Positions 1-64,000 of a stretch of 64,000 nt of DNA are shown here, one piece after another. The DNA is from Patescibacteria group bacterium (GTDB lineage: Bacteria > Patescibacteriota > Doudnabacteria > UBA920 > O2-02-FULL-48-8). Location of the stretch: positions 91,892 through 155,891 of the forward strand of contig DASUKB010000001.1 of the NCBI GenBank assembly GCA_036278915.1, given 5' to 3'. The notes under the pieces were generated by a model. That model saw only the letters and a list, made by a program, of their open reading frames with translations. It did not search any database and was not told the DNA's origin. Positions within the stretch are counted from its first letter, which is position 1. Each line of letters begins with the position of its first letter. Position numbers and translations under genes: made by a program.

Positions 1-1863
1 ATCCTTTCCGTGGACGAAGTCAATGACCCAGACATCGTTGCCATAAATGCCGCATCCGCCGCTTTGTCCGGATCCAACATTCCGTTTGAAGGGCCGATTG
101 CAGCCGTGCGCGTGGGCCGGGTCAAGGGCGAATACGTCATCAATCCCAATTACCAGGAGCGCGAAGAAGGCGATTTGGATTTGGTAGTTTCCGGCACCAA
201 GGAGCACATTATGATGGTGGAAGCCGGCGCCAAACAAATCACCGAAGCCGATATGATAGGCGCCATTAAGTTTGCAAAAGATTACCTGTCGCAGCTTTTC
301 GATTTGCAGATGGAACTCATAAACAAAGTCAAAGTCCCCAAAGCCGAAGTCGTATATATTTTGCCGGACAAAGACATTTACGCCGAAGTAGAAAAATCTC
401 AAGCCAAACTTGAGCAGGCTTTGTATGGCACATTCAGCAAAGAGATCCGCGAAAAGCAGGTGGACGAAGTCAAAAAGACAATCGTAGCGGAAATTACCGA
501 AGCGTATAAAGAAAAGCCCGAGATGAACGGGGAGAAAAACGCGAAATTGTCCTTTGACAAACTTCTCAAAAAAACCATCCGCAAAAATATTTTGGAATCA
601 GACAAGCGCATTGATTTGCGCCCGCTCAATGTCACCCGACCCGTGTCTTGCGAAGTTGGGGTGCTCCCGCGCACGCACGGCAGCGCTTTGTTTAACCGCG
701 GCGAAACTCAGATACTTACCACAGTGACTTTGGGCTCGGCTGGCGATGCGCAGATTCTGGACGGCATGGAAGACTTTGGCGTGGACGGCACAGTCAAACG
801 CTACATCCATCACTACAATTTCCCGGGCTACTCCGTGGGCGAAGTTGCTCCTATCCGCGGACCTGGCCGGCGCGAAGTCGGCCACGGTGCTCTGGCTGAG
901 CGCGCGGTGGAAGTGGTCATACCTGACAAAGAAAAGTTCCCGTACACCTTGCGCCTTGTTTCCGAAGCCTTGGGCAGCAACGGTTCTACATCCATGGGTT
1001 CAACCTGCGGTTCAACTCTGGCGCTTATGGATGCCGGCGTGCCAATTACAGATATGATCGGCGGCGTGGCCATGGGACTCATCCTTGATCCTGCCAGCGG
1101 CAAATACAAAGTTCTTACAGACATTCAGGGTATAGAAGACGGCAATGGCGACATGGATTTCAAAGTTACCGGTTCGGACAAAGGCATTACCGCCCTTCAG
1201 ATGGACAACAAGACCAAGGGCCTCACTGTAGAAATTTTGGAAAAGGCTTTGGCGCAGGCGCGCGAAGGCCGCATGCACATTCTGGACGTTATGAAAAAGA
1301 CAATTGATAAGCCGCGCGCGGAAATGTCGCCTCTGGCACCTCGCATCGAGACCATGCAGATTAATCCGGAAAAAATCCGCGACGTCATAGGCTCCGGCGG
1401 CAAGATTATAAACAAAATCATTGCCGACACTGGAGTTAAGATTGACATTGAAGATTCCGGTCTTGTGATGGTTGCCTCAAATAACGCCGAGGGTATGAAA
1501 AAGGCGCTTGAGATAATTCACAATCTGACGCGCGAGATTAAAGTCGGAGAAGTCTTTCACGGCAAAGTCAACCGCATTATGGACTTCGGCGCGTTTGTGG
1601 AACTGACCCCGGGCCACGACGGCCTCTGCCACGTTTCGGAACTTGCCTGGACTCACGTCAACAAAGTTGAAGACGTCGTGCACATCGGCGACGAGCTGGA
1701 CGTCAAAGTCGTGGAAATCGACCACATGGGCCGCATCAACCTTTCGCACAAAGTTTTACTCCCGCGCCCAGAAGGCGGCAGCATCGACGAGAGGCCCAGA
1801 CCTCCGAGAGGACCAGGGCATGACCACGGCCACGGCGGCAGGCATTTTGCATCCAGGCATTAA
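1..1863 (+). CDS. pnp: Polynucleotide phosphorylase (PNPase), 3' portion; gene starts upstream of the window
   Basis: Open frame from base 1. Second RNase PH core ([22 protein letters not shown]) followed by KH ([11 protein letters not shown]) and S1 ([15 protein letters not shown]) domains. Gly/His/Arg-rich C-terminal tail. Confidence 0.9.
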
Positions 1864-1883
1864 ATTAATTGAAAGGCAATTAA

Positions 1884-2099
1884 GTGAAAAAAATTCTTTG
1901 TTCGAACCTGGGCGGGCCGGCAGACTGCACCACAGTCATCACCGGCAACACCGCACAGGAGATGATCGACAGCGGTTGGAAGCACCTCCAGGAAACGCAT
2001 CCGGAGCAGGCCGAAAACATTATGAAGAACCCAAAAGAAGCCAATGACAAATGGATGGCGGAGTTCAAAGAAAAGTTCGACACTTTGGAAGACATGTAG
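1884..2099 (+). CDS. DUF1059 small metal-binding protein
   Basis: 71 aa, MKKILCSNLGGPADCTTVITGNTAQEM... matches the DUF1059 pattern (C-x-D/N-x-G-x-x-C, then TxxGxTEEE-like). Followed by a hairpin terminator at 2110-2142. Confidence 0.6.
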   Translation: MKKILCSNLGGPADCTTVITGNTAQEMIDSGWKHLQETHPEQAENIMKNPKEANDKWMAEFKEKFDTLEDM

Positions 2100-2196
2100 C
2101 AAAATCCAAAACAGTCCAGCAATTTCGCTGGGCTGTTTTATTTGTTTGTTTGGGTTGTTTGTGCAATACTTTTGGCAACAGGAACTGGAGGGCTTT

Positions 2197-2493
2197 ATGT
2201 GGAAACTGCTGCTGTTTTGTTCGTGCCCTCTGCTTGCGTATTGGGCATATGCGTCAAAACGGGCGCAGGACGAAGCCATGGCGACGCAAATACGCGAATG
2301 CGAAGCCTTGATTCTGTGCCATGACATGACCAGCAAAATTTCCGAACTAGCCGACGATCCGGACATAACCGAAAGCACATGGCGGGAATGGTTGCCGGTA
2401 GTAGAGGCTGCTGATGCGGAAATCAGCGCCAAATGCCCACGTCTGGAAATGGCGTCAATTGCGGACTTGGTCTATGCGGTAGTCGCTCATTGA
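2197..2493 (+). CDS. Hypothetical membrane-anchored small protein (paralog 1 of a pair)
   Basis: The ORF-track entry 2044..2493 overlaps the DUF1059 gene, so the internal ATG at 2197 (GGAGGG SD 5 nt upstream) is the likely start. N-terminal TM segment. C-terminal motif EW..LP..EAAD shared with 2647..2976. Confidence 0.45.
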   Translation: MWKLLLFCSCPLLAYWAYASKRAQDEAMATQIRECEALILCHDMTSKISELADDPDITESTWREWLPVVEAADAEISAKCPRLEMASIADLVYAVVAH

Positions 2494-2505
2494 TTCTGGA
2501 GCGCA

Positions 2506-2536
2506 GGCACTTCGTTTGAAACGAGGTGCCTTTTGT
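2506..2536 (+). terminator. Intrinsic terminator, member of GGCACTTCG...CGAGGTGCC hairpin family
   Basis: GGCACTTCG-tttgaaa-CGAGGTGCC plus TTTT. Related copies at 2992-3021 and 4233-4266. Confidence 0.55.
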
Positions 2537-2646
2537 ATTTGCGGCAGTAATTTGGCGAGTTGAGATGTTTTTTTTGAAAGCTTGATTTTTGCAATCGTTA
2601 GTGGCAAAATAGGGCAGATCGGAGTCTGCGTACCCAAGGAGGAGAC

Positions 2647-2976
2647 ATGAGATTGCTTTACTATATTCTTGGCGTGTTCACAATCCCTTGTGCTGTCGTT
2701 GTAATCAACGGGCTTGCACGCCATTTTTTCCGGCGCGAGGACATCAGCGTCGAGGACGCGGTCAGGCTCAATGTGGCCATGAGCCGCCAGATTGAGGATT
2801 TCTTGGCTGACCTTGATATGACTGTAGAGGAATGGAAAGCCACACTCCCGTATTTCGAAGCAGCCGACAGGCTCATACAAGAGACTCTGGATGAGATGCC
2901 TACCCATGTTCGGATGGTTCGGGAAATCATCTCACAGATGGAGGATGGAGAGCTGACTTATCCCACACCCGCATAG
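2647..2976 (+). CDS. Hypothetical membrane-anchored small protein (paralog 2 of a pair)
   Basis: GGAGG SD upstream of the ATG and an N-terminal TM helix. TVEEWKATLPYFEAAD aligns with TESTWREWLPVVEAAD of the 2197 gene. The same GGCACTTCG...CGAGGTGCC terminator follows both genes. Confidence 0.5.
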   Translation: MRLLYYILGVFTIPCAVVVINGLARHFFRREDISVEDAVRLNVAMSRQIEDFLADLDMTVEEWKATLPYFEAADRLIQETLDEMPTHVRMVREIISQMEDGELTYPTPA

Positions 2977-3189
2977 GGCATTCCCGACCAAGGCACTTCG
3001 CGCAAACGAGGTGCCTTTTTGTTTGACGGAGCGCAAGCAAAGTGTATAATTTAAACAAGCGGCACAAGGCCGCTATTTTCTTTTTCATAAAACCCCCCCG
3101 ATTTCGGCAAAGCCGAAATCTGCCCCCTCTTTAATAAAGAGGGGGCGGGTCAGCCCAGGGTCAGCGGGGGAGTTTAGTAGAATTAATCC

Positions 3190-3714
3190 ATGCCAGAAAT
3201 AAATTTGGAATTTAAATCCGGAAAATCTTACCGCAGACTTGCGATTCGCGTCTTCCCCAGCGGCCGGGTGGTGGTCACCAAACCGCGCAGGCTTAGCGTT
3301 TCCCAGGCGCAATTTTTCGTAGACAAAAAGATGCACTGGATCCGCAAAAAACTGGAATTCTACAAATCCGCGCACGTCTACGACTGGAAAGATTATGTGC
3401 CGGATTTGCCCAAATCCCTGGAATTCGTAAAGGGGAGGCTTGCGCACTTCAACCAGCACTACCAATTTGCCTACGGCATGGTGCGGGTAAAAAATCAGAA
3501 ATCCGTGTGGGGCACGTGCTCTGCCCGCAAAAATCTCAACTTCAATGCCAAAATAATTGCCCTGCCGCCAGAGCAGGCGGACTACATCATAGTCCACGAG
3601 CTTTGCCACACTCGCGAACTAAACCATTCGCAGAAATTTTGGGATTTGGTAGCCGAGCAAATCCCAGACTACAAACGCATCAAACAAGAGCTAAAACTAT
3701 ACTCTTTCGACTGA
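3190..3714 (+). CDS. YgjP-like/WLM (DUF45) HExxH metal-dependent hydrolase
   Basis: 174 aa. HELCH motif near the C-terminus (IIVHELCHTRELNHSQKFW) is typical of the YgjP/M48-like zinc hydrolase family. Confidence 0.65.
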   Translation: MPEINLEFKSGKSYRRLAIRVFPSGRVVVTKPRRLSVSQAQFFVDKKMHWIRKKLEFYKSAHVYDWKDYVPDLPKSLEFVKGRLAHFNQHYQFAYGMVRVKNQKSVWGTCSARKNLNFNAKIIALPPEQADYIIVHELCHTRELNHSQKFWDLVAEQIPDYKRIKQELKLYSFD

Positions 3715-3809
3715 TTTTCAGGCAGCCTGTCCGCCGAAGCTCGATAAGTTGGAAGCTTTACGCGAAGGCGGATTCGTGGCAAACTATGCCGGCAAGGAGG
3801 ATTTAGTAT

Positions 3810-4220
3810 ATGGCTACTCCGGAGTGGGATAAGCTGCTTTCTGCAGCCAACAAGGCGAGATTCAACGCCTATGCGCCTTACTCGGAATTTCTGGTGGGCG
3901 CTTCGGTACAGACAGTCGGCGGCGAAATTTTTTCCGGCTGTAACGTGGAGAACGCTTCCTACGGCCTCACCATCTGTGCCGAGCGCACGGCGCTGGTGAA
4001 AATGGTGTCCGAGATTGCCTTTCCGGTACTTGCGGCTGTCTGCGTCGTACTCAAGGGTGGCCACATGAAAGGCGGATCCCCTTGCGGCGCCTGCCGGCAG
4101 TTTATATGGGAGTTCTGCCGAGGCAACGAGGATGTGCCGGTGCTTATGACCGATCCGGATGACACCGGCAGAAGGTACAGCACTATCGGCCAACTGCTCC
4201 CCGAAGCGTTTGTGTTGTAA
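3810..4220 (+). CDS. cdd: Cytidine deaminase
   Basis: CAERTA (H/C-A-E zinc site) and PCGACRQ motifs. 136 aa, typical of homotetrameric Cdd. Confidence 0.85.
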   Translation: MATPEWDKLLSAANKARFNAYAPYSEFLVGASVQTVGGEIFSGCNVENASYGLTICAERTALVKMVSEIAFPVLAAVCVVLKGGHMKGGSPCGACRQFIWEFCRGNEDVPVLMTDPDDTGRRYSTIGQLLPEAFVL

Positions 4221-4801
4221 AACAACCCTAAGGGCACTTCGTCTCAGACGCGGTGCCTCTTTTATTTGGGTCAAAAAAATTTACAATTTATCATTTATAA
4301 TTTCTAATTTCTCATCTTTCGTCTGCACGAGGTACAAAAAAACAGTCCAGGCTTTCGCTGAACTGTTATCATGTTTTCGCAATCCTCGTTTGTTGCGCTG
4401 CGGCCGGGCAGTAGGAGGCCTTATTCACCTCAACAGGTGCTTTTTGTCACGGGACTAGGTAGTCATTCCTCGGTCCCCACGACATCCATCCGATCCACTT
4501 CCCGGATGTTTTGACAAAAATGAGCTCTAGGCGATTTTTCACGCCATACCCTCCAACCCGGCCCCAAGCGCTTTGTTCACAAATATGTTACCTCGAAATC
4601 CCAAACTCCGCAACGAAAGCTTATCAGGTTAATTCCCCACACCCGTATGGGGCGCTAAAAACGAGTTGACAGTGGATGCTTTTAGATGTAGGATCAGGGT
4701 GTTCGAAATCCACAAGGAGATCATAGCTAGGTCACGCAGACCGAGGTTATTCAGGTTCTTCCTGTGAAATCCTTGATGGGTTTCACTAAAAAGGAGGAGT
4801 T

Positions 4802-5044
4802 ATGAGTTACTCTCCGGTCTCAATATGCATCTATTGCATGTTGCGTAGATTTTGGCAGGTGGATCGTCGCGGGCTGAACAAGCTCGAGGCGATGGGCATC
4901 CTCACGGTTGCCACCATTTGTCAAAAGACTCGCCGCGACCTCAGGCAGATACGAGGTGTGGGCAATCTGACGATTGCGGAGGTTGAGCGAATACTCGCCA
5001 TCTTCAACGAGAAGTTGAAAGAAGATCTTCCACTCTTCAGATAA
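4802..5044 (+). CDS. Small helix-hairpin-helix DNA-binding protein (RNAP alpha-CTD-like)
   Basis: 80 aa. The DLRQIRGVGNLTIAEVERIL motif is HhH-like. Strong AAGGAGGAG SD. GC-rich hairpin terminator at 5056-5087. Confidence 0.45.
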   Translation: MSYSPVSICIYCMLRRFWQVDRRGLNKLEAMGILTVATICQKTRRDLRQIRGVGNLTIAEVERILAIFNEKLKEDLPLFR

Positions 5045-5159
5045 CCCTACCCGAAGGCGCTCGCCCTTTGAGCGCCTTTTTCTTTTTGTGTCAAGAGACT
5101 AGGGTCTTGACCTTAGGATTGCTCAGGTCTACGTTTTAGTTGTAATTAACAATAACCAT

Positions 5160-5720
5160 ATGAGTCCCTATAGTCCCCAATATCATAATAGTTCTTGGTT
5201 TGGTGACTGGTGGTGGGTGATAGTCCTTGTGATTGTAGGAATTGCTGCCGCAATATATTTAATTTACACGGAGCTTGGCCGACGACATTCAACACGTTTA
5301 TTTTTGCGGAACCAAAAAGTACCACAAATAATGAAAGACCTCACTCCCTTGTCCTTTGAAATTTGGGTGAGGGGATTATTTATAAATATTGGAGCAGACG
5401 CCATACTTTCCAAACGAGAATCAAAAACCGGTTTTGATCACGGGATTGATTTAGTCGCGCATTACAAAGGTCAGAAAATTTGTATTCAATGCAAGAAATA
5501 TTTCCCGAACAGATTGGTCGATGAAACAATTTTGCGAGATTTATATGGAGCAATGGAGTATGGCAAATACGACAAAGCGGTACTTGTCACCACCAGCAGT
5601 TTTACTCGCCGCGCGCGAGAGTGGGCGGAGAAGGCTGATGATATGATTTTGATAAACGGTGAACTCCTCCAAAAGATGCGAGACAATACAGGAATCCTGA
5701 TAAACCTTTTAAATAAATAA
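5160..5720 (+). CDS. Membrane-anchored Mrr_cat (restriction-endonuclease-like) domain protein
   Basis: N-terminal TM helix (WWWVIVLVIVGIAAAIYLIY). The Mrr_cat pattern follows: LSFEIW..., ...GFDHGIDLVA..., ...ICIQCKKY..., ...VLVTTSSFTRRAREWA. Located in the AT-rich island. Confidence 0.6.
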   Translation: MSPYSPQYHNSSWFGDWWWVIVLVIVGIAAAIYLIYTELGRRHSTRLFLRNQKVPQIMKDLTPLSFEIWVRGLFINIGADAILSKRESKTGFDHGIDLVAHYKGQKICIQCKKYFPNRLVDETILRDLYGAMEYGKYDKAVLVTTSSFTRRAREWAEKADDMILINGELLQKMRDNTGILINLLNK

Positions 5721-5884
5721 CGCCCCACACTCCTATGGGGCGTTAAAATTTGACAAAATGCCCATTTGGCTATAAACTTTAGGAAAGATATAATTTTTTA
5801 GAGCGGCTTTTGCCGCTTTTTTTGTCTTAATTCCATATTGCCCTTGACGTCTTTTTTTGCCTATAGTAATATTTTATTACCTAT

Positions 5885-6211
5885 ATGCAAATAAGTAAAC
5901 TAGTCAAAAATTTAAGAGACCAAAGTGAGTTCACACTCGACGTTCTAGCAAAGAAGACCGGGTTATCTGCAGGTTTTCTATCTAGATTAGAAAAGGGCAA
6001 TTACGATAACAAGAACATACAATTGGAGACAATTATACGCTTGGCGAATGGTTTGGGACAAAAGTTAAAAGATTTTTTGGACAACTTGCAGATTATAGAC
6101 CAGAATGAATTACCTCCTTTGAATCTATACCTGAGAGAAAAGTATAAGATAAAAAAAGATTCAGATATAAAAACTATCGAAGACATAATTAATAAGTTTA
6201 CTGATGAGTAA
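5885..6211 (+). CDS. XRE-family helix-turn-helix transcriptional regulator
   Basis: FTLDVLAKKTGLSAGFLSRLEKGN is a canonical Cro/C1 HTH. Overlaps the next gene by 8 nt. Confidence 0.8.
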   Translation: MQISKLVKNLRDQSEFTLDVLAKKTGLSAGFLSRLEKGNYDNKNIQLETIIRLANGLGQKLKDFLDNLQIIDQNELPPLNLYLREKYKIKKDSDIKTIEDIINKFTDE

Positions 6212-6776
6212 TTCCATAATACAAACTATAAATTCTGATGCAGAAAAAATCGCTGCAGCAATAATAGACTCGATCAATTATGGAGAAAATCCGCCACTTG
6301 GAAAGTTAATTGGTTGGTTAGAAGATAATCTACGCTCTCAGATTGATCTTAAACATATCGATTTGGGTTCTACTCCTGTTTGCGGTCTCACGTATCATGT
6401 TTTTTCAAAAGATATGTATGTGGTCCGTGTTGACAAAACCAATCCATACACAAGACAAAAATTTACGGTTGCTCACGAACTAGGACACATAATAGGAGAC
6501 TTGCAGTTAACAGCTATAGCTGGTTATTTCGACGGCGAATTGGAAAATGTAAAAAGTGGTTTGGAAAGATTTTGCAATAGATTTGCCGCAGCTTATTTAA
6601 TGCCACCAGAAATATTTAAAAGGATTTGGTCCATGTCTGGAGATAAGAATTCAACACAAATAACGAAGATGCTTTATGTTGCTTCAAGATTTGGTGTTTC
6701 CGAAGAGGCGGCCAGGTATAGAGCTATCGAACTTGGATTACTAAATTACAGTAAACGGGACAACGACCGAAATTAG
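6204..6776 (+). CDS. ImmA/IrrE-family metallopeptidase (DUF955)
   Basis: HEXXH in FTVAHELGHIIGD. Classic XRE+ImmA/IrrE pair arrangement. Confidence 0.75.
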   Translation: MSNSIIQTINSDAEKIAAAIIDSINYGENPPLGKLIGWLEDNLRSQIDLKHIDLGSTPVCGLTYHVFSKDMYVVRVDKTNPYTRQKFTVAHELGHIIGDLQLTAIAGYFDGELENVKSGLERFCNRFAAAYLMPPEIFKRIWSMSGDKNSTQITKMLYVASRFGVSEEAARYRAIELGLLNYSKRDNDRN

Positions 6777-6800
6777 CGTTGTAGAAAGGACGAAACAAAA

Positions 6801-7091
6801 ATGATCAGAATTACTTGTATCAACAAAGATAACGGTAATCATGAAAACCCACATTTGGCCATTACCTACTTAGGTTGGATAGAAGACGGTACTAATGCGG
6901 TAGGAAAATGGGCTCGATTACAGTTATATAGATGGATCAAGGAGCAAGGCGGGATTGCGTATGTTATGGATGCTATTAAGAACCGCGTATACGTAAAACC
7001 TGCCGTTTCTGTAATGGGGAATCCTTATGTTCGGACTGAATCCGATGGCAAGGTTACAAATAATTTACTCTCGTTAATTGAGTGTAAATAG
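6801..7091 (+). CDS. DUF3892 domain protein
   Basis: 96 aa. The C-terminal ...VRTESDGKVTNNLLSLIEC matches the conserved DUF3892 signature (T..D....NNLL.LP.C). Confidence 0.55.
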   Translation: MIRITCINKDNGNHENPHLAITYLGWIEDGTNAVGKWARLQLYRWIKEQGGIAYVMDAIKNRVYVKPAVSVMGNPYVRTESDGKVTNNLLSLIECK

Positions 7092-7190
7092 CAAAGACCC
7101 GAATATAATTCGGGTCCATACTCGAATTATATCACAAAAAGCGGCACTAGTGCCGCTTTTTGCTTTTTTGAATTAAAAATGTCAAAATAA

Positions 7191-8042
7191 ATGAAAGATT
7201 TAAATCAACTAGCCTTGAAATTAAAGACCAAAATTGACGCCCAGCCCTTTATAAAGTGGGCTGGCGGTAAAAGACAGCTTTTAGATGAGCTTGAGAAGCA
7301 CAAGCCTAAATGGTTCAATAGATACTTTGAACCATTTGTTGGCGGTGGAGCTTTATATTTTCGGATTCAGCCAGGGCAAAGTTTTCTGTCGGATATAAAT
7401 CCTGAATTAGTAAATCTATATTTAATAATTCAAAGTAAAGTTGATGAATTAATTTCTGAACTCAAAAAATTAAAAGTATCGGAGAAAGAATTTTATAAAA
7501 TAAGAAATATTGACAGAAAACCGGAATATAGAGAATGGAATAACATAAAAAAAGCTGCAAGATTTATATATCTAAATAAAACTTGCTTTAATGGATTGTA
7601 CAGAATGAACTCCAAAGGCCATTTTAATGTTCCTTATGGTAACCAAAACAATCCAAAAATTCTTGACGAATATAATCTCCGGCAAGTAAATAAATTATTG
7701 CAAAATTCTGATATCAAATGTCAATCCTATTCTGGAATAGAAAAAAATGTAAAGAAAGGTGACTTTGTCTACTTTGATCCTCCTTATGCTCCATTAAACA
7801 AATCTTCTTTTACGAAGTACTTTAAAGACGATTTTGATATTAAAATGCAGGTTGATCTACGAGATTTATGCGACCGTTTAGATAAAAAGGGTGTTTATTT
7901 TATGATTTCAAATTCTCATACATCCTTGATTTTTGGATTGTATAAAAACTATGATATCAAGGTAGTTGACGCAATCAGAGCTATCAACTGCAAGGGTTCT
8001 GGTAGAGGAAAAGTGAAGGAAGTCTTAATAACGAATTACTGA
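7191..8042 (+). CDS. Dam-family (D12 class) N6-adenine DNA methyltransferase
   Basis: The N-terminal SAM motif (KWAGGKRQLL, FEPFVGGGALYF) and the catalytic DPPY (VYFDPPYAP) match the alpha-group m6A MTases of the Dam/DpnM/T4Dam family. Confidence 0.85.
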   Translation: MKDLNQLALKLKTKIDAQPFIKWAGGKRQLLDELEKHKPKWFNRYFEPFVGGGALYFRIQPGQSFLSDINPELVNLYLIIQSKVDELISELKKLKVSEKEFYKIRNIDRKPEYREWNNIKKAARFIYLNKTCFNGLYRMNSKGHFNVPYGNQNNPKILDEYNLRQVNKLLQNSDIKCQSYSGIEKNVKKGDFVYFDPPYAPLNKSSFTKYFKDDFDIKMQVDLRDLCDRLDKKGVYFMISNSHTSLIFGLYKNYDIKVVDAIRAINCKGSGRGKVKEVLITNY

Positions 8043-8043
8043 A

Positions 8044-9297
8044 ATGTCCAACCGAGAACTATGGTCAAAGGTGTTTGAAATAAAAAAATTTGATCTAAAT
8101 AAAGATATTCATTTTATTACCGCAAAGGAGATAAAGCAGATCACTGGCCAAGAGCCAAGGAATATGGCTAAGATGGATAGCACTGCAGATCTGCCGTCTA
8201 TTTTCAAAAATAACGGTTATTTTTTATTACCAATTGAAAATGGGAGATATGAAATTATACGAGGTGAGGGATATCATAAATTAGAAAAAAATAAAAAGAC
8301 AGGTGAATATGATGCAGATATTAAATTTTCTATTACGACTGCTGCCAGGGGTGCAAGTGAGATGGAATATTTAGATTACTCAATTTATACAGGAGTGCTT
8401 GAGAAAATTTTGGGTCTAGGTTCCATGTACCCATCCATCCGAGGGCGTGGCCGAAGCCGAAGTTTTAATTTTTTTGTTAACCGTCATCAAGTGGATGTTT
8501 CAGGTGTCCAACTGGAAGTAGATTCAGGTTTAGAAGCGGAGCATGCCATAGTTCTTATTGAAGCCAAAATGGAGACTCCTGAGGATTTTATTGTCCGACA
8601 ACTTTATTATCCATATAGACATTTTGGCTTGATCTCGCCTTATAAAAAAATTGTCCCAACTTTTTTTACTTATGATTTAGGCAATAAAGTTTATAAATAT
8701 TGGGTTTATGATTTTAAAAACGATGTAGATTACAATTCTATATATTTAAAATCCGTCCATGCTTTTAAAATCATAAGTACCGAACCAGTGGAACTAAGCG
8801 AGCTAAAACCTTTGGAAAACACGCAGATCGCTGATATTCCACAGGCCAATGATCTTGATAAAATTATAACTATGGTTTTTGGTGTTAATGAAAAGATTGA
8901 TGATTATAAAAAAATTGCAAAATATTTTGAGTTTAATGAGCGTCAGAGTAGCTACTATAGACAGGCTGCTGAGTCTTTAGGGTTAATCTCTTCTCATAAA
9001 GGTAAGTATTATCTTACCGATAAAGGGCAGAAATTGATTAAATTGTCTACTTCTGAGAGAAATATATTTTTTATTAAGCTCATCTCGGAATACGAGCTTG
9101 TGAAAAGTAGTTTGGATATTCTTCAGCATAAGTCGGTTTTGACCGATGGAGATTTAGTTAAGCTTGTCCGCCAAAACCATAAAATAAGTGGCAGCACTGT
9201 TATCCGACGCGCTCAATCATTGAAATCTTGGTTAAATTGGATCGCTGAGAGGACAAATACGTTTATAAAAGAAGATAACAAATTTATAGTCTCATAA
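8044..9297 (+). CDS. Putative PD-(D/E)xK restriction-endonuclease-like protein with C-terminal winged-helix domain (probable partner of the Dam-family MTase)
   Basis: Start codon 1 nt after the MTase stop (translational coupling). Candidate nuclease motif ...QLEVDSG...AIVLIEAKME (D...ExK). The C-terminal ~130 aa look wHTH-like (YYRQAAESLGLISSHKGKYYLT). No family can be assigned without a search. Confidence 0.4.
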   Translation: MSNRELWSKVFEIKKFDLNKDIHFITAKEIKQITGQEPRNMAKMDSTADLPSIFKNNGYFLLPIENGRYEIIRGEGYHKLEKNKKTGEYDADIKFSITTAARGASEMEYLDYSIYTGVLEKILGLGSMYPSIRGRGRSRSFNFFVNRHQVDVSGVQLEVDSGLEAEHAIVLIEAKMETPEDFIVRQLYYPYRHFGLISPYKKIVPTFFTYDLGNKVYKYWVYDFKNDVDYNSIYLKSVHAFKIISTEPVELSELKPLENTQIADIPQANDLDKIITMVFGVNEKIDDYKKIAKYFEFNERQSSYYRQAAESLGLISSHKGKYYLTDKGQKLIKLSTSERNIFFIKLISEYELVKSSLDILQHKSVLTDGDLVKLVRQNHKISGSTVIRRAQSLKSWLNWIAERTNTFIKEDNKFIVS

Positions 9298-9319
9298 TTT
9301 TATCCAATAATTTAAATCT

Positions 9320-9649
9320 ATGTCCAATTTGATGTATTTGGTTATCGGAATTGTGGTTGGGTATGTGATTGCCAGGGTTCAGCGCAATTTTGCTGCAAGA
9401 AAAGATTCTTCGCCTGCGGCTCAGAATGATAATTCTCTCAATCAACAACGGGCCGTGGAGCATCAGGCACATCTCGATAAAATTCTTGCAAGTTTCAATT
9501 CTGGAGATGAGATTACCAATGACAAAGTCCAGGCGTTGCTTGGGGTTTCTGATACAACTACTGGTAGATATTTGGAAGAACTAGAGAAGCAGGGGAAGCT
9601 GCAACAGATCGGTACTTTGGGGAAATATGTTAAATATCGAAAAATCTAA
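9320..9649 (+). CDS. Small membrane-anchored winged-helix protein
   Basis: N-terminal TM helix (LVIGIVVGYVIARV), then a predicted helical region ending in a wHTH-like segment (ALLGVSDTTTGRYLEELEKQGKLQQIGTLGKYVKY). Confidence 0.4.
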   Translation: MSNLMYLVIGIVVGYVIARVQRNFAARKDSSPAAQNDNSLNQQRAVEHQAHLDKILASFNSGDEITNDKVQALLGVSDTTTGRYLEELEKQGKLQQIGTLGKYVKYRKI

Positions 9650-9787
9650 CGCCCCATACGGGTGTGGAGAGTTAGAAGAAAAAAATCACTGATTTAAATT
9701 ACTTTCATTTTTATTAAATATACAAATTCAATTGATGAAGCAGATTACACCACATCTTTGGTACGATAAGCAGGCAAGAGGAGTATT

Positions 9788-10288
9788 ATGAACATACTAT
9801 ATGATGTAGCGGCGTGGGGGGCATTCTTTATGGCTGTAGCCGGAGCCGGGGCGGCTCTCACCGGACTTGTATTTGTAAGTATCACTTTGAATTTACAAAA
9901 AATCGTGGGGTCCGCCCGGTTGGTGGGGCGCGCAGAAGAAGCAGTGCTGCATTTGCTCTCAACTGTTATACTTTCTCTCGTCTGTCTTATGCCTGGCATA
10001 TCGGCTAAGCTTACCGGCATATTTGTACTCATACTTATAATCCCGACGTGGATTTTCTTAACTGACCTGCACCGCCGGGCTTACGCGGAGCAAAAGCAGG
10101 AAAACATGCGCTCGTTTATGTCGCGGTTCGTGCCAGCGCAGGTGGCGCTGGTGCCGATTATAATTTCTGGCATAAGCCTTATGGCGCATGGCGGCGGCGG
10201 TTTGGGCTGGCTGGCATTTGGACTTATGGCATCGGTGACAGTGGGCGTGGTGGATGCCTGGGTTTTGACTATAGAGATCATAAGATAA
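9788..10288 (+). CDS. Hypothetical polytopic membrane protein
   Basis: 166 aa with about 5 hydrophobic segments. No recognisable family. Confidence 0.4.
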   Translation: MNILYDVAAWGAFFMAVAGAGAALTGLVFVSITLNLQKIVGSARLVGRAEEAVLHLLSTVILSLVCLMPGISAKLTGIFVLILIIPTWIFLTDLHRRAYAEQKQENMRSFMSRFVPAQVALVPIIISGISLMAHGGGGLGWLAFGLMASVTVGVVDAWVLTIEIIR

Positions 10289-10290
10289 GC

Positions 10291-10548
10291 ATGAGCCCGT
10301 TTTTTGTATACATTATCAAGTGCAAAGACGGGACGCTTTATACCGGCATCACTACGGATTTGGACCGAAGGATTGCGGAGCATAATTCGTCCAAGCTTGG
10401 CGCCAAATACACCCGCGCGCGCCGGCCCGTAAAACTGGCTTATTCCCAAAAATTCCTCACTCGCTCTGCTGCCTGCCGGCAAGAAGCGAGAATCAAGCAA
10501 TTTACGCGTGTGGAAAAGCTTGCGCTCATAAAAAAGAAAAGGCGATAA
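10291..10548 (+). CDS. GIY-YIG nuclease superfamily protein (YhbQ/UPF0213-like)
   Basis: FFVYIIKCKDGTLYTGITTDLDRRIAEHN...AKYTRARRPVKLAY is the GIY-YIG core. Confidence 0.75.
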   Translation: MSPFFVYIIKCKDGTLYTGITTDLDRRIAEHNSSKLGAKYTRARRPVKLAYSQKFLTRSAACRQEARIKQFTRVEKLALIKKKRR

Positions 10549-10620
10549 TTAGAAATTTTTATGGTTATTCGTTGACATGCGTGGTGGTTTTGCTAGAATT
10601 CTCTTTGTGAAGGAGGGTTC

Positions 10621-10830
10621 ATGCAACAGGTCCATTATTTCCACAGCCGAAAGCTTATGGAAGCTTTGGAATTTGCGCGCAAGTCCGGATTCCCCGTAAG
10701 GCTGGCTCCGGCGTGCGCGTACGGTGGATGGGTGAAGCTTGCGGACAACGAAGAAGAGTTCAAGACCCTGTTCAAGAAGGCGGCCCGCAGGTCGCCCGGC
10801 AACGAAGTCGAGGTGCAAATCCTCGCATAG
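10621..10830 (+). pseudogene. Isolated ATP-grasp domain fragment (GC-rich, own promoter/SD/terminator)
   Basis: 69 aa. FPVRLAPACAYGGWVKLADNEEEF...NEVEVQ resembles the B-domain of ATP-grasp carboxylases. The rest of the enzyme is absent. Promoter-like TTGACA-16-TAGAAT at ~10572-10600, a GAAGGAGG SD, and a terminator at ~10841-10875. Confidence 0.3.
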
Positions 10831-10949
10831 ACCAATTTCTGGAAGGTGTCCACCGTGGGCGCCTTCCTTTTTATTTGTGGAAATTACAATTGTCAGTGAA
10901 TTATTTTCTTTGTATGATAAACACAAGCAATTAAGCTGAAGGGATATAT

Positions 10950-11252
10950 ATGTATATAGTGCGCGAAGTGTTTACGGCCAAACCGGGCAATGCGTCCAAA
11001 ATGGCCAAACTTATGAAAAAAGCATTTAAAGCCGACGCTAAAGCTCGCGTGATGACCGACATGGTGGGTCCATACAATACCGTGGTGGTGGAGACAGAAG
11101 TCAAAACCCTGGCGGAGTGGGAACAAACAATGCTGGACATGAAGGCGGGCAAGCCGGACCCAAACATGGACGAGGAAGCCATGAAGGAGATGGCCAACTA
11201 CACCGAGATGTATATGAAAGGCCGACGCGAAATTTATCAGATCCTGGAATAA
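10950..11252 (+). CDS. Small dimeric alpha+beta-barrel-like protein (NIPSNAP/ABM-like)
   Basis: 100 aa. The N-terminal MYIVREVFTAKPG motif resembles NIPSNAP/ABM-fold stress proteins. Weak assignment. Confidence 0.3.
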   Translation: MYIVREVFTAKPGNASKMAKLMKKAFKADAKARVMTDMVGPYNTVVVETEVKTLAEWEQTMLDMKAGKPDPNMDEEAMKEMANYTEMYMKGRREIYQILE

Positions 11253-11256
11253 TTTT

Positions 11257-11619
11257 ATGATTGCAGATTTGGGACGATACGCCAGTCTAGGGTTTTGGGT
11301 GATGCAGGCCGTGGTCGGCATAATTTTTATATACCACAGCGGGTTTAAGATAAAACATCCGTCGCAGATTGCCTCGGCTTACGGCGCACCGGCGTTTGTG
11401 GGCTTGGCCCACGGATTGGTGGAATTGGTAGGCGGGGCTTTGCTGGTGGTAAACTTTTACGCGCAGCCTGTGGCGTTTATATTTGGGCTCATCATGCTTG
11501 GGGCCATATACATGAAGATGTTCAAATGGAACGTCGGGTTCTTCGCGCACGACAAAACCGGCTGGGAATTTGACCTCATCCTGCTGGCCTGTTGTGTGGC
11601 CATAGTCACCAGAGTTTGA
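11257..11619 (+). CDS. DoxX-family membrane protein
   Basis: 120 aa. The hydrophobic pattern with GLVELVGGALLV and the terminal MKMFKW is typical of DoxX. Confidence 0.6.
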   Translation: MIADLGRYASLGFWVMQAVVGIIFIYHSGFKIKHPSQIASAYGAPAFVGLAHGLVELVGGALLVVNFYAQPVAFIFGLIMLGAIYMKMFKWNVGFFAHDKTGWEFDLILLACCVAIVTRV

Positions 11620-11660
11620 TTTACAATTGACAAATCATGTTTGCTTGTTAAAATAAATTT

Positions 11661-12245
11661 ATGATTACGTGGTTTAAAGTAATTGTGTTCTTGCATATAA
11701 TTTCTGCTATCATCTGGATCGGCGCGGTGATCGTGTTGGAAATTTTGGAATGGCAAACCGTGCACGCCACCAGGCGCGAGCAGATCGCATCGCAAACTCA
11801 CCGCCAGAATTGGTTTGGCAAGCGCGTGTTTGCTCCGGCATCTATAGCAACCATTGTGACTGGACTTATTGCTGTGGCTATAGGCAATCCGGCCTTTAAA
11901 CAGTTTTGGGTGATAGTGGCTTTGGTGGGCGTGGCTGTGGCTTTGGGACTTGGCGCGGGCGTCATCGGCCGCACCATGGGTAAGATTTCACAGATGCTGG
12001 CGAATCCGGCCACCACAGATGAACAAATTGAACAGCAGTTTCAGTTCCTTAAGCCGTTTACGTTTCTGGATCTGGCGGTGCTCATATATATTTTGTTTGA
12101 TATGGTTATGCGGCCGGCAACTGCAAACACCGGATTCCTGGGTGTGACTGTCGTATACTTTGCGATCGTGCTTGTATCCATCGCTCTTGCCCGCGCAAAA
12201 TCCCACAGACCAAAAATAGAATTTCACGACCAACCGCACACCTAA
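11661..12245 (+). CDS. Hypothetical integral membrane protein (DUF2269-like)
   Basis: 194 aa with 4-5 TM helices. Terminator hairpin at ~12231-12258. Confidence 0.35.
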   Translation: MITWFKVIVFLHIISAIIWIGAVIVLEILEWQTVHATRREQIASQTHRQNWFGKRVFAPASIATIVTGLIAVAIGNPAFKQFWVIVALVGVAVALGLGAGVIGRTMGKISQMLANPATTDEQIEQQFQFLKPFTFLDLAVLIYILFDMVMRPATANTGFLGVTVVYFAIVLVSIALARAKSHRPKIEFHDQPHT

Positions 12246-12321
12246 CGTGCGGTTTTTTTGACACCCTAAGCGCTTTTTATATTTGTTTGCCAAGCCCTAG
12301 CAATGGTATAATTTTATCAGT

Positions 12322-12588
12322 ATGAAGAAGAATACATTAGTTCTAATAGTTCTCATAATTCTGCCGGTTTTTTTGATAAATGTACTTCAAAACCTAAACA
12401 ATAAATATAAATTCGTATTACTAATAGTTTCTATCTTGTCCAGCTTATGGATTGTTATAAGATCAGCAAGATTTACGAATATAAGAGGTAAGATTATTTG
12501 GATGTCTGTAGGGGGAATATTAGCAGCCTTATTGATTCTATATTTTTGGATTGCTTATTCCTGGGTTCACGCTAATTTTATTTTATAA
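12322..12588 (+). CDS. Small 3-TM protein, tandem paralog 1 (type A, C-term WVHANFIL)
   Basis: MKKNTLVLIVLIILPV... Preceded by a TGgTATAAT extended -10 (12305-12312) and TTGCCA (12287-12292). No SD; likely a leaderless or short-leader mRNA. Confidence 0.55.
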   Translation: MKKNTLVLIVLIILPVFLINVLQNLNNKYKFVLLIVSILSSLWIVIRSARFTNIRGKIIWMSVGGILAALLILYFWIAYSWVHANFIL

Positions 12589-12627
12589 TTATTTGCCAAG
12601 CCCTAGCAATGGTATAATTCTATCTGT

Positions 12628-12906
12628 ATGAAGAAGAATACATTAATCCTTTTATTTTTGATCCTTCTGCCAGTGGGTTTGGGTTTTGCCTATGACGCTT
12701 CTGGTATGTATGACCATACTACTGGAACTAAATTTACGCTCTTATCCATAGCGCTACTTTCTAGCATTTATTTATTTTTTAGATCTTTATCATTAGAAAA
12801 AAGTAACGTCAAGAACTTTTGGGTTGCCATTTCATGTATCTTAATTGCTACTTTATTACTTTTCATTATGGCAGGATATTCGTTTACTAGCCTAGAAATT
12901 GGATAA
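12628..12906 (+). CDS. Small 3-TM protein, tandem paralog 2 (type B, C-term SLEIG)
   Basis: Its 60-nt upstream region is nearly identical to that of paralog 1 (TTGCCA 12593-98, TATAAT 12613-18). Body diverged. Confidence 0.55.
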   Translation: MKKNTLILLFLILLPVGLGFAYDASGMYDHTTGTKFTLLSIALLSSIYLFFRSLSLEKSNVKNFWVAISCILIATLLLFIMAGYSFTSLEIG

Positions 12907-12948
12907 ATGTAAATAATTATTTCGCCACCTAGGGTATATTCTATTGGC

Positions 12949-13221
12949 ATGAAGAAGAATATAATCATATTAATATTTCTTGTTGTGCTACCTACTGTAC
13001 TAGAATTGTTGCCGTTAAACCCAACGGATTATAGCAATAGGACCGCATACAGCCTTTTGACTGTGTCGTTGGTATCGAGCATATGGATATTTGTGCGTAC
13101 ATTAGCATATGAAAAATCTTGGACTAAGTACGCATGGGTAACTGTTTCAGTTATATCAATATTATTTTTTGTAACTTGGATATATATTGGCTACTCGCTG
13201 TCCCATATAGAAATAGGATAA
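12949..13221 (+). CDS. Small 3-TM protein, tandem paralog 3 (type B, C-term HIEIG)
   Basis: MKKNIIILIFLVVLPTV... Upstream GGTATATT -10-like box. Confidence 0.5.
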   Translation: MKKNIIILIFLVVLPTVLELLPLNPTDYSNRTAYSLLTVSLVSSIWIFVRTLAYEKSWTKYAWVTVSVISILFFVTWIYIGYSLSHIEIG

Positions 13222-13273
13222 ATTAAAAAAACAAAATAGCCGAAGGACTTTTTCTAAATTGATATCTAATATT

Positions 13274-13546
13274 ATGAAAATGAAAAGGAATATCTTGATT
13301 TTTATCTTTTTGGTAGTTCTGCCACTCGTTTTGGTAAAAATTATACCAAATCTTAGTAACGAATATAGCTTTGTTGCATTATCGATATCCATATTAGCGA
13401 GTATTTGGATAGTAATAAGGTCTATAAAATTACCAAGTTCCAAAATTAGAATTACTTGGATAATTATAGGAGCATTATTGGTAATTGTATTGAGTTTATA
13501 TTTTTGGCTTGCGTATGCTTGGGTCCATGCAGACTATATTTTATAA
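13274..13546 (+). CDS. Small 3-TM protein, tandem paralog 4 (type A, C-term WVHADYIL)
   Basis: The ORF-track start (13259) is a TTG. The ATG at 13274 (MKMKRNILIF...) aligns with the other copies. Confidence 0.5.
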   Translation: MKMKRNILIFIFLVVLPLVLVKIIPNLSNEYSFVALSISILASIWIVIRSIKLPSSKIRITWIIIGALLVIVLSLYFWLAYAWVHADYIL

Positions 13547-13624
13547 AATTTCATTAAATCATAAATAAAATAGCCATAGGGTCGGTTGTTTGACAAGCCC
13601 CAGCAATGGGTATATTTTATCGAT

Positions 13625-13873
13625 ATGAAGAAAAAGTTGATTATATTTCTAAGTTTGGTAGTACTACCCGATTTAATTGGTTATTGGTTTTATAATACAA
13701 GAATTTATACTGTAACTTCATGGGTTTCGATTCTGGCGTCACTGTGGTTGTTAGTTTTAAGTATTAAAGAGAGAAATTGGGTTCATTTTAGTATTTTTCT
13801 TTTAATCTTTGTTGCGGCAGTAATGTATTTCTTAATTGGTATATCGATTAGTCACATAGAAATAGGCGGATAA
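13625..13873 (+). CDS. Small 3-TM protein, tandem paralog 5 (type B, C-term HIEIGG)
   Basis: The ORF-track start at 13586 lies inside the promoter (TTGACA 13589-94, 16-nt spacer, TATATT 13611-16). The ATG at 13625 (MKKKLIIF...) aligns with the family. Terminator ~13896-13925. Confidence 0.5.
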   Translation: MKKKLIIFLSLVVLPDLIGYWFYNTRIYTVTSWVSILASLWLLVLSIKERNWVHFSIFLLIFVAAVMYFLIGISISHIEIGG

Positions 13874-13945
13874 AATACCGAAAACAAAAAACCAAAACAA
13901 AAATAGCCACAGGGGCTATTTTTTTCGTAATTAATTTCTAATTTT

Positions 13946-16690
13946 ATGAAACATACTTTGAAAATATTAATACCAGCAGTTTTTGTATGTTTGTTTTTTG
14001 CCCACACTGCCAACGCGCAAGTCAACTTCCGTATCCATAGCTTCGGCATGATCTTGCAGCCAAATGACGCGCCAGGCCAGTACACCTTTTTGATTAAACA
14101 AAAGATTAATGGCGAGTATGTGGACCTTATAAACAAGCCCTTGGATGTTCACCTTACTGATCTTGTAAGCTTGTTCGCATCTCTTGATAATGAAGATTAC
14201 CTTATTACGATGGATTTGCCGCCCGGTGCGGTGCTGGACAGCGTGGATTGTACGGATTCGAATTCTTTAAGTACGTTCATCCCAATCCCGGGAGGTGTAC
14301 ACGCGCTCCCGCAAGGTACGGGTAATCTTCTTTGTACTTTTACTACTTCAAAAGCTGCGACAAGCAAGACACCTGTTCTAATCGTTCCAGGAGTACTTGG
14401 AACTAATATTAAAAAAGGTGACGATGTCCTATGGCTAAATCCACTTAAGTCAATAGTGGATCCAGCTGATCATTTCATGAATTCTTTGTCTTTCAGCACT
14501 GATTTAAATCCGGTCGATCCCGATGTAACCTTTGGATCTGTCATAGGTAAGGTTGGCGTGGGTAGAATTAGTTATGATTACACTCAAAGTTTACGGCAAG
14601 AGTTGATAGACCAGCATTATACCGAAGGTGTTGATCTGTTTACCTTTCCATATGATTGGCGTTATGGCGTTTCTGGTAAAGATTCAAGTGGAGATTTTGT
14701 AAATCTCAAGGCATTTGAGGGCCAGATGAATTATATTTTGACACAGACCGGTGCGGGCAGGTCAGCTGGTAAGGTGGATGTAATTGCCCATTCAACAGGC
14801 GGTTTAATCGTTAAGTAGTATATTCAAGAACATCCGTCGGATAATCATATAGATAAGGCTGTTTTTGTGGGTACCCCAAACTTAGGCGCACCCAAAGCTT
14901 ACAAAGTTCTTATCGCTGGAGATAACTTTACTATACAGGGATTGAGCGATAGTGAGATGAAATTTTTGGCTCAAAACATGCCAGTAGTTTACGATTTAGC
15001 CGCAGACCAGAATTATTATAATCTGGCGGGTAGTCCAATGACTATCCATTTCGACCCAGCGTTAGGTAAACCAGATACTCAGGATACTCTAACCGAAATG
15101 ACTAACCAGTTAGAAAATAATGATCTAATTAACTCATTGGCGATGTCGGATAGTCAGGTCTTACATGACTCTTTGGATAATTTGGATATTTCTAGCACGA
15201 ATGTGGATACTTACAATATTATTGGTTGCAAAACAGGTACTTTTGGAAGTTTTACAGCAAATTTGGGTATAAATAATGATATAGAATCGTTTGATTTTCC
15301 TAAAATCACGCCTGGTGATGGGACGGTCCCGCTTTTGAGCGCTAAAAGTATAAATGCTTCCGATGATCATACCTTTTATGCGCCGGGGGTTCAGCATAGT
15401 AGTTTACTTTCTGCTGATGGACCAATGCAGGAGATCGTAAATATTGTAAGCGGCAGTAATTTGGATGTCGGCAAGGTTGTATCGCAATCCAGCCTTAATG
15501 ATGACCCTTCTCAATGCCAACTCAAGAAAGGGAAATTTTTGGGAATCTTCAGCCCTGTTTCTATAAGCATTACGGATCAGGAAGGGCAGATTTCGCAAGT
15601 TCTAGATGACGGCAGCATAGAAAATGACATTCCCGGAGCAGATTATGAAGTCTGGGGCGAACATAAGTATATTTATCTTCCCACAGATGCCGGCCAGCAG
15701 TATTCGATTGAACTGACAGGCACAGGAACCGGGACTTTTACTCTCAAGGATGAGGATATTGAAGATAATAATGTTACTGGAACGGAGGTGTTCAGTAATC
15801 TGCCAGTGACGACCAGCCTCAAAGGCCAGGTCGTGTTAGCTGATACCTCTTCGCTTGAATTGGATAACAATGGGGATGGTGTATTTGATCAAACACTCTT
15901 GCCGACTTCGGTTGTAAATGGCGAGCAATCCGACGATATAACTCCTCCCATTACCTCGGCGGATATTTCTGGCATCCAAGGACAGCCAAATTATTTCCGC
16001 AGTAACGTTGCTATCAAATTATCCGCGCAGGATTTTGTGGATCCGGCCAAGCCAAATCAAACCTCCGGCATGCTGAATACGCACTTCAGTTTAGACGGAT
16101 CAGAGATAGAAAATTACCAAGTACCAATTACCGTTTCTTCGGAAGGCGCGCACACAATCCGATTTTTCTCAACGGATCGGGCAGGGAACAATGAGCCCGA
16201 GCAAACAATCAACTTTGTTGTGGACAAAACTGCGCCTGAATTTAGTATCCAATTTGATCCCAGCAGCCAAGATATTAAATTTACGGGCACAGACAATTTG
16301 ACTCCGGCTGAAAATGTAAGCCTCCAGGACAATGATGATCAGATAATAATTAGCGATCAAGCCGGCAACACTTCAGAAATTATCCTGTCGAGCAAGGATC
16401 GCAAGAAAAAAATGACTGCCGAGATTGAAGGACTTTTGTATAACGGCGTGGCGGCGGATTTGAGCAAAAATAAATTTAGTTTCAGCTGGCAGTACGACAA
16501 ACAAGGCCAGCTCAAAAAACTTACGCAAAGCGCGCAGGATAAGAAAAACTTTAGAATTGATGCCACTTTCGACGGGCAGCAAACCCGTTTTCGCGGAAAT
16601 GGCAACCAAGGAAAAATAAACGAGCTGCGGCCTGGACTAGTCTCCCTAAAAATTCGCACGCAGACAGGGGATCTGATGTGGTCGTATTAA
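13946..16690 (+). pseudogene. Secreted LCAT/PGAP1-like alpha/beta-hydrolase (lipase/acyltransferase) with C-terminal beta-rich domains, interrupted by one in-frame TAG (14816-14818)
   Basis: Signal peptide MKHTLKILIPAVFVCLFFAHTANA. PVLIVPGVLGTNIKKGDDVLWLNP (the LCAT-family PVvLvPG motif). Nucleophile elbow AHSTGGLIVK, then TAG, then YIQEHP...KAVFVGTPNLGAPKAYK in the same frame. Later GDGTVPLLSAKS and HSSLLS. The two ORF-track entries (13946..14818, 14867..16690) share one frame. Confidence 0.6.
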
Positions 16691-16762
16691 TTGCTTGCGT
16701 AAATATTTGAATAAAAACATCTGCTTGACCGCGGGTGTTTTTATTTGTGCTAATATAAATGT

Positions 16763-18010
16763 ATGCTGAGCAAACAAAAACAAATTCTTACATTTGACCA
16801 AAGGCTGGAGGCGCTCAAACCCAGTGCGCAGGAATTGCTGCTCAAAAACCGCCGGTTTGAAGGCGAGCACCAGTACACCGTGCCGTCGCCTGCGACATAT
16901 CCGTACCAGTGGCTCTGGGATTCGTGTTTCCATGCCATAGTCCTCACGCATTTCAATGCCGAGGATGCCAAAAAAGAATTATTATCCCTGGTGGCGCGGC
17001 AGTTTCCAAACGGCATGATCCCGCATATGATCTACTGGAAAATGGCGGAAGTTATACGCGTGGCGTGGGGCACGGAGGGCACTTCAAGCATCACCCAGCC
17101 GCCGCTTCTGGCCCAGGCTGTGGAGCGCATTTGGAATTTGGACCACGACAAAGCATTTTTGGAAAATATCTACCCGCATCTTTATCATTTTTACAATTAT
17201 CTGCTCACTGACCGCGACCCCAGGCACCATCACCTTATCGGCATTATAAATCCGGATGAGTCGGGGGAGGATAATTCGCCGCGGTTTGACATACCGCTGG
17301 GCATGGGGCCGAAACAGACGCTGGAGGAAAATTTCCAAAGGCGCATGGAGCTTATAGACAAAAATAAAGATTGCAAATTTGACGCGCCGTTCTGCATGAA
17401 GAATTTTTTCTGGGTCAAGGATGTGCCGTACAATGCGATTATGATAGTAAATTTGCGCGCTCTGGCTTCGCTTGCAGCCGCGCTGGGCAATGCTGATGAC
17501 GAAGTTTACTTCGGCCAGCAGGCCGACGAGGTGGCGCTCTCCATGCGCGCGCGCATGTTTGAAGATGGTTTGTTCTGGTCCACGTATGGCCAGGATTACA
17601 AAAAAATTAAAGTCAAAACCTGGGCCATATTTGCGCCATTGATTGCCAAAGTCCTCACGCAGGATGAGGCGGAAAAACTTGTGACCGAATATTTGTTTAA
17701 TCCCCGCGAATTTGGCGCCAGGTTTGGCGTGCCTACAGTGTCCAAGTCCGAACCCTCGTATGACCCGAAGGGTTTTTGGCGCGGCCCCACGTGGATAGCC
17801 ATAAATTGGTTTATCTATCACGGCCTGCTGAATTATAATTTTCAGGCAGCGGCAGACCGCGTGCGAGACGCAAGCTTGCGGCTGGTGGAGGCTTCGGGAT
17901 TCCGCGAACAATTCCACCCGGACACAGGCGAGGGGGCCGGCGCTTTGGAATTCACCTGGGGCACTTTGGTTTTGGATATGACTCCAAAAATTAATCCAAA
18001 CACTTTATGA
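16763..18010 (+). CDS. (alpha/alpha)6-barrel glycoside hydrolase, GH63-like (mannosyl-/glucosyl-glycerate hydrolase family)
   Basis: YPYQWLWDSCFHAI is the WDSxF motif of GH63/MGH-type enzymes. 415 aa. Confidence 0.5.
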   Translation: MLSKQKQILTFDQRLEALKPSAQELLLKNRRFEGEHQYTVPSPATYPYQWLWDSCFHAIVLTHFNAEDAKKELLSLVARQFPNGMIPHMIYWKMAEVIRVAWGTEGTSSITQPPLLAQAVERIWNLDHDKAFLENIYPHLYHFYNYLLTDRDPRHHHLIGIINPDESGEDNSPRFDIPLGMGPKQTLEENFQRRMELIDKNKDCKFDAPFCMKNFFWVKDVPYNAIMIVNLRALASLAAALGNADDEVYFGQQADEVALSMRARMFEDGLFWSTYGQDYKKIKVKTWAIFAPLIAKVLTQDEAEKLVTEYLFNPREFGARFGVPTVSKSEPSYDPKGFWRGPTWIAINWFIYHGLLNYNFQAAADRVRDASLRLVEASGFREQFHPDTGEGAGALEFTWGTLVLDMTPKINPNTL

Positions 18011-18486
18011 ACATTGCCATAGATCTTATAGCTGCCGTACTTATAATTTTCGGCACCATAGGTTCAGTGTTGCCGTTTCTGCCAGGGCTGCCTCTGGCCT
18101 GGCTCGGGCTTTTGGTGTACGCCTGGTACTGGGACTTTGCCCGCATCGGGGCTTTGGGACTTTTGGTGTTTGCGATTCTTATAATCTTAAGCCTGGTGGT
18201 GGACGTGGCGGCTCCAGCAATTGCAGCTCGCGGCCATAGGGCCTCGCGTTACGGCTTGGTAGGTGCAAGTTTGGGCGGAATTCTCGGCGTAATTTTCCTG
18301 GGACCGATCGGCGTGCTGTTTGGGCCGTTTGTGGGATCGTTTGTGGGCGAGGTAATGCATGCCAAAACCACAAAACAGGCTTTGCGCGTGGCTTGGGCAT
18401 CCCTGGGCGGGCTCATTATAAGTTCCGGCTTTAAATTGATCATCGGTTTCAGCATGCTGGTGTATTTTGTAATCAAACTTTTTTGA
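18007..18486 (+). CDS. DUF456-family membrane protein
   Basis: IIFGTIGSVLPFLPGLPLAWLGLLVYAW matches DUF456. 4 TM segments. Confidence 0.65.
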   Translation: MNIAIDLIAAVLIIFGTIGSVLPFLPGLPLAWLGLLVYAWYWDFARIGALGLLVFAILIILSLVVDVAAPAIAARGHRASRYGLVGASLGGILGVIFLGPIGVLFGPFVGSFVGEVMHAKTTKQALRVAWASLGGLIISSGFKLIIGFSMLVYFVIKLF

Positions 18487-18487
18487 G

Positions 18488-19093
18488 ATGGAACTTTCGG
18501 CCAGGGAACAGCGGATATTTAAAAAATTAAATACGCCGGCAAAAATTCAGGATTTTGTGCATCGGATTCCCACCAATTTTGAAAAGCACGGGCAGACGCT
18601 GCATTCTCCTCGAGTTTTGCTGGAGAAAAATGTGGCCCACTGCATGGAGGCCGCGCTTTTTTCCGCCGCCGTGCTTTGGTATCATGGGCAGCCGCCGCAG
18701 CTTTTGGATTTGCGCACCATCAAAGGCGACTTCGACCACGTGGTGGCGCTGTTTCGTTATCGGGGCCGGTGGGGCGCGATAAGCAAATCCAACCACGCGG
18801 TCCTGCTTTATCGCGATCCTATATACAAAACGGTGCGCGAGCTGGCCGTGTCGTATTTCCATGAATATTTCCTGCAGGACGGCCGCAAGACTCTGCGCGA
18901 ATATTCTGATGCCTTTAATTTGCGCCGATTTGGGCAGGATTGGATTACGGCCGAAGACGACCTTTGGCATTTGGACCGCGCGCTGGATAAATCTCCCCAT
19001 CATAAGCTTTTGGACCGCGACCATATACTACAACTTCGGCCAGCGGACCGAATTCAAATCCGCGCCGGAAATTTGGAAATATTCCATAAATAA
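18488..19093 (+). CDS. Transglutaminase-like cysteine-peptidase-fold protein
   Basis: Putative Cys-His-Asp triad: C in NVAHCMEAALFSAAVL, H/D in DFDHVVALFRYRGRWGAISKSN. Confidence 0.45.
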   Translation: MELSAREQRIFKKLNTPAKIQDFVHRIPTNFEKHGQTLHSPRVLLEKNVAHCMEAALFSAAVLWYHGQPPQLLDLRTIKGDFDHVVALFRYRGRWGAISKSNHAVLLYRDPIYKTVRELAVSYFHEYFLQDGRKTLREYSDAFNLRRFGQDWITAEDDLWHLDRALDKSPHHKLLDRDHILQLRPADRIQIRAGNLEIFHK

Positions 19094-19162
19094 AGCGGTG
19101 GTTCATTCTCCGGAAATTTGTTATGATACTTTTGGGTTTAGTATTAAAACGGAGAATTTTCT

Positions 19163-19882
19163 ATGAAATACAAGATAAAGCTCGTAAAAAAAGAAGAGGT
19201 GGCTGAAGGCACGATGGCGTTTTTTTATACCAAACCAGAAGGGTTTGTTTTTAAGTCCGGACAGACCATGGATTTAACTCTTATAAATCCGGCGGAAACG
19301 GATGCGGAAGGCAACACCCGCACTTTTTCCATAATCCAAACTCCGCTTGAAGAGACGCTCGGCAATGCCACGCGCATGCGCGACACGGCATTTAAGCGCG
19401 TGCTCAAAAATATGCCGGAAGGTACGGAGCTCGAGATGGAAGGGCCGTTTGGATCGTTTACGCTGCACAATGATTCCAGCAAACCGGCCGTGATTTTGGC
19501 CGGGGGAATCGGAATTACGCCTTTTTATAGCATTGCCAAATTTGCCGCGGCCCAAAAATTACCCCACAAAATTTATCTGTTTTATTCCAATCGCAGGCCC
19601 GAGGACTCAGCGTTCCTGTCGCAGCTGCAAGAACTGCAAACGCAGAACCCCAACTTCAAGCTTGTCGCAACCATGACCGATATGGAAAAAAGCTCGCAGA
19701 AGTGGGACGGGGAAACGGGTTACATAACCAAAGAAATGATCGCAAAATATGTACCGGATTTGCCAAGCGCTATTTCTTACATCGCCGGGCCGCCGAGCAT
19801 GGTGGCCGCTATGCGCAAAATTCTAAACGATGCGCAAGTTAACGACGACAACATCCGAACCGAGGAATTTACCGGCTACTAA
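19163..19882 (+). CDS. FAD/NAD(P)-binding oxidoreductase (ferredoxin-NADP reductase-like)
   Basis: RTFSI (the RxYS FAD motif), ILAGGIGITP (the NAD-binding GGxGxxP) and a C-terminal EEFTGY. Confidence 0.7.
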   Translation: MKYKIKLVKKEEVAEGTMAFFYTKPEGFVFKSGQTMDLTLINPAETDAEGNTRTFSIIQTPLEETLGNATRMRDTAFKRVLKNMPEGTELEMEGPFGSFTLHNDSSKPAVILAGGIGITPFYSIAKFAAAQKLPHKIYLFYSNRRPEDSAFLSQLQELQTQNPNFKLVATMTDMEKSSQKWDGETGYITKEMIAKYVPDLPSAISYIAGPPSMVAAMRKILNDAQVNDDNIRTEEFTGY

Positions 19883-19896
19883 TTTTAAGGAGGAGT

Positions 19897-20784
19897 ATGG
19901 AAAGTATGGAACACGAACCTAAACGAGATTTTGCAACAGAGTTTGCCAATTACGAAAAAAAGAAAGAGCAGCAAGCGCAGTCAGCGGAAATCCCCGGATA
20001 CAAAACGGAGCAAGATAATTCCGCCAAGTTTGACGTGGAGCCGATAGGCAACAGCTGGACGCGGAAACTCTATGACGGTGATTTTTTCCAGATGCGCGCG
20101 GACTCCAAATTTCCCGCTTTGAATACGGTGTTTGTGCAGACGCGAGATCTCAATACCGGTGCGGACAATCCCGGTGATCTGGGCGGCGGGGAGACGGATA
20201 AGCACCTCATCTACGAAGGGCTGTCTCGCGTGGCTGCGGATGCGGTCATGGCCGGCGCCAACACGATCCGCGGCTCCGGAGTGGTGCTTTCGGTTTGGCA
20301 TCCGGAACTGGTGGCCTTGCGACGCGAATTGGGATTGCCCAGGCATCCGGCGCAAATCGTGGTCACGGAGTCAGGCAGAGTTGATATGGATTCGGAGCTG
20401 ATGTTCAATATCCCGCAGGTGCCGGTGTACGTGCTCACGTCATCCCGTGGCGCGGAAGTGCTCAAACCATATGTGGAGTCCCGGCCATGGGTACGCGTCT
20501 ATTCCGATGAAACGGTAGACATGAGCAAGCTGCTGGCGCAATTATCTGCCGAACAGAAGATTTCCAGAATTTCGGTAATCGGCGGCCGGACTCTGACATC
20601 TTCTCTTATCGATGGCGGGTTGGTGAAGGATTTGTATCTCACGACTTCGGCCATCAACGGGGGCGAACCGCACACTCCGTTTTACATCGGCCAGAAGATA
20701 CTCCGGATGGACCGGGTACTGCGCAAAACTGGACTTGGCAAAGAAGAAGGCGTGGTGTTTGAACACCTTTCACTTGTTCCCTAA
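19897..20784 (+). CDS. RibD C-terminal domain (dihydrofolate-reductase-like) protein
   Basis: The pattern ...GRTL.SSLIDGGLVKDLYLTTS...G resembles the RibD_C/DHFR-like reductase fold. Weak. Confidence 0.4.
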   Translation: MESMEHEPKRDFATEFANYEKKKEQQAQSAEIPGYKTEQDNSAKFDVEPIGNSWTRKLYDGDFFQMRADSKFPALNTVFVQTRDLNTGADNPGDLGGGETDKHLIYEGLSRVAADAVMAGANTIRGSGVVLSVWHPELVALRRELGLPRHPAQIVVTESGRVDMDSELMFNIPQVPVYVLTSSRGAEVLKPYVESRPWVRVYSDETVDMSKLLAQLSAEQKISRISVIGGRTLTSSLIDGGLVKDLYLTTSAINGGEPHTPFYIGQKILRMDRVLRKTGLGKEEGVVFEHLSLVP

Positions 20785-20857
20785 TACTTCCAACTGGCCG
20801 CAAGAACCTATCTCTTGCGGCTTTTCTTTTTGTCATATAAAAGTTAGAATAAGCATT

Positions 20858-22003
20858 ATGAGTTTTGAAATTTCCAAAAAAGATGAAAGCACTAAGGCCC
20901 GGACCGGAATTATTCACACCGCGCATGGAGACGTGCATACGCCCGTGTTTTTGCCCATCGGCACCAAGGGCGCCATCAAATCCATAGCCGCCGAGGAGCT
21001 CAAGTTTTGGGGCGCAGAAATGATTCTGGCAAACACTTACCATCTCTGGCAGCGTCCAGGAGACGCACTTATTGCCAAAGCAGGCGGCCTGCATAAATTT
21101 ATGAACTGGAAAGGGGCTATATTCACGGACTCCGGCGGGTTTCAGGTTTTTTCACTTGCCAAAATGGTAAAAGTCACAGACACCGGCGTAACGTTCCAAT
21201 CCGATATCGACGGTTCTACGCATACGCTTACGCCAGAGTCATCGGTACAGATCCAGCTCAATTTGGGATCAGATGTGGCACTCGTGCTGGATGAATTTCC
21301 CGGATTTCCCGCCACCGAAAAACACGTAAAAGAAACCGTAGCCAGGACCACGGCCTGGGCAAAGCGCGCCGCGCTGGAACACAACAAGCTTGCTGGCTCT
21401 TCGCTTAATCCCGGCCAGATGCTGTGGGGCATAATACAAGGCGCGACTTTCAAAAAACTGCGCAAACAATCCGCGGAAGAAATTTCTGCCATCGGTTTCC
21501 CAGGATTCGCCATAGGCGGCGTGGCTGTGGGGGAACCGCCCGAAAAAATGTACCAAGCCGTGGAGGACTCAATTCCTTATCTGGATGAAGATAAACCAAA
21601 GCATTTGCTGGGCGTGGGCACGCCGGAACAAATTGTGCAAGGGGTTGCCCGTGGCTGCGACAGTTTTGACTGCGTCATCCCCACGCGCGAAGCCCGCCAC
21701 GGCAAACTTTATATAAACCTCAAACCAGGCGAAGGCGAAGGTTATACTACCATCAATATCGATAATGAAAAATTCAAAGAAGATTTTTCCGCGGTAGACA
21801 ACACCTGCAATTGTTATTTGTGCATGAATTTCACGCGAGCGTACTTGCGGCATTTGTTTGCCACCAAAGAGCCTTTGGGAATTCGCCTGGCGACCATGCA
21901 CAATCTGCGGTTTTATTTAAACCTTATGCAGACCGTGCGCACGGCCATCGAAACCGGAGGCTTTGACCACTTGCACAAGAGTTATAAGGAGCATAATATT
22001 TAG
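20858..22003 (+). CDS. tgt: Queuine tRNA-ribosyltransferase
   Basis: ARTGIIHTAHGDVHTPVFLPIGTKGAIKS, zinc site CNCYLC, and LGIRLATMHNLRFY. The ATG at 20858 (MSFEISKK) is preferred over the extended ORF-track start at 20735. Confidence 0.9.
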   Translation: MSFEISKKDESTKARTGIIHTAHGDVHTPVFLPIGTKGAIKSIAAEELKFWGAEMILANTYHLWQRPGDALIAKAGGLHKFMNWKGAIFTDSGGFQVFSLAKMVKVTDTGVTFQSDIDGSTHTLTPESSVQIQLNLGSDVALVLDEFPGFPATEKHVKETVARTTAWAKRAALEHNKLAGSSLNPGQMLWGIIQGATFKKLRKQSAEEISAIGFPGFAIGGVAVGEPPEKMYQAVEDSIPYLDEDKPKHLLGVGTPEQIVQGVARGCDSFDCVIPTREARHGKLYINLKPGEGEGYTTINIDNEKFKEDFSAVDNTCNCYLCMNFTRAYLRHLFATKEPLGIRLATMHNLRFYLNLMQTVRTAIETGGFDHLHKSYKEHNI

Positions 22004-22024
22004 GTCAATAAGGAGGTTGCTGAT

Positions 22025-22402
22025 ATGCGCGTTGACTGGGACCGCTACAACGGGCTCGTGTCTATGACTATCACCGGCAAACTCGGTCGGGAAACGGATC
22101 CGCAGCAAAAGGATTTATCGGAATATGTTTCCGACCTTTCCGAAGCAGACCGCAAGGCTCTGGTGTTTGATCTATCCAATGTGACCGGCATCGATACCTA
22201 CGGCATAGGCCAGATGATCTACTGTCAGCAGCTGATTCTCGAATCCGGCGGGAAATCCTGCTGGGTCCTGCCCAAAGAATCAGCCTCGTACGCCAAACTC
22301 CGGCATTTGTTGGACCGGATGCAACTATCAAAGGTGTTCATCTTCTGCGACACCATCCAAGACGGCTACCAGAAGATGTCTGCCAACAAAGGAACCGCTT
22401 AG
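22025..22402 (+). CDS. STAS-domain protein (anti-sigma-factor antagonist-like)
   Basis: VFDLSNVTGIDTYGIGQMI is the SpoIIAA-like STAS core. Terminator at 22393-22433. Confidence 0.6.
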   Translation: MRVDWDRYNGLVSMTITGKLGRETDPQQKDLSEYVSDLSEADRKALVFDLSNVTGIDTYGIGQMIYCQQLILESGGKSCWVLPKESASYAKLRHLLDRMQLSKVFIFCDTIQDGYQKMSANKGTA

Positions 22403-22525
22403 GCCCCTAAGGAGCAGAAGCGGTTTTATTTTTCTGTCGTACATGTTAGACTATATGCAAATAAGAAGTGGCGCAGCCAGCCTGGCTTAAAGTCAGGCAA
22501 CCAGTGTCATATTCAAAAGGAATTT

Positions 22526-22642
22526 ATGCAAGAATCAAAATTTGATCTGATGGACAAAGTAATCTCGCTTGCCAAAAGACGGGCCGCCCACAAATCTAAT
22601 CCTTTGACGGGCGAGCCTCGTCTTTTTGTTTTTAAAAAATAA
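22526..22642 (+). other. 38-codon upstream ORF re-encoding the GlyRS N-terminus, followed by a terminator hairpin
   Basis: MQESKFDLMDKVISLAKRR... versus GlyRS MKQEQKFDLMDKVISLAKRR... Ten synonymous differences and one nonsynonymous over 18 aligned codons. A hairpin plus T-run lies at ~22598-22635. Confidence 0.4.
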
Positions 22643-22647
22643 ATTTT

Positions 22648-23982
22648 ATGAAACAAGAACAAAAATTCGACTTGATGGATAAAGTGATTAGTCTAGCAAA
22701 AAGGCGGGGTTTTATTTTTCCTGGAAGCGAAATTTATGGAGGGCTAGCCAACAGCTGGGACTACGGCCCGCTTGGCGTAGAGCTGAAAAATAATATCAAA
22801 AAACTTTGGTGGAAAATGTTTGTGCAGGAGCGCAGCGATATGGTAGGCATAGACGCAAGCTTGATTATGAACACAAAAGTCTGGGAAGCTTCGGGACACC
22901 TTCAAAACTTTACCGATCCGCTGGTGGAATGCAAAAAATGCCATACTCGATATCGGGAAGATCAGAAACCAGACGAATGTCCGGTTTGTGGTTTCAGCGA
23001 ATTCACACCAGCCCAGCAATTTAATTTGATGCTCAAAACATTTTTAGGACCAACGGAAGAGAAAGCCAATGAAGTCTTTTTTCGCCCGGAAACGGCTCAG
23101 GCGATTTTTGTAGACTTCAAACAGATTTTGGAAACTTCCCGCCAAAGAATTCCTTTCGGCGTGGCGCAGATTGGTAAAGCTTTCCGAAACGAAATCACTC
23201 CAGGCAACTTTATATTTCGCACGCGCGAATTTGAGCAGATGGAAATAGAATACTTCATCCAGGCTGAAGAATGGGAAAAACATTTTGAAAATTGGCTGAC
23301 GGAACTCAAAAAATGGATTAAGGCTGTGGGAATCGACGAGAAAAAAGTCCATTATGAAGAAATTGGCGAGGCTGACCGTGCATTTTATAGCAAGCGCACT
23401 ATAGACGTAGAATTTGAATACCCGTTTGGACAAAAGGAATTGTACGGCTTGGCTTATCGTACCGATTATGACCTGACTCAACATCAGAAATTTTCCGGCA
23501 AGGATTTGTCTTTCTTGGACCCAACGACAAACGAAAAATTCATACCGCACGTCATAGAGCCTTCGCTGGGCGTAGATCGTACTGTTTTGGCGGTATTGCT
23601 TTCATGTTATTCCGAATCCGAAGCGCGATCAGGCAAAGAAGATGCCGTGCACGAGACAGAAGTGACTTTGAGATTGCCGAAAAAAATTGCGCCAATCAAA
23701 ATCGCCGTGCTGCCGCTTTCCAAAAAAGACGAATTAACGGGTCCCGCGCACGAAATTGTAAATAGCTTGCACAAAACTTGGATGTGCCAGTATGATGAGA
23801 CAGCCTCAATCGGCAAGCGCTACCGAAGGCAGGACGAAATCGGCACGCCGTACTGCGTGACAGTGGATTTCGAAACCGCCAAAGATGAGTCGGTAACGGT
23901 GCGCGACCGCGACACCATGCAGCAGGATCGAATCAAAATTTCTGACTTGGAAAAATATTTTAAAGATAAATTGCAGCGCTGA
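22648..23982 (+). CDS. glyQS: Glycyl-tRNA synthetase, alpha2 (eukaryote/archaeal-like) type
   Basis: 444 aa, a single-chain class II aaRS with the FRNEITPGNFIFRTREFEQMEIEYF motif 2 region. Confidence 0.9.
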   Translation: MKQEQKFDLMDKVISLAKRRGFIFPGSEIYGGLANSWDYGPLGVELKNNIKKLWWKMFVQERSDMVGIDASLIMNTKVWEASGHLQNFTDPLVECKKCHTRYREDQKPDECPVCGFSEFTPAQQFNLMLKTFLGPTEEKANEVFFRPETAQAIFVDFKQILETSRQRIPFGVAQIGKAFRNEITPGNFIFRTREFEQMEIEYFIQAEEWEKHFENWLTELKKWIKAVGIDEKKVHYEEIGEADRAFYSKRTIDVEFEYPFGQKELYGLAYRTDYDLTQHQKFSGKDLSFLDPTTNEKFIPHVIEPSLGVDRTVLAVLLSCYSESEARSGKEDAVHETEVTLRLPKKIAPIKIAVLPLSKKDELTGPAHEIVNSLHKTWMCQYDETASIGKRYRRQDEIGTPYCVTVDFETAKDESVTVRDRDTMQQDRIKISDLEKYFKDKLQR

Positions 23983-24118
23983 ACTTGCATCCGCACCATT
24001 CGCTCGGCAAACTGTTTTTTCTGCGGCACGTCCGATTAACGGACTAAATTCTCTGCCTTTGGAATGGCCTCGAAGTTGCCTTGGAAAGAACAGTTTACCT
24101 CGCTGATACAGATTATTT

Positions 24119-25399
24119 ATGTCTATACCTTCTTTATATACCAAAAAGGTTCTCCAAAATGGTTTAACCTTGCTCATGGTGCCCATAGAGACGGCCTCGT
24201 CTGTAACGATGTCGATTTTTGTGAAAGTCGGCTCGCGCTACGAAGAAAAAAAGCTAAGCGGCATTTCTCATTTTTTGGAACACTTGCACTTCAAAGGTTC
24301 GCAAAAATTCCCTAGCGCCAAAAAACTTTCGGAGATCGTGGACTCAATCGGCGGCGAATTTAACGCCAACACTGGCAAGGAGCATACTCAATACTATATC
24401 CGCGCCGCATATGAGCATATGGATTTGGTGTTTAACGTGCTCACCGACATGCTTCAGCATCCGCTGTTTGCGGAAAAAGAAATCAACCGCGAGCGGGGAG
24501 TCATCATTGAAGAAATCAACATGTACAAAGACAATCCGCAGTTTAGCGTGGATACATTGTTTGAAGAAATGCTCTGGCCCAACCAGCCGCTGGGCCGCGA
24601 CATTCCCGGTACCGCTGATGTCATCTCTGCCATTTCGCGCAAAGATATTTTGCAGTACCGCGAAAAGTTTTATACGCCGGGGAATATGATTATTGCCGTG
24701 GCCGGACAATTTGACACACGCAAACTGGAAGATCTTGTGGCCAAATACTGGACCAAACTTCCCGGACACAAGAGCGCGACATTCAAACCCGCGGCGTCAA
24801 ATCAAAAACTGCCGCAGATACAGATTCAAACCAAAACTACGGAGCAGGCGTATATGATGCTTGGCTTCCATGGCTACTCGTACCGCAGTCGCAACAATGC
24901 AGCCCTAAGGATTCTATCCGCGGTTTTGGGCGGCGGCATGAGTTCCAGGCTTTTTTTGCGCATCCGCGAGCGCTTGGGTTTGGCTTACTATATCAGCACC
25001 TCCTTTAACAATTATTTGGATGCGGGTAATTTTGCAGTATCCGCAGGACTCAAAATCCAAAACGTCAATCAGGCCCTGCAAATTACGCTTGAGGAGTTGC
25101 GCAAAGTCCGCGATCACGGCATTTCCCGCGCGGAATTGGCCAAGGCCAAAGATTACATTAAGGGTAAAATCGCACTGGCTATGGAGGACCCGCACGACAA
25201 ATTGGAATGGTATCTCGGCCAGGAAGCATTCAATGGCAAAATCAAAACTATCAAGCAGTCGTTTGAAGAGCTGGATCGCGTAACGCTTCAACAGGTGGCC
25301 AAAGTTGGGCATGACATTATCCGCAATGAATGTATGAATTTGGCGTTGGTCGGACCATTTGAAGATAAATCCATTTTTGAAAAGAAACTAAAACTATAA
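24119..25399 (+). CDS. M16-family (insulinase/pitrilysin-like) zinc peptidase
   Basis: The inverted zinc motif HFLEHLHFKGS (HxxEH). Confidence 0.85.
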   Translation: MSIPSLYTKKVLQNGLTLLMVPIETASSVTMSIFVKVGSRYEEKKLSGISHFLEHLHFKGSQKFPSAKKLSEIVDSIGGEFNANTGKEHTQYYIRAAYEHMDLVFNVLTDMLQHPLFAEKEINRERGVIIEEINMYKDNPQFSVDTLFEEMLWPNQPLGRDIPGTADVISAISRKDILQYREKFYTPGNMIIAVAGQFDTRKLEDLVAKYWTKLPGHKSATFKPAASNQKLPQIQIQTKTTEQAYMMLGFHGYSYRSRNNAALRILSAVLGGGMSSRLFLRIRERLGLAYYISTSFNNYLDAGNFAVSAGLKIQNVNQALQITLEELRKVRDHGISRAELAKAKDYIKGKIALAMEDPHDKLEWYLGQEAFNGKIKTIKQSFEELDRVTLQQVAKVGHDIIRNECMNLALVGPFEDKSIFEKKLKL

Positions 25400-25404
25400 C
25401 TGGC

Positions 25405-27864
25405 GTGATTATCGTCATCCCAACATATAATGAGCGGGAAAATATCGAACCCACAGTTCGGGGAATCCGCAGCACCGTTCCTGATTCCCAGATTTTGTTT
25501 GTGGACGACGCCTCTCCGGACGGCACGGCCGAAGAAATTAAAAGAATCCAAAACACGGATCCAAAAATCTTGCTTCTGGAACGCAGCGGCAAGCTTGGCT
25601 TAGGTTCGGCGTACGTGGAGGCCTTCGAAAAAATTTTAGCGGACAATTCCACCGACGTGATTGTGACCATGGATGCCGATTTGTCCCATCCGTTTGAAAC
25701 GCTCATCGCTTTTGAGGAAAAAATTAAGAATTACGAGCTTGTGGTAGGTTCGCGGTATGTACGCGGTGGAAGCATTTCCAACTGGAGCTTCATCCGGCGG
25801 GTGATTAGCCGCGTGGGCAACTGGTACGAACGCACGTTTAATAACTTGCCGCTTCGAGATGTATCGTCGGGGTTTATGTGCATCCGGACCGAAACTTTGG
25901 CTCGGACAAATTATCGCAAAATCCGAGCGCGCGGGTATGCATTTTTGGTGGAACTCAAACATGTCTTGGTGCGCGCAGGCGCGAGTACATGCGAGGTGCC
26001 AATTACGTTTTCAGAACGCCGCGCCGGCCATTCTAAATTCTCGATCAAAATTATGGTCGAAGCGATGTTTTTGCCGGCGCGTTTGAATCCAAAAACTCTG
26101 TTTGGCGCGTTTGTGTTCTTGTTCAGCCTGGCGGTGTACATTCAAACGGCGCCGCGAACGATCTTTCTGAATGACAACGCCGAATTTATAACCGCGGGCA
26201 AGGTTTTGGGCATACCGCACCCGACTGGGTATCCGCTGTATGTTATGCTTTCCAAACTTTTTAGCTACCTGCCCATAGGGCCTTTGCCGTTTAGGATTAA
26301 CTTTCTTTCTATTCTTGCCGCGAGTTTTTCGCTGCTGGTGCTTTTTTTGTGGCTATGCAAAGTCCTCAAAAAGTTAAGCCGGGACCCGCAAGGGGTTTGG
26401 GTTTGGCTGGTGGCCGCGGCAACTTCTTTATCTGCCGGATTTTCGCTTATGTTTTGGTCGCAGGCTGTGAGTGCCAAAACCTACACCCTTCATTTTTTAA
26501 TTTTGTCCTGCATCCTGCTAGCGCTTTGGCAATGGTGGGAGACCGCCGAACATAAATATTTTTACTGGGTTTGTTTTTTGACGGCCTTAGGCGTGGCAAA
26601 CCACCTGCTTATGCTCGCGTTTGCTCCCGCAATTTTTTTGGGCTTGCTGTATGACATCAAACGTACCAATTGGAAAATCTGGCTCAAAGGATTTTTATTT
26701 GTGATTTTGGGTTTGAGTCCGTTTTTGTACTTGCCAATCCGTGCCGCACAGAATCCAATTTACGCCTGGGCTCCAGGAGTCAGCTCCCTGCGTTCCTTCT
26801 GGGATTATATTTTTCCCGCGCATTATTATGGTTTGGGTACCGGACTAAACTTGAGCGGACGTTTGGCATTTTTGTCGGACTTCGGGTCCCAGCTTGCAAG
26901 GGAATTGGGGTTGTTACTCGTTATGTCCTTAGTCGGAATTATTTGGATAGCGCTCAAGCATAAAAAATTATTTTTTGTCCTAGCTTTGGCCGTGCTGGGA
27001 AATATTTCTGGAATTTTATTCTTGCGCCACTTTGGATTTTCGCTGGAGAACGCTTATTTTTACTCCTTTTATTACTTGTCGGCTATTGTGCTAATGTTTG
27101 TCTTTATGGGATTCGGACTTTACTTTATCTATGATTTGCTCAAAAACAGAATTGGTCCCAAGGTGAGTGCTTTAGTACTGGTCTATATTTTGATTCCCGT
27201 ACTGCTTCTGGCAGTAAATTTTGGATCCAGTAATTTACGCGGATTTGATTTCGTGGAAAATTATACTAAGAGTATGCTCGAAAGCCTGCCACCAAACGCG
27301 GTGCTGATTTTTTCTGCTGACGGACCGGGCGAGGATACGGAAATTTTTGGTCTGCTTTATCAGCAAGTTGCGGCCAAAATTCGGCCCGACGTAAAAATTA
27401 TTGGTTTGCCAGGAGTGGTGGTGGTGCCGGATCCCCAAAAACTTACAGATGTGTATAGGCAGCCGGATCTGGAAAAGATGCGCGAAGGGCTAATTGAGTA
27501 TGCGCTCAACGAGCCGAGCCTGGCGAACCGGCCGATCTATACGACTTATTTGGCAGTGGGTCCGGAAATTTCTGTTCATAGCTTTTCGAACGGCTTGGCG
27601 TACAAGCTGGAAACTGGAAATGCGGATCCTTATAATTTACCCGAAACTGTAAACTTAAGTCCGCAAGATGAGAAAATTCTCAATGCTGATTTGGCCGGAT
27701 CCGATATGCTGGCCGGATATTATTACGCGCAGGCCGCCTATTTTCTGGATCATGGGGACAGCAAACAATCCGAAAATAATTTCATCCAGGGGATTAATTA
27801 CGATTATAATGTTTATGGTTTAGACAAGACTAACTTTATGAGTTATAGGAATTCAAAAAAATGA
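25405..27864 (+). CDS. GT2 (DPM1-like) glycosyltransferase fused to a large polytopic membrane domain (GT-C/DUF2723-like)
   Basis: GTG start. IVIPTYNE...DADLSHP is the GT-A DxD region over ~230 aa. The following ~590 aa contain many TM helices. Confidence 0.7.
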   Translation: MIIVIPTYNERENIEPTVRGIRSTVPDSQILFVDDASPDGTAEEIKRIQNTDPKILLLERSGKLGLGSAYVEAFEKILADNSTDVIVTMDADLSHPFETLIAFEEKIKNYELVVGSRYVRGGSISNWSFIRRVISRVGNWYERTFNNLPLRDVSSGFMCIRTETLARTNYRKIRARGYAFLVELKHVLVRAGASTCEVPITFSERRAGHSKFSIKIMVEAMFLPARLNPKTLFGAFVFLFSLAVYIQTAPRTIFLNDNAEFITAGKVLGIPHPTGYPLYVMLSKLFSYLPIGPLPFRINFLSILAASFSLLVLFLWLCKVLKKLSRDPQGVWVWLVAAATSLSAGFSLMFWSQAVSAKTYTLHFLILSCILLALWQWWETAEHKYFYWVCFLTALGVANHLLMLAFAPAIFLGLLYDIKRTNWKIWLKGFLFVILGLSPFLYLPIRAAQNPIYAWAPGVSSLRSFWDYIFPAHYYGLGTGLNLSGRLAFLSDFGSQLARELGLLLVMSLVGIIWIALKHKKLFFVLALAVLGNISGILFLRHFGFSLENAYFYSFYYLSAIVLMFVFMGFGLYFIYDLLKNRIGPKVSALVLVYILIPVLLLAVNFGSSNLRGFDFVENYTKSMLESLPPNAVLIFSADGPGEDTEIFGLLYQQVAAKIRPDVKIIGLPGVVVVPDPQKLTDVYRQPDLEKMREGLIEYALNEPSLANRPIYTTYLAVGPEISVHSFSNGLAYKLETGNADPYNLPETVNLSPQDEKILNADLAGSDMLAGYYYAQAAYFLDHGDSKQSENNFIQGINYDYNVYGLDKTNFMSYRNSKK

Positions 27865-28718
27865 GAATTGGAACCCATGTTTCTATCGCCAAAGGCGTTT
27901 GGAATGCTCCGGGCAATGCGGCTAAAGTAGGCGCGGAGGTTTTCCAGATTTTCAGCCGGTCGCCTCACGGCGGTGCTGTTGTACCCATCACCAAGGATAT
28001 ACAAAACAAGTTTGCCCAAGAAATGGACAAATATAAGTTTGATACATTTTACATCCACGCGCCGTACTTTATAAATTTTTCGTCGGTGAAGGGCAATATT
28101 TATTACGGTTCCATTTCGGTGGTTCGGCAAGAATTGGAGCGAGGCACGCTGCTCGGGGCAAAAGCTTTGATGACGCATTTGGGCAGTTTCGGCGAACTGA
28201 CGGACGAGGAGGGCATCGAACGGCAGGTGAAAGCAATTATTAAAGTCATGGAAGGCTACCATGGCACCACCCAATTGCTTTTGGAAATCTCCGCTGGCGC
28301 CGGACGGGTGGTGGGCGATACCTTCGAGGAACTGGCATGGATTTTGGACGACAAGCGACTTAAAGATTTTGACCTTGGCGTTTGTCTGGACACATGCCAC
28401 TTGTTTGCTTCTGGCTACGACATCCGCGATAAAAAATCCGTGGACAAAATGACCAAACAGCTGGAGAAAGTCTTGGGACTTAAACGAGTAGTCCTTTTGC
28501 ATGCCAACGATTCCAAAGGCGATTTCGGCAATCATTTAGACAGGCACGAAAACATTGGTGAGGGAAAAATCGGACTTGAAGGATTTAAAGCTTTGGCATC
28601 GCAGAAATTTTTTAGCCAATTGGATTGGATTTTGGAAACTCCGAAAGATAACCCGGCGGATGACCCCAAAAATATAGCGGTCCTTACAAATTTACGAAAA
28701 ATTAGTAAAAATAAATGA
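27861..28718 (+). CDS. nfo: Endonuclease IV (AP endonuclease family 2)
   Basis: MRIGTHVSIAKG...FQIFSRSPHGG...HAPYFINFS. Overlaps the flanking genes by 4 nt on each side. Confidence 0.85.
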   Translation: MRIGTHVSIAKGVWNAPGNAAKVGAEVFQIFSRSPHGGAVVPITKDIQNKFAQEMDKYKFDTFYIHAPYFINFSSVKGNIYYGSISVVRQELERGTLLGAKALMTHLGSFGELTDEEGIERQVKAIIKVMEGYHGTTQLLLEISAGAGRVVGDTFEELAWILDDKRLKDFDLGVCLDTCHLFASGYDIRDKKSVDKMTKQLEKVLGLKRVVLLHANDSKGDFGNHLDRHENIGEGKIGLEGFKALASQKFFSQLDWILETPKDNPADDPKNIAVLTNLRKISKNK

Positions 28719-30400
28719 AATTTCAAAATCTCAAGGCGCTGCTGCTCTTTATTGTGTTGGTTGTGGCGTTCACATGGCCGCTTACTCCGCATATGGCCAC
28801 GCATTACCCATCCACGCTTTGGTACGAAGGCGGTGACCCCAACCTCTACATCTCTGTAATGAATCTTGTCGCGCAAAAAGCGGCTAATTGGCATTTCCAC
28901 CCCAGCCAAATGATTTATTACCCGGCCGGTATGAATTTTTTGGCCGGGTATGAGGCGCCGCTGATCTTTGTCGTGAGCACGCCTGTAATTCTGGTTTCTC
29001 ATAATCCGATATTGGCTTATAACATCATCCTCCTGCTGGCGTTTGTGCTGACCTGTTATGCGGCTTACGCTTTGATCCGGTATCTTACGAAATCGTACTT
29101 TGCGGCGTTGATTGCGGGCGGAAGTTTTGGACTTTCGCCGTATATGATGGTCCGTGGTACGCAGCATCTCGATTTGCTCCTGTTGTTTTGCGTGCCGTTT
29201 TCCATACTGCTTGGTTTTAAATTTGTCGAAAATCCGAACTGCCGCAATGCTATCCTGCTGGCGCTGTCCGTGCTCATTGCATCGCTTACGGCCTGGTATT
29301 ATCTGCTGGGGATCCTGATTTTCCTGGGGTTGCTGTTTCTTTTTAATATTCGCAAAGCCGAGCCTTACAAAAAACAATATTTATTCGCCATGATTTTGGT
29401 TTTTTTTGCCGTAGCTATTCCGGCCTTGCCAATGTTTATATACCGGAATCCGGATTCGTTTAAATACGTAAGTTATTTGGTGGATACGCGCGGCGCTGAC
29501 CCTTTGAATTTTTTTATACCACATCCATATATGCAGCCGTGGACTGGAAATATTTACAATTATTTTATCTCGCCATATGAAGCCACAAGTTATTATGGAA
29601 TTATCGGGATAATCGCGATTTTGGTGCTGGTGCTTATGCGCCGCCGAATTGTAATTCCATACCGGAGGTTATGGATCACCACGATTATTTTGTTTATCGT
29701 CATTGCCATGGGTAATTATTTTTCAGCGTTTCATCATCAGATTAAGCTGCCGTTTTATTATCTGAGCCGGTTTTTGCCCTTTGATCGTTTGCGCGCCCCA
29801 AACAGATTCTTTATATTTTCTTACCTCGGAGTTACGGTTGTATTTGGGTACTTCCTGGCATATATGCGGAATTGGTTCCAAAAGATCAGCGGGCTTGCCA
29901 TGTTTACTATTCCGCTGCTTGCATTGCTTTGTGCGGAGCGGATGATCATTCCGTATCCTGTCATACAGCTTTCAGTGCCTAAATTCTACATGGACATTGG
30001 CCAGGATAATTCCAATTATGCCATCGCTGACATACCATTCGTGGATCCAGGATTGAGTATTTATAATTTTTACCAAATCTACCACAAAAAGCCGATTGCC
30101 GACGGAGAATATTTTTGGACGGCATACAATTACGATACGTTTGATTTTGCGCGCAGCAACGCACTGCTCGTCAATTCGGTCCCGACCTTAAACGATATCC
30201 GCCCGCCCGCACCAGTGGACGCGAAGCTTGCGCTCAAGCAGCTGGCGTACGCCAATATCAAGTACGTCGTCGTGCACAATCTCATACTCCATGCGGATAA
30301 AGACGAGGCACTCACGGCTTTTATCCATAATTTTTTCCGAGACCAAAAATCAGTCTACGCCGACGGGGCGATTACAGTTTATTCCACCAGTCCAGAATAA
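28715..30400 (+). CDS. Large polytopic membrane protein, putative GT-C-fold glycosyltransferase (YfhO/ArnT-like)
   Basis: 561 aa with more than 10 TM helices. Operonic with nfo and the GT2 fusion. No specific family can be recognised from the sequence alone. Confidence 0.4.
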   Translation: MKFQNLKALLLFIVLVVAFTWPLTPHMATHYPSTLWYEGGDPNLYISVMNLVAQKAANWHFHPSQMIYYPAGMNFLAGYEAPLIFVVSTPVILVSHNPILAYNIILLLAFVLTCYAAYALIRYLTKSYFAALIAGGSFGLSPYMMVRGTQHLDLLLLFCVPFSILLGFKFVENPNCRNAILLALSVLIASLTAWYYLLGILIFLGLLFLFNIRKAEPYKKQYLFAMILVFFAVAIPALPMFIYRNPDSFKYVSYLVDTRGADPLNFFIPHPYMQPWTGNIYNYFISPYEATSYYGIIGIIAILVLVLMRRRIVIPYRRLWITTIILFIVIAMGNYFSAFHHQIKLPFYYLSRFLPFDRLRAPNRFFIFSYLGVTVVFGYFLAYMRNWFQKISGLAMFTIPLLALLCAERMIIPYPVIQLSVPKFYMDIGQDNSNYAIADIPFVDPGLSIYNFYQIYHKKPIADGEYFWTAYNYDTFDFARSNALLVNSVPTLNDIRPPAPVDAKLALKQLAYANIKYVVVHNLILHADKDEALTAFIHNFFRDQKSVYADGAITVYSTSPE

Positions 30401-30443
30401 GCTATTGCGTGATTAATGCTTTGGCTTTACACTTAATATATAT

Positions 30444-31451
30444 ATGAAGGACGAGAAAATAGTCAACATCTCCACCATTACCGTGCTGAAAGTGCTGTTT
30501 ATCGTGCTTTTGGTGTGGTTTTTGTTTGCCATCCGCGAGATCCTATTGCTATTTATTATCGCTATCATTATCTCCGCGGCCATGGATCCGATCGCCGATT
30601 ATTTCAGCAAATGGAAAATTCCCCGTGGAATCTCCGTGCTTTTGGTTTATGTTTTGCTCCTAAGTTTGATCGGACTCATCGGTTATCTGCTAGTGCCGAC
30701 TATGGTGGACCAGTTTCAGGCTGTACAGTCTGGAAACTTCGTGAGCGCAATCCAATCCAAAATTGGCCCTTACCAGCAGACGCTGGACCGTTTCGGCGTA
30801 TCCAAGAGCTTCAACGATACCATAAATGAATTTCGCTCGGGTCTTGCCGGCAATCTCTTCCGCACCACCAAAGGCGTGGTTACGGGTATTGTCTCGTTCA
30901 TTACAATCCTTGTGATTTCTTTTTACCTCACGGCCGAAGAGGCGGGCATGAAAAATTTTATCCGGCATTTGGCGCCATACAAACACCAGACCTACATCAC
31001 GGGCTTGGTTACAAAAATTCAGCGCAAAATGGGTTATTGGCTTCTGGGACAGCTGATTTTATCCGTAGTGATTTTTGGCATTGTCTATATTGGCCTGACA
31101 GTACTTCATGTCCAGTACGCGCTGCTTTTGGCGCTCATTGCCGGAGTATTGGAAATTATCCCATACATAGGTCCGTTTATCGCGGGAGCGGTTACGGCAT
31201 TCTTTGCTTTTTTGCAAAGCCCTGGTCTGGCGCTGGCCGCAGTAATATTTTTTATAATTGTCCAGGAATTGGAAGGTCATGTGCTGGTGCCAGTCATTAT
31301 GAGCAAAAGCGTAGGTCTGAATCCGGTCATGGTCATTTTGGCAATTCTCATCGGCGGCTCTTTGGGTGGAATCACAGGCGCACTCATTGCTGTGCCGATT
31401 GCCTCTGGCGTTTCTGTTTTCGTGACGGACATCATGGAACAATACACTTAG
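30444..31451 (+). CDS. AI-2E family transporter (UPF0118/PerM-like)
   Basis: TM topology and the N-terminal ...LFIIAIIISAAMDP motif typical of PF01594. Confidence 0.7.
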   Translation: MKDEKIVNISTITVLKVLFIVLLVWFLFAIREILLLFIIAIIISAAMDPIADYFSKWKIPRGISVLLVYVLLLSLIGLIGYLLVPTMVDQFQAVQSGNFVSAIQSKIGPYQQTLDRFGVSKSFNDTINEFRSGLAGNLFRTTKGVVTGIVSFITILVISFYLTAEEAGMKNFIRHLAPYKHQTYITGLVTKIQRKMGYWLLGQLILSVVIFGIVYIGLTVLHVQYALLLALIAGVLEIIPYIGPFIAGAVTAFFAFLQSPGLALAAVIFFIIVQELEGHVLVPVIMSKSVGLNPVMVILAILIGGSLGGITGALIAVPIASGVSVFVTDIMEQYT

Positions 31452-31516
31452 ATAAAAAATTCGACCCCGGCTCTGTAAAAGAGTCGGGGTCTTTTCATTC
31501 CTCAAATCGTTAGGCT

Positions 31517-31885
31517 TCAGGCACGTTTGTCACGGATCTGGTCGCCGAGCGGAAACATCGGGGGTTTTGGCTGTTCGGGCTTCTGATCAGTCTCCTGTTT
31601 TCTCACCAGTGTGGGCAGCTCGATCTCAGCGCGCTTGCGGAAGTAATTCCCCAGATAAAAGGCGACACGGTTGCCGAGTTCTCCTTTGCGGTTGATCCGG
31701 ACCTTGACCTGAACCCGGAATGGCCCACTTGTGCGCGGCAGATTCCGAATCTCCAACAGCTGGAGATCGAACCCTTGGGAGCGCAACAGGGATTTGACAT
31801 CATGTTCCGTGACTGGCGCTTCGGGTCTGCTCGTCAGGGAAATGAGGGTAATCGGCAGGATCCTGTCCGGAAAATCGTCTGGCAT
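31517..31885 (-). CDS. Hypothetical protein in a GC-rich insert
   Basis: 122 aa. AAGGAGG SD 8 nt upstream of the ATG (read on the minus strand). Composition looks clearly more GC-rich than the flanks. No family recognised. Confidence 0.4.
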   Translation of the reverse strand: MPDDFPDRILPITLISLTSRPEAPVTEHDVKSLLRSQGFDLQLLEIRNLPRTSGPFRVQVKVRINRKGELGNRVAFYLGNYFRKRAEIELPTLVRKQETDQKPEQPKPPMFPLGDQIRDKRA

Positions 31886-32053
31886 TACGCATGCCTCCTT
31901 GAATGTAGGGTGATTATAACAGATTGGCCGCGTTAGGCAACTGCCAGCAAATTATGGTACAATTATTTGGCTGAAAGGGCTTTTTTATTAAGAAACCTAG
32001 CCGCCTCACCCTCTTATCCCTCTCCTAAAAGGAGAGGGAAGTTCTAAAATTGT

Positions 32054-33490
32054 ATGGATATTGAACGCAAGAAATTTTATATTACAACTCCGATTTATTA
32101 TGTGAACGACAAACCGCACATAGGACACGCCTATACGACTATAGCCGCGGATGTTTTGGCGCGCCTTCACAGAAGTTTGGGCGAAGACGTTTTTTTCCTG
32201 ACCGGGACCGACGAGCATGGAGCCAAAATTGCCGCGTCCGCCGAAAAGGCAGGCAAATCGCCACAGGAATTTGTAGATGAAATCTCAGCGAAATATTCGC
32301 TGACCTGGGACCAGCTGGGTATTGCGCCCGACAAATTTATAAGGACCACCGATCCGGAACATTTGGACGCCGTAAAAGTCTTTTTGGAAAAACTGAAAGC
32401 TTCAGGCAAATTATATGAAGGCGAATACGAAGGCCTATACTGCATCGGTCACGAAGCATTTATCAAGGAATCGGAGCTGGTGAATGGCCTTTGCCCGGAG
32501 CATAAGACCAAACCTGAATTGGTCAAGGAGCAGAATTGGTTTTTTAAACTGTCCGATTACCAAAAAATTCTTGCGGAAAAAATTGAAGATGATGATATAT
32601 TGATCCGGCCGCAAACTCGAAAAAACGAAGTTTTGTCTTTCATACGACAAGGTTTGGAAGATATCGCAATTTCTCGCCCGAACGTAAAGTGGGGGATTCC
32701 TCTTCCCTGGGACGATAAGCAAACTGTCTACGTTTGGGTGGAGGCGTTGTTCAATTACTGCTCGGCCATAGGGTACGTCTCGGATCCCGAACAGTTCCAA
32801 AAATACTGGCCCGCCGACCTGCATATGGTTGGTAAAGAAATAATTAAATTCCATTGCATCATATGGCCGGCTTTACTTCTGGCCATAAAAGAAGAATTGC
32901 CCAAAGCAATTTTTGCAAACGGGTTTTTTACGATCAACGGCGAAAAAATCAGCAAAACAATCGGCAATGTCATAGACCCTACAGATTGGGCAGCCAAATA
33001 CGGCGCGGATGCTGTGCGCTACTTCGTGCTGCGCGAAGTGCCGTTTGGTCAGGATGGCGACGTCAGCGAAGACAAACTCAAGGCTCGCTATAACGGAGAT
33101 TTGGCCAATGGTTTGGGTAATTTGTTTTCGCGCACGACAAACATGATAGAGAAATATCTGGATGGCGATGTTGAGTCTTTGCAGAAGTCGCCGAAAGATC
33201 TGAATGATGCCTGGGAGGCATTCAATTCGCTGAATTTTTCCGAAGGCTTGGCCAGAATTTGGGAAGAGATTGCCTGGGCCAACCAGCTTATTGATCGTGC
33301 TAAGCCCTGGGACTTGGCGAAAACTGACCTGGAGAAAGTCAAAGAGTTGCTGGTGAATTTGGCGTCGTTGCTTTATGATATCGCGCAAAAACTGTCGCCG
33401 ATTATGCCGGAGGCTTCAAACAAGATCCGACAGGTCCTGGAGTCCGGCGATATAAAAAAGCCCGAACCGTTGTTTGCAAAAATTGATTAG
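32054..33490 (+). CDS. metG: Methionyl-tRNA synthetase (short form, no C-terminal dimerisation domain)
   Basis: HIGH-type motif PHIGHAYTTIAADVLAR, KMSKS-type motif KISKTIGN, and an anticodon-binding helical domain. Confidence 0.9.
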   Translation: MDIERKKFYITTPIYYVNDKPHIGHAYTTIAADVLARLHRSLGEDVFFLTGTDEHGAKIAASAEKAGKSPQEFVDEISAKYSLTWDQLGIAPDKFIRTTDPEHLDAVKVFLEKLKASGKLYEGEYEGLYCIGHEAFIKESELVNGLCPEHKTKPELVKEQNWFFKLSDYQKILAEKIEDDDILIRPQTRKNEVLSFIRQGLEDIAISRPNVKWGIPLPWDDKQTVYVWVEALFNYCSAIGYVSDPEQFQKYWPADLHMVGKEIIKFHCIIWPALLLAIKEELPKAIFANGFFTINGEKISKTIGNVIDPTDWAAKYGADAVRYFVLREVPFGQDGDVSEDKLKARYNGDLANGLGNLFSRTTNMIEKYLDGDVESLQKSPKDLNDAWEAFNSLNFSEGLARIWEEIAWANQLIDRAKPWDLAKTDLEKVKELLVNLASLLYDIAQKLSPIMPEASNKIRQVLESGDIKKPEPLFAKID

Positions 33491-33519
33491 ACAATCGGGT
33501 CCTGCCACGTTCGTATAGG

Positions 33520-33627
33520 GCTCGGGTCAGCATTTTTTCTCGGACACGTCCGCCTTGGCGGCGGATTAAAGTGCTCGACATTGGAAAGTCTCGCACGTTG
33601 TCCTCGAAAAATATGCCGACCCTCGCT
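33520..33627 (+). repeat. Conserved ~105-nt structured intergenic element, copy 1 (upstream of tatD)
   Basis: About 80-85% identical over ~105 nt to 43046-43148 and 51765-51872. Shared core TAAAGTGCTCGACATTGGAAGGTCTCGCACGTTGTCCTC. T6/A6 outer arms. An inner hairpin varies between copies with compensatory changes. Confidence 0.6.
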
Positions 33628-33640
33628 AATTAAATTTTTT

Positions 33641-34396
33641 ATGCTATTTGATACCCATACACATGTAAATTTTCCGGAATTTGACGCGGATCGAGAGGAA
33701 ATTTTAACGAAAGCTCAAGCGGGCGGACTTTGGATCACCAACGTCGGCTGTGATTTTGCATCGTCCAAATCTGCGGTAGAACTTGCTGCAAAATTTGAAA
33801 AAGGAGTCCTTGCCACTGTTGGCCAGCATCCGACTGATTCCAAAGAAGAATTTGATGAAGAAAAGTACGCTCAACTTATCACACCCAAAGTTGTGGCAGT
33901 AGGCGAGTGCGGACTGGATTATTACCATGAGAAGCAGGAAGAAGGAATCCGCAAGCAAAAATCAGAATTCGTAAAGCAAATCCATTTTGCGCAAAAATTG
34001 AACTTGCCGCTCGTGATCCATTGTCGTGAGGCCTACGGTGATTTGATTGAGATTATGAAATCCGAATATAATGGTCTGGCAATTATTCATTCATTTACGG
34101 ATTCCTGGGACACAGCCAAAAAGTTTTTGGACATGGGTTACTATATTGCTCTAAACGCGATTTTGATATTTGATAAAACGGGGAAATTGCCGGAAGTGGC
34201 AAAGCTTGCGCCTTCTGATAGAATACTTATAGAAACCGACGCGCCATTTTTGTCCCCCGTGCGCGGCAGAAGGAACGAACCAAGTAATGTAGTTAAGGTT
34301 GCAGAAAAAATCGCCGAATTGCGAGGAGAAAGCTTGGAACAGGTTTCGGAATATACATTCAATAATGCGTTGAAGATTTATGGCCTACGATCATAA
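33641..34396 (+). CDS. tatD: TatD-family metal-dependent DNase/hydrolase
   Basis: MLFDTHTHVNF...ECGLDYY...HCR...ETDAPF. The ORF-track start at 33581 overlaps the repeat element; the ATG at 33641 is preferred. Confidence 0.85.
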   Translation: MLFDTHTHVNFPEFDADREEILTKAQAGGLWITNVGCDFASSKSAVELAAKFEKGVLATVGQHPTDSKEEFDEEKYAQLITPKVVAVGECGLDYYHEKQEEGIRKQKSEFVKQIHFAQKLNLPLVIHCREAYGDLIEIMKSEYNGLAIIHSFTDSWDTAKKFLDMGYYIALNAILIFDKTGKLPEVAKLAPSDRILIETDAPFLSPVRGRRNEPSNVVKVAEKIAELRGESLEQVSEYTFNNALKIYGLRS

Positions 34397-36800
34397 AGAA
34401 ATAGAAAGCAAATGGCAGGGAGCTTGGGATAAAGCAGCGAATTTTTCCCAGGACTTTTCGGATAAGCCCAAAAAATACATTTTAGTAGAATTTCCGTATC
34501 CGTCCGGGGCAGGATTGCATATGGGTCACTTGCGTTCATATGTGGCAGCGGATGTCATTTCGCGTTTTCTGCGCGCGGGCGGGTCCAACGTTATGTTTCC
34601 AATCGGCTGGGATGCGTTTGGCCTCCCGGCAGAAAATTACGCTATCAAAATGGGAGTCAAACCACAGGCATCTATTGCGGAGAATATTGGAAATTTTCGG
34701 AAACAGCTGGACGCGTTGGGTTTAAGTTTTGACTGGTCACGAGAAGTAAACACCACTGACCCCGATTATTACAAATGGACCCAGTGGATCTTTTTGCAGT
34801 TCTTCAAAGCTGGTTTAGCTTACGAAGCCACTGGGTTTATCAACTGGTGTCCCAAAGACAAAACCGGCTTGGCCAATGAGGAAGTCATAGACGGCCGGTG
34901 CGAGCGCTGCGGTACGCTGGTGGAAAAAAAGGAACTGCGCCAGTGGTATCTTAAAATCACCGCATATGCAGACAAACTGCTTGACGGGCTTAAAGATCTG
35001 GACTGGCCAGACGCGGTAAAACTCCAGCAGCAAAATTGGATTGGTAAATCTGAGGGGGCCGAAATTGATTTTAAATTGGTCTTTAAGAAAAACCCCGGCG
35101 ACAATTCTTGGGTCGATAAGGACGGAAATCCTGCTCACATAAGCGTATTCACCACGAGACCCGATACAATTTTTGGCGCAACTTATTTGGTGCTGGCACC
35201 CGAGCATCCGTGGGTTCGGCTGGCCACAGATGCGGATCACGATGCGCTCCTCAACAGAAAAAAAGTTTTGGATTTTATCGAAAGCGTCAGAAATAAACCT
35301 GAAATGGAGCGTATAGCGCAAGATCGTGAAAAATCCGGCGTGGAGCTGGAAGGGGTTACAGCTATCAATCCTGCCACAGGCAAGGAAATATCGGTTTGGA
35401 TTGCCGACTACGTCTTGGCAAATTACGGCACGGGCGCGGTCATGGCTGTGCCGGCGCATGACGAGCGTGATTTCTCATTCGCCAAAAAATACAATCTGGG
35501 AATAATCAAAGTCATAAAGCCCGACCATGAGATAGACGAGTGCTACAGCGGAGAAGGAATGCTCATCGATTCGGGTGAATTTACATCCATAAGTTCGTCC
35601 ACGGCCAAATCTGAGATGGCGGCAAAATTTGGACGGGTAAAAGTTTTCTACAAACTACGAGATTGGGTATTCTCGCGCCAGCGCTACTGGGGCGAGCCGA
35701 TTCCGCTCATTCACTGCAAGCAATGCGGCATTGTGCCCGTGCCCGACAATCAATTGCCTGTTAAATTGCCTGACGTCGATAAATACGAGCCCACCGGAAC
35801 TGGTGAGTCGCCGCTTGCATCTATTGCTGATTGGGTAAATATAAAGTGTCCGAAATGCGGGGGAGAGGCTAAACGCGAGACCAACACCATGCCCCAATGG
35901 GCGGGCAGTTCTTGGTATTGGCTGCGTTATACCGATCCCAAAGATGCCGAGCAGTTTGCGGCTAAGAAAAACCAGGAGTACTGGACCCCAGTGGACACAT
36001 ACTTCGGCGGCATGGAGCACACGACTTTGCACTTGCTGTATGCGCGTTTTTGGAATAGATTTTTATTTGACCAGGGATTTGTAAGCGCTCCCGAGCCATT
36101 TCTTAGACGCATTCCGCACGGCATCGTGCTGGCATCAGACGGCGAGAAAATGAGCAAGTCGCGCGGCAATGTCGTAAATCCCGACGATCTGATATCAAAA
36201 TTTGGCGCGGATGCCACGCGCATGTACGAAATGTTCCTTGGACCGCACGAACTTTCTGTGTCGTGGAATGAGCGGGGCATCGTGGGCGTCAAAAGATTTT
36301 TGGACAAAATCTACCGTTTCGGAGAATCCGGCGAGTTCGGCGCGGATAATGCCAAGATCCATAAATTGGTCCAAAAAATTACATCCGACATAGAGCATAT
36401 TAAATTCAATACCGCGGTGGCCGCGTTTATGGAATTTTTCAATGACTTTGGCACTATGAGCCGCGCTGATTGGGAAAAGTTTCTGAAACTTTTGTCGCCC
36501 TTCGCACCTTATATTACCGAAGAGCTCTGGCACATGCTGGGCCACACGGATTCTGTGCACACGCAACCTTGGCCGCAATACGACGAAAGCTTGATCAAGG
36601 ACGAAACAGTGGAAATCGTGATTTCGGTTAATGGCAAGAAGAGGGGAACTATAAGGCTTCCTGCGGGTCTGGAAGGCAATGACTTGAAGCAAGCCGTAGA
36701 CAGCTCGGAGCTTTACGCAAAGCTTGGTTTAAAGGATAAGAAAAAAGAAAAAATTATCACGGTTCCAGACAAATTAGTTAACTTTGTGATCAAAGAATGA
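34380..36800 (+). CDS. leuS: Leucyl-tRNA synthetase
   Basis: 806 aa. HMGH (HIGH) at PYPSGAGLHMGHL and KMSKS at EKMSKSRGN. Overlaps the tatD stop. Confidence 0.95.
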   Translation: MAYDHKEIESKWQGAWDKAANFSQDFSDKPKKYILVEFPYPSGAGLHMGHLRSYVAADVISRFLRAGGSNVMFPIGWDAFGLPAENYAIKMGVKPQASIAENIGNFRKQLDALGLSFDWSREVNTTDPDYYKWTQWIFLQFFKAGLAYEATGFINWCPKDKTGLANEEVIDGRCERCGTLVEKKELRQWYLKITAYADKLLDGLKDLDWPDAVKLQQQNWIGKSEGAEIDFKLVFKKNPGDNSWVDKDGNPAHISVFTTRPDTIFGATYLVLAPEHPWVRLATDADHDALLNRKKVLDFIESVRNKPEMERIAQDREKSGVELEGVTAINPATGKEISVWIADYVLANYGTGAVMAVPAHDERDFSFAKKYNLGIIKVIKPDHEIDECYSGEGMLIDSGEFTSISSSTAKSEMAAKFGRVKVFYKLRDWVFSRQRYWGEPIPLIHCKQCGIVPVPDNQLPVKLPDVDKYEPTGTGESPLASIADWVNIKCPKCGGEAKRETNTMPQWAGSSWYWLRYTDPKDAEQFAAKKNQEYWTPVDTYFGGMEHTTLHLLYARFWNRFLFDQGFVSAPEPFLRRIPHGIVLASDGEKMSKSRGNVVNPDDLISKFGADATRMYEMFLGPHELSVSWNERGIVGVKRFLDKIYRFGESGEFGADNAKIHKLVQKITSDIEHIKFNTAVAAFMEFFNDFGTMSRADWEKFLKLLSPFAPYITEELWHMLGHTDSVHTQPWPQYDESLIKDETVEIVISVNGKKRGTIRLPAGLEGNDLKQAVDSSELYAKLGLKDKKKEKIITVPDKLVNFVIKE

Positions 36801-37399
36801 AATCAGGACTCAGACAAGCTCTTGAGGTTCTCAAATCGGGCGGTGTGGTGGTTTGTCCCACTGACACCGCTTATGGTATGGCGGTGGATGCCACCAATCC
36901 TTCTGCCGTCAAAAAATTATACCAACTCAAAGGCCGCGATTTCAAAAAACCCATTCATGTGATTCCTCCTACTAAGGCCTGGGTGGAAAAGTTGGTTAAA
37001 TTAAATTCTCCAGCCAAACTTCTTATCGACGAGTTAATGCCGGGTCCGATTACTCTCGTGCTGCCGCTAAAAGCCAAGGGAGAAGTTTATAAATTGTTAT
37101 CCGCCGGAACAAAGTCCTTGGGAATTCGCAGGCCAAAAAATAAAATAGCTTTAGATCTTGCCATGCTTTGCGGCAAGCCCATAACCGCCACTTCGGCCAA
37201 TGTTTCGGGTCAGCCAAATTGCTATTCGGTAGCACAAGTAAAGAAACAATTTGGGAAAAAGGCTTCAGAATTATATTTTTTGGATGCCGGGAAGCTTCCA
37301 AAAGTTGCTCCATCCACAGTTGTGGCAATCCGCGGTAAAAATGTTACAATACTCAGAGAAGGTCCAGTGTCCAAAGCGGCGATAATGAAAGCAATATGA
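36797..37399 (+). CDS. tsaC: L-threonylcarbamoyladenylate synthase (YrdC/Sua5 family)
   Basis: VVVCPTDTAYGMAVDATNPSAV is the YrdC fold core. 200 aa. Confidence 0.8.
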   Translation: MKSGLRQALEVLKSGGVVVCPTDTAYGMAVDATNPSAVKKLYQLKGRDFKKPIHVIPPTKAWVEKLVKLNSPAKLLIDELMPGPITLVLPLKAKGEVYKLLSAGTKSLGIRRPKNKIALDLAMLCGKPITATSANVSGQPNCYSVAQVKKQFGKKASELYFLDAGKLPKVAPSTVVAIRGKNVTILREGPVSKAAIMKAI

Positions 37400-38631
37400 G
37401 TTTAAAATCAAATGACCCCGAAATATATGATTTGATCGGCAAGGAACGGAAGCGCCAGGCCGATTGTTTGGAATTGATAGCATCCGAAAACTACGCCTCC
37501 GAGGAAGTTTTGGAAGCTCTGGGGTCAATCCTCAACAACAAATATGCCGAAGGCTACGCCGGCCGCAGGTATTATGCTGGCAACGAAATCATAGACCAGG
37601 TAGAGCGCCTGGCTATAGATCGCACGAAAGAAACATTTCGCCTGCCGGAGAACTGGCACGTGAATGTACAGCCCTACTCGGGCAGTCCTATGAATTTGGA
37701 AGTTTATTTTGCCTTACTTGAACCTGGTGCCACCGTGCTTTCGCTGGATCTAGCCCACGGCGGACATCTTACCCATGGTTCACGGGTAAATGCGTCGGGT
37801 AGGACATACAACTTTGTACATTACGGCGTAGATGCCAAAACCGAGCGGCTGGACTACACAGAAATTCTCAAAATCGCGGACAAGGTTAAACCCAAACTTA
37901 TAGTCTCGGGCTTTACTGCTTATCCGCGCGAAATTGACTTCAAAAAATTCCATGAAATCGCGGAAAAAGTCAATGCTGTTTCCATGGCCGACATTTCGCA
38001 CATCGCGGGTTTGGTCGCGGCAGGAGTGCACCAGTCACCGATTCCTTTTTTTGACGTCGTCACGACAACAACTCACAAAACTTTGCGCGGCCCCAGAGGT
38101 GGCATCATAATGTGCAAAGACAAGTTTGCCACGACCATAGACAAAGCTGTATTTCCGGGCATGCAGGGTGGTCCGCACGAAAACGCCATTGCTGGCATTG
38201 CGGTGGCTCTGAAGGAAGCCAATACGCCCGCGTTTCGCAAGTACGCTGAACAGATCGTAAAAAATTGCAAAGCGCTGGCTAAATCCTTGCAGGACTTCGG
38301 GTTCCGCGTGGTCTCCGGCGGCACGGACAATCATCTTATGCTTGTGGATTTGACCAACAAAAACATCGGCGGCAAAGATGCGCAAAACCTTTTGGAATCC
38401 GCAGGTATAGTGCTCAACCGCAACATGGTCCCGTTTGACAAACGCAGCCCTATGGATCCATCCGGCCTGCGCATCGGCACCGCGGCCGTCACCAGCCGCG
38501 GTATGAAAGAAAAAGAAATGAGCAAAATCGCGTCTTGGATTGCAGCTGTAATTACCGACCAGACGGTTGCACCGCAAGTGAAAGAGGAAATCAAAAGATT
38601 TACCAAAAATTTCCCAGCTCCGGGAATTTGA
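37396..38631 (+). CDS. glyA: Serine hydroxymethyltransferase
   Basis: VQPYSGSPMNLEVYFAL and TTTTHKTLRGPRGG, with the PLP lysine in THKTLRG. Confidence 0.95.
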   Translation: MSLKSNDPEIYDLIGKERKRQADCLELIASENYASEEVLEALGSILNNKYAEGYAGRRYYAGNEIIDQVERLAIDRTKETFRLPENWHVNVQPYSGSPMNLEVYFALLEPGATVLSLDLAHGGHLTHGSRVNASGRTYNFVHYGVDAKTERLDYTEILKIADKVKPKLIVSGFTAYPREIDFKKFHEIAEKVNAVSMADISHIAGLVAAGVHQSPIPFFDVVTTTTHKTLRGPRGGIIMCKDKFATTIDKAVFPGMQGGPHENAIAGIAVALKEANTPAFRKYAEQIVKNCKALAKSLQDFGFRVVSGGTDNHLMLVDLTNKNIGGKDAQNLLESAGIVLNRNMVPFDKRSPMDPSGLRIGTAAVTSRGMKEKEMSKIASWIAAVITDQTVAPQVKEEIKRFTKNFPAPGI

Positions 38632-38647
38632 GGTTATATTTAAAATT

Positions 38648-39163
38648 ATGACTTTAGATCACAATTTATTCCTAACTATCAATGGTTGGGCCGGCCATTC
38701 GGCGATACTCGATAAAATCGGCACATTTGTCGGCGGCGATTATTTTTTGTATTTGTTCGGTTTGGCGGTAATACTTTTATGGTTTAACAAAAGGCTGCGC
38801 AAAAATGTTTATTTGGCAATTGTTTCGGGCATTCTAGCGCGCGGAATTATTGCCGAGGTTCTTAAACGATTGGTGCACCGGCCAAGGCCATTCCAAGTGC
38901 TCAAGGTCCACCAACTGATTGTAGACAACGAAGCTGGAAATTCGTTTCCATCCGGGCACGCTGTGGCGTACTTTGTATTTGCGTTTGCATTCTTAGGCAC
39001 CGAATATTTCTGGCCATTTTTCGTGGCCGCATGCATCGGCTCTCTGGGCCGGGTGTTTGTGGGTGTGCATTATCCGCTGGATGTGATTGCTGGGGCAATT
39101 ATCGGAGCCGCTATTACTTGGATAATACAAAAGTCCTTTAAATATTTTTCTAAGCCAAATTAA
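38648..39163 (+). CDS. PAP2-family phosphatase (undecaprenyl-diphosphatase-like)
   Basis: PAP2 motifs KRLVHRPRP, SFPSGHA and GVHYPLDVIAGAIIG. Confidence 0.8.
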   Translation: MTLDHNLFLTINGWAGHSAILDKIGTFVGGDYFLYLFGLAVILLWFNKRLRKNVYLAIVSGILARGIIAEVLKRLVHRPRPFQVLKVHQLIVDNEAGNSFPSGHAVAYFVFAFAFLGTEYFWPFFVAACIGSLGRVFVGVHYPLDVIAGAIIGAAITWIIQKSFKYFSKPN

Positions 39164-39188
39164 AAAGCCCGAACTTCCGGGTTTAATT

Positions 39189-39273
39189 TGGTGGCCGAGG
39201 AGGGAGTCGAACCCTCATGAGGAAACCTCGCGCGATTTTGAGTCGCGTGCGTCTGCCATTCCGCCACTCGGCC
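39189..39273 (-). tRNA. tRNA-Leu (anticodon CAA), class II with long variable arm, CCA encoded
   Basis: The reverse complement folds as acceptor GGCCGAG/CTCGGCC, an anticodon stem CGCGA/TCGCG with loop CTCAAAA, a long variable arm, a T-loop GTTCGACTC, and a terminal ACCA. Confidence 0.85.
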
Positions 39274-39364
39274 ATTTGTAAACGTATTATGTAAAAAGTC
39301 CGAACAGCAGTATTTTAGCGGAAAAAACCTTTTTTGGAAAGAGCTAAGACTTTGCAAAAACACA

Positions 39365-40090
39365 ATGCCTAGAAACCTAAACCGATTTAAAATTTATAAA
39401 AACCGAGCGCATGTTGCGGCCACGATTGCCATTGTCGCCCTGCCATTTTTATTTTTGCTGCTGTTTTCGCAAGTTGCAAAAATCGCGTCCAGCGAGCTTT
39501 TTTATGATGTATTCATCTCCGTCTTTCGTCTGGCTATAGCCTACGCAGTGGCCGCGGCCACGGGCTGGCTTCTGGCTGTTTGGTTTTATCACGGCCAAAG
39601 GTCGCATATCGCTCTACCGCTCTTTGACGTATTGCAGAGTTTCCCGACATTTGCCGCAGTACCGCTGGCCACGCTCTACTGGGGAGCCACGGATTTTACT
39701 GTTATATTTTTTTTGGCAGTTACTATCATCTGGCCCATTTGCTTCAATGTCATATCGTCGCTTAGGTCCGCGCGCCGCGACTGGACCGAGGCTGTGGAAA
39801 TGTCCAGGCTTACCGGCTGGAATTATTTGAGATATTACCTCTGGCCTGTGACTGTGCCGGGATTTGTCACGGGATCTATAATTTCTCTTGGCGAAGGCTG
39901 GGAAGCGCTGGTGGCCACGGAAATTATTATCCAAGTAAAACCCGGGCTGGGGAATTTTTTCCAGGCTTACTCGGTACACCCGGGAATAATCTTTTTTGGC
40001 ATCCTCGCCCTTTTGCTCATAGTTTTTTCGCTTAACAAAATTATCTGGAGTCCGTTGCTTGAAAAAAGCCACCTTATGACCGAAGAATAA
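39365..40090 (+). CDS. ABC transporter permease (NitT/TauT-family-like)
   Basis: 241 aa with 6 TM segments and an EAA-like loop region (SLRSARRDWTEAVEMSRLTGW). Confidence 0.7.
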   Translation: MPRNLNRFKIYKNRAHVAATIAIVALPFLFLLLFSQVAKIASSELFYDVFISVFRLAIAYAVAAATGWLLAVWFYHGQRSHIALPLFDVLQSFPTFAAVPLATLYWGATDFTVIFFLAVTIIWPICFNVISSLRSARRDWTEAVEMSRLTGWNYLRYYLWPVTVPGFVTGSIISLGEGWEALVATEIIIQVKPGLGNFFQAYSVHPGIIFFGILALLLIVFSLNKIIWSPLLEKSHLMTEE

Positions 40091-40837
40091 ATGAAACCAA
40101 TCATTAAAATTTCCAACTTAACTAAATTTTACGAGGAGGCGCCGCGTAAGCACCTTTTGGCTTTGGAAGATGTATCGCTCAATATAAATGAGGGAGAATT
40201 TTTCGTAATCTTGGGGCCGTCCGGTTCCGGCAAATCCACGCTCCTGCGCTCAATTTCCGGCCTGGACCGGGAATTTGAAGGACAAATTTACATTGCGCCA
40301 TCGATTAATCCGTCGGATTTGAGCTTTGTGTTCCAACAGTTTGCACTTCTGCCATGGCTGACTGTGCGCGAAAATATCGAACTCGGTTTAATCGGCCGGA
40401 ACGCGCCCGTTTCGCATCGTCGCGAAATAGTCAAACGCGAACTGGATCAGTTCGGCTTGCATAAATTTGCCGCGAGTTTTCCGCACGAGCTTTCTGGCGG
40501 CATGCGACAGCGAGTGGGGATTGCGCGAGCGCTGGCTACGGATCCCAAAATTATTTTTTTGGATGAGCCGTTCTCGGAACTGGATTTCTTCACCGCCGAA
40601 ACGCTCCGGCACGAACTTTTGGACATCTGGCGGGAGCGGAACTTAACTGTAATTATGGTCTCGCATATCATTCAGGAGGCGCTGGAATTGTCCGACCGCA
40701 TGGCTGTGCTCACGGCCCGGCCCGGCCGTATCAACAAAATTATCAAAAACACTCTGCCCCGGCCGCGCAATATGCGCACCGAGGAGTTCTTTAAGCTGGA
40801 GGATTATGTTTACCATCTGCTCAAAGCCCAAAGTTAA
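40091..40837 (+). CDS. ABC transporter ATP-binding protein
   Basis: Walker A GPSGSGKST, ABC signature LSGGMRQRVGIARAL, and Walker B IIFLDEPFS. Confidence 0.9.
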   Translation: MKPIIKISNLTKFYEEAPRKHLLALEDVSLNINEGEFFVILGPSGSGKSTLLRSISGLDREFEGQIYIAPSINPSDLSFVFQQFALLPWLTVRENIELGLIGRNAPVSHRREIVKRELDQFGLHKFAASFPHELSGGMRQRVGIARALATDPKIIFLDEPFSELDFFTAETLRHELLDIWRERNLTVIMVSHIIQEALELSDRMAVLTARPGRINKIIKNTLPRPRNMRTEEFFKLEDYVYHLLKAQS

Positions 40838-40858
40838 ACTGTGGTATAATCTTTAAGT

Positions 40859-41791
40859 ATGGACGAAATTCAAGACCCAACCCAAATTCCGAATCAGATA
40901 AGTCCCGAAGCAGTCAGCAATGTCACAACCGAACCCGAAGCTCCGGTAACTATGACCCAGGCTCCTGTGACGTCCGACATTCCGCTTTTGCCCGCGCATT
41001 TTACGGAAATAGACATCAATCTCATAAAGCCCAATCCCTGGCAGCCGCGCAAAATTTTTAAGGAACAGGAATTAGCCGAGCTTTCTGCATCCATAAAAGA
41101 GCATGGCATCCTTCAGCCATTGGTGGTGGTGCCTGACACGGAGGGCACTTACCAGCTTATAGTGGGGGAGAGGCGATTGCGCGCGTCCAAACTGGCCGGA
41201 CTGACCATGGTGCCGGTGATCATCCGTGATGCTATGGAAGAGCGCCAAAAGTTGGAATTGGCGCTTATTGAGAATATTCAGCGGCACAACCTTGACCCCA
41301 TCGAAGAAGCCACGGCCTACCAGCAGCTCATAGACTCCTACCAACTGACGCAAGACCAGGTGTCGCAGAAAGTCGGCAAGAACCGCACCACTGTCACCAA
41401 CACGCTCCGGCTTCTCAATTTGCCGCTCAAAATTCAGCGTGCCATAGCAGAAGAAATAATTTCCGAAGGACACGGACGGGCTATTCTAGGCGTCACCGGC
41501 ATGGAGCGCCAATTGGCTTTGTTTGATGAAGTTGTGGCCGGCGGGTTTACGGTGCGACAAGTAGAGGCGCGCGCCCGCGAAATTATGCAGCGGCCCAAGA
41601 TGCTAAAGATGCCCAAGGCCGTGGCTCCCAAAGACGCCGAAACCGAAGCGCTGGAAAACGAACTTCGCGGCAAGCTTGGGACCAAGGTCAAAGTCCAAAA
41701 AAGCGGCGAGACCGGCAAAATTATGATTGAATTTTTCACAGCCGAGGAACTCAATAATTTTTTGGATAAGGTCCACCGTTTGGAAAATTGA
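40859..41791 (+). CDS. parB: ParB/Spo0J-family partition protein (with ~50-aa N-terminal extension)
   Basis: GILQPLVVVP...YQLIVGERRLRASKLAGL and the Spo0J-type C-terminus GKIMIEFFTAEELNNFLDKV. No parA next to it. Confidence 0.85.
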   Translation: MDEIQDPTQIPNQISPEAVSNVTTEPEAPVTMTQAPVTSDIPLLPAHFTEIDINLIKPNPWQPRKIFKEQELAELSASIKEHGILQPLVVVPDTEGTYQLIVGERRLRASKLAGLTMVPVIIRDAMEERQKLELALIENIQRHNLDPIEEATAYQQLIDSYQLTQDQVSQKVGKNRTTVTNTLRLLNLPLKIQRAIAEEIISEGHGRAILGVTGMERQLALFDEVVAGGFTVRQVEARAREIMQRPKMLKMPKAVAPKDAETEALENELRGKLGTKVKVQKSGETGKIMIEFFTAEELNNFLDKVHRLEN

Positions 41792-41976
41792 CTTGACTAA
41801 ACTTTTTGGTAGGGCTAAACTATCTGTGTTATGAATCTAACCTCTCACATTAACTACTGGTTTATTCTTCGCTCCACTGGTGTGGCTGGGTAGGTTCGTA
41901 TTGCGATTTTGACCCGGCCGCACGTGGCCGGTTTTTTGTTGAGTACATCGTTTGAAAGTTTCCAGGAGGAGACAGA

Positions 41977-42174
41977 ATGGAGATCAGGCCCGAGAACCAT
42001 CCGCAGGTAAAACGGCTCCTTCGCAAAATCGAAGTTGCCCAGAAGCACCCGGAGACACCCCAAGTGCTGGCGGCGATTGCCCGGCATCAGGACGAAATCC
42101 GCCGGCATCTGGGACTGCCGAGACTTCCCCGGCCGGTTCCGACGACCGACAGGGAATACCGCTTGTTCGTGTAG
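41977..42174 (+). CDS. Small hypothetical protein, GC-rich cassette gene 1
   Basis: 65 aa. Strong SD CCAGGAGGAGACAGA before the ATG. Upstream terminator at ~41912-41940. Confidence 0.35.
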   Translation: MEIRPENHPQVKRLLRKIEVAQKHPETPQVLAAIARHQDEIRRHLGLPRLPRPVPTTDREYRLFV

Positions 42175-42183
42175 GAGCCCAAG

Positions 42184-42456
42184 GTGTGCGTGCATAACTT
42201 CCTCCAGCAAGCACTGGATAAGCTCCGAGCAGCCGGCCGCCGTGCGGTCATCAATCTCACTCATGTTCCGAACCTGAATCAACCCGAGATGACCGTAGCC
42301 CTCTATCTTGACGAGCTGAGGTATTATTTCCTCGGCGAAGACTTTCGTCCTTCGTGCTCGGAAATTGCAAGTCGCCGGACGATAGTGTTGGCTATTTTCC
42401 CCCAGAGCATCACGGTAAGGGGAGTTGTCAGCATGGCAGAAAAGAAAGTTGCCTAA
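42184..42456 (+). CDS. Small hypothetical protein, GC-rich cassette gene 2
   Basis: 90 aa. GTG start with a TAGGAG SD 6 nt upstream. Confidence 0.35.
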   Translation: MCVHNFLQQALDKLRAAGRRAVINLTHVPNLNQPEMTVALYLDELRYYFLGEDFRPSCSEIASRRTIVLAIFPQSITVRGVVSMAEKKVA

Positions 42457-42469
42457 GGAGGCAGATCAA

Positions 42470-42631
42470 ATGGAAGAGAAGAAAGAGGAGCAGCCCGACA
42501 AGCTTGTGCCCGCGAAATTCCCGAATGTGGAACCGCCGCAGCGCACAGACGTGCCAATCAACTACGGCAGGCCGGTGAAGTTCGATCCGGATCCGGCTCC
42601 CAAGCCCACGACCCGCACCTTCCGCTCGTGA
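42470..42631 (+). CDS. Small hypothetical Pro/Lys-rich protein, GC-rich cassette gene 3
   Basis: The ATG at 42470 (AAGGAGG 9 nt upstream) is preferred over the ORF-track start at 42425. Followed by a perfect 14-bp-stem terminator at 42644-42687. Confidence 0.35.
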   Translation: MEEKKEEQPDKLVPAKFPNVEPPQRTDVPINYGRPVKFDPDPAPKPTTRTFRS

Positions 42632-42643
42632 ACGGCACCGAGG

Positions 42644-42687
42644 CCTGGAACTTATGCTATCGCATAAGTTCCAGGTCTTTTATTTTT
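42644..42687 (+). terminator. Intrinsic terminator closing the GC-rich three-gene cassette
   Basis: A 14-bp perfect stem CCTGGAACTTATGC / GCATAAGTTCCAGG, then a T-run. Confidence 0.7.
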
Positions 42688-42965
42688 GGCAAACAAAAAG
42701 ACCATGCACAAATTACGTTGCATGGCCTTTGGGCAATTGCTTGGGAGTGATACGTACTTCCGTGATTTTTTTGCCGTCGGGTGTGCGGAAATCAAGGAAT
42801 ACTCCCGGATTGTTGCGGTAAGCTTCCCTTACGAATTCAATATCCATTTCTTGCCTGTGCCACCGATGCCAGAAAACAATTCTCGTCTCCACAGAATCCT
42901 CCTTGCAGGTTAAATATAGTCATTTCACAAAAATTGTAAAGGCTAGTACAATACTTTCGGATCGG

Positions 42966-43039
42966 CGGGGTGTAGTATACCGGTAGTACGCGCCCATGGG
43001 GTGGGTGTAGACCGGGTTCAATTCCCGGCATCCCGACCA
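42966..43039 (+). tRNA. tRNA-Pro (anticodon GGG), CCA encoded
   Basis: Acceptor CGGGGTG/CATCCCG (C1:G72, typical of bacterial tRNA-Pro). U8 A9. D-arm GTAT/GTAC. Anticodon stem CGCCC/GGGTG with loop ATGGGGT. T-arm CCGGG-TTCAATT-CCCGG. Discriminator A plus CCA. Confidence 0.75.
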
Positions 43040-43045
43040 AAATAC

Positions 43046-43148
43046 GCTCGGACATCAGTTTTTTTCGGACACGGCCGCTTCGGGCGGCCTAAAGTGCTCG
43101 ACATTGGAAGGTCTCGCACGTTGTCCTCAAAAAACTGCTGTCCTCGCT
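43046..43148 (+). repeat. Conserved ~105-nt structured intergenic element, copy 2 (downstream of tRNA-Pro)
   Basis: Aligns with the 33520-33627 and 51765-51872 copies. The inner hairpin GGCCGC-ttcgg-GCGGCC has a UUCG-like loop. A classical terminator (43154-43180) follows directly. Confidence 0.6.
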
Positions 43149-43153
43149 TCTAG

Positions 43154-43180
43154 AAAAAAACCACTTCGGTGGGTTTTTTT
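43154..43180 (+). terminator. Intrinsic terminator with UUCG tetraloop (potentially bidirectional)
   Basis: AAAAAAACCAC-TTCG-GTGGGTTTTTTT. Confidence 0.7.
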
Positions 43181-43244
43181 CGTTTGCAAGCAATTATGTT
43201 TTCGTTTATACTTAAACAAAGGAAAATTAACCTAAACCTCTCAA

Positions 43245-43994
43245 ATGGACACACAAAATCCGGGCCAAATGCCCGCAAGCAGTCCCGAGACACCCAATCC
43301 GGAGCCTGCAAAAAATTGGTTTGCAGCTCACAAGGCTCTCGTGATTATAATTGTGGTCGCGGTTCTTGCCGCCGCAGGAGCGTCTGCGTACTTTATCATG
43401 ACTAGCAAGGTTAGTCCTATAGCTCTGCAACCAGTGGTGCACCAGGAGAAAGCAGACACGTCTGCGAAAGTTTATACAAATTCCAAATATGGTTTTGAAT
43501 TTTCGTATCCCGGAAAGTATTTCCTAGCAAGTCCATTGATTGAACAACCGAACGGCCAGCTGGATTTCGATGCCCAGACAAAACAGCTTAACAGCGGGCT
43601 TCCGGAAAATGCGGAATTTCTTAATGTAGAAACTCAAGATTACGCAGAATTGAAGCCTGCCGTCTCGTGTAGCGCCGGTGAATTATGTGAAGCATCCCAA
43701 ACTGATTTTAATTCCAATATTAAGATTATAAATAACGCACAATTGGGTGATACGGTTAATATGCAACAAATTAACGGTACGGTGGTTTCGATTGGTGGCC
43801 AGAAGGGGTTGCGTACTAACTATTTCAATCCCACTGGCGGAGATTGGGATTTAGCAGTCATCCTATATGATAAAAACAAAAATCAGATTTGGCTGAGCTT
43901 TAGCATCCCAGCGGCTAGCAAAGAAGAAGCCTTAGCCAGTGCGGAATACAAAGATATGACTTCGATAATTTCCACCTTCAAATTCACAAACTAA
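43245..43994 (+). CDS. Hypothetical signal-anchored/secreted protein
   Basis: Pro-rich N-terminus, then the TM segment ALVIIIVVAVLAAAGASAYFIM. No family recognised. Confidence 0.4.
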   Translation: MDTQNPGQMPASSPETPNPEPAKNWFAAHKALVIIIVVAVLAAAGASAYFIMTSKVSPIALQPVVHQEKADTSAKVYTNSKYGFEFSYPGKYFLASPLIEQPNGQLDFDAQTKQLNSGLPENAEFLNVETQDYAELKPAVSCSAGELCEASQTDFNSNIKIINNAQLGDTVNMQQINGTVVSIGGQKGLRTNYFNPTGGDWDLAVILYDKNKNQIWLSFSIPAASKEEALASAEYKDMTSIISTFKFTN

Positions 43995-44020
43995 TTAAGT
44001 ATGTTGTTTAGTACGTTGTT

Positions 44021-44206
44021 ATGGCTAGACCTATAAATAACATTCGCAAACTTACAAAAGTTTCCAGAACTTCATTGGCCGTAGTGATCCCGTCTGATCT
44101 CATCCGGCAGCTTGGGTGGAGGGAGCGGCAGCGGGTGATAGTAAAAAAGATGCCGCGGGGGATACAGATAATTGATGCAATAACGAAAGTTAGAAGTAAG
44201 AAGTGA
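44021..44206 (+). CDS. AbrB/MazE/SpoVT-type swapped-hairpin DNA-binding protein
   Basis: 61 aa. The KVSRTSLAVVIPSDLIRQLGW...RVIV pattern. Its 3' end runs into an AGAAG-rich low-complexity tract. Confidence 0.45.
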   Translation: MARPINNIRKLTKVSRTSLAVVIPSDLIRQLGWRERQRVIVKKMPRGIQIIDAITKVRSKK

Positions 44207-44279
44207 GAAGGCGGAAGAAAGTTGGAAGTTGATGTGAGAAGTCAGAAGAATTAAAAGTTATAATTCAGAAGGCAGAAGC

Positions 44280-44522
44280 ATGCAGAATGGCAGATATAAA
44301 ACGGATTTGCGTCAAAGGTGCTATCAATTTGGTTTAGCTGTTCTAAAATTGACCGACAATTTGCCCAATAAACGTAGCGCTTGGGTCATCCAAGATCAAG
44401 TGATCAGATCAGCTACATCCATTGGAGCAAATCTGGTTGAAGGTATTCTAACTTCTAACTTATCACTTCTAACTTTATGTTCAAGGAATTTAAAGAATTT
44501 GCTGTCAAAGGCAATGCCATAG
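44280..44522 (+). pseudogene. Truncated four-helix-bundle protein (23S rRNA intervening-sequence protein family, PF05635)
   Basis: LRQRCYQFGLAVLKLTDNLPNKRSAWVIQDQVIRSATSIGANLVEG matches the family N-terminal half. The frame then diverges and overlaps mscL, and the expected C-terminal half is missing. Confidence 0.45.
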
Positions 44523-44869
44523 ATTTGGCTGTGGGCATAGTGATCGGCGCGGCGTTTACGCAAGTTGTAAATTCGCTGGTGTCGGACGTCATCTCACCGC
44601 CGTTGGGCGCCATTACCGGCCGGGTGAATTTTGCCAATCTGAAGATTCACCTTTACGGCGGCACGTTTTTAACTTACGGAGCGTTTTTGAACACGATCAT
44701 AAATTTTGTTATCGTGTCTTTTGCCATATTCCTCATTGTCCGGCAAATAAATCGCTTCCGCCGCAAGCCAAATGCTTTGCCCACGGAAAAAACGTGCCCG
44801 TTCTGCCAGACTTTGATCCCGATTGCCGCGGTTAAGTGTCCGAACTGCACGTCTAATCTCCAGCAATAA
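44477..44869 (+). CDS. mscL: Large-conductance mechanosensitive channel MscL with C-terminal CxxC...CxxC zinc-ribbon-like tail
   Basis: MFKEFKEFAVKGNAIDLAVGIVIGAAF is the canonical MscL N-terminus. The C-terminus reads TCPFCQTLIPIAAVKCPNCTSNL. Confidence 0.8.
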   Translation: MFKEFKEFAVKGNAIDLAVGIVIGAAFTQVVNSLVSDVISPPLGAITGRVNFANLKIHLYGGTFLTYGAFLNTIINFVIVSFAIFLIVRQINRFRRKPNALPTEKTCPFCQTLIPIAAVKCPNCTSNLQQ

Positions 44870-45027
44870 AAAATTTTTGTGTAAACTGCACAAATTGTCG
44901 TACGTTTATCCGCAAGTTTTTGTGCATCATCTTTGTAGGAATTTCCGCTTGGTAAGTCTATATTTTCTAGGTGGCTTGGAAGACCTCTAAATTAACCTCT
45001 CCGAATTCCAGGCTTTTTTAAAGACTT

Positions 45028-47574
45028 ATGTTTGAAAATAAAGAAATTGCTGATTCACAGTTTGACTTTGACCAGTTTTTCAACAAATCAAATCTCAACC
45101 CACATCTCTACGAAATTTTGCAGGCCCTTACAGACGGGGTTATAGTTCAGGATCGCATGCGAAAGGTTTTGTTTGCCAACGAAGCCGGCGCGCATATGAT
45201 GGGCTTTCGAACAGCCAATGAAATTTTGGAGCGGCCGGTTTCCAATTCCGTGGGCAAGTTTGAAATCATGGATGAAAATGGCAACGCGCTGGATCTGGAT
45301 CATCTGCCGGCGCAAGTGGTGCTAGACGGCGCCGAAATTTGCACCAAAATTATGTTTAGCAAAAACCGAGAGACAGGCGTGGGGATCTGGTCGGAAGTTA
45401 AGGCACGTGCCATCCGCGACGAGGACGGATCGGTGAAGTTTGCCGTAAGTTTGTTTCGCGACATCACCTCGGAGAAGCTAATCCAAGCCGAATACGAACG
45501 CAGCAACCGCCGGAGCCAGCACATTTTGGAAAGCATTACCGACGGCTTTTTTGCGTTTGATAAAAATTGGAATTTCACTTACATCAACAAAGCCGCGGAG
45601 CAGTTTCTGGACCGGTTGCGCGAACAACTCTTGGGTAAAAATCTTCTGGAAGAATTCAAAAATGTCGGACAGAACGAGGCATTTATAAGACTCAAAACGG
45701 CGGCGGAAAAGGGAGAAACCATCCGGTTTGAGCAGCAGTCGCGGCAAGGATTGTGGTTTGAGTTGTCGCTTTATCCGTCCCGGGACGGATCTTCGGTGTA
45801 TTTCCGCGAAATTACGGACAAGAAAAAATCCGAAGAGTATAACCTCAAGCTCCTGGCAAGCGAGGAGCGCTACCGGGCCATGATTGAGAATTCATCCGAC
45901 GGCATTGTTATGCTTAATGCCGATGGCACTATAACTTATGTTACGCACCCAATCGAACGAATTTTGGGATTTTCCGAGCAGGAAATCGTCGGTATGGTGG
46001 CTTTTGATCTCATCCACCCAGAGGATTTACCTCTGGTAATGGAAATTTTTGGCAACATGCTAAGAGCCCCGAATGCTACTAGTTCGGCGCAATTCCGCGC
46101 CCGACACAAAGATGGCACCTACCGCTGGATTGAGGGCGTGGGAACTAATCTTTTGCAGCATCCGAGCATTCAGTCTATAGTTGCCAATTTCCGCGATGTT
46201 TCGCAGCGCAAAAAAGCCGAGGACACGCTTGCTTACCATTACCAGCACGATGTACTTACGGATTTGCCCAACCGGACGTATCTGACGTCCAGGTTTGCAG
46301 AAAGCCTGCAGGAGTCCGATCGTGCGCGCAAGTCCGTGGCGCTTATGCTCATTGATTTGGACAGATTTAAGCAGATCAACGAATCTCTGGGGCACGCCCT
46401 CGGTGACCGCCTGATCCAGGAGGTAAGTTTGCGGCTTCGGGCGTGCATGAGTGAATCATGCGTTTTGGCGCGCTTGGGCGGAGATGAATTTGGCATTCTG
46501 ATCTGCAACCTGGAGCGGGAAGAGGATGAAGTGGCGAAACTTTGCAACAAGATTCTGGAGGATTTCAAGCCAGCATTTTATTTGGATGCGCACGAACTTT
46601 ATATAAGCCCCTCGATTGGCATTTCGCTGTACCCTTACGATGGCCGCGAGCCGGCTATGCTTTTCAAAAACGCAGAGACCGCGCTCTACCGCGCCAAAGA
46701 TTACGGCCGCAACACGTACCAGTTCTACACGCAAACTATGAACGCCACGGCCTACGAACGCCTGGCTATGGAGTCTAAACTTCGACATGCCATAGAGAAT
46801 AATGAGTTGGTGCTGTTTTATCAACCGCAAATTGAAGTGGTCTCGGGCAAAATTGTGGGCGCTGAAGAACTTATCCGCTGGCAGCAGCCGGACGGAAGAT
46901 TGGTGGCGCCGGATCGGTTCATACCTCTGGCCGAAGCCAATGGACTCATCGAACCCATAGGCGAATTTGTCTTGCAACAATCTTTAATCCAGGCAAAAAT
47001 TTGGCATGACGCTGGGTTTAAGCTGATTATCGCGATCAATCTTTCCGCGCGGCAGTTTAAGCAGAAAAATTTTGAAAAAATTCTCACAAATATAATTGAA
47101 GAATCGCAGCTTGATCCAAAGTTCATCGAGCTTGAGCTGACAGAAACCGTGCTGGCGGAAAACCAAGACACCGTGTTTGGAATTATGAACGGCTTGCGCG
47201 GCCGCGGCGTGCGGTTCTGCCTGGATGATTTTTCAACCGGTTACTCGTCGCTTAAATACCTCAAACAGTTTCCGGTGGACATGCTCAAAATCGAGCGCAA
47301 CTTTATGAAGGGCATCCCAGGCGACATCCAAAACGCGGCCATCGCCAAATCAATCATTACGCTTGGCCAGTCACTCGGCATGGAAGTCACGGCCGAGGGA
47401 GTGGAATCCAAACGCCAGCTGGAATTTTTGCGCGATAATCTTTGCAACCGCGCGCAAGGGTATCTTTTCAACGGCGCCATGCCGGCGCATAGCCTGTCTG
47501 AAATCCTCGGAGAACACCGGTATTTGTCCGTGGTAAAAAATTTGGACAACCAACCCAAGGCTGGACGCCCCTGA
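45028..47574 (+). CDS. Multi-PAS sensor diguanylate cyclase/phosphodiesterase (PAS-PAS-PAS-GGDEF-EAL)
   Basis: GGDEF site RLGGDEFGIL. EAL domain motifs (EELIRW, QPQIE, ELTE, DDFSTGYSSL, KIERNF). Confidence 0.85.
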   Translation: MFENKEIADSQFDFDQFFNKSNLNPHLYEILQALTDGVIVQDRMRKVLFANEAGAHMMGFRTANEILERPVSNSVGKFEIMDENGNALDLDHLPAQVVLDGAEICTKIMFSKNRETGVGIWSEVKARAIRDEDGSVKFAVSLFRDITSEKLIQAEYERSNRRSQHILESITDGFFAFDKNWNFTYINKAAEQFLDRLREQLLGKNLLEEFKNVGQNEAFIRLKTAAEKGETIRFEQQSRQGLWFELSLYPSRDGSSVYFREITDKKKSEEYNLKLLASEERYRAMIENSSDGIVMLNADGTITYVTHPIERILGFSEQEIVGMVAFDLIHPEDLPLVMEIFGNMLRAPNATSSAQFRARHKDGTYRWIEGVGTNLLQHPSIQSIVANFRDVSQRKKAEDTLAYHYQHDVLTDLPNRTYLTSRFAESLQESDRARKSVALMLIDLDRFKQINESLGHALGDRLIQEVSLRLRACMSESCVLARLGGDEFGILICNLEREEDEVAKLCNKILEDFKPAFYLDAHELYISPSIGISLYPYDGREPAMLFKNAETALYRAKDYGRNTYQFYTQTMNATAYERLAMESKLRHAIENNELVLFYQPQIEVVSGKIVGAEELIRWQQPDGRLVAPDRFIPLAEANGLIEPIGEFVLQQSLIQAKIWHDAGFKLIIAINLSARQFKQKNFEKILTNIIEESQLDPKFIELELTETVLAENQDTVFGIMNGLRGRGVRFCLDDFSTGYSSLKYLKQFPVDMLKIERNFMKGIPGDIQNAAIAKSIITLGQSLGMEVTAEGVESKRQLEFLRDNLCNRAQGYLFNGAMPAHSLSEILGEHRYLSVVKNLDNQPKAGRP

Positions 47575-47616
47575 ATTACTCTGTTACAATTGGGCGGACA
47601 TTAATCGTCTGACTTC

Positions 47617-48330
47617 ATGAAAAACTATATTAAAACTATTATTCTGGTCGTGGTGCTTTTGGCAGTGGGGTATTTCCTCTTGCCTTATGTCAAAAATTAT
47701 CCCAAACATCCAACTCCAAGCTCGCAGACCTCCAGCACCTCAGGCACCAATTCGTCATCTTCTAATTCTTCAAGCTCTACAAGTTCCAGCAATGGCATTC
47801 AGACTTTTACGTCCAGCAATTTGGGCGTAAGTTTTCAGTATAATCCGGATCAGGACGGCGACGGCACAGCTGACACCACAGCAGCCGAATCGGGCGACAA
47901 GGTTTATGTTTACTACACTGCAAGCCCGATGGAGCAGGGACAATGGGTTGAGAAATTTACGAAGGATCCGTCCATGAGTTTGGCCGATGCGATTCAAAAA
48001 CAATTCTTGTCCGGCGTCTCAAGCACTGATTGCTTCGTTGCGGATATGGATTCTTTCTACACCCAGTATGGCGCGCAGGCGCCGGCTTCACCGCAGAACT
48101 TTGAGCGGGACATAATTGCGTATCCGTTTCCCACAGACCCCAACCAGCCGTTTGATGCCAATGCCAGCAAATGCCCGGCCACATACAGCCTAAGCAGCAG
48201 CGGATTGAGCTACTTTGCGATGGACAAAAATCACCCGGATCAATACTATTTCTTCAACATAGGGCAGTACGCGATAACTGCCGACACACAAGGTCAGCTG
48301 GCTTGGCAGGACACATTTGAGATAAAATAA
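47617..48330 (+). CDS. Hypothetical secreted protein with Ser-rich low-complexity linker
   Basis: Signal/TM segment IILVVVLLAVGYFLL, then SSTSGTNSSSSNSSSSTSSSNG, then a globular C-terminal domain. Confidence 0.4.
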   Translation: MKNYIKTIILVVVLLAVGYFLLPYVKNYPKHPTPSSQTSSTSGTNSSSSNSSSSTSSSNGIQTFTSSNLGVSFQYNPDQDGDGTADTTAAESGDKVYVYYTASPMEQGQWVEKFTKDPSMSLADAIQKQFLSGVSSTDCFVADMDSFYTQYGAQAPASPQNFERDIIAYPFPTDPNQPFDANASKCPATYSLSSSGLSYFAMDKNHPDQYYFFNIGQYAITADTQGQLAWQDTFEIK

Positions 48331-48404
48331 TCAGAGTCCAAAAAATGGATACCAACATTGAATTTTGGGAATTAAAAAACTCTTCTGGTTTCCAGAAGAG
48401 TTTT

Positions 48405-48590
48405 TTACTTGGTGGCCATGGCCAATTTATGGTTGCGGGTCCGGATGCACTTGGTGCAGGCGCGGATTCTACCGTGTTCAACTTTAAGCCATTGGAGATT
48501 GGGATAGAGTTTGACTTTGGTAGCGCGCATGGAGTGGGAGCGCCGGACAGAGTTGAGGTAGCCTTTGCCGCAGATTTCACATTTTCGCAT
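48405..48590 (-). CDS. rpmB: 50S ribosomal protein L28
   Basis: MRKCEICGKGYLNSVRRSHSMRATKVKLYPNLQ...CTKCIR matches the L28 zinc-ribbon pattern. The ORF-track start at 48635 is an upstream extension. Confidence 0.7.
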   Translation of the reverse strand: MRKCEICGKGYLNSVRRSHSMRATKVKLYPNLQWLKVEHGRIRACTKCIRTRNHKLAMATK

Positions 48591-48659
48591 ATGCGTTCCT
48601 TTTGCTACAATTAAGGTACTGACAAAGTTTAGCATTAAATTGACCGCAAGTCAACCTTT

Positions 48660-49301
48660 ATGGATCTTTTGAGCATTGTGATTTTAATTTTGATTTTGCT
48701 TTTTTCCGTGATATTCCACGAGGTGGCGCACGGCGTGGTCGCAGAACATTTGGGCGACCCAACCGCGCGGTATGCCGGAAGGCTCACGCTTAACCCTATC
48801 CCGCACATTGATTTGTTTGGGTCCATCTTGCTTCCTGCTATCTTGCTTATCTTCCATTCGCCGTTTTTGTTTGGCGCGGCCAAGCCCGTGCCAGTCAATT
48901 ACCAGAATTTGCGCAACTTCCGGAAGGACATGATACTCGTGGCGTTTGCAGGCCCGGCCACGAATTTCCTGCTTGCGATTATGGCCGCTATTGCGTACCG
49001 GCTGTTTCCCAATACATCGCCCCTGGCCGGGTCTATACTTTTGGAAGTCGTCATTCTCAATTTGGTGCTAGCCGTGTTTAACCTTATACCAATCCCGCCG
49101 CTGGACGGGTCCAAAATTTTGGCCTCGCTTCTGGGATTCGTGGACCGGGGGATTATGTACTGGATTTTGGAACTGGAACGCTACGGATTTATATTGATCA
49201 TATTGTTTTTATTTACGGGATTGTTCACGGCAATTTTGATTCCAACCGTGTCGTTCTTTGCCGGCCTCCTACTGGGCACCGGAGTAAATCTGGGATTTTA
49301 G
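48660..49301 (+). CDS. Site-2-protease-family (M50) intramembrane metalloprotease, small form
   Basis: HExxH in IFHEVAHGVVAEHLGD within a TM helix. LDGS(K) motif in the second half. Confidence 0.75.
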   Translation: MDLLSIVILILILLFSVIFHEVAHGVVAEHLGDPTARYAGRLTLNPIPHIDLFGSILLPAILLIFHSPFLFGAAKPVPVNYQNLRNFRKDMILVAFAGPATNFLLAIMAAIAYRLFPNTSPLAGSILLEVVILNLVLAVFNLIPIPPLDGSKILASLLGFVDRGIMYWILELERYGFILIILFLFTGLFTAILIPTVSFFAGLLLGTGVNLGF

Positions 49302-49360
49302 AAATAAAAAAGACCCACAAGCGGCACACACTTTCGTGTGTACACACTCATGGGACGTGA

Positions 49361-49762
49361 TTACGACCGGGTCTTCGGGAAAATTCCGGTCTCGATGCGT
49401 ACGAAGCCTTCTTCGGTCTGCTTCAGTATCAAATCGCAATGTTTGGACTTCTCCAGTCCTCCGAAGTAGGTCATAATTCCGATGGCCACCAGCTCTTCCG
49501 GTGTTGTCTTGCATCTGGTTGACAAGTCCGCCAGCATATCCGCCGCTTCATTCTTCACGTTGACCAGGATCGTGGTATCACCCGTGCTTGGGTGTAGCAG
49601 GAAGGGAAAAATTTCATCGCTATCCCGATCTTCCCAGTACAAGGGCTTGCCTACGATTTCCTGTTGCTTGCCGAGCAGGACAGCGCTCATAGCGTTCGAG
49701 ATTGTTTTTGAATCTCGGAGTTTGGCTTTCTGTTCCTGAGAAACTGCCACAACAAGTCTCAT
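49361..49762 (-). CDS. Hypothetical protein, GC-rich two-gene cassette, gene B
   Basis: The internal ATG (M19 of the ORF-track entry) carries a GGAGG SD. The longer ORF start would overlap the upstream repeat/terminator. No family recognised. Confidence 0.4.
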   Translation of the reverse strand: MRLVVAVSQEQKAKLRDSKTISNAMSAVLLGKQQEIVGKPLYWEDRDSDEIFPFLLHPSTGDTTILVNVKNEAADMLADLSTRCKTTPEELVAIGIMTYFGGLEKSKHCDLILKQTEEGFVRIETGIFPKTRS

Positions 49763-49834
49763 ATCTTCCTCCGTTAAAGAAAGACCCGCAAGCGGCACAC
49801 ACTTTCGTGTGTACACGCCTGCGGGTCGCGATCG

Positions 49835-50464
49835 TCAGATCAGGCTGCGGAATGCATCCGCTTCCTGCTTGCGCCGTTCCAGCATCAGCTGACGCTGATT
49901 CGTTGTATGCTGCAGGTTGCGCTCCGTGGCCTCGGCGTCGGCCTGGTTCTTCATCGCCCGCCTGTTGTTCTCAGCGATTACGGCACGCTTCCTGTCGCGC
50001 TTCTTCTGTTCGTCATCGGCCGCTTTGAGCGCATCGTGGACCATCGTGTAGGCCTCGACGCGGTTTTCAAACGTGCCGTTGGTCTCGGTGTGCACCGCTT
50101 CGACCGCCTTATTGAACTTCGACTTGAGGCCGGCGAGAAGGTCTTCGTCGTACTTCTCTCCTTCACGCTCTTCGAGCTGACGAGAGAAGTAGGATTTTCG
50201 CGAGATCTCGATGCCGTTGTCCGACACGACACGATCGAGAAATGCGTTGCGTATGAAAGCACCGAAGATGGCGTGGAGACCGTTGATGGCCTCGTTTGCC
50301 GCCCGAACCGCGTTCTGCTCGTCGCCCTTTTCGAGGTGGGAGGCGGTCATGTTGATGTTGGTCCTCACCGTGTCCGGGATACGGAACGATTCGATCTTCT
50401 TGACGGTTCCCAGGAGGGTTACGAGTTGTTCTTTCGCGTCTTGGATCGTGGTGGCTTTGGCCAT
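49835..50464 (-). CDS. Hypothetical helical/charged protein, GC-rich two-gene cassette, gene A
   Basis: 209 aa with an AAGGAG SD. A basic C-terminal stretch (KKRDRKRAVIAENNRRAMKNQ). No family recognised. Confidence 0.4.
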   Translation of the reverse strand: MAKATTIQDAKEQLVTLLGTVKKIESFRIPDTVRTNINMTASHLEKGDEQNAVRAANEAINGLHAIFGAFIRNAFLDRVVSDNGIEISRKSYFSRQLEEREGEKYDEDLLAGLKSKFNKAVEAVHTETNGTFENRVEAYTMVHDALKAADDEQKKRDRKRAVIAENNRRAMKNQADAEATERNLQHTTNQRQLMLERRKQEADAFRSLI

Positions 50465-50640
50465 CGCAATAACTCCTTGAAATTGTGTGAAAATCCCGCT
50501 AGGGCAGAATTGTCCCTTTTGGGAGGATTGGACTAGCTTTCTAGTCTAATTCTTCCAAAAGCGACCCAGTCTTATCCAGACAATACAGATTAGCATAAAA
50601 TATGGCATTTGTCAATAGCTTGGGTTTGATTTATACAGAG

Positions 50641-50669
50641 TTGACGCGCGATGCAAAACCTGTTATTAT
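50641..50669 (+). promoter_or_regulatory. Sigma70-like promoter of the str operon (TTGACG-17-TATTAT)
   Basis: Consensus-like hexamers with a 17-nt spacer, ~90 nt upstream of rpsL. Confidence 0.5.
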
Positions 50670-50713
50670 TTGCCAGTACAAGATATTTTAGTATTTAAGT
50701 CCGTTAGAGTTGC

Positions 50714-50740
50714 AACGGCAAGCCTTGCCGTTTTGTTTTG
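50714..50740 (+). promoter_or_regulatory. Terminator-like hairpin in the rpsL 5' leader (possible attenuator)
   Basis: AACGGCAAG/CTTGCCGTT stem, then TTTTGTTTTG, between the promoter and the rpsL ATG. Confidence 0.4.
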
Positions 50741-50756
50741 TAAGAATGTAATAATC

Positions 50757-51170
50757 ATGCCTACCATAAATCAGCTTGTCCGACACGGACGCACCAAATC
50801 AGTATATAAATCAAAGTCTCCAGCCCTGGAGCGCGTTTATAATTCGCTCAAAGGCGAGAACTACAACGTCGCCAAAGGTTCGCCGTTTAAGCGCGGCGTC
50901 TGTATAAAAGTCTCTACTATGACGCCGAAGAAGCCAAACTCGGCTATCCGCAAATTCGCCCGTGTGCGCTTGAGCAACGGCATGGAAGTCAACGCCTACA
51001 TCCCAGGGATAGGCCACAACTTGCAGGAGCACAGCGTGGTTATGATCCGCGGCGGCCGCGTGAAAGATTTGCCAGGTATGCGCTACCACATCGTAAGAGG
51101 CAAACTTGATGCCGGCGGAGTAGAAGGAAGAAAGAGATCAAGATCTAAATACGGAGCAAAGAAAAGTTAA
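50757..51170 (+). CDS. rpsL: 30S ribosomal protein S12
   Basis: [12 protein letters not shown]...[18 protein letters not shown]. The ORF-track start at 50670 is an upstream extension. Confidence 0.95.
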
Positions 51171-51245
51171 ATTGACCTAACTACTAATTGATCTAATTTC
51201 TAAACTTTAGGTCAATTAGAAATTAGTAATTAGAAATTTTATTTT

Positions 51246-51764
51246 ATGCCACGCAAAGCCAGATCATATGACCGCCATCCAGTGGATGCGGATCACAAAT
51301 ACAACAGCGTTAAGCTGTCTAAGTTTATAAACTACGTTATGACTCGCGGCAAAAAGACTGTTGCCGCTAAAGTCGTGTACGATGCCTTGGATATAATCGC
51401 AAAAGGAGCAACTCCCGCCGAAGGCGGATCCGCCTCCGGCGGAAAAGCCGACCCAAAGGTTTTGTTTGAACAGGCGGTACGGAATGTCTCGCCGATTTTG
51501 GAAGTTAAAGGCCGCCGCATCGGCGGTGCCAACTACCAGGTGCCTATGGAAGTTCAGGAGCCGCGCAAAACTACGCTTGGTATGAAATGGATTATAGACG
51601 CGGCCCGCGCCAAAAAGGGAAAACCCATGGCGGAAAAATTGGCATCCGAACTTATGGAAGCCTACAACAAAACCGGTTCGGCCATCAAAAAGCGCGAAGA
51701 CGTACACAAAATGGCTGAAGCCAACAAGGCTTTTGCGCATTTCGCAAGATTCCAGAGACGGTAG
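51246..51764 (+). CDS. rpsG: 30S ribosomal protein S7
   Basis: [22 protein letters not shown]...; carries an internal insertion ([17 protein letters not shown]). Confidence 0.9.
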
Positions 51765-51872
51765 ATCGCTCGGTCAGAAATTTTTTGTCGGACACGCCCG
51801 CTTAGGGCCGGCTAAAGTGCTCAACATTGGAAGGTTTCGCACGTTGTCCTCCAAAAAATTTCTGCCCTCGCT
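51765..51872 (+). repeat. Conserved ~105-nt structured intergenic element, copy 3 (rpsG-fusA spacer)
   Basis: Aligns with the other two copies. It carries the GAC:GTC to AAC:GTT compensatory change in the central helix and fills the usually short rpsG-fusA spacer. Confidence 0.6.
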
Positions 51873-51893
51873 AATAAACAATTTTAAAATTAC

Positions 51894-54026
51894 ATGGCCA
51901 GAGAATACTCATTAGAAAAAACCAGGAATATCGGAATTATTGCCCATATCGACGCCGGTAAGACCACGACTACCGAGTCTATTTTGTTTTACACGGGAAA
52001 AATTCACAAGATCGGCGAAGTCCACGAAGGCAACACGGCTATGGACTGGATGGAACAGGAACGCGAGCGCGGCATTACTATTACCGCGGCGGCCACGACT
52101 TCGTTTTGGTCCACCTCATTACAAAACGGCGGGGCTTCGCCTGACACACACCGCATAAACATCATAGATACTCCCGGCCACGTGGACTTTACGGTGGAAG
52201 TGGAACGGTCTTTGCGCGTGCTCGATGGCGCGATCGTAGTATTTGACGGCAAAATGGGTGTGGAGCCGCAGTCGGAGACCGTCTGGCGGCAGGCGGATAA
52301 ATATTCCGTGCCCCGTATGTGCTTTATAAATAAAATCAACCAAACTGGCGGGGATTTTTACAAGTCTCTGGATGCCATCCATAAGCGCTTGTCACCGAAC
52401 GCCTTTCCAATCCAACTTCCTATCGGATTTGAAAAAGACATCGTCGGCATTGTGGATTTGGTGAAGATGAAATCCTACACCTACAAAGAACATAAAGATA
52501 AGGGATTCACCGAGGGCGAAGTGCCGGCGGACATGGCTGAAAAAACAAAAGAGTATCGCATCAAACTCGTGGAAAAAGTCGTGGAAACCGATGACGCGCT
52601 TATGGAAAAATATCTGGCGGGACAGGAAATTTCAAATGACGAACTTATGAAAGCTATCCGCGCCGCAACCCTCACCGGCAAATTTTACCCGGTGCTGGGA
52701 GGTGATGGTCGGGGACTTATCGTAACCACGCTTCTGGACGGGGTAGTAAATTATTTGCCATCACCGTTGGACAAGCCTCCGGTTAAAGCCGTTGACATCA
52801 AAACCGGCGAGGAAATTTTACTGACGCCCAAAGACAGCGACAAATTTGTTGCGCTGGCGTTTAAGATTGCCACTGACCCATTTGTCGGGAAACTGGCGTT
52901 CTTCCGTGTTTACACAGGCACTCTTTCAGCCGGGTCATACATCCTCAACACTCGCTCTGGTAACAAGGAGCGTGTTGGACGATTGGTGCGTCTGCACGCG
53001 GACTCGCGCGAAGAAGTTAAGGAAGTTTATTCCGGAGATATTGCCGCACTAGTCGGGCCGAAAGATACTTTCACTGGCGACACGCTTTGCGACGCGGAGC
53101 ATCCGATCCAGCTAGAATCCATTAAATTTCCGGAGCCGGTTATTTCTGTCGCAATTGAGCCTAAGACCAAAGCCGACCAGGAAAAAATGGGCTTGGCTTT
53201 GCAGAAATTGGCGGAAGAAGATCCAACTTTCCGCGTCTCAACTGATGAGGAAGTCCAACAGACACTTATATCCGGAATGGGCGAATTGCATTTGGAAATT
53301 CTGGTGGATCGTATGAAACGAGAATTTAAAGTGGAAGCTAACGTCGGTAAACCGCAAGTGGCGTACAAAGAAACGATCAAGGGAAAATCCGAAGCCGAAG
53401 GCAAATACATCCGTCAGACCGGCGGCCGCGGCCAATATGGCCATGTTTATATTCGCATTGAACCGCAGGATGATCCCACCAAAGGCAATGAGTTTGTAAA
53501 CGAAATCGTGGGCGGTGTAATTCCCAAAGAATACATCAAACCGGTCGAAAAAGGCATTGCCGAAGCTGAAGACCGCGGGGTTATCGCAGGATTTCCGGTG
53601 CTCAATATCAAAACAACATTGTACGATGGTTCTTACCACGAAGTTGACTCCTCCGAAATCGCGTTTAAAATCGCAGGCTCAATGGCTTTCCAGGATGCAG
53701 TTAAAAAAGCCAACCCGATACTGCTGGAGCCGATTATGAAAGTTGAGGTCACAACTCCGGAGTCGTCCATGGGCGACGTTATTGGCGACCTTAACGCCAA
53801 GCGCGGCAAGATTTTGGAAATGACAGACCGCGGCAATCTCAAAATTATAGACGCAGAAGTGCCTTTGGCTGAAATGTTTGGCTACGCTACGCAGATTCGA
53901 TCCATGTCGCAAGGCCAGGCTTCCTATACCATGGAATTTCACCATTACGAAGAAGTTCCGCGCAATGTGGCGGAAAAAATCATTGGCGAGTCAGGTAAGA
54001 TCCGCGTCGGACAAGTTGGGAAATAA
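51894..54026 (+). CDS. fusA: Elongation factor G
   Basis: [23 protein letters not shown] and the domain IV/V motifs. 710 aa. Terminator at 54038-54062. Confidence 0.95.
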
Positions 54027-54037
54027 TTGTTAAATTA

Positions 54038-54062
54038 TCCCCGCGAAAGCGGGGATTTTTTT
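54038..54062 (+). terminator. Intrinsic terminator after fusA
   Basis: TCCCCGC-gaaa-GCGGGGA plus TTTTTTT. Confidence 0.75.
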
Positions 54063-54125
54063 GTCTTACCAGACGAGTGTCTATTTCTTTTCTAGAAAAG
54101 AAATAGACGAAAGAAAAGTCGCGAC

Positions 54126-54692
54126 CTAACGAAAAATTTCCGGGATTTCTATTGAGGAGATTGTTTCGCTTATAAATTTCGCTGCCTCTTGGACGGATTT
54201 TTCCAAGCCGCCGGGCTTAAAAGAATTTTTGATTACCAAATCAAATTGCAGATTGGATTGTTTTTCGCGTTCGTCATCCGCCTTTTCGCGCACCAGACTG
54301 CGGTCCAATTCCCAATCGCGGTCCGGAATAACTTTTATAAGCACCAGATGATAACCTTGAGCTCGCAGTGTGGGCACAGTGCTTTCTATGATTGCAAATA
54401 TGCCACAGTGGGAAATCAAACATTCGTCCAGGTTTTGTCTTTCGTATATGTAATGGTTGCCGCTATAGATTTCGTGGCTCAAGAATCCTGCTTGGTTTTG
54501 CCGGTCTTGCGCATACGCTTCGTCCACAAATTTATAAAAAAGATCATCGTAGTCGTCGCGTCTGGGCCTGGTGGACGTGGATTTAATAATTTGTAGGTGC
54601 GGTAAAAAGTTCAGAAGCTCTATCATAATGGTGGTTTTGCCAGAGCCGGATGCGCCTATAAACGCAAAAATTATATGTTTTTGGTTAGTCAT
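54126..54692 (-). CDS. Guanylate-kinase-like P-loop NTPase
   Basis: Walker A GASGSGKTT. STSTRPRRDDYDDLFYKFVDEAY...YSGNHY resembles the GMP-binding region of Gmk. Inserted between fusA and tuf on the opposite strand. Confidence 0.5.
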   Translation of the reverse strand: MTNQKHIIFAFIGASGSGKTTIMIELLNFLPHLQIIKSTSTRPRRDDYDDLFYKFVDEAYAQDRQNQAGFLSHEIYSGNHYIYERQNLDECLISHCGIFAIIESTVPTLRAQGYHLVLIKVIPDRDWELDRSLVREKADDEREKQSNLQFDLVIKNSFKPGGLEKSVQEAAKFISETISSIEIPEIFR

Positions 54693-54774
54693 ATAATATT
54701 TATAGCAAAAAGAAAACGGCTCGGATAGCTCGAGCCGTTAATAACGGCGAGTCCGGTCGGATTCGCTGTATTCG

Positions 54775-54963
54775 TTAGATCTTCTGGCCGAATTTTGCCA
54801 GGTACTTCTGGCGGCAATCACTGCAACCGCCGCGCAGATCACGGACGTGAGTGACGGCCCTGCCAGGAAGCACTGGCTTGAGGCCGTAGTAGCGCGGGCA
54901 CTTCTCGGTGAACTTCACGAGAGCAGTAAGCTTCGCGGAATTCAGGCCAGGCTCGTGATCCAA
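54775..54963 (-). CDS. Small hypothetical protein (possibly longer, non-canonical start) in GC-rich insert
   Basis: The open frame extends upstream to ~55080 without an ATG/GTG. The Cys-containing C-terminus reads CPRYYGL...GGCSDC. Confidence 0.2.
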   Translation of the reverse strand: MDHEPGLNSAKLTALVKFTEKCPRYYGLKPVLPGRAVTHVRDLRGGCSDCRQKYLAKFGQKI

Positions 54964-55104
54964 GACAGCGTCTTCGTCCTTTTTGTAGGTCTCCTGTTCC
55001 TGCTGTTTCAGGATTTCCAGGTAGACATTACTACTTTGGCTCCGAAAGTTCTTGAGCCTCGTACGAGCACTGCTGATATCAGTTTGTCTCGACAGATGAT
55101 CCTC

Positions 55105-55305
55105 CTATTGGAATGAAAGCCGGGCAGCGTACCCGAGGGCTGCTGCTGTGATCAGTAGGGAGAAGTAGAACGCCCTGATGATCAATCGGGGATGTTGAAC
55201 GTAGAAGTCGCGGCCAGCGGTCCCCAGGTGTGCCATGTGATAAAGCACAAATCCCAAAAGGATCATGACCGAGGCTGGGATAACGATAAGACAAACCCTT
55301 GCCAT
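55105..55305 (-). CDS. Small 2-TM hypothetical protein in GC-rich insert
   Basis: 66 aa with a GGAGGG SD. GC-rich relative to the flanks. Confidence 0.3.
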   Translation of the reverse strand: MARVCLIVIPASVMILLGFVLYHMAHLGTAGRDFYVQHPRLIIRAFYFSLLITAAALGYAARLSFQ

Positions 55306-55626
55306 AAACCCTCCGGTCCTACTTGTTTAAATAATTATGTTACCACCTGGAGGATTAGTCAAACGAGTATTCCGACAAGACTTTATCCACAACCCTTGAG
55401 GGACTTTACAATGTTAGTCAAATGCTTTATAATCTTAAAGCGTTTCAAATTAATTTATTAGCAGTTTTAAGCTCGGCGTCATCCTGATCTTGGCCAAATA
55501 CCAAAGTCGATAGGGTATTGGGCTAAGGATTCGGGAAGACTGGATACCACTTAGAGACTGCTTAAAAGGGATTTAGCCCTTCACTCCAAGGTTGAGAGAG
55601 GTTATAGTCCTGAAAGGAAGAAGCAA

Positions 55627-56814
55627 ATGGCGGAAAAATTTGACCGTTCCAAGCCGCACATCAACGTCGGTACCATTGGTCACGTCGACCATGGCAAAAC
55701 CACGCTGACTGCAGCCATCACCACTGTCTTGTCCAAGCAAGGCAAAGCCAAAGCGCGCGCTTATGATTCCATCGACAACGCTCCGGAAGAAAAGGCTCGC
55801 GGCATCACTATTAACACCTCCCACGCCGAATACGAAACCGACAAGCGTCACTACGCTCACGTCGACTGCCCGGGTCATGCTGACTATGTCAAAAACATGA
55901 TCACTGGCGCGGCCCAAATGGATGGTGCGATTTTGGTTGTGTCTGCAGCTGACGGCCCAATGCCCCAGACCCGCGAGCACATCTTGCTGGCCAAACAGGT
56001 CGGCGTGCCATACATTGTCGTTTATATGAACAAAGTGGATATGGTGGACGACAAAGAACTTCTGGACCTCGTGGAAGAGGAAATTCGCGATCTTTTGACC
56101 AAAAATGGATTTCCAGGAAAAGATACGCCTATCATCCGCGGTTCGGCATTGAAGGCTTTGGAAGGCGATACGTCAGAAATCGGCGAACCGTCGATCCTCA
56201 AGCTCGTGGACGCACTTGATACATACATCCCAGAACCAAAGCGCGAAACCGACAAGCCATTCCTCATGCCTATCGAAGACATTTTCTCAATTGAAGGCCG
56301 CGGCACCGTAGTTACCGGCCGTATTGAACGCGGTATCATCAAAGTCGGCGAAGAAATCGAAATTGTCGGCATCCGCCCAACCGTCAAGACTGTCGTCACT
56401 GGAATTGAAATGTTCAACAAGCAGTTGGATGAAGGTCGGGCTGGCGACAATGCAGGCATTCTGCTCCGCGGTACCAAGAAAGACGAAGTTGAACGCGGCC
56501 AGGTTTTGTGCAAGCCGGGTTCTGTGACCCCGCACACCGAATTTGACGCCGAAGTCTACATCCTCACCAAAGAAGAGGGCGGACGACACACCCCGTTCTT
56601 TAAAGGTTACAAGCCGCAGTTCTACATCCGTACCACAGACGTGACCGGAGAAGTTGAATTGCCAGCCGGCCAGGAAATGGTTATGCCGGGCGATACGGTA
56701 AGCTTGAAGATTAAACTCATCACCCCAGTAGCTATGGAAGACAAGATGCGGTTTGCTATCCGCGAAGGCGGACACACCGTGGGCGCGGGCGTGGTGCTCA
56801 AGATTACAAAATAA
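55627..56814 (+). CDS. tuf: Elongation factor Tu
   Basis: [27 protein letters not shown]. 395 aa. Confidence 0.97.
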
Positions 56815-57054
56815 GCCAAAAGCTACTTATCGAAAGATAGGTAGCTTTTTGTGCGAACTGAAAGATTTCTGGGCGGGTCCCCGCAAATTTGCCACCCGCC
56901 TGAAATTGGCCGTCGCAGTCCACGGGCTAGTTTGCCGCCAGGGCTCGCTCCAAGTCCTGAACCGCACCACCTAAAATGCTCTTGACTTTAGCTCCCAAAT
57001 TCGCTAATATATCCAAGTTGCTTAATAATTAGTCGTTATTTATTTACCAATTGA

Positions 57055-57378
57055 ATGCCCGCTGAAAAGACAGAAACTGCCAGAATCCGGATTAAGATTC
57101 GAGCCTATGACCACAAACTCATAGACCAGTCCGCCCGATCTATAGTAGATACTGCCAAACGCACAGGCGCCGAAGTTATAGGCCCAGTGCCGCTGCCTAC
57201 TGAAAAATCCAAGGTTACCGTGAATCGCTCGACATTCGTGCACAAGAATGCCAGAGAGCAGTTTGAAATGCGCATTCATAAGCGGCTTATCGATATTGCC
57301 TCTCCCACACCCAAAACAATTGATGCGCTTTCAAACCTCAATTTGCCAGCAGGCGTGGATATAGAGATTAAAATGTAA
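57055..57378 (+). CDS. rpsJ: 30S ribosomal protein S10
   Basis: [39 protein letters not shown]. Confidence 0.95.
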
Positions 57379-57430
57379 ACATGGTTTAGATTGGATTGAT
57401 CCCCGAGGATATCGCCAGTCACACGAAGCA

Positions 57431-57475
57431 CCATTCAGGCTTCTTGTTTCCGGGATCCTGAATGGTTTTTTGTTT
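57431..57475 (+). promoter_or_regulatory. Terminator-like hairpin between rpsJ and rplC (possible S10-operon attenuator)
   Basis: CCATTCAGG...CCTGAATGG 9-bp stem, then TTTTTTGTTT. Confidence 0.4.
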
Positions 57476-57488
57476 AAAGAAGTATCAA

Positions 57489-58097
57489 ATGTCAAAATTT
57501 CTGATGGCTGAAAAACTGCATATGTCGCAAATCTTTACCCCCGACGGTAAGGTTGTTCCGGTCACAATTCTTAAGGCTTCACCAAACAAGGTAACTCTTG
57601 TACGAAGTTTGGAAAAAGACAAGTATCAGGCAGTGCAGGTCGGATTTGGGCGCCGCAAAAAAGCTACCAAAGCTTTAGCTGGCCACACTAAGGAGCTTGG
57701 CAAATTTGCGCACCTTTCCGAATTCCGCGTGGATGATTCTTCCAAATTCAGCCGCGGCCAGGAGATTACAGTGGCGACATTTGCTGTGGGTGATAAGGTT
57801 AAAGTAACCGGCGAAATGAAAGGCCGGGGATTTGCCGGACCGATTAAGCGCCACGGTTTCCACGGAGCACCGGCTTCGCACGGTCACGATCACCCGCGAG
57901 CCGTGGGAGCAATCGGCGGCAGGTTTCCGCAGCACGTGCGCAAAGGCTTGCGCATGGCGGGGCACATGGCAGGTATTCGTACCGTTAAAAATTTGGAAGT
58001 CGTGGAAATAGACGCCAAGCGCAACCTCATAGCGGTCAAGGGCGCGGTGCCGGGCGCGCCGGGAAATGTTGTCAGGATACAGTTGTCCCTAAAGTAA
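57489..58097 (+). CDS. rplC: 50S ribosomal protein L3
   Basis: ...MSQIFTPDGKVVPVTIL...; the ATG at 57489 is preferred because the ORF-track start at 57462 lies inside the hairpin. Confidence 0.9.
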   Translation: MSKFLMAEKLHMSQIFTPDGKVVPVTILKASPNKVTLVRSLEKDKYQAVQVGFGRRKKATKALAGHTKELGKFAHLSEFRVDDSSKFSRGQEITVATFAVGDKVKVTGEMKGRGFAGPIKRHGFHGAPASHGHDHPRAVGAIGGRFPQHVRKGLRMAGHMAGIRTVKNLEVVEIDAKRNLIAVKGAVPGAPGNVVRIQLSLK

Positions 58098-58774
58098 TGT
58101 TTATAATTGCGCATCGCGGGGCTTCGGGACTTGAACCTGAAAACACCCTCCGTTCCTTCAAAAAAGCCGAAGAACTCGGCGCCGATCTCATCGAACTCGA
58201 TGTGCGAATTTCCAAAGACGGTGAATTGGTCATAAGCCACGATGCTGATATGTTGCGGCTGTTTGGTGATCCAAGATTGCTCAAACAACTTCCGCTTTCC
58301 GAGATCAAGCGAATAAGCGCTTTGCACAACCGGGAAATCCCAACACTTGCGGACGTAATTGCAAACGTAAATCGCGATTTGAATATTCATATCAAAAATC
58401 ACGGTATCGAGCGCCAAGTCTTGGAAGCTATAAAAAGTTTTCCGCACAGGGTCCTGATTTCCTCCACCTTTCCAGGGGTGCTTAAGAAGATCAGAGCTTT
58501 GGATGGAAAAATTGATCTGGGATTGATTATCGGACGAGGGGAACTCCACCTTTTGCCGGTTGCCAATTTCCTGACCCGAAATATCGGACTTTACTCAATT
58601 CATCCAAAAGCCACAATTATATCTTTGCCTATCGTAAAATTATTTAAACTTTCCGGACGCAAGGTTAATGTGTGGACAGTGAATACAAAAGAAGAATTTA
58701 TAAGAATGCAACGCTTGGGCGTGGACGGCATTATCACCGACCACCCGGAGCTTATGAAAATTTATGGCAATTAG
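58097..58774 (+). CDS. Glycerophosphodiester phosphodiesterase (GDPD family) inserted in the S10 operon
   Basis: IIAHRGASGLEPENTLRSFKKAEELGADLIELDVRISKDGELVISHD. Overlaps the rplC stop by 1 nt (TAATG) and rplD by 11 nt. Confidence 0.8.
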   Translation: MFIIAHRGASGLEPENTLRSFKKAEELGADLIELDVRISKDGELVISHDADMLRLFGDPRLLKQLPLSEIKRISALHNREIPTLADVIANVNRDLNIHIKNHGIERQVLEAIKSFPHRVLISSTFPGVLKKIRALDGKIDLGLIIGRGELHLLPVANFLTRNIGLYSIHPKATIISLPIVKLFKLSGRKVNVWTVNTKEEFIRMQRLGVDGIITDHPELMKIYGN

Positions 58775-59411
58775 AACCGCAGTCTACAATCAATCCGGAG
58801 AAAAGATTTCCGAGTTGGATCTCAATCCCAAAATTTTTGGTTTGGAAGATTTGGATGCGCATTTGGTGCATACTGCCGCAGTAGCGCAAGCCACCAATGC
58901 CCGCCATTCTATAGCCCACACCAAAAATCGCGGCGAAGTTGCCGGTTCCGGTAAAAAGCCTTGGAAACAGAAGGGTACCGGACGCGCACGCGCCGGTTCG
59001 GTTCGTTCCCCAATTTGGCGCCACGGCGGCATCACATTTGGCCCGAGAAATCAGGCCGACTGGTCCGTGAAGTTAAATCGCAGCGCATTCCGCAAGGCTC
59101 TATTTACGATTCTGACCGACAAGATGCGTGACAATAAATTAACTATTATTGATAAGCTGCCACAGGTTGAAAAAACTCGAGAATTGGCGGGGATTTTGGC
59201 TCGGATTGCCGCAAACGCCGGACTTGGCAAAAATTATTCATTGATTTTGGCTGTAAAGAATGCCGAGGTCGTGCGTGCGGGACGAAATCTTTCTCACGTG
59301 AAGATTATGTTTGCCGACCAGCTCAATATTTTGGACCTTGTGCAGTATGATCCAATTATCACTCAGGACGCGCTGGCTGTTATAGAGAAAATTTATTTAA
59401 AGAACTCCTAA
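58764..59411 (+). CDS. rplD: 50S ribosomal protein L4
   Basis: GSGKKPWKQKGTGRARAGSVRSPIWRHGG. Confidence 0.95.
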   Translation: MAIRTAVYNQSGEKISELDLNPKIFGLEDLDAHLVHTAAVAQATNARHSIAHTKNRGEVAGSGKKPWKQKGTGRARAGSVRSPIWRHGGITFGPRNQADWSVKLNRSAFRKALFTILTDKMRDNKLTIIDKLPQVEKTRELAGILARIAANAGLGKNYSLILAVKNAEVVRAGRNLSHVKIMFADQLNILDLVQYDPIITQDALAVIEKIYLKNS

Positions 59412-59415
59412 GAAT

Positions 59416-59856
59416 ATGAGTATTATAGACCGCATCAAAGGCAAGAAGGACGAAGCTCCGAAGAAAGCTTCCAAGAAATCCCCGAAAAAGCAAGAGGATG
59501 TTTTGTCCATGGTTCAGGAAGAAACTCCGACTGCGGAAAAAACCGAGACGGTGCTAAAAGAGGACACCGGCCGCGCGCATCATATCCTTTTAAATTATCA
59601 CTTGTCGGAAAAATCCAACCTTTTGTCTACTTTCGGTCGCTATGTGTTTAAGGTTTCGCGACATGCCAACAAGCTTGAGGTTCGAAAGGCGGTGGAAAAG
59701 GTATATGATGTACATGTCGTGAGCGTAAATATCGTTCGCAGCCGCGGCAAGGTTCGCAGATCGGGACGAGTTGTCGGCAAAACTTCCGACTGGAAAAAAG
59801 CTTATGTGACTCTTAAAGAAGGAGAAAAGATCAGCGGGTTAGCAGAAGGAGTATAA
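59416..59856 (+). CDS. rplW: 50S ribosomal protein L23 with ~50-aa Lys-rich N-terminal extension
   Basis: The core HILLNYHLSEKSN...KLEVRKAVEKVYDVHVVSVNI follows the extension KGKKDEAPKKASKKSPKKQ. Confidence 0.85.
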   Translation: MSIIDRIKGKKDEAPKKASKKSPKKQEDVLSMVQEETPTAEKTETVLKEDTGRAHHILLNYHLSEKSNLLSTFGRYVFKVSRHANKLEVRKAVEKVYDVHVVSVNIVRSRGKVRRSGRVVGKTSDWKKAYVTLKEGEKISGLAEGV

Positions 59857-59882
59857 ACAGTTTTTAATTACTAATTTCTAAG

Positions 59883-60713
59883 ATGGCTATCAAGATTTAC
59901 AAACCAACTTCAGCAGGACGCAGAATCCACTCGGTGACTGACTATTCCGTACTGACTAGAAACGCGAAGGCTCCGCGGAGTTTGGTTGTGTCCCAGAAGA
60001 ACTCTGCCGGACGAAACAACCAGGGCAAAATCACTATACGCCATCGCGGCGGCGGACATAAAACCCGCACACGGATAATTGATTTTATGCGCGAGAAGAT
60101 GAACATTCCGGCCCGTGTCCAGACTTTGGAATACGACCCGGGACGATCGGCTTTTATCTCGCTTTTGGCTTATAAAGATGGTGAGAAGCGCTATATTTTA
60201 GCACCCGACGGCACCAAAATCGGCGAAGTTTTGATGACTTCCGAACGCGCAGACATTAAACCCGGCAACCGGATGATGATGAAAAATATCCCGGTCGGCA
60301 CCAACATTCACAACATTGAACTGATCCAAGGCCGCGGCGGCCGCATGGCTCGCGCTGCTGGGACTTATGCTATAATTCAGTCTTCCGAAGGGGATTATGT
60401 GACTTTGAAGATGCCTTCAGGAGAAATTCGCAAAATTGCTTCGAATTGCTATGCTACTGTCGGTCAGGTTTCAAACACCGACTGGATGTACGTTCGTATC
60501 GGCAAAGCGGGCCGTACCAGGCATATGGGAATTCGCCCTACTGTGCGCGGCAAAGCCATGAACCCGATAGATCACCCGCATGGCGGCGGCGAAGGACACA
60601 ACCCGATTGGTTTGAAATATCCAAAAACGCCTTGGGGCAAACACGCATTGGGCGTGCGCACCCGCAACCCGAAGAAAGCTTCCGGCAAATTTATACTCCA
60701 GCGGAGAAAGTAA
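59883..60713 (+). CDS. rplB: 50S ribosomal protein L2
   Basis: GGGHKTRTR..., ...GRNPIDHPHGGGEG. Confidence 0.97.
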   Translation: MAIKIYKPTSAGRRIHSVTDYSVLTRNAKAPRSLVVSQKNSAGRNNQGKITIRHRGGGHKTRTRIIDFMREKMNIPARVQTLEYDPGRSAFISLLAYKDGEKRYILAPDGTKIGEVLMTSERADIKPGNRMMMKNIPVGTNIHNIELIQGRGGRMARAAGTYAIIQSSEGDYVTLKMPSGEIRKIASNCYATVGQVSNTDWMYVRIGKAGRTRHMGIRPTVRGKAMNPIDHPHGGGEGHNPIGLKYPKTPWGKHALGVRTRNPKKASGKFILQRRK

Positions 60714-60714
60714 T

Positions 60715-61179
60715 ATGAAATTTTTAATCTCAATTGTCGCTATATTGTTAGTTTCTGCCGCTTGCAACCAGCAGCCCACAGTAAGTCAGCAGAATAATTC
60801 AGATACGACTGCTGTTACTACAACGCAATCTACCCAAACATCTCAGCAATCTTCCGAGTCGTCCAACCAGACTAATGACCAAGGCCAAGCTTCTTCCGCC
60901 ACTGTCAGAATTGATTCACTTGCTCCAACTTCCGCAGCCATAGGAGCACAAGTTGCGGTCAAAGGCGCTGGATTTACCGAAACCGATAATACGATCAATG
61001 AAGGCGGTATAGAACTGACAGGAATTACTTCCAATGGCACCTCGCTTGTATTTACAGTTTCCAGCTGTCCGACCTACGCGCCAAGATGTCCAGGACATTT
61101 ATTGGCTGGGCCAATCCAAATATCTATTACAAACGCAAATGGCAATTCTAATTCAGTAACCCTCAACGTAACCGAATAA
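60715..61179 (+). CDS. Predicted lipoprotein with Ser/Thr/Gln-rich linker and IPT/TIG-like beta domain, inserted between rplB and rpsS
   Basis: Signal peptide with a lipobox-like LVSAAC. Low-complexity QQNNSDTTAVTTTQSTQTSQQSSESSNQTNDQ. A C-terminal beta-strand-rich domain. Confidence 0.55.
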   Translation: MKFLISIVAILLVSAACNQQPTVSQQNNSDTTAVTTTQSTQTSQQSSESSNQTNDQGQASSATVRIDSLAPTSAAIGAQVAVKGAGFTETDNTINEGGIELTGITSNGTSLVFTVSSCPTYAPRCPGHLLAGPIQISITNANGNSNSVTLNVTE

Positions 61180-61182
61180 TTT

Positions 61183-61506
61183 ATGTCACGATCACTTAAA
61201 AAAGGACCGTTTATAGATCCCAAGCTCTGGGAAAAAGTCAAAAATGCCAAACCGGGCATGAATACGCAGATTAAAACCTGGTCGCGCGATTCTACTATTT
61301 TCCCGGAAATGGTCGGCATGAGTTTTTTGGTGCATAACGGCAAGACTTTTATCACCGTCAGCTGCAGTGAAAATATGGTTGGACACAAGCTTGGTGAATT
61401 TTCCCCAACACGCAAATTTATCCGACACGGCGGCAAGATGGCCAAAGAAGAGGCTCAAGCCGCTGCGGCCAAGGAAGCTCCGGCTCCGGCAGCTCCCAAG
61501 AAATAA
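61183..61506 (+). CDS. rpsS: 30S ribosomal protein S19 with Ala/Lys-rich C-terminal extension
   Basis: [15 protein letters not shown]...HNGKTFITV...[13 protein letters not shown]. Confidence 0.95.
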
Positions 61507-61518
61507 TTTTTAATTTTT

Positions 61519-62133
61519 ATGGCACAAGAGGCAAGACTTAAAACCAATACCGCAACCTCCAAGACTGCTCCGATTGAAAAACAGCAGGTCAAGGCTTTTG
61601 CGCGTTTCATCCAGGTTTCGCCGCAGAAGATGCGGCTCTTGGCTGACATGGTGCGCAATACACCAGTGTCTTATGCTTTAGAACAGCTGGAATTTTCTCC
61701 TAAGAAAGCCTCCGTGCCAATGATTAAAGTTATAAATTCCGCGATTGCCAACGCCGTACACAACTTTAGTCTCCGTAAGGAAGATTTATTTATCAAAACC
61801 TTGACCGTGGATGGCGGACCGGTGCTCAAACGGTTCCGACCGCGCGCGCAGGGGCGTGCAGGTGCTATCCATAAACGAACCAGCCACATTAATGTTGTAT
61901 TGGAAGAGCGTGCTGGCGGCAAGCGCACAGCCAGATCAATATTTGCCCGTATCCGTCCAACCAAAACGACCCGCACACAGGAACACAAGCACGATCACGA
62001 TACGGAAGTTGAAGAAGGACAGACCTCCGCGCCAAAACAGCAGCACACTCAAGCTCCTAAAACTGGTGAAGCTAAAAAGACGCAGAAGATTTCACTCAAG
62101 CGAAGATTATTTAACCGCAAATCAGGACAATAG
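61519..62133 (+). CDS. rplV: 50S ribosomal protein L22 with ~85-aa C-terminal extension
   Basis: Core AKAFARFIQVSPQKMRLLADMVRN... plus a basic tail. Confidence 0.9.
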   Translation: MAQEARLKTNTATSKTAPIEKQQVKAFARFIQVSPQKMRLLADMVRNTPVSYALEQLEFSPKKASVPMIKVINSAIANAVHNFSLRKEDLFIKTLTVDGGPVLKRFRPRAQGRAGAIHKRTSHINVVLEERAGGKRTARSIFARIRPTKTTRTQEHKHDHDTEVEEGQTSAPKQQHTQAPKTGEAKKTQKISLKRRLFNRKSGQ

Positions 62134-62138
62134 ACTAT

Positions 62139-62801
62139 ATGGGACAGAAGGTTAACGCCAACAGCTTAAGACTTAACATTACCGATACTTGGAAATCCAG
62201 GTGGCTTTCCAAAACCAACTTTTCCAAATTTTTGGAAGAGGATACGCGAATCCGGGCATTCCTGTCAAAGGAACTTAAAAAAGCCGGACTGGTCAGAATT
62301 GATATCGAGCGTTTTGCCAATACTACTGCCATCACCATAAAGACTACAAAGCCAGGCATGATTATCGGCAAAGGCGGCGGCGGGATTGAAGACCTCAAGA
62401 AAAAGTTGGCCAAACACCTTGGTTACAAGCTAGATGTTAAGATCAATATTGAAGAAGTGCGGGACGTCAACTTGCAGGCACAGGTAATCGCCCAAGACAT
62501 AGCAGACCAGATCGAGCGCCGTATAGCATTTCGCCGCGCCATGAAGCAGTCTATTGAACGGATAATGGAAGCCGGTGCTTTGGGAGTGAAGATTGAATGC
62601 GCGGGCCGCCTGGGAGGCGCAGAAATTGCGCGCACTGAGCGGTTGTTTAAGGGAAAGCTGCCTTTGCATACCCTGCGGGCCAATATTGACTTTGCTCGGA
62701 TCACAGCCTACACCACTTATGGAACAATAGGTGTGAAGGTTTGGATCAATAAAGGCGAAGTGTTTGCACAAGGAAAGCCCGGAAAAATTTCTAATTCCTA
62801 A
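62139..62801 (+). CDS. rpsC: 30S ribosomal protein S3
   Basis: MGQKVNANSLRLNITDTWKSRW... and the KH-like and C-terminal domains. Confidence 0.97.
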   Translation: MGQKVNANSLRLNITDTWKSRWLSKTNFSKFLEEDTRIRAFLSKELKKAGLVRIDIERFANTTAITIKTTKPGMIIGKGGGGIEDLKKKLAKHLGYKLDVKINIEEVRDVNLQAQVIAQDIADQIERRIAFRRAMKQSIERIMEAGALGVKIECAGRLGGAEIARTERLFKGKLPLHTLRANIDFARITAYTTYGTIGVKVWINKGEVFAQGKPGKISNS

Positions 62802-62818
62802 TTTCTAATTGACCGATT

Positions 62819-63232
62819 ATGTTAATCCCCAAGAAAGTTAAACATCGCAAACAGCACCGCGGACGCTCGACTGGCAAAGCTATGTCCGGCAATTTCGTGG
62901 CGTTTGGGAGTTTCGGACTCAAGTCTATGGAAAATTCTTGGATTACAAGTCGGCAGATTGAAGCCGCGCGCCGCGCAATGACCCGCTATATTCAGCGTGG
63001 CGGCAAGGTTTGGATACGTATTTTTCCGGATAAATCTGTGACTTCGCACGGCAATGAATCTCCTATGGGCACCGGCAAAGGCGCGGTGGACCACTTTGTG
63101 GCTGTGGTGCAGAAAGGCCGGATACTATTTGAGATGGACGGCGTGACTGCCGAACAGGCCGCTGAAGCCATGCGATTAGCTTCTCACAAGCTGCCGGTGA
63201 AGACGAAATTTATACTCAGGAGTCAGCAATAA
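62819..63232 (+). CDS. rplP: 50S ribosomal protein L16
   Basis: [16 protein letters not shown]... Confidence 0.97.
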
Positions 63233-63233
63233 T

Positions 63234-63437
63234 ATGAAGATGAAAGAACTGCGAGCCCGAAACCAGAATGAACTGATTAAAACACTTTCGACCTTACGCG
63301 AACAGGTGCGCGACCTCAAATTTAAAGTCCATTCCAAGGAAGTTAAGGATTCCCACCGGCTGAAAAATGTCCGGCAGGATATTGCCAGAATTTTGACGAT
63401 TTTAAACGAGCCTGAATCGGACTCGCAGAAGGCATAA
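63234..63437 (+). CDS. rpmC: 50S ribosomal protein L29
   Basis: MKMKELRARNQNELIKTLSTLREQVRDLKFK. Confidence 0.9.
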   Translation: MKMKELRARNQNELIKTLSTLREQVRDLKFKVHSKEVKDSHRLKNVRQDIARILTILNEPESDSQKA

Positions 63438-63442
63438 ATTTT

Positions 63443-63682
63443 ATGAGCAAACGAACACTAATCGGCATAGTAGAATCCGCTAAAATGACCCAAACCGTGA
63501 TTGTGAAAGTGGGATCGATAAAAGTCCATCCCAAATACCACAAACGGTTCCAGGTCACGAAAAAATACCCGGCGCACAACGAACTTGCCGACATTAAAGC
63601 CGGAGACCGCGTGGAAATCGAGGAAAGCAAGCCGTACTCCAAAACAGTTAATTGGAACGTAGTTAAAAAGTTAGAAAGTTAA
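63443..63682 (+). CDS. rpsQ: 30S ribosomal protein S17
   Basis: [20 protein letters not shown]...HPKYHKR...HNE. Confidence 0.95.
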
Positions 63683-63734
63683 AAAGTTAGAAAGACTTTT
63701 AAACCTTCGAACTTTCAAACCTTTAAACATTCAT

Positions 63735-64000
63735 ATGATTCAGCTTAGAACCAGATTAAAAGTAGCAGACAACACTGGCGCCAGAGAATTGGCAGTGTTC
63801 GGCGTGTCCGGCAAGAATCACCGCCGCTGGGCTCGTTTGGGCGATGTTGTGGCCGCTTCCGTAAAGATCGCAAGCCCAAAAGGCCAGGTTAAAAAAGGCG
63901 ACAAAGTCTATGCTGTTATTGTCCGCACTCATAAAGAAGTTCGCCGACCCGACGGATCATATATACGGTTTGACGATAACGCTGCAGTGCTCGTGGCCAA
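63735..64000 (+). CDS. rplN: 50S ribosomal protein L14 (5' part; continues past window end)
   Basis: [19 protein letters not shown]... The open frame runs to the window edge. Confidence 0.9.

Follow-up and report, generated by a model that had tools for sequence, protein, structure and literature searches.

Three copies of a discrete palindromic unit of 28-30 bp lie within 5.04 kb of the 64,000-nt stretch of Patescibacteria DNA that we analysed (the window), and the unit recurs beside unrelated AT-rich R-M cargo in other genomes. It is rare, clustered and dyad-symmetric. Our tentative interpretation is that accessory modules are joined at these copies, which would serve a site-specific recombinase as crossover sites, much as in the dif modules of Acinetobacter. 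The genomes of candidate-phyla-radiation bacteria are tiny and contain few recognisable mobile elements, and cultured genetics is lacking for the group, so that the acquisition and exchange of their defence genes is largely obscure.

The 18-mer CCACACCCGTATGGGGCG was reported in a first-pass annotation at 4637-4654 on the + strand with its exact reverse complement at 9650-9667, and both were found as described. A third copy with two mismatches is located at 5725-5742 (+). When up to three mismatches to the 18-mer were allowed, the window contained four matches, where shuffled sequences would give 0.02. The 18-mer forms the core of the 28-30 bp unit, in which inverted arms of 10-11 bp surround an asymmetric centre of 8-9 nt with the layout TAACGCCCCA / CACCCGTA / TGGGGCGTTA. 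The consensus is TAAC(G/A)CCCCA / CACCCGTA / TGGGGCGTTA, and the centre is conserved in sequence. The 64-kb window was searched with two covariance models with the filters off, and only the copies A, B and C (Table 1) were detected, all inside 5 kb. The remaining 59 kb and the upstream 5 kb had none, and the chance of three random sites clustering so tightly is 0.018. The fourth match, which covers the C-terminus and 3' end of a small ORF (2647-2976), was scored by neither model; by our estimate about 0.04 such matches are expected per window by chance. No pair of copies showed flank similarity (all z <2).

Copy B is a perfect 10-bp dyad whose first three bases are the stop codon of the Mrr gene, and its hairpin is strong (-17.1 kcal/mol, z -5.2). 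The host-facing left arm of copy A is degenerate and its fold (-7.1 kcal/mol, z 0.18) is not better than that of shuffled sequence. Relative to A and B, copy C is inverted; its module-facing arm opens with the stop codon of the winged-helix gene, and the arm that faces the host is degenerate. Five of the six departures from the arm consensus are found in the two host-facing arms (A left, C right) and one in the four module-facing arms (our own post-hoc binomial, p ~0.02).

Table 1. Features of the pnp to GIY-YIG interval. Positions are those of the window; for the copies, left arm, centre and right arm are separated by slashes.
Feature	Position	Strand	Sequence or evidence
pnp (PNPase), 5'-truncated by window edge	10-1863	+	Pfam RNase_PH/KH/S1
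Possible decayed fourth copy	2963-2980	+	CCACACCCGCATAGGGCA, 15/18 match
Copy A	4630-4657	+	TAATTCCCCA / CACCCGTA / TGGGGCGCTA; covariance model 46.1 bits
Promoter-like site TTGACA-17-TAGGAT	4666-4694	+	consensus match only
80-aa HhH / RpoA-CTD-like orphan gene	4802-5044	+	Pfam RNA_pol_A_CTD, E 9e-6
Canonical terminator after HhH, actual left composition boundary	5053-5079	+	
Mrr-type (Type IV, methyl-directed) restriction endonuclease, N-terminal TM segment	5160-5720	+	Pfam Mrr_cat, E 2e-22; PADLOC mREase_IV
Copy B	5718-5745	+	TAACGCCCCA / CACTCCTA / TGGGGCGTTA; covariance model 48.7 bits
Promoter-like hexamers, then GCGGC-N-GCCGCT hairpin and T-run, between B and HTH gene	5750-5819	+	
HTH_3 regulator	5885-6211	+	
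M78 / ImmA-like peptidase	6204-6776	+	
DUF3892 protein	6801-7091	+	
D12 N6-adenine methyltransferase, Type II R-M	7191-8042	+	Pfam; PADLOC MTase_II 1e-97
DUF6996/6997/7226 restriction enzyme, Type II R-M	8044-9297	+	Pfam; PADLOC REase_II 3e-39
109-aa winged-helix protein	9320-9649	+	weak hits only
Copy C	9647-9674	-	TAACTCTCCA / CACCCGTA / TGGGGCGTTA (minus-strand reading); covariance model 48.0 bits
166-aa orphan membrane-like protein	9788-10288	+	
Conserved GIY-YIG gene, right flank of the hypervariable interval	10291-10548	+	

GC and GC3 begin to fall at about 5050-5150, between the HhH and the Mrr gene. The HhH gene is host-like in composition (GC3 0.63), and its product had only a self-match among 5.8 billion proteins. 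GC3 is 0.40 in the Mrr gene and 0.29-0.30 in the Type II R-M pair; the HTH_3 and M78 genes form a CapH/CapP-like regulatory pair. The first-pass annotation had placed the inverted repeats exactly at the compositional boundaries. This is correct for copy C, but copy A, owing to the host-like HhH gene, is located some 450 nt beyond the edge of the AT-rich block. GC skew is positive across all 64 kb, the + strand carries every ORF >200 aa, not counting those nested within larger +-strand ORFs, and the window contained no terminus signal.

The interval between pnp and the GIY-YIG gene is a swap site that is hypervariable in relatives. Its conserved left flank, pnp, shows 81-91% amino acid identity to pnp of the relatives L004, L005, L104 and L105. 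In the closest relatives, L104 and L105, the interval contains no genes, and the gap of 40 nt consists of one hairpin whose arms are the same except for one compensatory pair. L004 has DpnI in this interval, and L005 has MmeI together with a remnant of an Mrr homologue just after pnp. L004, L005 and L101 share the same xer-rpsO-pnp synteny, yet have no copy of the unit, and a further Doudnabacteria genome (L106) has a defence island without a copy; both observations weigh against a recombination site. In relatives, ordinary terminators can have arms of this kind too (AACGCC.CA/TG.GGCGTT): such terminators follow pnp in L101 and L104, and L005 has them at other places. The unit may therefore descend from a terminator.

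The sample is small, with six copies in three genomes. The Patescibacteria contig L047 contains the exact 20-mer CCCCACACCCGTATGGGGCG as copy D1, which lies between divergent genes, and a second copy D2 in the same orientation 2.9 kb away. The block between them has a GC content of 29-37% and encodes an unrelated REase_II and MTase_II pair (Type II R-M). The 234-kb relative contig has one exact-core copy only, with its partner 2.9 kb off. The Doudnabacteria MAG L102 has one copy, E, at the edge of a region of 26-36% GC; E has the centre and the 3' flank of D2 plus a compensatory C-G to G-C change. The first-pass suggestion of a mobilised-cassette boundary is strengthened by these findings, since the unit brackets an AT-rich Type II R-M block in one genome and borders an AT-rich region in another. 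The centres of A, C and D1 are identical, as are those of D2 and E, and in genomes with identical centres the proteins are only ~60% identical. When nine related hairpins were compared, 92% of the cells were paired, double changes were observed in 4 of the 10 pairs, and the covariation score was reached by none of 500 shuffles.

A short GC-rich palindrome behind a stop codon is in most cases a terminator or a REP-like element, so the prior speaks against a recombination site. The copies might be ordinary intrinsic terminators that are alike through duplication along with the neighbouring DNA. B and E are terminator-like, and a consensus scan flagged B and C. However, the copies have no flank homology, and their loops are identical in different genomes beside unrelated neighbours. 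Half of the six copies (A, D1 and D2) are away from the 3' end of any gene; no gene ends within ~400 nt upstream of A. Copy C runs opposite to the gene before it and lacks a U-tract on the + strand. The other terminators of the window all differ in sequence. We consider this explanation improbable. The first-pass view of a common, reused terminator is at odds with the check suggested for it, as the window has no further copies, no gene ends upstream of A and C is inverted. The same annotation described the copy after Mrr_cat as a stem-loop with a T-rich tract: the hairpin is there, but the tract on the + strand is only TTAAAATTT, and a better T-run is on the minus strand. Judged by their features, B has a strong stem and a weak U-tract, E and D2 are acceptable, and A has a weak stem, no U-tract and no upstream gene. 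Only some copies could act as terminators. Terminator loops are not constrained in the way of asymmetric centres that are identical across genomes, which we count for a recombination site.

A small family of self-propagating or copy-pasted hairpins, REP-like or terminator-derived and without a role in moving modules, is the main rival, though somewhat unlikely. Such hairpins would gather in permissive intergenic accessory DNA and act, if at all, as terminators or insulators. This would suit the good stems followed by U-rich tracts in B, E and D2, the start of B and C exactly at stop codons, and the arms shared with plain terminators (L101, L104, L005). The genome also contains further families of short intergenic repeats, of 76 nt (three copies) and 56 nt (two copies), and REP elements have conserved centres and occur in both orientations. 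However, the few copies sit close together at R-M modules instead of being dispersed, and the 234-kb contig with its single exact-core copy shows the same scarcity. Neither a RAYT nor an IS200-like gene is among the annotated genes, and there are no REPIN doublets. In addition, there is no gene that A or D1 could terminate, a U-tract is missing from C on the + strand, and A folds like shuffled sequence.

The dyad symmetry with its mirrored changes would suit a homodimer as well as a hairpin. The unit could be an operator for a dimeric DNA-binding regulator, located upstream of accessory or defence gene promoters and controlling their transcription. A -35-like TTGACA or an extended -10 lies about 4-13 nt from the 3' end of A, B, E and D1 (in A, the promoter-like site starts 8 nt past the copy, upstream of HhH), a weaker promoter candidate follows D2, and the island of the window encodes HTH proteins. 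On the other hand, the spacing to the predicted promoters is variable (~-57, -53 and -39 by our count), neither side of C has a convincing promoter, and no regulator is common to the islands of the three genomes. HTH dimers rarely have a centre that is conserved and asymmetric or half-sites spaced by ~18 bp, and compact intergenic regions normally have a promoter behind a terminator. An operator is hardly to be expected here.

The perfect 18/18 inverted pair at 4637-4654 and 9650-9667 had also been compared to terminal inverted repeats, which would make 4637-9667 a non-autonomous transposon. This is very improbable. The flanking direct repeats that had been proposed as a check were not seen: no target-site duplication was present, whether the 18-mer or the 28-nt unit was taken to define the ends (flanks ...AGGTTAATTC and AGAGTTAGAA...). 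In the 69 kb covered, neither the Pfam scans, which took in the genes of the island, nor the precomputed hits, which took in called genes to ~20 kb, revealed a transposase or integrase in the island or its neighbours; beyond ~20 kb of the window only Xer-like paralogues were looked for, and there were none. A third copy is inside the segment, the left repeat is outside the composition boundary, and the L047 pair is direct, not inverted.

As a recombination site, the unit would be the core (crossover) site of a recombinase with a geometry of the tyrosine-recombinase type. The copies would be joints between accessory modules in the pnp/GIY-YIG interval of a Doudnabacteria-like Patescibacteria chromosome, and modules would be gained, lost or flipped through recombination between them. 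The centres of A and C are identical and inverted to each other, so that recombination of A with C would turn the 5-kb segment around, and direct copies (A/B; D2/D1 in L047) would allow insertion or excision. Where a copy is 3' of a gene (B; E in L102), its hairpin would probably double as a terminator. As the modules contain no recombinase, an enzyme acting in trans would be needed, for which a conserved Xer homologue is the only candidate seen. This homologue, the only recombinase found, is encoded outside the window ~5.6 kb upstream of A; it scored 120 bits against the integron integrase model (cut-off 265). We infer both the recombination at the unit and the identity of the enzyme. The position of copy A off the composition boundary counts against this reading, and the orientation of the copies (A and B forward, C reverse) speaks against dif-module alternation and against a single integration. 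No integrase was found within the 11.9 kb examined near the direct pair of L047, and no recombinase gene was linked to the sites in L047 or L102. A recombination product (empty site, circle or inverted variant) was not observed in two assemblies, which are identical across the region. To our knowledge, the unit resembles no Xer site, and its centre is 8-9 nt, not 6.

Taken together, the unit at the junctions is plausibly, though unproven, a recombination site and not an ordinary terminator. It is a more doubtful proposal that Patescibacteria own a chromosomal cassette-exchange system with a 28-30 bp site unrelated to dif or attC and a host recombinase acting in trans. Possibly the single Xer homologue would insert, swap and invert defence modules at a core-gene hotspot, which would be a chromosomal counterpart of the Acinetobacter dif modules in an ultra-small, episymbiotic lineage. 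A short junction site with a specific sequence, recurring in several genomes at R-M cassettes that are unrelated, would be a concrete, searchable marker for defence-gene exchange and a testable substrate for the Xer-type recombinase of this lineage, and it would help to define the limits of accessory modules in metagenome-assembled genomes. Should the unit be only a hairpin family, a defence-gene hotspot between pnp and the GIY-YIG gene is still documented.

The unit differs from a chromosomal dif site, which is single and lies at the terminus with a GC-skew switch and convergent genes, in its three copies and the positive skew throughout. IMEX are integrative elements that exploit Xer at the chromosomal dif site, such as the CTX and TLC phages and the gonococcal genetic island. 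The likeness to them consists in an island without its own integrase, flanking copies of a short (here putative) recombination site of which one is often degenerate, and a host Xer recombinase encoded in the genome; the locus differs since it is not at the terminus, the flanking pair is inverted and the site is unlike dif. Integrase islands with attL/attR, which have direct repeats on their flanks and an integrase gene at one end, often beside a tRNA gene, are also unlike, as the window pair is inverted and the islands have no integrase; no tRNA or tmRNA was found within 29 kb. Integron attC sites are at least 57 nt long, with R''/L''/L'/R' boxes and a GTTRRRY motif, and lie in one orientation beside intI/attI. 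They share with the unit hairpins at or next to cassette stop codons and, as proposed here, recombination by an Xer-related tyrosine recombinase. The unit, however, has a length of 28-30 nt, GTTRRRY is fitted by C alone, which is also inverted, and IntI is absent. REPs occur in large numbers dispersed over extragenic space, often as inverted doublets, and accompany a RAYT gene. Like the unit, REP/REPIN sequences are imperfect extragenic palindromes of 20-40 bp, often just after stop codons, in either orientation and with a conserved centre; unlike them, the unit occurs as three clustered copies in 64 kb, without doublets or an annotated RAYT.

R-M units with flanking direct or inverted repeats were described by Furuta, Abe & Kobayashi 2010 (PMC2853133). 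There, too, repeats surround R-M genes and sometimes enclose part of a set, and allelic substitution occurs between relatives (here Mrr and Type II, DpnI or MmeI). Their repeats are mostly long, and the inverted cases have short target duplications, in contrast to the 28-30 bp hairpin without duplication that recurs with other cargo here. The pdif site has 28 bp, with XerC and XerD arms of 11 bp each around a 6-bp spacer, and XerC/XerD recombination of dif-module sites with identical spacers leads to inversion when they are inverse and to deletion when they are direct (PMC13141974); cointegrates are a further outcome. The unit differs from these in being chromosomal, in Patescibacteria, and in its centre of 8-9 nt; its arms are unrelated to dif and are near-identical inverted copies instead of distinct C and D arms. 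In dif-module systems, C and D modules alternate, whereas here A/C and B/C are inverse and A/B and D2/D1 direct, so that there is no strict alternation. The dif modules of Acinetobacter Rep_3 plasmids nevertheless share with it sites of 28-30 bp with inverted arms of the protein-binding type and an asymmetric spacer, several sites in a row, and accessory modules (TA, resistance, defence) without a recombinase of their own that are bounded by inverse sites. A and C, inverse and identical in their centres, have their conserved arms inward as in a 'D module'. By analogy, the 10-8-10 geometry and the predicted behaviour of sites with identical spacers would match those documented for pdif sites.

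The first-pass annotation had reported a perfect 18-nt inverted repeat and a related third copy, and both observations were confirmed. The 18-mer CCACACCCGTATGGGGCG is located at 4637-4654 on the + strand, its exact reverse complement at 9650-9667, and the third copy, with 2 mismatches, at 5725-5742. When up to 3 mismatches were allowed, four matches were found in the window, compared with 0.02 expected from shuffled sequences. The fourth (2963-2980, 15/18) is positioned at the end of a small ORF and was not scored by covariance models; it may be a decayed copy. In an alignment of the copies, the 18-mer forms the core of a unit of 28 nt, in which two inverted arms of 10 nt flank an asymmetric centre of 8 nt (copies A, B and C in the table). 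Since the centre is asymmetric, C is truly inverted with respect to A and B. The half-site TGGGGCGYTA occurs in the window only inside these three units.

Coordinates of the palindromic units, the pnp to GIY-YIG intervals and other repeated elements (L001, locus with the 5 kb upstream of the window; L047, Patescibacteria metagenome contig; other L numbers, related loci)
Feature	Locus	Position	Strand	Sequence or content
Copy A	window	4630-4657	+	TAATTCCCCA / CACCCGTA / TGGGGCGCTA
Copy B	window	5718-5745	+	TAACGCCCCA / CACTCCTA / TGGGGCGTTA
Copy C	window	9647-9674	-	TAACTCTCCA / CACCCGTA / TGGGGCGTTA
Copy E	L102	5826-5862		
pnp to GIY-YIG interval	window	1864-10290		8.4 kb, about a dozen genes, including Mrr and Type II R-M
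pnp to GIY-YIG interval	L005	6421-10529		Mrr remnant, MmeI-type system, YgjP
pnp to GIY-YIG interval	L004	6948-11150		MetK, DpnI, YgjP
pnp to GIY-YIG interval	L104/L105	L104 650-689		40 nt, essentially one hairpin, AAAACGCCTCA-TATTGATG-TGAGGCGTTT
Region after pnp	L101			L104-type hairpin, then YgjP; contig ends before any GIY-YIG gene
Promoter and GCGGC hairpin module	window	3023-3085, 5750-5826, 7135-7162		
Promoter and GCGGC hairpin module	L005	6600-6675		
Promoter and GCGGC hairpin module	L047	7995-7915, 9170-9090		
Promoter and GCGGC hairpin module	L102	215-285, 740-810		
rpsO leader	L001	4250-4357		
rpsO leader	L004	4115-4234		
rpsO leader	L101	6383-6531		
rpsO leader	L005	~3700-3836		
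AT-rich motif	window	4282-4310, 10547-10574, 13921-13944, 51210-51241, 59856-59884, 62783-62814	both	TAATTTCTAATT and variants
76-nt repeat	window	33536-33611, 43059-43134, 51782-51857		
56-nt direct repeat	window	49306-49361, 49777-49832		internal CACACACTTTCGTGTGT hairpin

The motif had also been considered possibly no more than a reused terminator. With two covariance models built from the copies and the filters switched off, only A, B and C were detected in the 64 kb and no copy in the 5 kb upstream, which speaks against this proposal; the other terminator-like hairpins of the window all differ in sequence. Copy A has no gene end within about 400 nt upstream. Copy C is inverted relative to the gene preceding it and is followed on the + strand by an A-rich, not a U-rich, tract. 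The third copy, B, could indeed terminate as had been suggested, but of its T-runs the better one belongs to the minus strand, which has no genes. As RNA, B folded strongly (-17.1 kcal/mol, z -5.2) and C moderately (-11.3 on the + strand, -12.8 on the minus strand), and A was no better than shuffled sequence (-7.1, z 0.18). We regard the terminator reading as weakened.

Further copies were found in other genomes. L047 is part of a 234-kb Patescibacteria contig (Ga0155499_17) and has several genes in common with the Doudnabacteria locus L102. It contains copy D1 with the exact 20-mer CCCCACACCCGTATGGGGCG and, 2.9 kb apart and in the same orientation, copy D2 (TAACACCCCA / CACCCCGTC / TGGGGTGTTT). 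The block between them has 29-37% GC within DNA of 50-55% GC and encodes a Type II restriction enzyme, a methyltransferase and a HAD hydrolase; this restriction-modification (R-M) pair is unrelated to that of the window. D1 cannot be a terminator because it is located between divergent genes. In the 234-kb contig, the exact core occurs once, with the partner close by. The sixth copy, E, is at the edge of a 26-36% GC region in L102 (Doudnabacteria MAG GCA_019659055.1). It has the centre and the 3' flank of D2, and in its stem a C-G pair has changed to G-C in a compensatory manner.

Searches of larger collections were then evaluated. No family member was found when 185,579 species genomes were scanned with CCACACNCNTATGGGGCGYTA, a pattern so strict that it would miss D1, D2 and E; its sole match, the 5' end of a Chlamydiales tRNA after a promoter, was attributed to chance. 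In metagenomes, the 16-base core had 94 single matches, nearly all chance or coding (for example, a conserved enzyme motif). Similarity extended beyond the core only in L047, and the other matches scored at most 34 bits, compared with 46-49 bits for true copies. Viral contigs searched with the core, the D2/E variant and the cargo proteins gave nothing relevant, and in the plasmid collection the only match was to a short part of the Dam methylase gene. No copy was present in about 100 kb of sequence from five other relatives, in which one locus has a large defence island.

For all pairs of copies, flank similarity was at background level and no longer conserved element surrounded the motif; the unit is therefore discrete. 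The asymmetric centre is shared without change by genomes with proteins of about 60% identity, which rules out convergent terminators. In nine related hairpins, 92% of cells were paired, double changes occurred in 4 of the 10 pairs, and the covariation score was reached by none of 500 shuffles. The dyad symmetry is kept by compensatory changes, which fits a hairpin or a dimer-binding palindrome alike. An operator role is possible, as promoter-like hexamers are found 3' of most copies, but their spacing to the unit is inconsistent.

The segment between the outer copies was analysed for its content and composition. The part from A to B encodes an 80-aa HhH/RpoA-CTD-like protein and a Type IV restriction enzyme of the Mrr type. 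Between B and C follow an HTH regulator, an M78 peptidase, a DUF3892 protein, a D12 adenine methyltransferase, a 417-aa protein matched along its full length by a model of Type II restriction enzymes, and a small winged-helix protein (wHTH). Host genes have a GC3 of 0.52-0.69, except one large ORF (14867-16690) at 0.43. The values are 0.63 for HhH, 0.40 for Mrr, 0.29-0.40 for the HTH through wHTH genes and 0.56 for the next gene, and therefore C is at a composition boundary. On the left, the composition changes at about 5050-5150, inward of copy A by some 450 nt. The claim that the repeats lie exactly at the compositional boundaries was thus correct for the right copy but not for the left one. 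Of the six departures from the arm consensus in the window, 5 are in the two host-facing arms and 1 is in the four module-facing arms (p ~0.02 in our post-hoc binomial test).

Copy A is located in a stretch (4221-4801) of 580 nt without a convincing ORF, which is unusual for such a compact genome. Terminator-like hairpins are present at 4341-4367 (minus) and 4426-4439 (plus), as well as a structured HhH leader (z -2.7). A search for a degraded recombinase in this stretch showed only ORFs of at most 52 aa wholly inside it, apart from one 99-aa ORF overlapping cdd. An Rfam search of 4200-5900 gave no significant match.

The inverted pair had been interpreted as possible terminal inverted repeats (TIRs) of a mobilised cassette. 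This was not borne out: the outer flanks of the two repeats differ from each other for any choice of end-point, the third copy lies inside the putative element, and neither a transposase nor an integrase is encoded in the island or its neighbours. An integron attC site was ruled out by length and motifs, and no tRNA, tmRNA or known ncRNA is nearby as an integration target. The only recombinase found in 69 kb is a tyrosine recombinase of the Xer type, encoded upstream of rpsO (L001 3233-4249) at a distance of about 5.6 kb from A. A chromosomal dif site was rejected, as all genes are on the + strand and the GC skew is positive across the window. When a dif-like site was sought beside the conserved xer gene, only an rpsO leader and a promoter were conserved there. 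The xer-rpsO-pnp synteny is conserved, and in four relatives rpsO is preceded by a conserved leader with GGTAGAAT..TTAATCCACGG..TTTCCTAG..ACGTG..GAAAGG, which probably serves autoregulation by S15. The closest YgjP relative (78% aa; JGI 3300050046, contig with P0002) has a 96-aa protein with an FtsK_gamma domain after YgjP. This domain is the XerD-activating one in E. coli FtsK, and the neighbour of YgjP may bear on a role of Xer.

The window is part of a Patescibacteria MAG with a relationship to Doudnabacteria. A Logan contig of SRR25158533 overlaps it by 24 kb, in the same orientation and with identical sequence. Between pnp and the conserved GIY-YIG gene, the content varies among relatives, and the whole interval is therefore a hypervariable defence-gene hotspot, of which the 4.6-9.7 kb segment is only the most recent layer. 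An empty site in close relatives was sought in collections whose closest relatives have about 78-91% aa identity. In the closest, L104 and L105 (PNPase 88-91% aa, GIY-YIG 77% aa), the hairpin that fills the "empty" interval has the same arms as the unit, except for one compensatory pair, and a different centre. The main rival explanation is a family of REP-like or terminator-derived hairpins that do no more than accumulate in accessory DNA: the arms of the unit are also present in plain terminators of relatives, the window genome has other short intergenic repeats, and there is a general prior for GC-rich palindromes after stop codons. Such a family does not account well for the clustering of the copies (probability 0.018 of three random sites this close in the window), for the copies away from gene ends or for the recurrence of the unit at R-M modules.

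Several other repeats were recorded. Island genes in four genomes are preceded by sigma-70-like promoter hexamers, a hairpin AAGCGGC-N3-6-GCCGCT and a T-run. GCGGC..GCCGCT occurs in the window only at the three places of this module (6 strand-matches, 0.25 expected), which might act as 5' stabiliser, attenuator or tiny RNA, or simply be a second terminator. The three intergenic copies of the 76-nt repeat (74-89% identity) have an internal GGCCGC..GCGGCC hairpin with T-run and A-run ends, one being 20 nt after tRNA-Pro; Rfam gave nothing at the gathering threshold. The copies of the 56-nt repeat (84% identity) are 471 nt apart. The recurrent AT-rich motif is intergenic and includes a 31-nt inverted pair with 97% identity (51210 / 62784). 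A second AT-rich block (12262-13900, ~30-33% GC) contains four paralogous ORFs in tandem, each about 90 aa long and recurring every 306-331 nt, and is flanked by none of the three hairpin units. One and the same terminator hairpin, AGGCACTTCG...CGAGGTGCCT, comes after both of the paralogous small membrane-protein genes at 2196-2531 and 2647-3017, and the C-terminal extension of the second contains the 15/18 match, a possible remnant of the motif.

Taken together, our results strengthen the cassette-boundary reading, as a recombination-site or junction element and not as transposon TIRs, although we would still place it somewhat short of probable. From the 10-8-10 geometry, the conserved asymmetric centre, the low copy number, the position at joints of unrelated foreign modules in three genomes and the modules devoid of a recombinase, we infer that the unit looks like a core site for a site-specific recombinase. 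R-M genes with flanking direct or inverted repeats are a known pattern (PMC2853133), mobile-element biology is poorly known in this lineage, and we consider the novelty moderate. In Acinetobacter plasmids, recombinase-free dif modules are bounded by inversely oriented 28-bp pdif sites, and pdif sites with identical spacers recombine, leading to module inversion or deletion (PMC13141974). By analogy, A and C, with identical centres in inverse orientation, would invert the 5-kb segment, and the direct pairs A/B and D2/D1 would allow insertion and excision; no recombination product was seen. The unit, with its centre of 8-9 nt, resembles none of the Xer sites familiar to us, and the orientations of the copies do not alternate, in contrast to dif modules. 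The closest documented analogue of the unit is the pdif site/dif-module system of the Acinetobacter plasmids.

What the first reader, a model, noticed from the sequence alone, without database searches (positions are those of the whole stretch)
5100..9700. AT-rich defence-type island: membrane Mrr_cat protein, XRE/ImmA/DUF3892 module, Dam-family MTase coupled to a nuclease-like wHTH protein, and a TM-wHTH protein
By eye the composition drops sharply to AT-rich between the HhH gene terminator (~5090) and ~9700. The island encodes seven genes in order. (1) A TM-anchored Mrr_cat restriction-endonuclease-like protein. (2,3) An XRE HTH regulator overlapping an ImmA/IrrE HEXXH peptidase. (4) A DUF3892 protein. 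(5) A Dam/D12-class m6A MTase. (6) A 417-aa protein that is translationally coupled to it and carries a plausible PD-(D/E)xK motif plus a C-terminal winged helix. (7) A small TM protein with a wHTH that resembles the tail of (6). This looks like a restriction-modification system of uncertain class embedded with a sensor/regulator module. A C-terminal wH on a nuclease recalls modification-dependent enzymes of the DpnI type, which would be odd beside a Dam-like MTase. Alternatively the wH may be a regulatory or specificity domain. The Mrr_cat+TM and XRE/ImmA/DUF3892 association may be a separate abortive-infection-type module.
Basis: partly seen in the sequence, partly recalled or inferred. Interest (0 to 1): 0.65.

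Follow-up and report, generated by a model that had tools for sequence, protein, structure and literature searches.

The report
AT-rich island with GATC-type restriction-modification
A 4.6-kb AT-rich, horizontally acquired patch in a Patescibacteria genome carries an ordinary two-gene restriction-modification system (a Dam-like, probably GATC-specific methylase plus an unstudied restriction nuclease family) next to three unrelated small modules, so it is a mosaic defence islet and not a new kind of system.

Summary
Window 5100-9700 is AT-rich (GC3 0.29-0.40 against 0.56-0.68 in the flanks), and the seven + strand genes have the stated domains.

- **Core.** The core is a classical Type II R-M pair. 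The MTase (7191-8042) is Dam-family, closest to M.DpnIIA, and keeps six of seven EcoDam GATC-contact residues.
- **Nuclease.** The 417-aa partner (8044-9297) starts one base after the MTase stop. It carries Pfam DUF6996+DUF6997+DUF7226 and matches a PADLOC Type II REase model over its full length. It has an invariant D160...E173-x-K175 motif. The AlphaFold2 model (pLDDT 90.6) has a PD-(D/E)xK core and a tandem winged-helix tail.
- **Pair conservation.** A DNA MTase lies beside the homolog in 70 of 79 genome loci across bacteria and archaea (76 with readable flanks), and in three annotated Firmicutes plasmids. This argues against a DpnI-like, methyl-dependent enzyme.
- **Other genes.** None of the other five genes travels with the pair. 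XRE/ImmA/DUF3892 is a separate, previously noted cleavable-repressor module. The TM-Mrr_cat nuclease is solitary in its relatives. The TM-wHTH protein belongs to a large small-protein family and shows no similarity to the nuclease tail.

Verdict: a mosaic island and a new member of known kinds. GATC specificity and any regulatory coupling are inferred, not shown.

The parts
4630..4657 (+). Hairpin repeat copy a (core CCACACCCGTATGGGGCG), upstream of the HhH gene and followed by a TTGACA -35-like box
   Evidence: promoter-like site 4666-4694
5160..5720 (+). Gene 1: membrane-anchored Mrr_cat (PD-(D/E)xK-type) nuclease, 186 aa, catalytic D93/D97...Q110-x-K112 conserved; solitary module
   Evidence: Pfam Mrr_cat 2e-22; PADLOC mREase_IV 1e-11; invariant residues; TM helix at 17-35; relatives stand alone
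5718..5745 (+). Hairpin repeat copy b, immediately after the gene 1 stop and followed by a TTGACA box; forms an imperfect inverted pair with copy c
   Evidence: (I1: 34 nt, 82% complementary)
5885..6211 (+). Gene 2: XRE-family HTH repressor (CapH/ImmR-like), 108 aa
   Evidence: Pfam HTH_3 2e-7; PADLOC capH 5e-8 and R-M control protein 1e-7
6204..6776 (+). Gene 3: ImmA/IrrE-type Zn metallopeptidase (HELGH), 190 aa, overlaps gene 2 by 8 nt; no GAF domain
   Evidence: Pfam Peptidase_M78 4e-17; PADLOC capP 3e-18, matching profile positions 50-154 of 242 only
6801..7091 (+). Gene 4: DUF3892 protein, 96 aa, subfamily with invariant C6 and C95 and near-invariant H14; likely output of the XRE/ImmA switch
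   Evidence: Pfam 4e-11; alignment; neighbourhoods
7095..7162 (.). Two hairpins between DUF3892 and the MTase: 7095-7117, and a perfect 28-nt palindrome at 7135-7162 followed by a T-run. Terminator-like; could also be an operator.
   Evidence: (I4)
7191..8042 (+). Gene 5: Dam-family (D12, alpha-class) N6-adenine DNA methyltransferase, 283 aa, FxGxG and DPPY motifs intact; predicted GATC
   Evidence: TIGR00571 1e-89; PDB 2dpm M.DpnIIA 3.5e-73; contact residues K22, F133, N134, L136, R138, P148 map to EcoDam K9, Y119, N120, L122, R124, P134
8044..9297 (+). Gene 6: Type II restriction endonuclease, 417 aa. N-terminal small domain (DUF6996, 5-71), PD-(D/E)xK core (DUF6997, 74-241; D160, E173, K175), tandem winged-helix tail (DUF7226, 274-404; conserved ERQSSYYR).
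   Evidence: MTase adjacency
9320..9649 (+). Gene 7: small TM + winged-helix protein, 109 aa, member of a large family with the same architecture; not linked to the R-M pair
9647..9674 (-). Hairpin repeat copy c (exact 18-nt core, inverted), immediately after the gene 7 stop, at the 3' edge of the AT-rich block

Best explanation
The region is a mosaic, horizontally acquired AT-rich islet made of independent modules placed side by side.

(1) The functional core is a classical Type II restriction-modification operon. A Dam-family methyltransferase methylates the adenine of, most probably, GATC on host DNA. The translationally coupled 417-aa enzyme is a PD-(D/E)xK endonuclease that cuts the same site when it is unmethylated. 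Its two flanking DNA-binding parts, a small N-terminal domain and a BrxA/MarR-like tandem winged-helix tail carrying the family's most conserved motif ERQSSYYR, probably read the site. Shown: domain identity, the nuclease fold and motif, and the conserved MTase-nuclease pairing. Inferred: GATC as the site, blocking by methylation, and the tail as the site reader.

(2) XRE + ImmA + DUF3892 is a separate cleavable-repressor switch of the ImmR/ImmA and CapH/CapP kind. The XRE protein would repress its own promoter until the metallopeptidase cleaves it on a stress signal (ssDNA or DNA damage, by analogy), releasing DUF3892 expression. All of this is inferred by homology and gene context.

(3) The membrane-anchored Mrr_cat nuclease and (4) the small TM-wHTH protein are unrelated single genes of unknown role.
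For: Island: GC and GC3 drop.

MTase: TIGR00571 dam 300 bits against a cutoff of 115. The best solved relative is M.DpnIIA at 3.5e-73. Of the seven EcoDam residues that PMC4417163 lists for GATC reading (K9, Y119, N120, L122, R124, P134, Y138), six are kept (K22, F133 as in DpnM, N134, L136, R138, P148) and Y138 becomes Q152.

Pairing: a Dam homolog is adjacent in 65 of 79 genome loci, 62 of them directly upstream on the same strand. Five further loci have a PF01555 MTase in that position, and three more are cut at the contig edge. All three annotated Firmicutes plasmid records inspected show the same pair. Hosts span CPR, Thaumarchaeota, Verrucomicrobia, Chloroflexi, Cyanobacteria, methanogens and Firmicutes, a patchy and mobile distribution typical of R-M.

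Independence of the other genes: there are no XRE, DUF3892 or gene-7 hits, one weak ImmA hit and one weak gene-1 hit in the 79 loci.

XRE/ImmA/DUF3892: in 80 loci of this DUF3892 subfamily, the two genes upstream include XRE HTH in 16, Peptidase_M78 in 9 (12 by tblastn) and LexA in 7-8. Downstream genes are heterogeneous. Lau et al. report the same association and cite Burroughs & Aravind 2020.
Confidence: 0.75

Rival explanations
1. This is one integrated, stress-gated R-M system. XRE/ImmA(/DUF3892) acts as the control unit of the downstream methylase-nuclease operon. Transcription from the XRE promoter reads through the hairpins at 7095-7162, so restriction is boosted when ImmA cleaves XRE, for example on ssDNA or DNA damage during infection. 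The logic would be that of a CapH/CapP-type switch or a C-protein, applied to an R-M system.
For: All six genes from XRE to gene 7 are co-directional. The imperfect inverted hairpin copies b and c bracket exactly this block (5718-5751 and 9641-9674). No sigma70-like + strand site lies between 6190 and 7877, and only about 20 nt separate the T-run from the MTase ATG. The XRE protein also hits the PADLOC R-M 'control protein' model at 1e-7. Close DUF3892 relatives lie directly upstream of a Type I R-M operon with a divergent XRE/M78 pair (L081), next to XRE-M78-Eco47II REase-m5C MTase (L085), and next to a Type IIG enzyme (L083). Lau et al. found CapH/CapP-like pairs on DISARM systems.
Against: In 79 loci holding the same R-M pair, none has XRE or DUF3892 and only one has a weak ImmA hit 2.6 kb away, so the pair works without this control. 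Among 80 DUF3892 loci, the downstream genes are heterogeneous: 70 Pfam families in 121 proteins, and R-M-type families appear only once or twice each. A strong terminator-like palindrome with a T-run separates the units. The promoter scan uses an E. coli-type consensus, which may not apply to Patescibacteria.
Confidence: 0.15
2. The 417-aa protein is a modification-dependent (DpnI-like, Type IIM/IV) or otherwise non-classical nuclease. Its winged helices would read methylated DNA, and the adjacent Dam-like gene would be an orphan or regulatory methylase.
Against: Strict adjacency, mostly with translational coupling, to an MTase in 70 of 79 loci and in three annotated plasmids would be self-destructive for an enzyme that cuts its partner's product. 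Replacement of the Dam-type MTase by a PF01555 MTase in the same slot is typical of protective methylases. PADLOC classes the family as Type II REase, not Type IV. The DpnI match is weak and generic.
Confidence: 0.04
3. The pair is not a defence system. It would be a methyl-directed repair or housekeeping pair, a MutH-like nicking nuclease working with a Dam methylase.
For: MutH and Sau3AI show that GATC-directed PD-(D/E)xK nucleases can serve repair. Dam methylases are often housekeeping enzymes.
Against: The pair sits in an AT-rich acquired patch and on mobilisable or conjugative plasmids beside recombinases. Its distribution across bacteria and archaea is patchy. There is no Pfam MutH/Sau3AI hit. 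MutH is not normally operonic with dam (general knowledge).
Confidence: 0.03

Closest known systems
DpnII / MboI-type GATC Type II R-M systems (M.DpnIIA Dam-like MTase, M.DpnIIB PF01555 MTase, R.DpnII)
   Same: The MTase is most similar to M.DpnIIA (3.5e-73, alignable end to end). The MTase sits next to a PD-(D/E)xK-type REase. In relatives the partner MTase can be either Dam-type or PF01555-type, the same two classes used by DpnII and MboI (general knowledge).
   Different: The nuclease is not a DpnII/MboI-family protein. It has no hit to Pfam DpnII, DpnII-MboI or MutH/Sau3AI at E <= 0.1. It is about 130 aa longer than those enzymes (general knowledge) and has extra N- and C-terminal DNA-binding domains. 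Only one MTase is present here.
PADLOC/REBASE-derived Type II REase model PDLC03513 (= Pfam DUF6996 + DUF6997 + DUF7226 proteins)
   Same: The match is full length (residues 7-403 against profile positions 11-423 of 426, 3e-39). All three Pfam domains are above threshold.
   Different: The score is moderate, so this protein lies in a divergent (CPR) branch. The enzyme name and recognition site behind the model could not be retrieved with these tools. No paper in the library mentions these DUFs, and public annotations are 'hypothetical', 'AAA-associated domain' or 'translation elongation factor'.
CapH/CapP (CBASS), ImmR/ImmA (ICEBs1) and DdrO/IrrE cleavable-repressor switches
   Same: An XRE HTH gene overlaps an HExxH Peptidase_M78 gene (PADLOC capH 5e-8, capP 3e-18). 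Lau et al. already noted the association with DUF3892, citing Burroughs & Aravind 2020. I reproduced it in 12 of 80 loci.
   Different: The peptidase is 190 aa and matches only the peptidase part of CapP (profile 50-154 of 242), so the GAF domain of CapP and IrrE is absent and the size is closer to ImmA. The genes are co-directional with DUF3892, whereas 11 of 12 relatives, like the CapH/CapP operons, are divergent. No CBASS genes are present. Cleavage and its signal are untested.
Mrr / Type IV restriction nucleases (Mrr_cat)
   Same: The Mrr_cat domain is present with the D...QxK catalytic residues conserved. It hits PADLOC mREase_IV models.
   Different: It has no N-terminal DNA- or modification-reading domain. 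An N-terminal transmembrane helix takes that place, so the protein is only 186 aa. Its function is unknown.
BrxA (BREX DNA-binding protein, PDB 7zge)
   Different: Sequence identity is 8%, it is fused to a nuclease, and no BREX genes are nearby. This is a fold resemblance only.

Membership tests
Type II restriction-modification system (classical, methylation-blocked) | A DNA methyltransferase with intact SAM-binding and catalytic motifs | tested here: met
   MethyltransfD12 1e-62 and TIGR00571 1e-89. EPFVGGGA and DPPY are visible in the alignment to 2dpm.
Type II restriction-modification system (classical, methylation-blocked) | A separate endonuclease with a nuclease fold and catalytic residues | tested here: met
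Type II restriction-modification system (classical, methylation-blocked) | MTase and REase genes are linked and the linkage is conserved across genomes | tested here: met
   65 of 79 loci have an adjacent Dam-type MTase and 5 more a PF01555 MTase; 3 loci are cut at the contig edge. The three annotated plasmid records inspected show the same pair.
Type II restriction-modification system (classical, methylation-blocked) | The REase cleaves at or near the site that the MTase protects, and methylation blocks cleavage | not testable with these tools
   This needs enzyme assays or in vivo restriction tests.
GATC-specific Dam-family methyltransferases | Conservation of the residues that read the GATC bases in EcoDam (K9, Y119, N120, L122, R124, P134, Y138) | tested here: met
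   Six of seven are kept: K22, F133 (aromatic, as in DpnM), N134, L136, R138 and P148. Y138 becomes Q152. The first base pair is the least strictly read in EcoDam.
GATC-specific Dam-family methyltransferases | m6A at GATC in genomic DNA | not testable with these tools
   No methylome data are available. GATC avoidance was inconclusive: observed/expected 0.97 in the window and 0.77 in pooled loci.
DpnII/MboI or Sau3AI/MutH REase families | Sequence membership (Pfam DpnII, DpnII-MboI, MutH) | tested here: not met
   None of these families hit at E <= 0.1. Only DUF6996, DUF6997 and DUF7226 plus weak wHTH models matched.
DpnI-like modification-dependent REases | No cognate MTase in the same cell; the enzyme cuts methylated sites | tested here: not met
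   A cognate-type MTase is the conserved neighbour. Cleavage preference itself is untested.
CapH/CapP regulators of defence operons | An XRE HTH repressor paired with an HExxH M78 peptidase | tested here: met
   The genes overlap by 8 nt, and the HELGH motif is in the sequence.
CapH/CapP regulators of defence operons | CapP three-domain architecture (peptidase + HTH-like linker + C-terminal GAF) | tested here: not met
   The protein is 190 aa and only positions 50-154 of the 242-position capP profile match. The architecture is defined.
CapH/CapP regulators of defence operons | Regulators are divergent from, and upstream of, the regulated operon; ssDNA-stimulated cleavage of the repressor | tested here: inconclusive
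   The genes are co-directional here, while 11 of 12 related DUF3892 loci are divergent. Cleavage is not testable with these tools.
Mrr-type Type IV restriction enzymes | Mrr_cat catalytic domain plus an N-terminal modified-DNA-binding domain | tested here: not met
   The catalytic domain and motif are present. The N-terminus is a single TM helix and no DNA-binding domain is present.

The most novel reading that the evidence does not exclude
The DUF6996-DUF6997-DUF7226 proteins would be a widespread but experimentally unstudied family of GATC restriction enzymes (more than 1000 members in bacteria and archaea). They would read their site with a BrxA-like tandem winged-helix module, a new structural class of Type II enzyme. 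In this locus, their expression would additionally be gated by an ImmA/XRE cleavable-repressor switch through read-through, giving a damage- or infection-inducible R-M system.
Probability: 0.15. Interest if true: 0.5.

Novelty: new member of a known kind. Interest (0 to 1): 0.3.

Why it matters
For genome annotation, the result gives a concrete and testable label to a large family that public records call 'hypothetical', 'AAA-associated domain' or even 'translation elongation factor'. The label is: Type II restriction endonuclease, partner of a Dam-like methylase, probably GATC. It also documents horizontally acquired defence genes in a Patescibacteria genome. The island adds one more case of the XRE/ImmA/DUF3892 module, whose output protein is still of unknown function and which I also find beside LexA. 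None of this changes current concepts. An R-M system beside other small defence-type genes in an AT-rich patch is what specialists expect.

Tried and rejected
- **GATC avoidance as a test of the recognition site.** The window gives observed/expected 0.97. Pooled over 59 related loci it is 0.77, but GGCC, CTAG and GTAC are equally low. The test is not decisive.
- **Sequence search of the PDB with the nuclease.** No hit at E <= 1.
- **Literature search for DUF6996, DUF6997 and DUF7226.** No papers. A search on Patescibacteria, R-M, Dam and GATC returned nothing specific.
- **AFDB fold search to find a named UniProt relative.** The library was not available.
- **Phage origin.** No tblastn hit in 50,697 phage records and no PHROG family for the nuclease.
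- **Hypothesis that XRE/ImmA/DUF3892 is a dedicated R-M control cassette.** Four look-ups suggested it. The census of 80 loci showed heterogeneous downstream genes, so I kept it only as a minority rival.
- **Gene 7 as a duplicate of the nuclease tail.** Rejected.
- **Island borders.** No tRNA gene or integrase lies at the edges. The only integrase-like gene is beyond rpsO and pnp, about 6 kb upstream. Rfam gave no meaningful match in 2500-14500.
- **The hairpin repeat in related DNA.** It was not found in any of the other 168 loci fetched by then.


Full report
**1. The observation.** The composition drop is real. Sliding 500-nt windows fall from about 0.47-0.56 GC to 0.30-0.41 between roughly 5000 and 9750, then return to 0.52. 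Third-codon-position GC is 0.29-0.40 for all seven genes of the block. It is 0.56-0.68 for the genes on both sides: YgjP-like, cytidine deaminase and HhH upstream; TM166, GIY-YIG, DoxX and DUF2269 downstream. In the whole 64 kb, only this block and a second patch at 12-14 kb have 1-kb GC below 0.40. The seven + strand ORFs are at the stated coordinates. Hydropathy supports the two TM helices. The window comes from a Patescibacteria MAG. The chromosomal context is rpsO-pnp upstream and DoxX downstream, with no tRNA gene or integrase at the edges.

**2. The methylase-nuclease pair.** The MTase scores 300 bits on TIGR00571 'dam' against a cutoff of 115. Its best solved relative is M.DpnIIA at 3.5e-73, followed by E. 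coli Dam at 1e-44. I mapped the EcoDam residues that read GATC onto the HMMER alignment. PMC4417163 gives their roles: R124 reads the fourth base pair, L122 and P134 the third, Y119 intercalates, N120 contacts the orphaned base, and K9 and Y138 read the first pair. The window protein has R138, L136, P148, F133 (as in DpnM), N134 and K22. Only Y138 differs (Q152). GATC is therefore the most likely target, but this is an inference.

The 417-aa protein starts one base after the MTase stop. It carries Pfam DUF6996 (5-71), DUF6997 (74-241) and DUF7226 (274-404). It matches PADLOC's 'Type II restriction enzyme' model PDLC03513 from residue 7 to 403 at 3e-39. It has more than 1000 relatives, none with a functional name, and no relative in the PDB by sequence. 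In an alignment of 36 members, D160 and E173-A-K175 are invariant. So is a block in the tail, R300-Q-S-x-Y-Y-R306, part of the motif ERQSSYYR.

**3. Is it an R-M system?** I fetched 79 genome loci encoding relatives of the nuclease (28-58% identity). They come from CPR bacteria, Thaumarchaeota, Bathyarchaeota, methanogens, Verrucomicrobia, Chloroflexi, Cyanobacteria, Firmicutes and others. tblastn with all island proteins found a Dam homolog next to the nuclease gene in 65 loci. In 62 it lies directly upstream on the same strand, and in three cyanobacterial loci it is convergent downstream.

Of the 14 remaining loci, five carry a PF01555 (beta-class) N6/N4 MTase in the equivalent position. In three the match starts within about 150 nt of the contig end, so the upstream side cannot be seen. 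Six are unresolved. Relatives at 27-30% identity are found on 22 plasmid records. In the three annotated Firmicutes records I inspected (Leuconostoc, Enterococcus and Staphylococcus), each homolog lies beside a 'DNA adenine methylase' and near recombinase genes. The homologs themselves are annotated 'hypothetical', 'AAA-associated domain-containing' or 'translation elongation factor'.

This patchy, mobile, strictly MTase-linked distribution, with exchange of the MTase class, is the signature of a classical Type II R-M pair. It makes a DpnI-like methyl-dependent enzyme very unlikely. The nuclease is not a DpnII/MboI or Sau3AI/MutH family member. It is absent from phage records and from PHROGs. 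GATC avoidance could not confirm the site: observed/expected is 0.97 in the window, as might be expected after a recent acquisition, and 0.77 in pooled loci, no lower than other commonly avoided palindromes.

**4. The other genes.** None of genes 1, 2, 3, 4 or 7 accompanies the R-M pair elsewhere. There is one weak ImmA hit and one weak Mrr hit in 79 loci.

- **DUF3892.** Its subfamily has invariant C6 and C95 and near-invariant H14. Look-ups of four relatives showed XRE + M78 pairs and, notably, other R-M systems nearby: Type I in L081, Eco47II-type in L085 and Type IIG in L083. A census of 80 metagenome loci tempered this. Among the two genes upstream, 16 are XRE HTH proteins, 9 are Peptidase_M78 and 7-8 are LexA (S24 + LexA_DNA_bind). 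The two downstream genes fall into 70 different Pfam families, none seen more than three times. By tblastn, 12 of 80 loci have an ImmA homolog upstream, 11 of them divergent. None has a gene-1 or gene-6 homolog.
- **What that means.** The recurrent partner of DUF3892 is a cleavable repressor, either XRE/ImmA or LexA, and not an R-M system. Lau et al. already list DUF3892 operons among those associated with CapH/CapP-like regulators, citing Burroughs & Aravind 2020. [quoted passage not shown] The window's peptidase is ImmA-sized and lacks the CapP/IrrE GAF domain. Here the three genes are co-directional.
- **Gene 1.** It keeps the Mrr_cat catalytic D...QxK motif. Its closest relative on a long contig lies downstream of pnp in another genome, beside PadR, with none of the other island genes. 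A more distant relative follows parB.
- **Gene 7.** It belongs to a large family of roughly 100-aa TM + wHTH proteins, with 1356 cluster representatives at E <= 0.001. It shows no similarity to the nuclease tail.

**5. Local architecture.** A 28-nt hairpin element with core CCACACCCGTATGGGGCG occurs only near the island. Copies lie at 4637 (+), 5725 (+, two mismatches) and 9650 (-, exact), with a weak copy at 2963. There are none in the other roughly 54 kb, against an expectation of 0.02. Copies a and b each precede a TTGACA box. Copies b and c form an imperfect inverted pair that brackets genes 2-7. They could be junction scars, REP-like elements or operators, and I could not decide which. 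The element is absent from every other locus fetched by that point.

Between DUF3892 and the MTase lie two hairpins, including a perfect 28-nt palindrome with a T-run ending about 20 nt before the MTase ATG. No sigma70-like + strand site was found between 6190 and 7877. This leaves open that, in this locus, R-M transcription depends on read-through from the XRE unit. I keep that as the main rival (0.15), because conservation argues that the R-M pair does not need it.

**6. Verdict.** The block is a mosaic AT-rich acquired islet. Its core is a new member of a known kind. It is a Type II R-M system with a Dam-family, probably GATC-specific MTase. Its PD-(D/E)xK REase belongs to a family that REBASE-derived models already list but that has no structure, no literature in the searched library and poor public annotation. 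The flanking XRE/ImmA/DUF3892 module is a previously noted association of unknown output function. The TM-Mrr_cat and TM-wHTH genes are unrelated singletons. Interest is modest (0.3). The most useful follow-ups are a REBASE look-up, a methylome and a simple dam+/dam- cloning test.

Noticed in passing
window 4630-4657 (+), 5718-5745 (+), 9647-9674 (-), weak copy 2963-2980 (+): A local hairpin repeat (core CCACACCCGTATGGGGCG) is found only around the island (4 matches against 0.02 expected). Two copies sit just upstream of TTGACA boxes. Copies b and c form an imperfect inverted pair that brackets genes 2-7. It could be an insertion scar, a REP-like element or an operator.
   Followed up: partly
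window 12322-13873: A second AT-rich patch (GC about 0.30) holds five tandem paralogous genes for roughly 90-aa proteins with about three hydrophobic segments each (starts at 12322, 12628, 12949, 13259 and 13586).
   Followed up: no
L086-L165 (DUF3892 loci), e.g. L086:1399-2079: In 7-8 of 80 loci, the same DUF3892 subfamily sits directly downstream of a LexA gene (S24 + LexA_DNA_bind) in place of XRE/ImmA. This suggests DUF3892 is a DNA-damage-induced gene under two alternative cleavable repressors. ThiF (5), DUF6527 (4) and metallo-beta-lactamase (3) neighbours also recur.
   Followed up: partly
L021:7996-12367: In a Thaumarchaeota MAG, the nuclease homolog lies between a family-B DNA polymerase gene and a Cas1 gene, a casposon-like context. 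No adjacent MTase was detected there.
   Followed up: no
L081:3536-9173: The closest DUF3892 relative (68% identity, groundwater contig) lies in the order divergent XRE/M78, DUF2188, DUF3892, HsdR, HsdM. The module there is directly upstream of a Type I R-M operon.
   Followed up: partly
L172:3471-4778 (CP118826.1), also NZ_CP120149.1 and NZ_CP046365.1: Plasmid homologs of the restriction nuclease in staphylococci and relatives are annotated 'translation elongation factor', and in Leuconostoc 'AAA-associated domain-containing protein'. These are likely misannotations of a Type II REase.
   Followed up: partly
whole window: TGCA (observed/expected 0.73) and TCGA (0.74) are the most under-represented 4-bp palindromes in the 64 kb, while GATC is not depleted (0.97). 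This may reflect other or older R-M pressures in this lineage.
   Followed up: no
window 10291-10548: A small stand-alone GIY-YIG protein (85 aa, Pfam 2e-17) lies just downstream of the island in normal-GC DNA. Homologs appear near several CPR loci (L009, L017, L112).
   Followed up: no

Follow-up and report, generated by a model that had tools for sequence, protein, structure and literature searches.

Judged by sequence comparison, five small tandem genes of a bacterium of the Patescibacteria encode members of a previously uncatalogued family of three-helix cytoplasmic-membrane proteins (~85-120 aa), and this family is, by the same evidence, the dedicated genetic partner of a secreted LCAT/LPLA2-like phospholipase across Patescibacteria. 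A family member lies beside the lipase gene in 115 of 158 related loci, on the lipase strand in every case, which strongly supports a link that had been guessed from adjacency in one genome. For the question of how the ultra-small Patescibacteria acquire lipids and interact with or damage their hosts, a lipase with a fast-evolving membrane partner offers a testable candidate, whose role could be host-membrane attack or lipid harvesting with accompanying self-protection, conserved across many CPR lineages.

The five-gene array and its control signals

In the window, by which we mean the whole 64-kb stretch of DNA that was analysed, open reading frame calls and alignment place five co-oriented paralogous genes at 12322-13873, with products of 82-92 aa. 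The array is flanked by two strong terminators and stands directly upstream of the lipase gene. The features are as follows.

12232..12254, + strand: intrinsic terminator of the upstream DUF2269 gene, hairpin AACCGCAC...GTGCGGTT then T7, forming the 5' boundary of the array
12275..12339, + strand: 5' module of unit 1 (promoter and first 6 codons), 61/65 identical to unit 2 (12581-12645)
12287..12312, + strand: promoter-like module P1, TTGCCA, 14-nt spacer and extended -10 TGgTATAAT at 12304-12312
12322..12588, + strand: copy 1, 88 aa, three TM helices, C-terminal type A (WIAYSWVHANFIL)
12593..12618, + strand: promoter-like module P2, core identical to P1, TGgTATAAT at 12610-12618
12628..12906, + strand: copy 2, 92 aa, three TM helices, C-terminal type B (GYSFTSLEIG)
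12920..12940, + strand: degenerate promoter module before copy 3, TTTCGCCACCTAGGGTATATT, with an internal deletion when aligned with P1, P2 and P5
12949..13221, + strand: copy 3, 90 aa, three TM helices, C-terminal type B (GYSLSHIEIG)
13227..13273, + strand: decayed terminator remnant (AAAATAGCCGAAGG) and lipase-leader copy, a putative segmental-duplication junction
13274..13546, + strand: copy 4, 90 aa (MKMKRN), three TM helices, C-terminal type A (WLAYAWVHADYIL)
13568..13591, + strand: weak terminator-like hairpin after copy 4, AAAAUAGCC...GGUUGUUU, -7.2 kcal/mol, z-score -2.5
13590..13618, + strand: promoter-like module P5, TTGACA and 15 nt to TATATT (or 17 nt to TATTTT)
13625..13873, + strand: copy 5, 82 aa, three TM helices, C-terminal type B (GISISHIEIGG)
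13899..13923, + strand: intact intrinsic terminator closing the array, AAAAATAGCCACAGGGGCTATTTTTTT, -10.6 kcal/mol, z-score -3.7
13946..16690, + strand: LCAT-like alpha/beta-hydrolase lipase, with a Sec-type signal peptide (MKHTLKILIPAVFVCLFFAHTANA) and a C-terminal Ig-like region

The five mini-proteins can be aligned end to end, with M1, K2, L11, L14, P15 and S41 invariant, and three hydrophobic segments are found in each, which bears out the earlier description of five three-helix paralogues of 82-92 aa. The AlphaFold2 model of copy 3 contains three helices comprising residues 2-20, 30-52 and 58-86 (mean pLDDT 83.8). The two C-terminal types had been thought to alternate, and their actual order is A-B-B-A-B. 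The reading frame is intact in all copies, and their divergence has the pattern of coding sequence: paralogues agree most often at codon position 2 (nucleotide identity 0.54-0.76) and least often at position 3 (0.28-0.50). The copies are 30-49% identical to one another and equally far from the lipase partners of other genomes. Copy 1 (E-value 2e-19 against the family HMM) has copy 4 as its nearest paralogue at 49%; the top match of copy 3 is P0003 of the syntenic soil locus L002 (48%), ahead of every paralogue within the array; and copy 5, the most divergent (family HMM E-value 1e-12), finds all its best matches outside the array (P0011, P0021, P0018 and P0013). Copy 2 is identical to the NCBI protein P0002, labelled 'hypothetical protein, Patescibacteria group bacterium', and copy 4 to P0001. 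Read from its second ATG (13280) copy 4 has 88 aa, and the extra N-terminal ATGAAA corresponds to the start codon context of the lipase. An independent Logan assembly matches the array region at 100% identity and carries a gene call for only one of the five copies; since its contig L001 is 100% identical to the window, it does not count as independent comparative data.

The 20-nt element TTG[AC]CAAGCCC[CT]AGCAATGG has exactly three matches in the 64 kb, before copies 1, 2 and 5, with a chance expectation of 0.01. A promoter-like element (TTGACAA..AGCAA..GGTATA) also lies 5' of the single-copy orthologues in L002, L004, L005 and L006, and independent promoters are thus plausible for these three copies. 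The earlier proposal of a promoter for each copy is borne out to that extent; the module of copy 3 is degenerate and copy 4 is preceded by a copy of the lipase leader instead. The extended -10 boxes of copies 1 and 2 were confirmed, as was the AAAATAGCC.AGG motif following copies 3-5. For copy 5 the TTGACA and TATATT boxes are present, with a spacer of 15 nt rather than the 16 nt first given (14 nt in copies 1 and 2). The -10 of P1 ends 9 nt before the ATG of copy 1, so that its mRNA would be near-leaderless, and that of P5 ends 8 nt before copy 5; the distances measured are therefore 8-9 nt and not 10-15 nt. The array lacks Shine-Dalgarno sequences, as had been noted, although this is not special to it: a lenient match precedes only 10 of the 44 genes, and the absence is thus genome-wide.

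The 5' modules of copies 1 and 2 are nearly identical, as previously reported, whereas the remainder of the two genes shows 46% identity (binomial probability ~1.6e-16). From this difference we infer a gene-conversion tract, and the homogenisation suggested before is also supported. A structured RNA in the conserved intergenic module was considered and rejected, as its fold is no better than that of shuffled sequence (z-score -0.19) and the element occurs in no other locus. The terminator at the 5' boundary has a free energy of -12.1 kcal/mol (z-score -4.25). The segment 13227..13273, before copy 4, aligns with 13894-13951, the junction between copy 5 and the lipase, and its hairpin has lost its stability (-0.1 kcal/mol).

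A small membrane protein paired with secreted lipases

The lipase adjoins the array as the earlier note stated, but an interruption had been missed: an in-frame TAG at 14816-14818, seven codons past the AHSTGG nucleophile motif, breaks the gene in the window. Because this stop codon splits the gene, each half falls just under the gathering threshold of PF02450 (18.9 and 18.1 bits; threshold 21), while the orthologues score 65-99 bits against the same gathering score. Intact orthologues in L002, L004 and L008 are ~47% identical to the window lipase. TAG recoding or readthrough was rejected as the default explanation, given that TAG is an ordinary stop here, ending 8 of the 44 genes in the window, and that the orthologues have Q/Q/K/E in that column. 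All the sequences used were assembled from metagenomes, and the TAG may reflect an error or a minority variant. Metagenomes were also scanned for lipases closely related to that of the window, and none was found. The closest solved structures are human LCAT and LPLA2 (E ~3e-10). Like these PF02450 enzymes, the lipase orthologues score above the gathering threshold and conserve the Ser (AHS[TM]GG), Asp (GDGTVP) and His residues. The bacterial lipases carry signal peptides. At 680-1174 aa they far exceed LCAT and LPLA2 in size; they have adhesin-like or beta-helix domains at the N-terminus and Ig-like domains at the C-terminus, and the window copy is split by its stop codon.

The 158 related lipase loci, almost all of them from Patescibacteria, comprise 79 genome loci, collected with the lipase alone, and 79 metagenome loci. 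A family member was found in 54 of the former, with gaps mostly of -34 to +60 nt, and in 61 of the latter; where both flanks are present the counts are 37 of 51 and 31 of 36, respectively. Most of the other loci have another small 3-4-TM ORF in the same slot. In roughly one lipase locus in four, neither of the two modelled subfamilies was detectable, a point against the immunity reading discussed below. The small gene may stand upstream or downstream of the lipase, usually within ~60 nt and often with ATGA-type overlaps or gaps of a few nucleotides, and in many loci the two genes would be coupled in translation. In context look-ups a PF02450 protein immediately follows P0003 and P0006 and immediately precedes P0013 and P0026, and the lipases of those loci are orthologous, at 47% and 33% identity. 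Elsewhere the copy number ranges from one to four, so that the five copies of the window form the largest array seen; other arrays are those of L030 (4), L070 (4, with alternating subfamilies), L058 (3) and L014 (at least 3), and arrays combine very divergent family members. The window array occupies the ancestral lipase locus, as synteny with L002 shows, and no mobile-element hallmarks flank it. In the terms of the earlier note, its reading would be weakened by an array that was absent or invariant and without a secreted enzyme in relatives, or by a match to a housekeeping family. The opposite was found, namely no match to a known family and a conserved pairing with variable order and copy number.

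Scans of the five mini-proteins and their relatives against Pfam, NCBIfam and PADLOC gave only sub-threshold noise from other hydrophobic proteins, and a word-indexed search with the five window copies alone recovered only the window's own proteins. An exhaustive profile search of 1.84 billion representatives retrieved just 12 proteins of the family and a second word-indexed search 23, all of 88-109 aa. Comparison of the two subfamilies by hhalign shows them to be homologous (probability 96%, E-value 3.7e-9), and the conserved motifs predicted to face outward are GNWLEDY in loop 1 and GYS.S.[FI]G[FG] in the C-terminal tail. The AlphaFold2 model of copy 3 matched only generic three-helix bundles in a Foldseek comparison with the PDB, for example MIT domains and ND4L-like chains of complex I; every E-value was 0.85 or higher, and the matches are uninformative. 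The genes are AT-rich in every genome, with GC of 0.22-0.40 against locus means of 0.33-0.50; being low everywhere, their GC fits an Ile/Leu/Phe-rich composition rather than recent horizontal transfer, which was rejected as its cause. Literature searches on Patescibacteria or CPR together with lipase, LCAT or phospholipase turned up no account of the cassette. Gene callers often miss the mini-proteins, and Pfam, NCBIfam and PADLOC have no entry for them; the module has thus probably been overlooked.

Proposed self-protection and competing explanations

The mini-proteins may be membrane-embedded immunity or self-protection proteins against the secreted phospholipase, in an array grown by segmental duplication with a 5' conversion tract, a reading to which we give an even chance. 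We infer the immunity function from the pairing, whose recurrence in well over 100 related genomes suggests an undescribed self-protection partner for a membrane-attacking enzyme; that the lipase is toxic to bacterial membranes is an assumption drawn from the family to which it belongs. According to the positive-inside charge distribution, the proteins would sit in the membrane of the producer with the N-terminus in and the C-terminus out. There they would shield the membrane from the secreted lipase, either the cell's own or that of neighbouring cells on the same host, in the manner of polytopic membrane immunity proteins directed against membrane-acting toxins.

The array would have grown by tandem duplication of a unit formed by a type A gene, a type B gene, a terminator and the lipase leader, and the lipase leader before copy 4 with its extra ATGAAA would be the footprint of this segmental duplication. 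A recent conversion tract of ~65-110 nt would then have made copies 1 and 2 alike in promoter and first codons. A promoter orthologous to that of the single-copy relatives would be kept by copies 1, 2 and 5, with transcription predicted to start 1-3 nt before their ATGs, near-leaderless mRNAs and expression independent of the lipase. With a recent CAG-to-TAG-type nonsense codon in the window lipase, the array would be left as a set of orphan immunity genes.

The features usual in effector-immunity pairs are partly present. The adjacent, co-oriented partner is conserved (115/158 loci), and the copy number varies among tandem, diverged paralogues (30-49% identity). A dedicated delivery system is absent: the lipases have only Sec signal peptides, and the neighbourhood tables examined contain no secretion-system genes such as those of T6SS, T7SS or CDI. 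Against immunity, furthermore, the exposed parts of the mini-proteins would be very small, with a loop of ~10-25 residues and a tail of ~5-10. Searches of Pfam, NCBIfam and PADLOC found no known immunity protein similar in sequence, nor did Foldseek find one similar in fold, the PDB having no match below E = 0.8. The array had earlier been likened to arrays of immunity proteins or of surface variation. The linkage to the lipase is strongly supported; surface variation is not, as there is no invertible or switching element and very little of each protein would be exposed.

An obligate accessory factor would account for the conserved pairing and its tight coupling just as well. The mini-protein could anchor the lipase in the membrane, offer it a docking site, help in its export or activate it, so that the enzyme stays on the cell surface or becomes active there, much as a lipase-specific helper would; the extra copies would be drifting duplicates. 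The conserved, co-oriented and often overlapping pairing suggests stoichiometric co-expression, the lipases have a cleavable signal peptide only and no obvious anchor of their own, and the GNWLEDY and GYS.S.[FI]G[FG] motifs could make a docking surface. However, up to five very divergent paralogues for each lipase are hard to reconcile with a 1:1 helper, the putative independent promoters and the terminator before the lipase would uncouple expression in the window, and all five frames are intact although the lipase carries a nonsense codon. The Lif-type foldases are not a suitable model, being proteins of ~300 aa with one N-terminal anchor and a large periplasmic domain; the mini-proteins have 82-92 aa, three helices and almost no extramembrane domain, and match neither Lif nor any other Pfam family. 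We consider this alternative rather unlikely.

It is improbable, in our judgement, that the pair serves lipid scavenging, in which the LCAT-like enzyme would act on host lipids, by harvest or transacylation, and the resulting lysolipid or fatty acid would pass to the 3-TM protein for uptake, flipping or acceptance in the symbiont membrane. The idea draws on the near restriction of the module to Patescibacteria (according to record titles), on the nearest solved relatives of the lipase, the acyltransferase/phospholipase A2 enzymes LCAT and LPLA2, and on one report, which describes CPR bacteria as putative symbionts that cannot make membrane lipids and show an enrichment in lysolipids (PMC7242380 / 10.1101/465690). 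A three-helix protein of 90 aa is nevertheless unlike known lipid transporters or flippases, and housekeeping uptake predicts slow evolution and a stable single copy, not paralogues at 30-49% identity in variable order; moreover, the window lipase is disrupted and the array intact. We hardly credit a horizontally acquired low-GC islet of unrelated cargo (holin-like or bacteriocin-related, for example) placed beside the lipase by chance: the array has 29-34% GC against ~49% in its flanks and terminators at both ends, but low GC is family-wide, adjacency to the lipase in more than 100 independent loci largely refutes such an origin, Pfam and PADLOC gave no holin or other match for the five proteins, and no lysin, phage genes or integrase adjoin the array.

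Returning to the immunity reading, a broader form of it would define a two-gene system widespread in Patescibacteria and absent from the libraries and papers searched, in which a Sec-secreted LCAT/LPLA2-like phospholipase is accompanied by a three-helix immunity family and divergent arrays are kept after loss of the lipase as protection against the lipases of episymbionts that compete on a shared host. We put this forward tentatively, as a proposal rather more apt to fail than to hold. If it is true, the phospholipase would attack host membranes or harvest host lipids, and the system would be the first effector-immunity-type conflict system defined for the CPR radiation.

Comparison with known conflict systems

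In T7SS loci of Gram-positive bacteria, non-identical immunity genes stand in strings whose evolution proceeds through recombination between conserved blocks (Garrett et al. 2022, PMC9484751). One of their products, TsaI, is itself a polytopic membrane protein and acts against a toxin that targets membranes. Like the strings of EsaG, TsaI and TipC (PMC9484751), the present array consists of diverged tandem paralogues in variable copy number beside a secreted toxin or enzyme, with conserved blocks at the gene ends that promote recombination or conversion. It differs in the lack of a T7SS or any other dedicated secretion system and of any sequence similarity, in the ordinary Sec signal of the lipase and in its occurrence in Patescibacteria, immunity being here a prediction.

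In the T6SS phospholipase pairs Tle1-5/Tli and the staphylococcal pair TslA/TilA, as in our loci, an alpha/beta-hydrolase lipase with a GxSxG-type nucleophile has one or more putative protective genes next to it, sometimes in tandem. The lipase immunity proteins Tli and TilA are soluble periplasmic proteins or lipoproteins, whereas the partners described here are three-helix integral membrane mini-proteins that match no Tli family in Pfam or NCBIfam; the lipase belongs to PF02450 and not to Tle, and a T6SS or T7SS is absent. The immunity proteins of pore-forming colicins, small 3-4-TM proteins of the inner membrane, are closer in architecture: in both cases tiny polytopic proteins would act within the membrane against the membrane-targeting, secreted product of a neighbouring gene. 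Only this small polytopic architecture is common to them, since no colicin immunity family of Pfam or NCBIfam was matched above noise, the partner is a lipase and not a pore-former, and the array is chromosomal rather than plasmid-borne and belongs to another phylum.

Orphan immunity genes and acquired interbacterial defence clusters are arrays of immunity genes without a cognate effector. The window array differs from them in standing at an ancestral lipase locus, free of mobile-element hallmarks, and its immunity role is putative. It resembles them in that it adjoins a disrupted effector and in that its single copies are most like the lipase partners of other lineages, and five copies beside a nonsense-mutated lipase would provide a natural experiment on the keeping of orphan protective genes.

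The five mini-protein genes and their expression signals

The array consists of five co-oriented open reading frames (12322-13873), bounded by two strong intrinsic terminators and followed by a gene for an LCAT-like lipase:

12232-12254, intrinsic terminator at the 5' boundary (-12.1 kcal/mol, z-score -4.25)
12322-12588, copy 1, 88 aa
12628-12906, copy 2, 92 aa
12949-13221, copy 3, 90 aa
13274-13546, copy 4, 90 aa
13625-13873, copy 5, 82 aa
13899-13923, intrinsic terminator at the 3' boundary (-10.6 kcal/mol, z-score -3.7)
13946-16690, lipase gene

The end-to-end alignment of the five proteins leaves M1, K2, L11, L14, P15 and S41 invariant. Each protein contains three hydrophobic segments, with basic residues at the N-terminus and in the loop joining helices 2 and 3, and by the positive-inside rule this charge distribution predicts an N-in, C-out topology. 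The AlphaFold2 model of copy 3, built on a family alignment of 26 sequences, shows helices at 2-20, 30-52 and 58-86 (mean pLDDT 83.8, pTM 0.69). The open reading frames look like real genes, since all five frames are intact despite saturated synonymous sites, conservation among the paralogues is highest at codon position 2 (0.54-0.76) and lowest at position 3 (0.28-0.50), and an independent Logan assembly matches the region exactly. Automatic gene calls on that Logan contig (L001) contain copy 4 alone of the five, together with a spurious 66-aa reverse-strand ORF, and the public protein database holds copies 2 and 4 and no others of the five; the family is systematically under-called by gene prediction. 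The two C-terminal types claimed in the earlier note were both found (type A, W.AY.WVHA.[FY]IL; type B, G[YI]S...[LI]EIG), but their order is A-B-B-A-B and not an alternation.

The claim that every copy has its own promoter is plausible for three of them. The 20-nt element TTG[AC]CAAGCCC[CT]AGCAATGG has exactly three matches across the 64 kb, one upstream of each of copies 1, 2 and 5, against a chance expectation of 0.01, and is followed by TGgTATAAT (copies 1 and 2) or TATATT (copy 5), with promoter spacers of 14-15 nt; it is degenerate and carries a deletion at copy 3, and is absent upstream of copy 4. Upstream of the single-copy genes at the related loci L002, L004, L005 and L006 stands a terminator, and after it TTGACAA-N-AGCAA-N-GGTATA, which is orthologous to the modules of copies 1, 2 and 5, although placed 23-27 nt from the ATG, and this conservation supports the three elements as real promoters. 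At copies 1, 2 and 5 the -10 box ends 8-9 nt from the ATG, and the mRNAs would therefore be leaderless or nearly so. The lack of a Shine-Dalgarno sequence agrees with the earlier reading, and so does this proximity at the three copies, though the distance is shorter than the 10-15 nt given there; neither is specific to the array: a lenient Shine-Dalgarno pattern is present in just 10 of the 44 window genes, and the same layout recurs in at least one unrelated gene, where the extended -10 TGGTATAAT at 40842-40850 lies 8 nt from the ATG at 40859. Many genes of this organism may be expressed from leaderless or near-leaderless mRNAs. A further example lies upstream of 16763, and TGNTATAAT is found 9 times in the window versus 2.1 expected.

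The motif AAAATAGCC.AGG, previously noticed after copies 3-5, was recovered as the 5' arm and loop of the 13899-13923 terminator and of its remnants, the hairpin being weaker after copy 4 (-7.2 kcal/mol) and decayed after copy 3 (-0.1 kcal/mol).

Divergence, probable conversion and proposed duplication within the array

Copies 1 and 4 are mutual closest relatives (49%), copy 3 resembles no array paralogue as closely as it does P0003 (48%), the mini-protein of the syntenic soil locus L002, and the best matches of copy 5 are all external. The type A C-terminus is also present in the relative P0006 (L004), while P0003 and P0004 have that of type B. The array is therefore, as judged from these comparisons, a set of old or fast-diverging lineages and not a recent burst of duplicates, despite its partly homogenised 5' modules. 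The homogenisation itself was borne out for copies 1 and 2, whose 5' modules share 61 of 65 positions (12275-12339 versus 12581-12645), whereas the rest of the two genes is 46% identical (binomial P for the 5' module about 1.6e-16). The near-identical tract spans the promoter spacer and synonymous sites, while orthologous promoters in other genomes conserve just TTGACAA, AGCAA and GGTATA; thus, a recent gene-conversion tract probably explains the identity better than selection alone. This homology seems to have a weak extension (12262-12282 versus 12568-12588, about 13/21 nt) that takes in the final codons of copy 1. A type A gene may once have ended upstream of that copy and left this trace, but the signal is too weak to call.

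The junction between copies 3 and 4 (13227-13279) is a duplicate of that between copy 5 and the lipase gene (13894-13951), and it carries the lipase ATGAAA, from which the extra 'MK' of copy 4 derives. It would be the trace left when a segment comprising type A gene, type B gene, terminator and lipase leader was duplicated in tandem. The low GC content of the array is compositional and no sign of recent transfer, as the family is AT-rich in every genome checked (0.22-0.40 versus locus means of 0.33-0.50).

Pairing with an LCAT-like lipase

The three-helix membrane mini-protein and a secreted lipase of LCAT type form a conserved, co-oriented and often translationally coupled module, in which order and copy number vary. 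The five proteins have no match among Pfam, NCBIfam and PADLOC models; a profile search of 1.84 billion representative proteins returned 12 matches including self, all full length and of 90-101 aa, and a second search returned 23. Wherever the contig sufficed, the mini-protein gene directly adjoins a gene of the same strand that encodes an LCAT-domain protein, either 5' (L002, L003, L004, L006) or 3' of it (L007-L013). A set gathered with the lipase alone as query comprised 79 species-representative genome loci, nearly all labelled Patescibacteria (Doudnabacteria, 'Saccharibacteria' TPA assemblies, Yanofsky-, Nomura-, Zambryski-, Komeilibacteria and others), and 79 metagenome loci. These were scanned with two HMMs, one for the window-type subfamily and one for a second subfamily from the same position (consensus MTKxQKIWL..F.VPEILWSP...FGFS.SLRHIGF), homologous to the first by profile-profile comparison (hhalign probability 96%, E-value 3.7e-9). 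With matches required to cover at least 70% of the profile, in order to counter the limited specificity and sensitivity for short hydrophobic proteins, a family member was found at 54/79 genome loci (37/51 where both flanks were present) and 61/79 metagenome loci (31/36), always on the lipase strand, which upholds the proposed association with the lipase. Gaps between the two genes are mostly -60 to +60 nt, with frequent overlaps of a few nt, and at most loci lacking an HMM match the slot is filled by another 3-4-TM ORF, about 100-130 aa long. All sequences compared are metagenomic, and no close strain relatives were found.

Copy number elsewhere is usually one, with two to four at L017, L020, L030, L058, L066, L070 and L014, where the two subfamilies are often mixed; the array of five is the largest seen. 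At L070 (about 2785-4221) genes of both subfamilies alternate upstream of the lipase, at L030 (5141-9428) one lies upstream and three downstream, L058 (1746-2845) has three genes beside the lipase, and at L014 (84-1409), which lies at the end of a contig, there are at least three copies. Duplicated lipase/partner pairs, in which two tandem lipase genes are each followed by their own mini-protein gene, were seen at L071, L073/L172/L173, L109, L144 and L165. A few lipase homologues come from bins labelled otherwise than Patescibacteria: L036 (an Acidobacteriota MAG) has no mini-protein beside the lipase, whereas directly 3' of it L057 has a family member and L068 a small 3-TM ORF missed by both HMMs; these last two bins ('Gammaproteobacteria' TPA MAGs) may be mislabelled or contaminated.

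In the window lipase a Sec-type signal peptide, the nucleophile motif AHSTGG, GDGTVP and a conserved His are followed by Ig-like domains at the C-terminus; among solved structures, human LCAT and lysosomal phospholipase A2 come closest. The PF02450 (LCAT) gathering score is far exceeded by intact orthologues, which share 47% identity in L002, L004 and L008 and 33% in L011. In the window an in-frame TAG (14816-14818) lies seven codons 3' of the catalytic Ser, in a column where orthologues have Q, Q, K or E. TAG is an ordinary stop in this genome, ending 8/44 window genes, and the 607 codons beyond it remain open, with identity to orthologues still at 47%. The simplest reading would be a nonsense mutation of very recent origin, a variant within the strain or a fault in the assembly, and the enzyme as written would be inactive. 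Lipase homologues in two ORF segments also occur at the genome loci L033, L060 and L067; such disruption may not be unique to the window.

Possible roles and other loci of the window

There is roughly an even chance that the mini-protein shields the producer membrane from the lipase. Membrane-acting colicins have small polytopic immunity proteins, a parallel to the mini-proteins as small polytopic membrane proteins. The tandem, diverged genes likewise resemble T7SS loci, where strings of non-identical immunity genes evolve via recombination between conserved blocks (PMC9484751). Protection would be wider with several divergent copies in an array, for instance against lipases of other episymbionts, and in the window the copies would persist next to a disrupted lipase as orphan protective genes, each transcribed without need of the lipase promoter. 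Coupling to the lipase would also suit an obligate anchor or activator, but this is rather unlikely, since arrays diverge, promoters are independent and the window array is intact although the enzyme next to it is broken. A role as lipid-uptake partner is improbable; it is attractive because CPR bacteria are reported to be unable to make membrane lipids and to be enriched in lysolipids (PMC7242380), but is without structural support. That the array is unrelated, horizontally acquired cargo is scarcely credible, being contradicted by the conserved lipase pairing. We found no curated model or literature describing the cassette. Systems of this kind, an enzyme or toxin with an array of cognate protective genes, are already known; the novelty lies in the protein family, in its partnership with a lipase of the LCAT family, in delivery by Sec only and in the phylum.

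Apart from the array, a low-GC stretch (about 5000-10550, 32-40% GC) looks like a defence or restriction island and contains:

5160-5720, Mrr-like nuclease
about 5885-6776, HTH regulator and M78 (ImmA/IrrE-type) peptidase
7191-8042, Dam-family methyltransferase
8044-9297, DUF6996/DUF6997/DUF7226 protein
within the same island, a DUF3892 protein and a GIY-YIG protein

An 848-aa PAS-GGDEF-EAL protein of cyclic-di-GMP turnover (45028-47574) stands out in a genome expected to be reduced.
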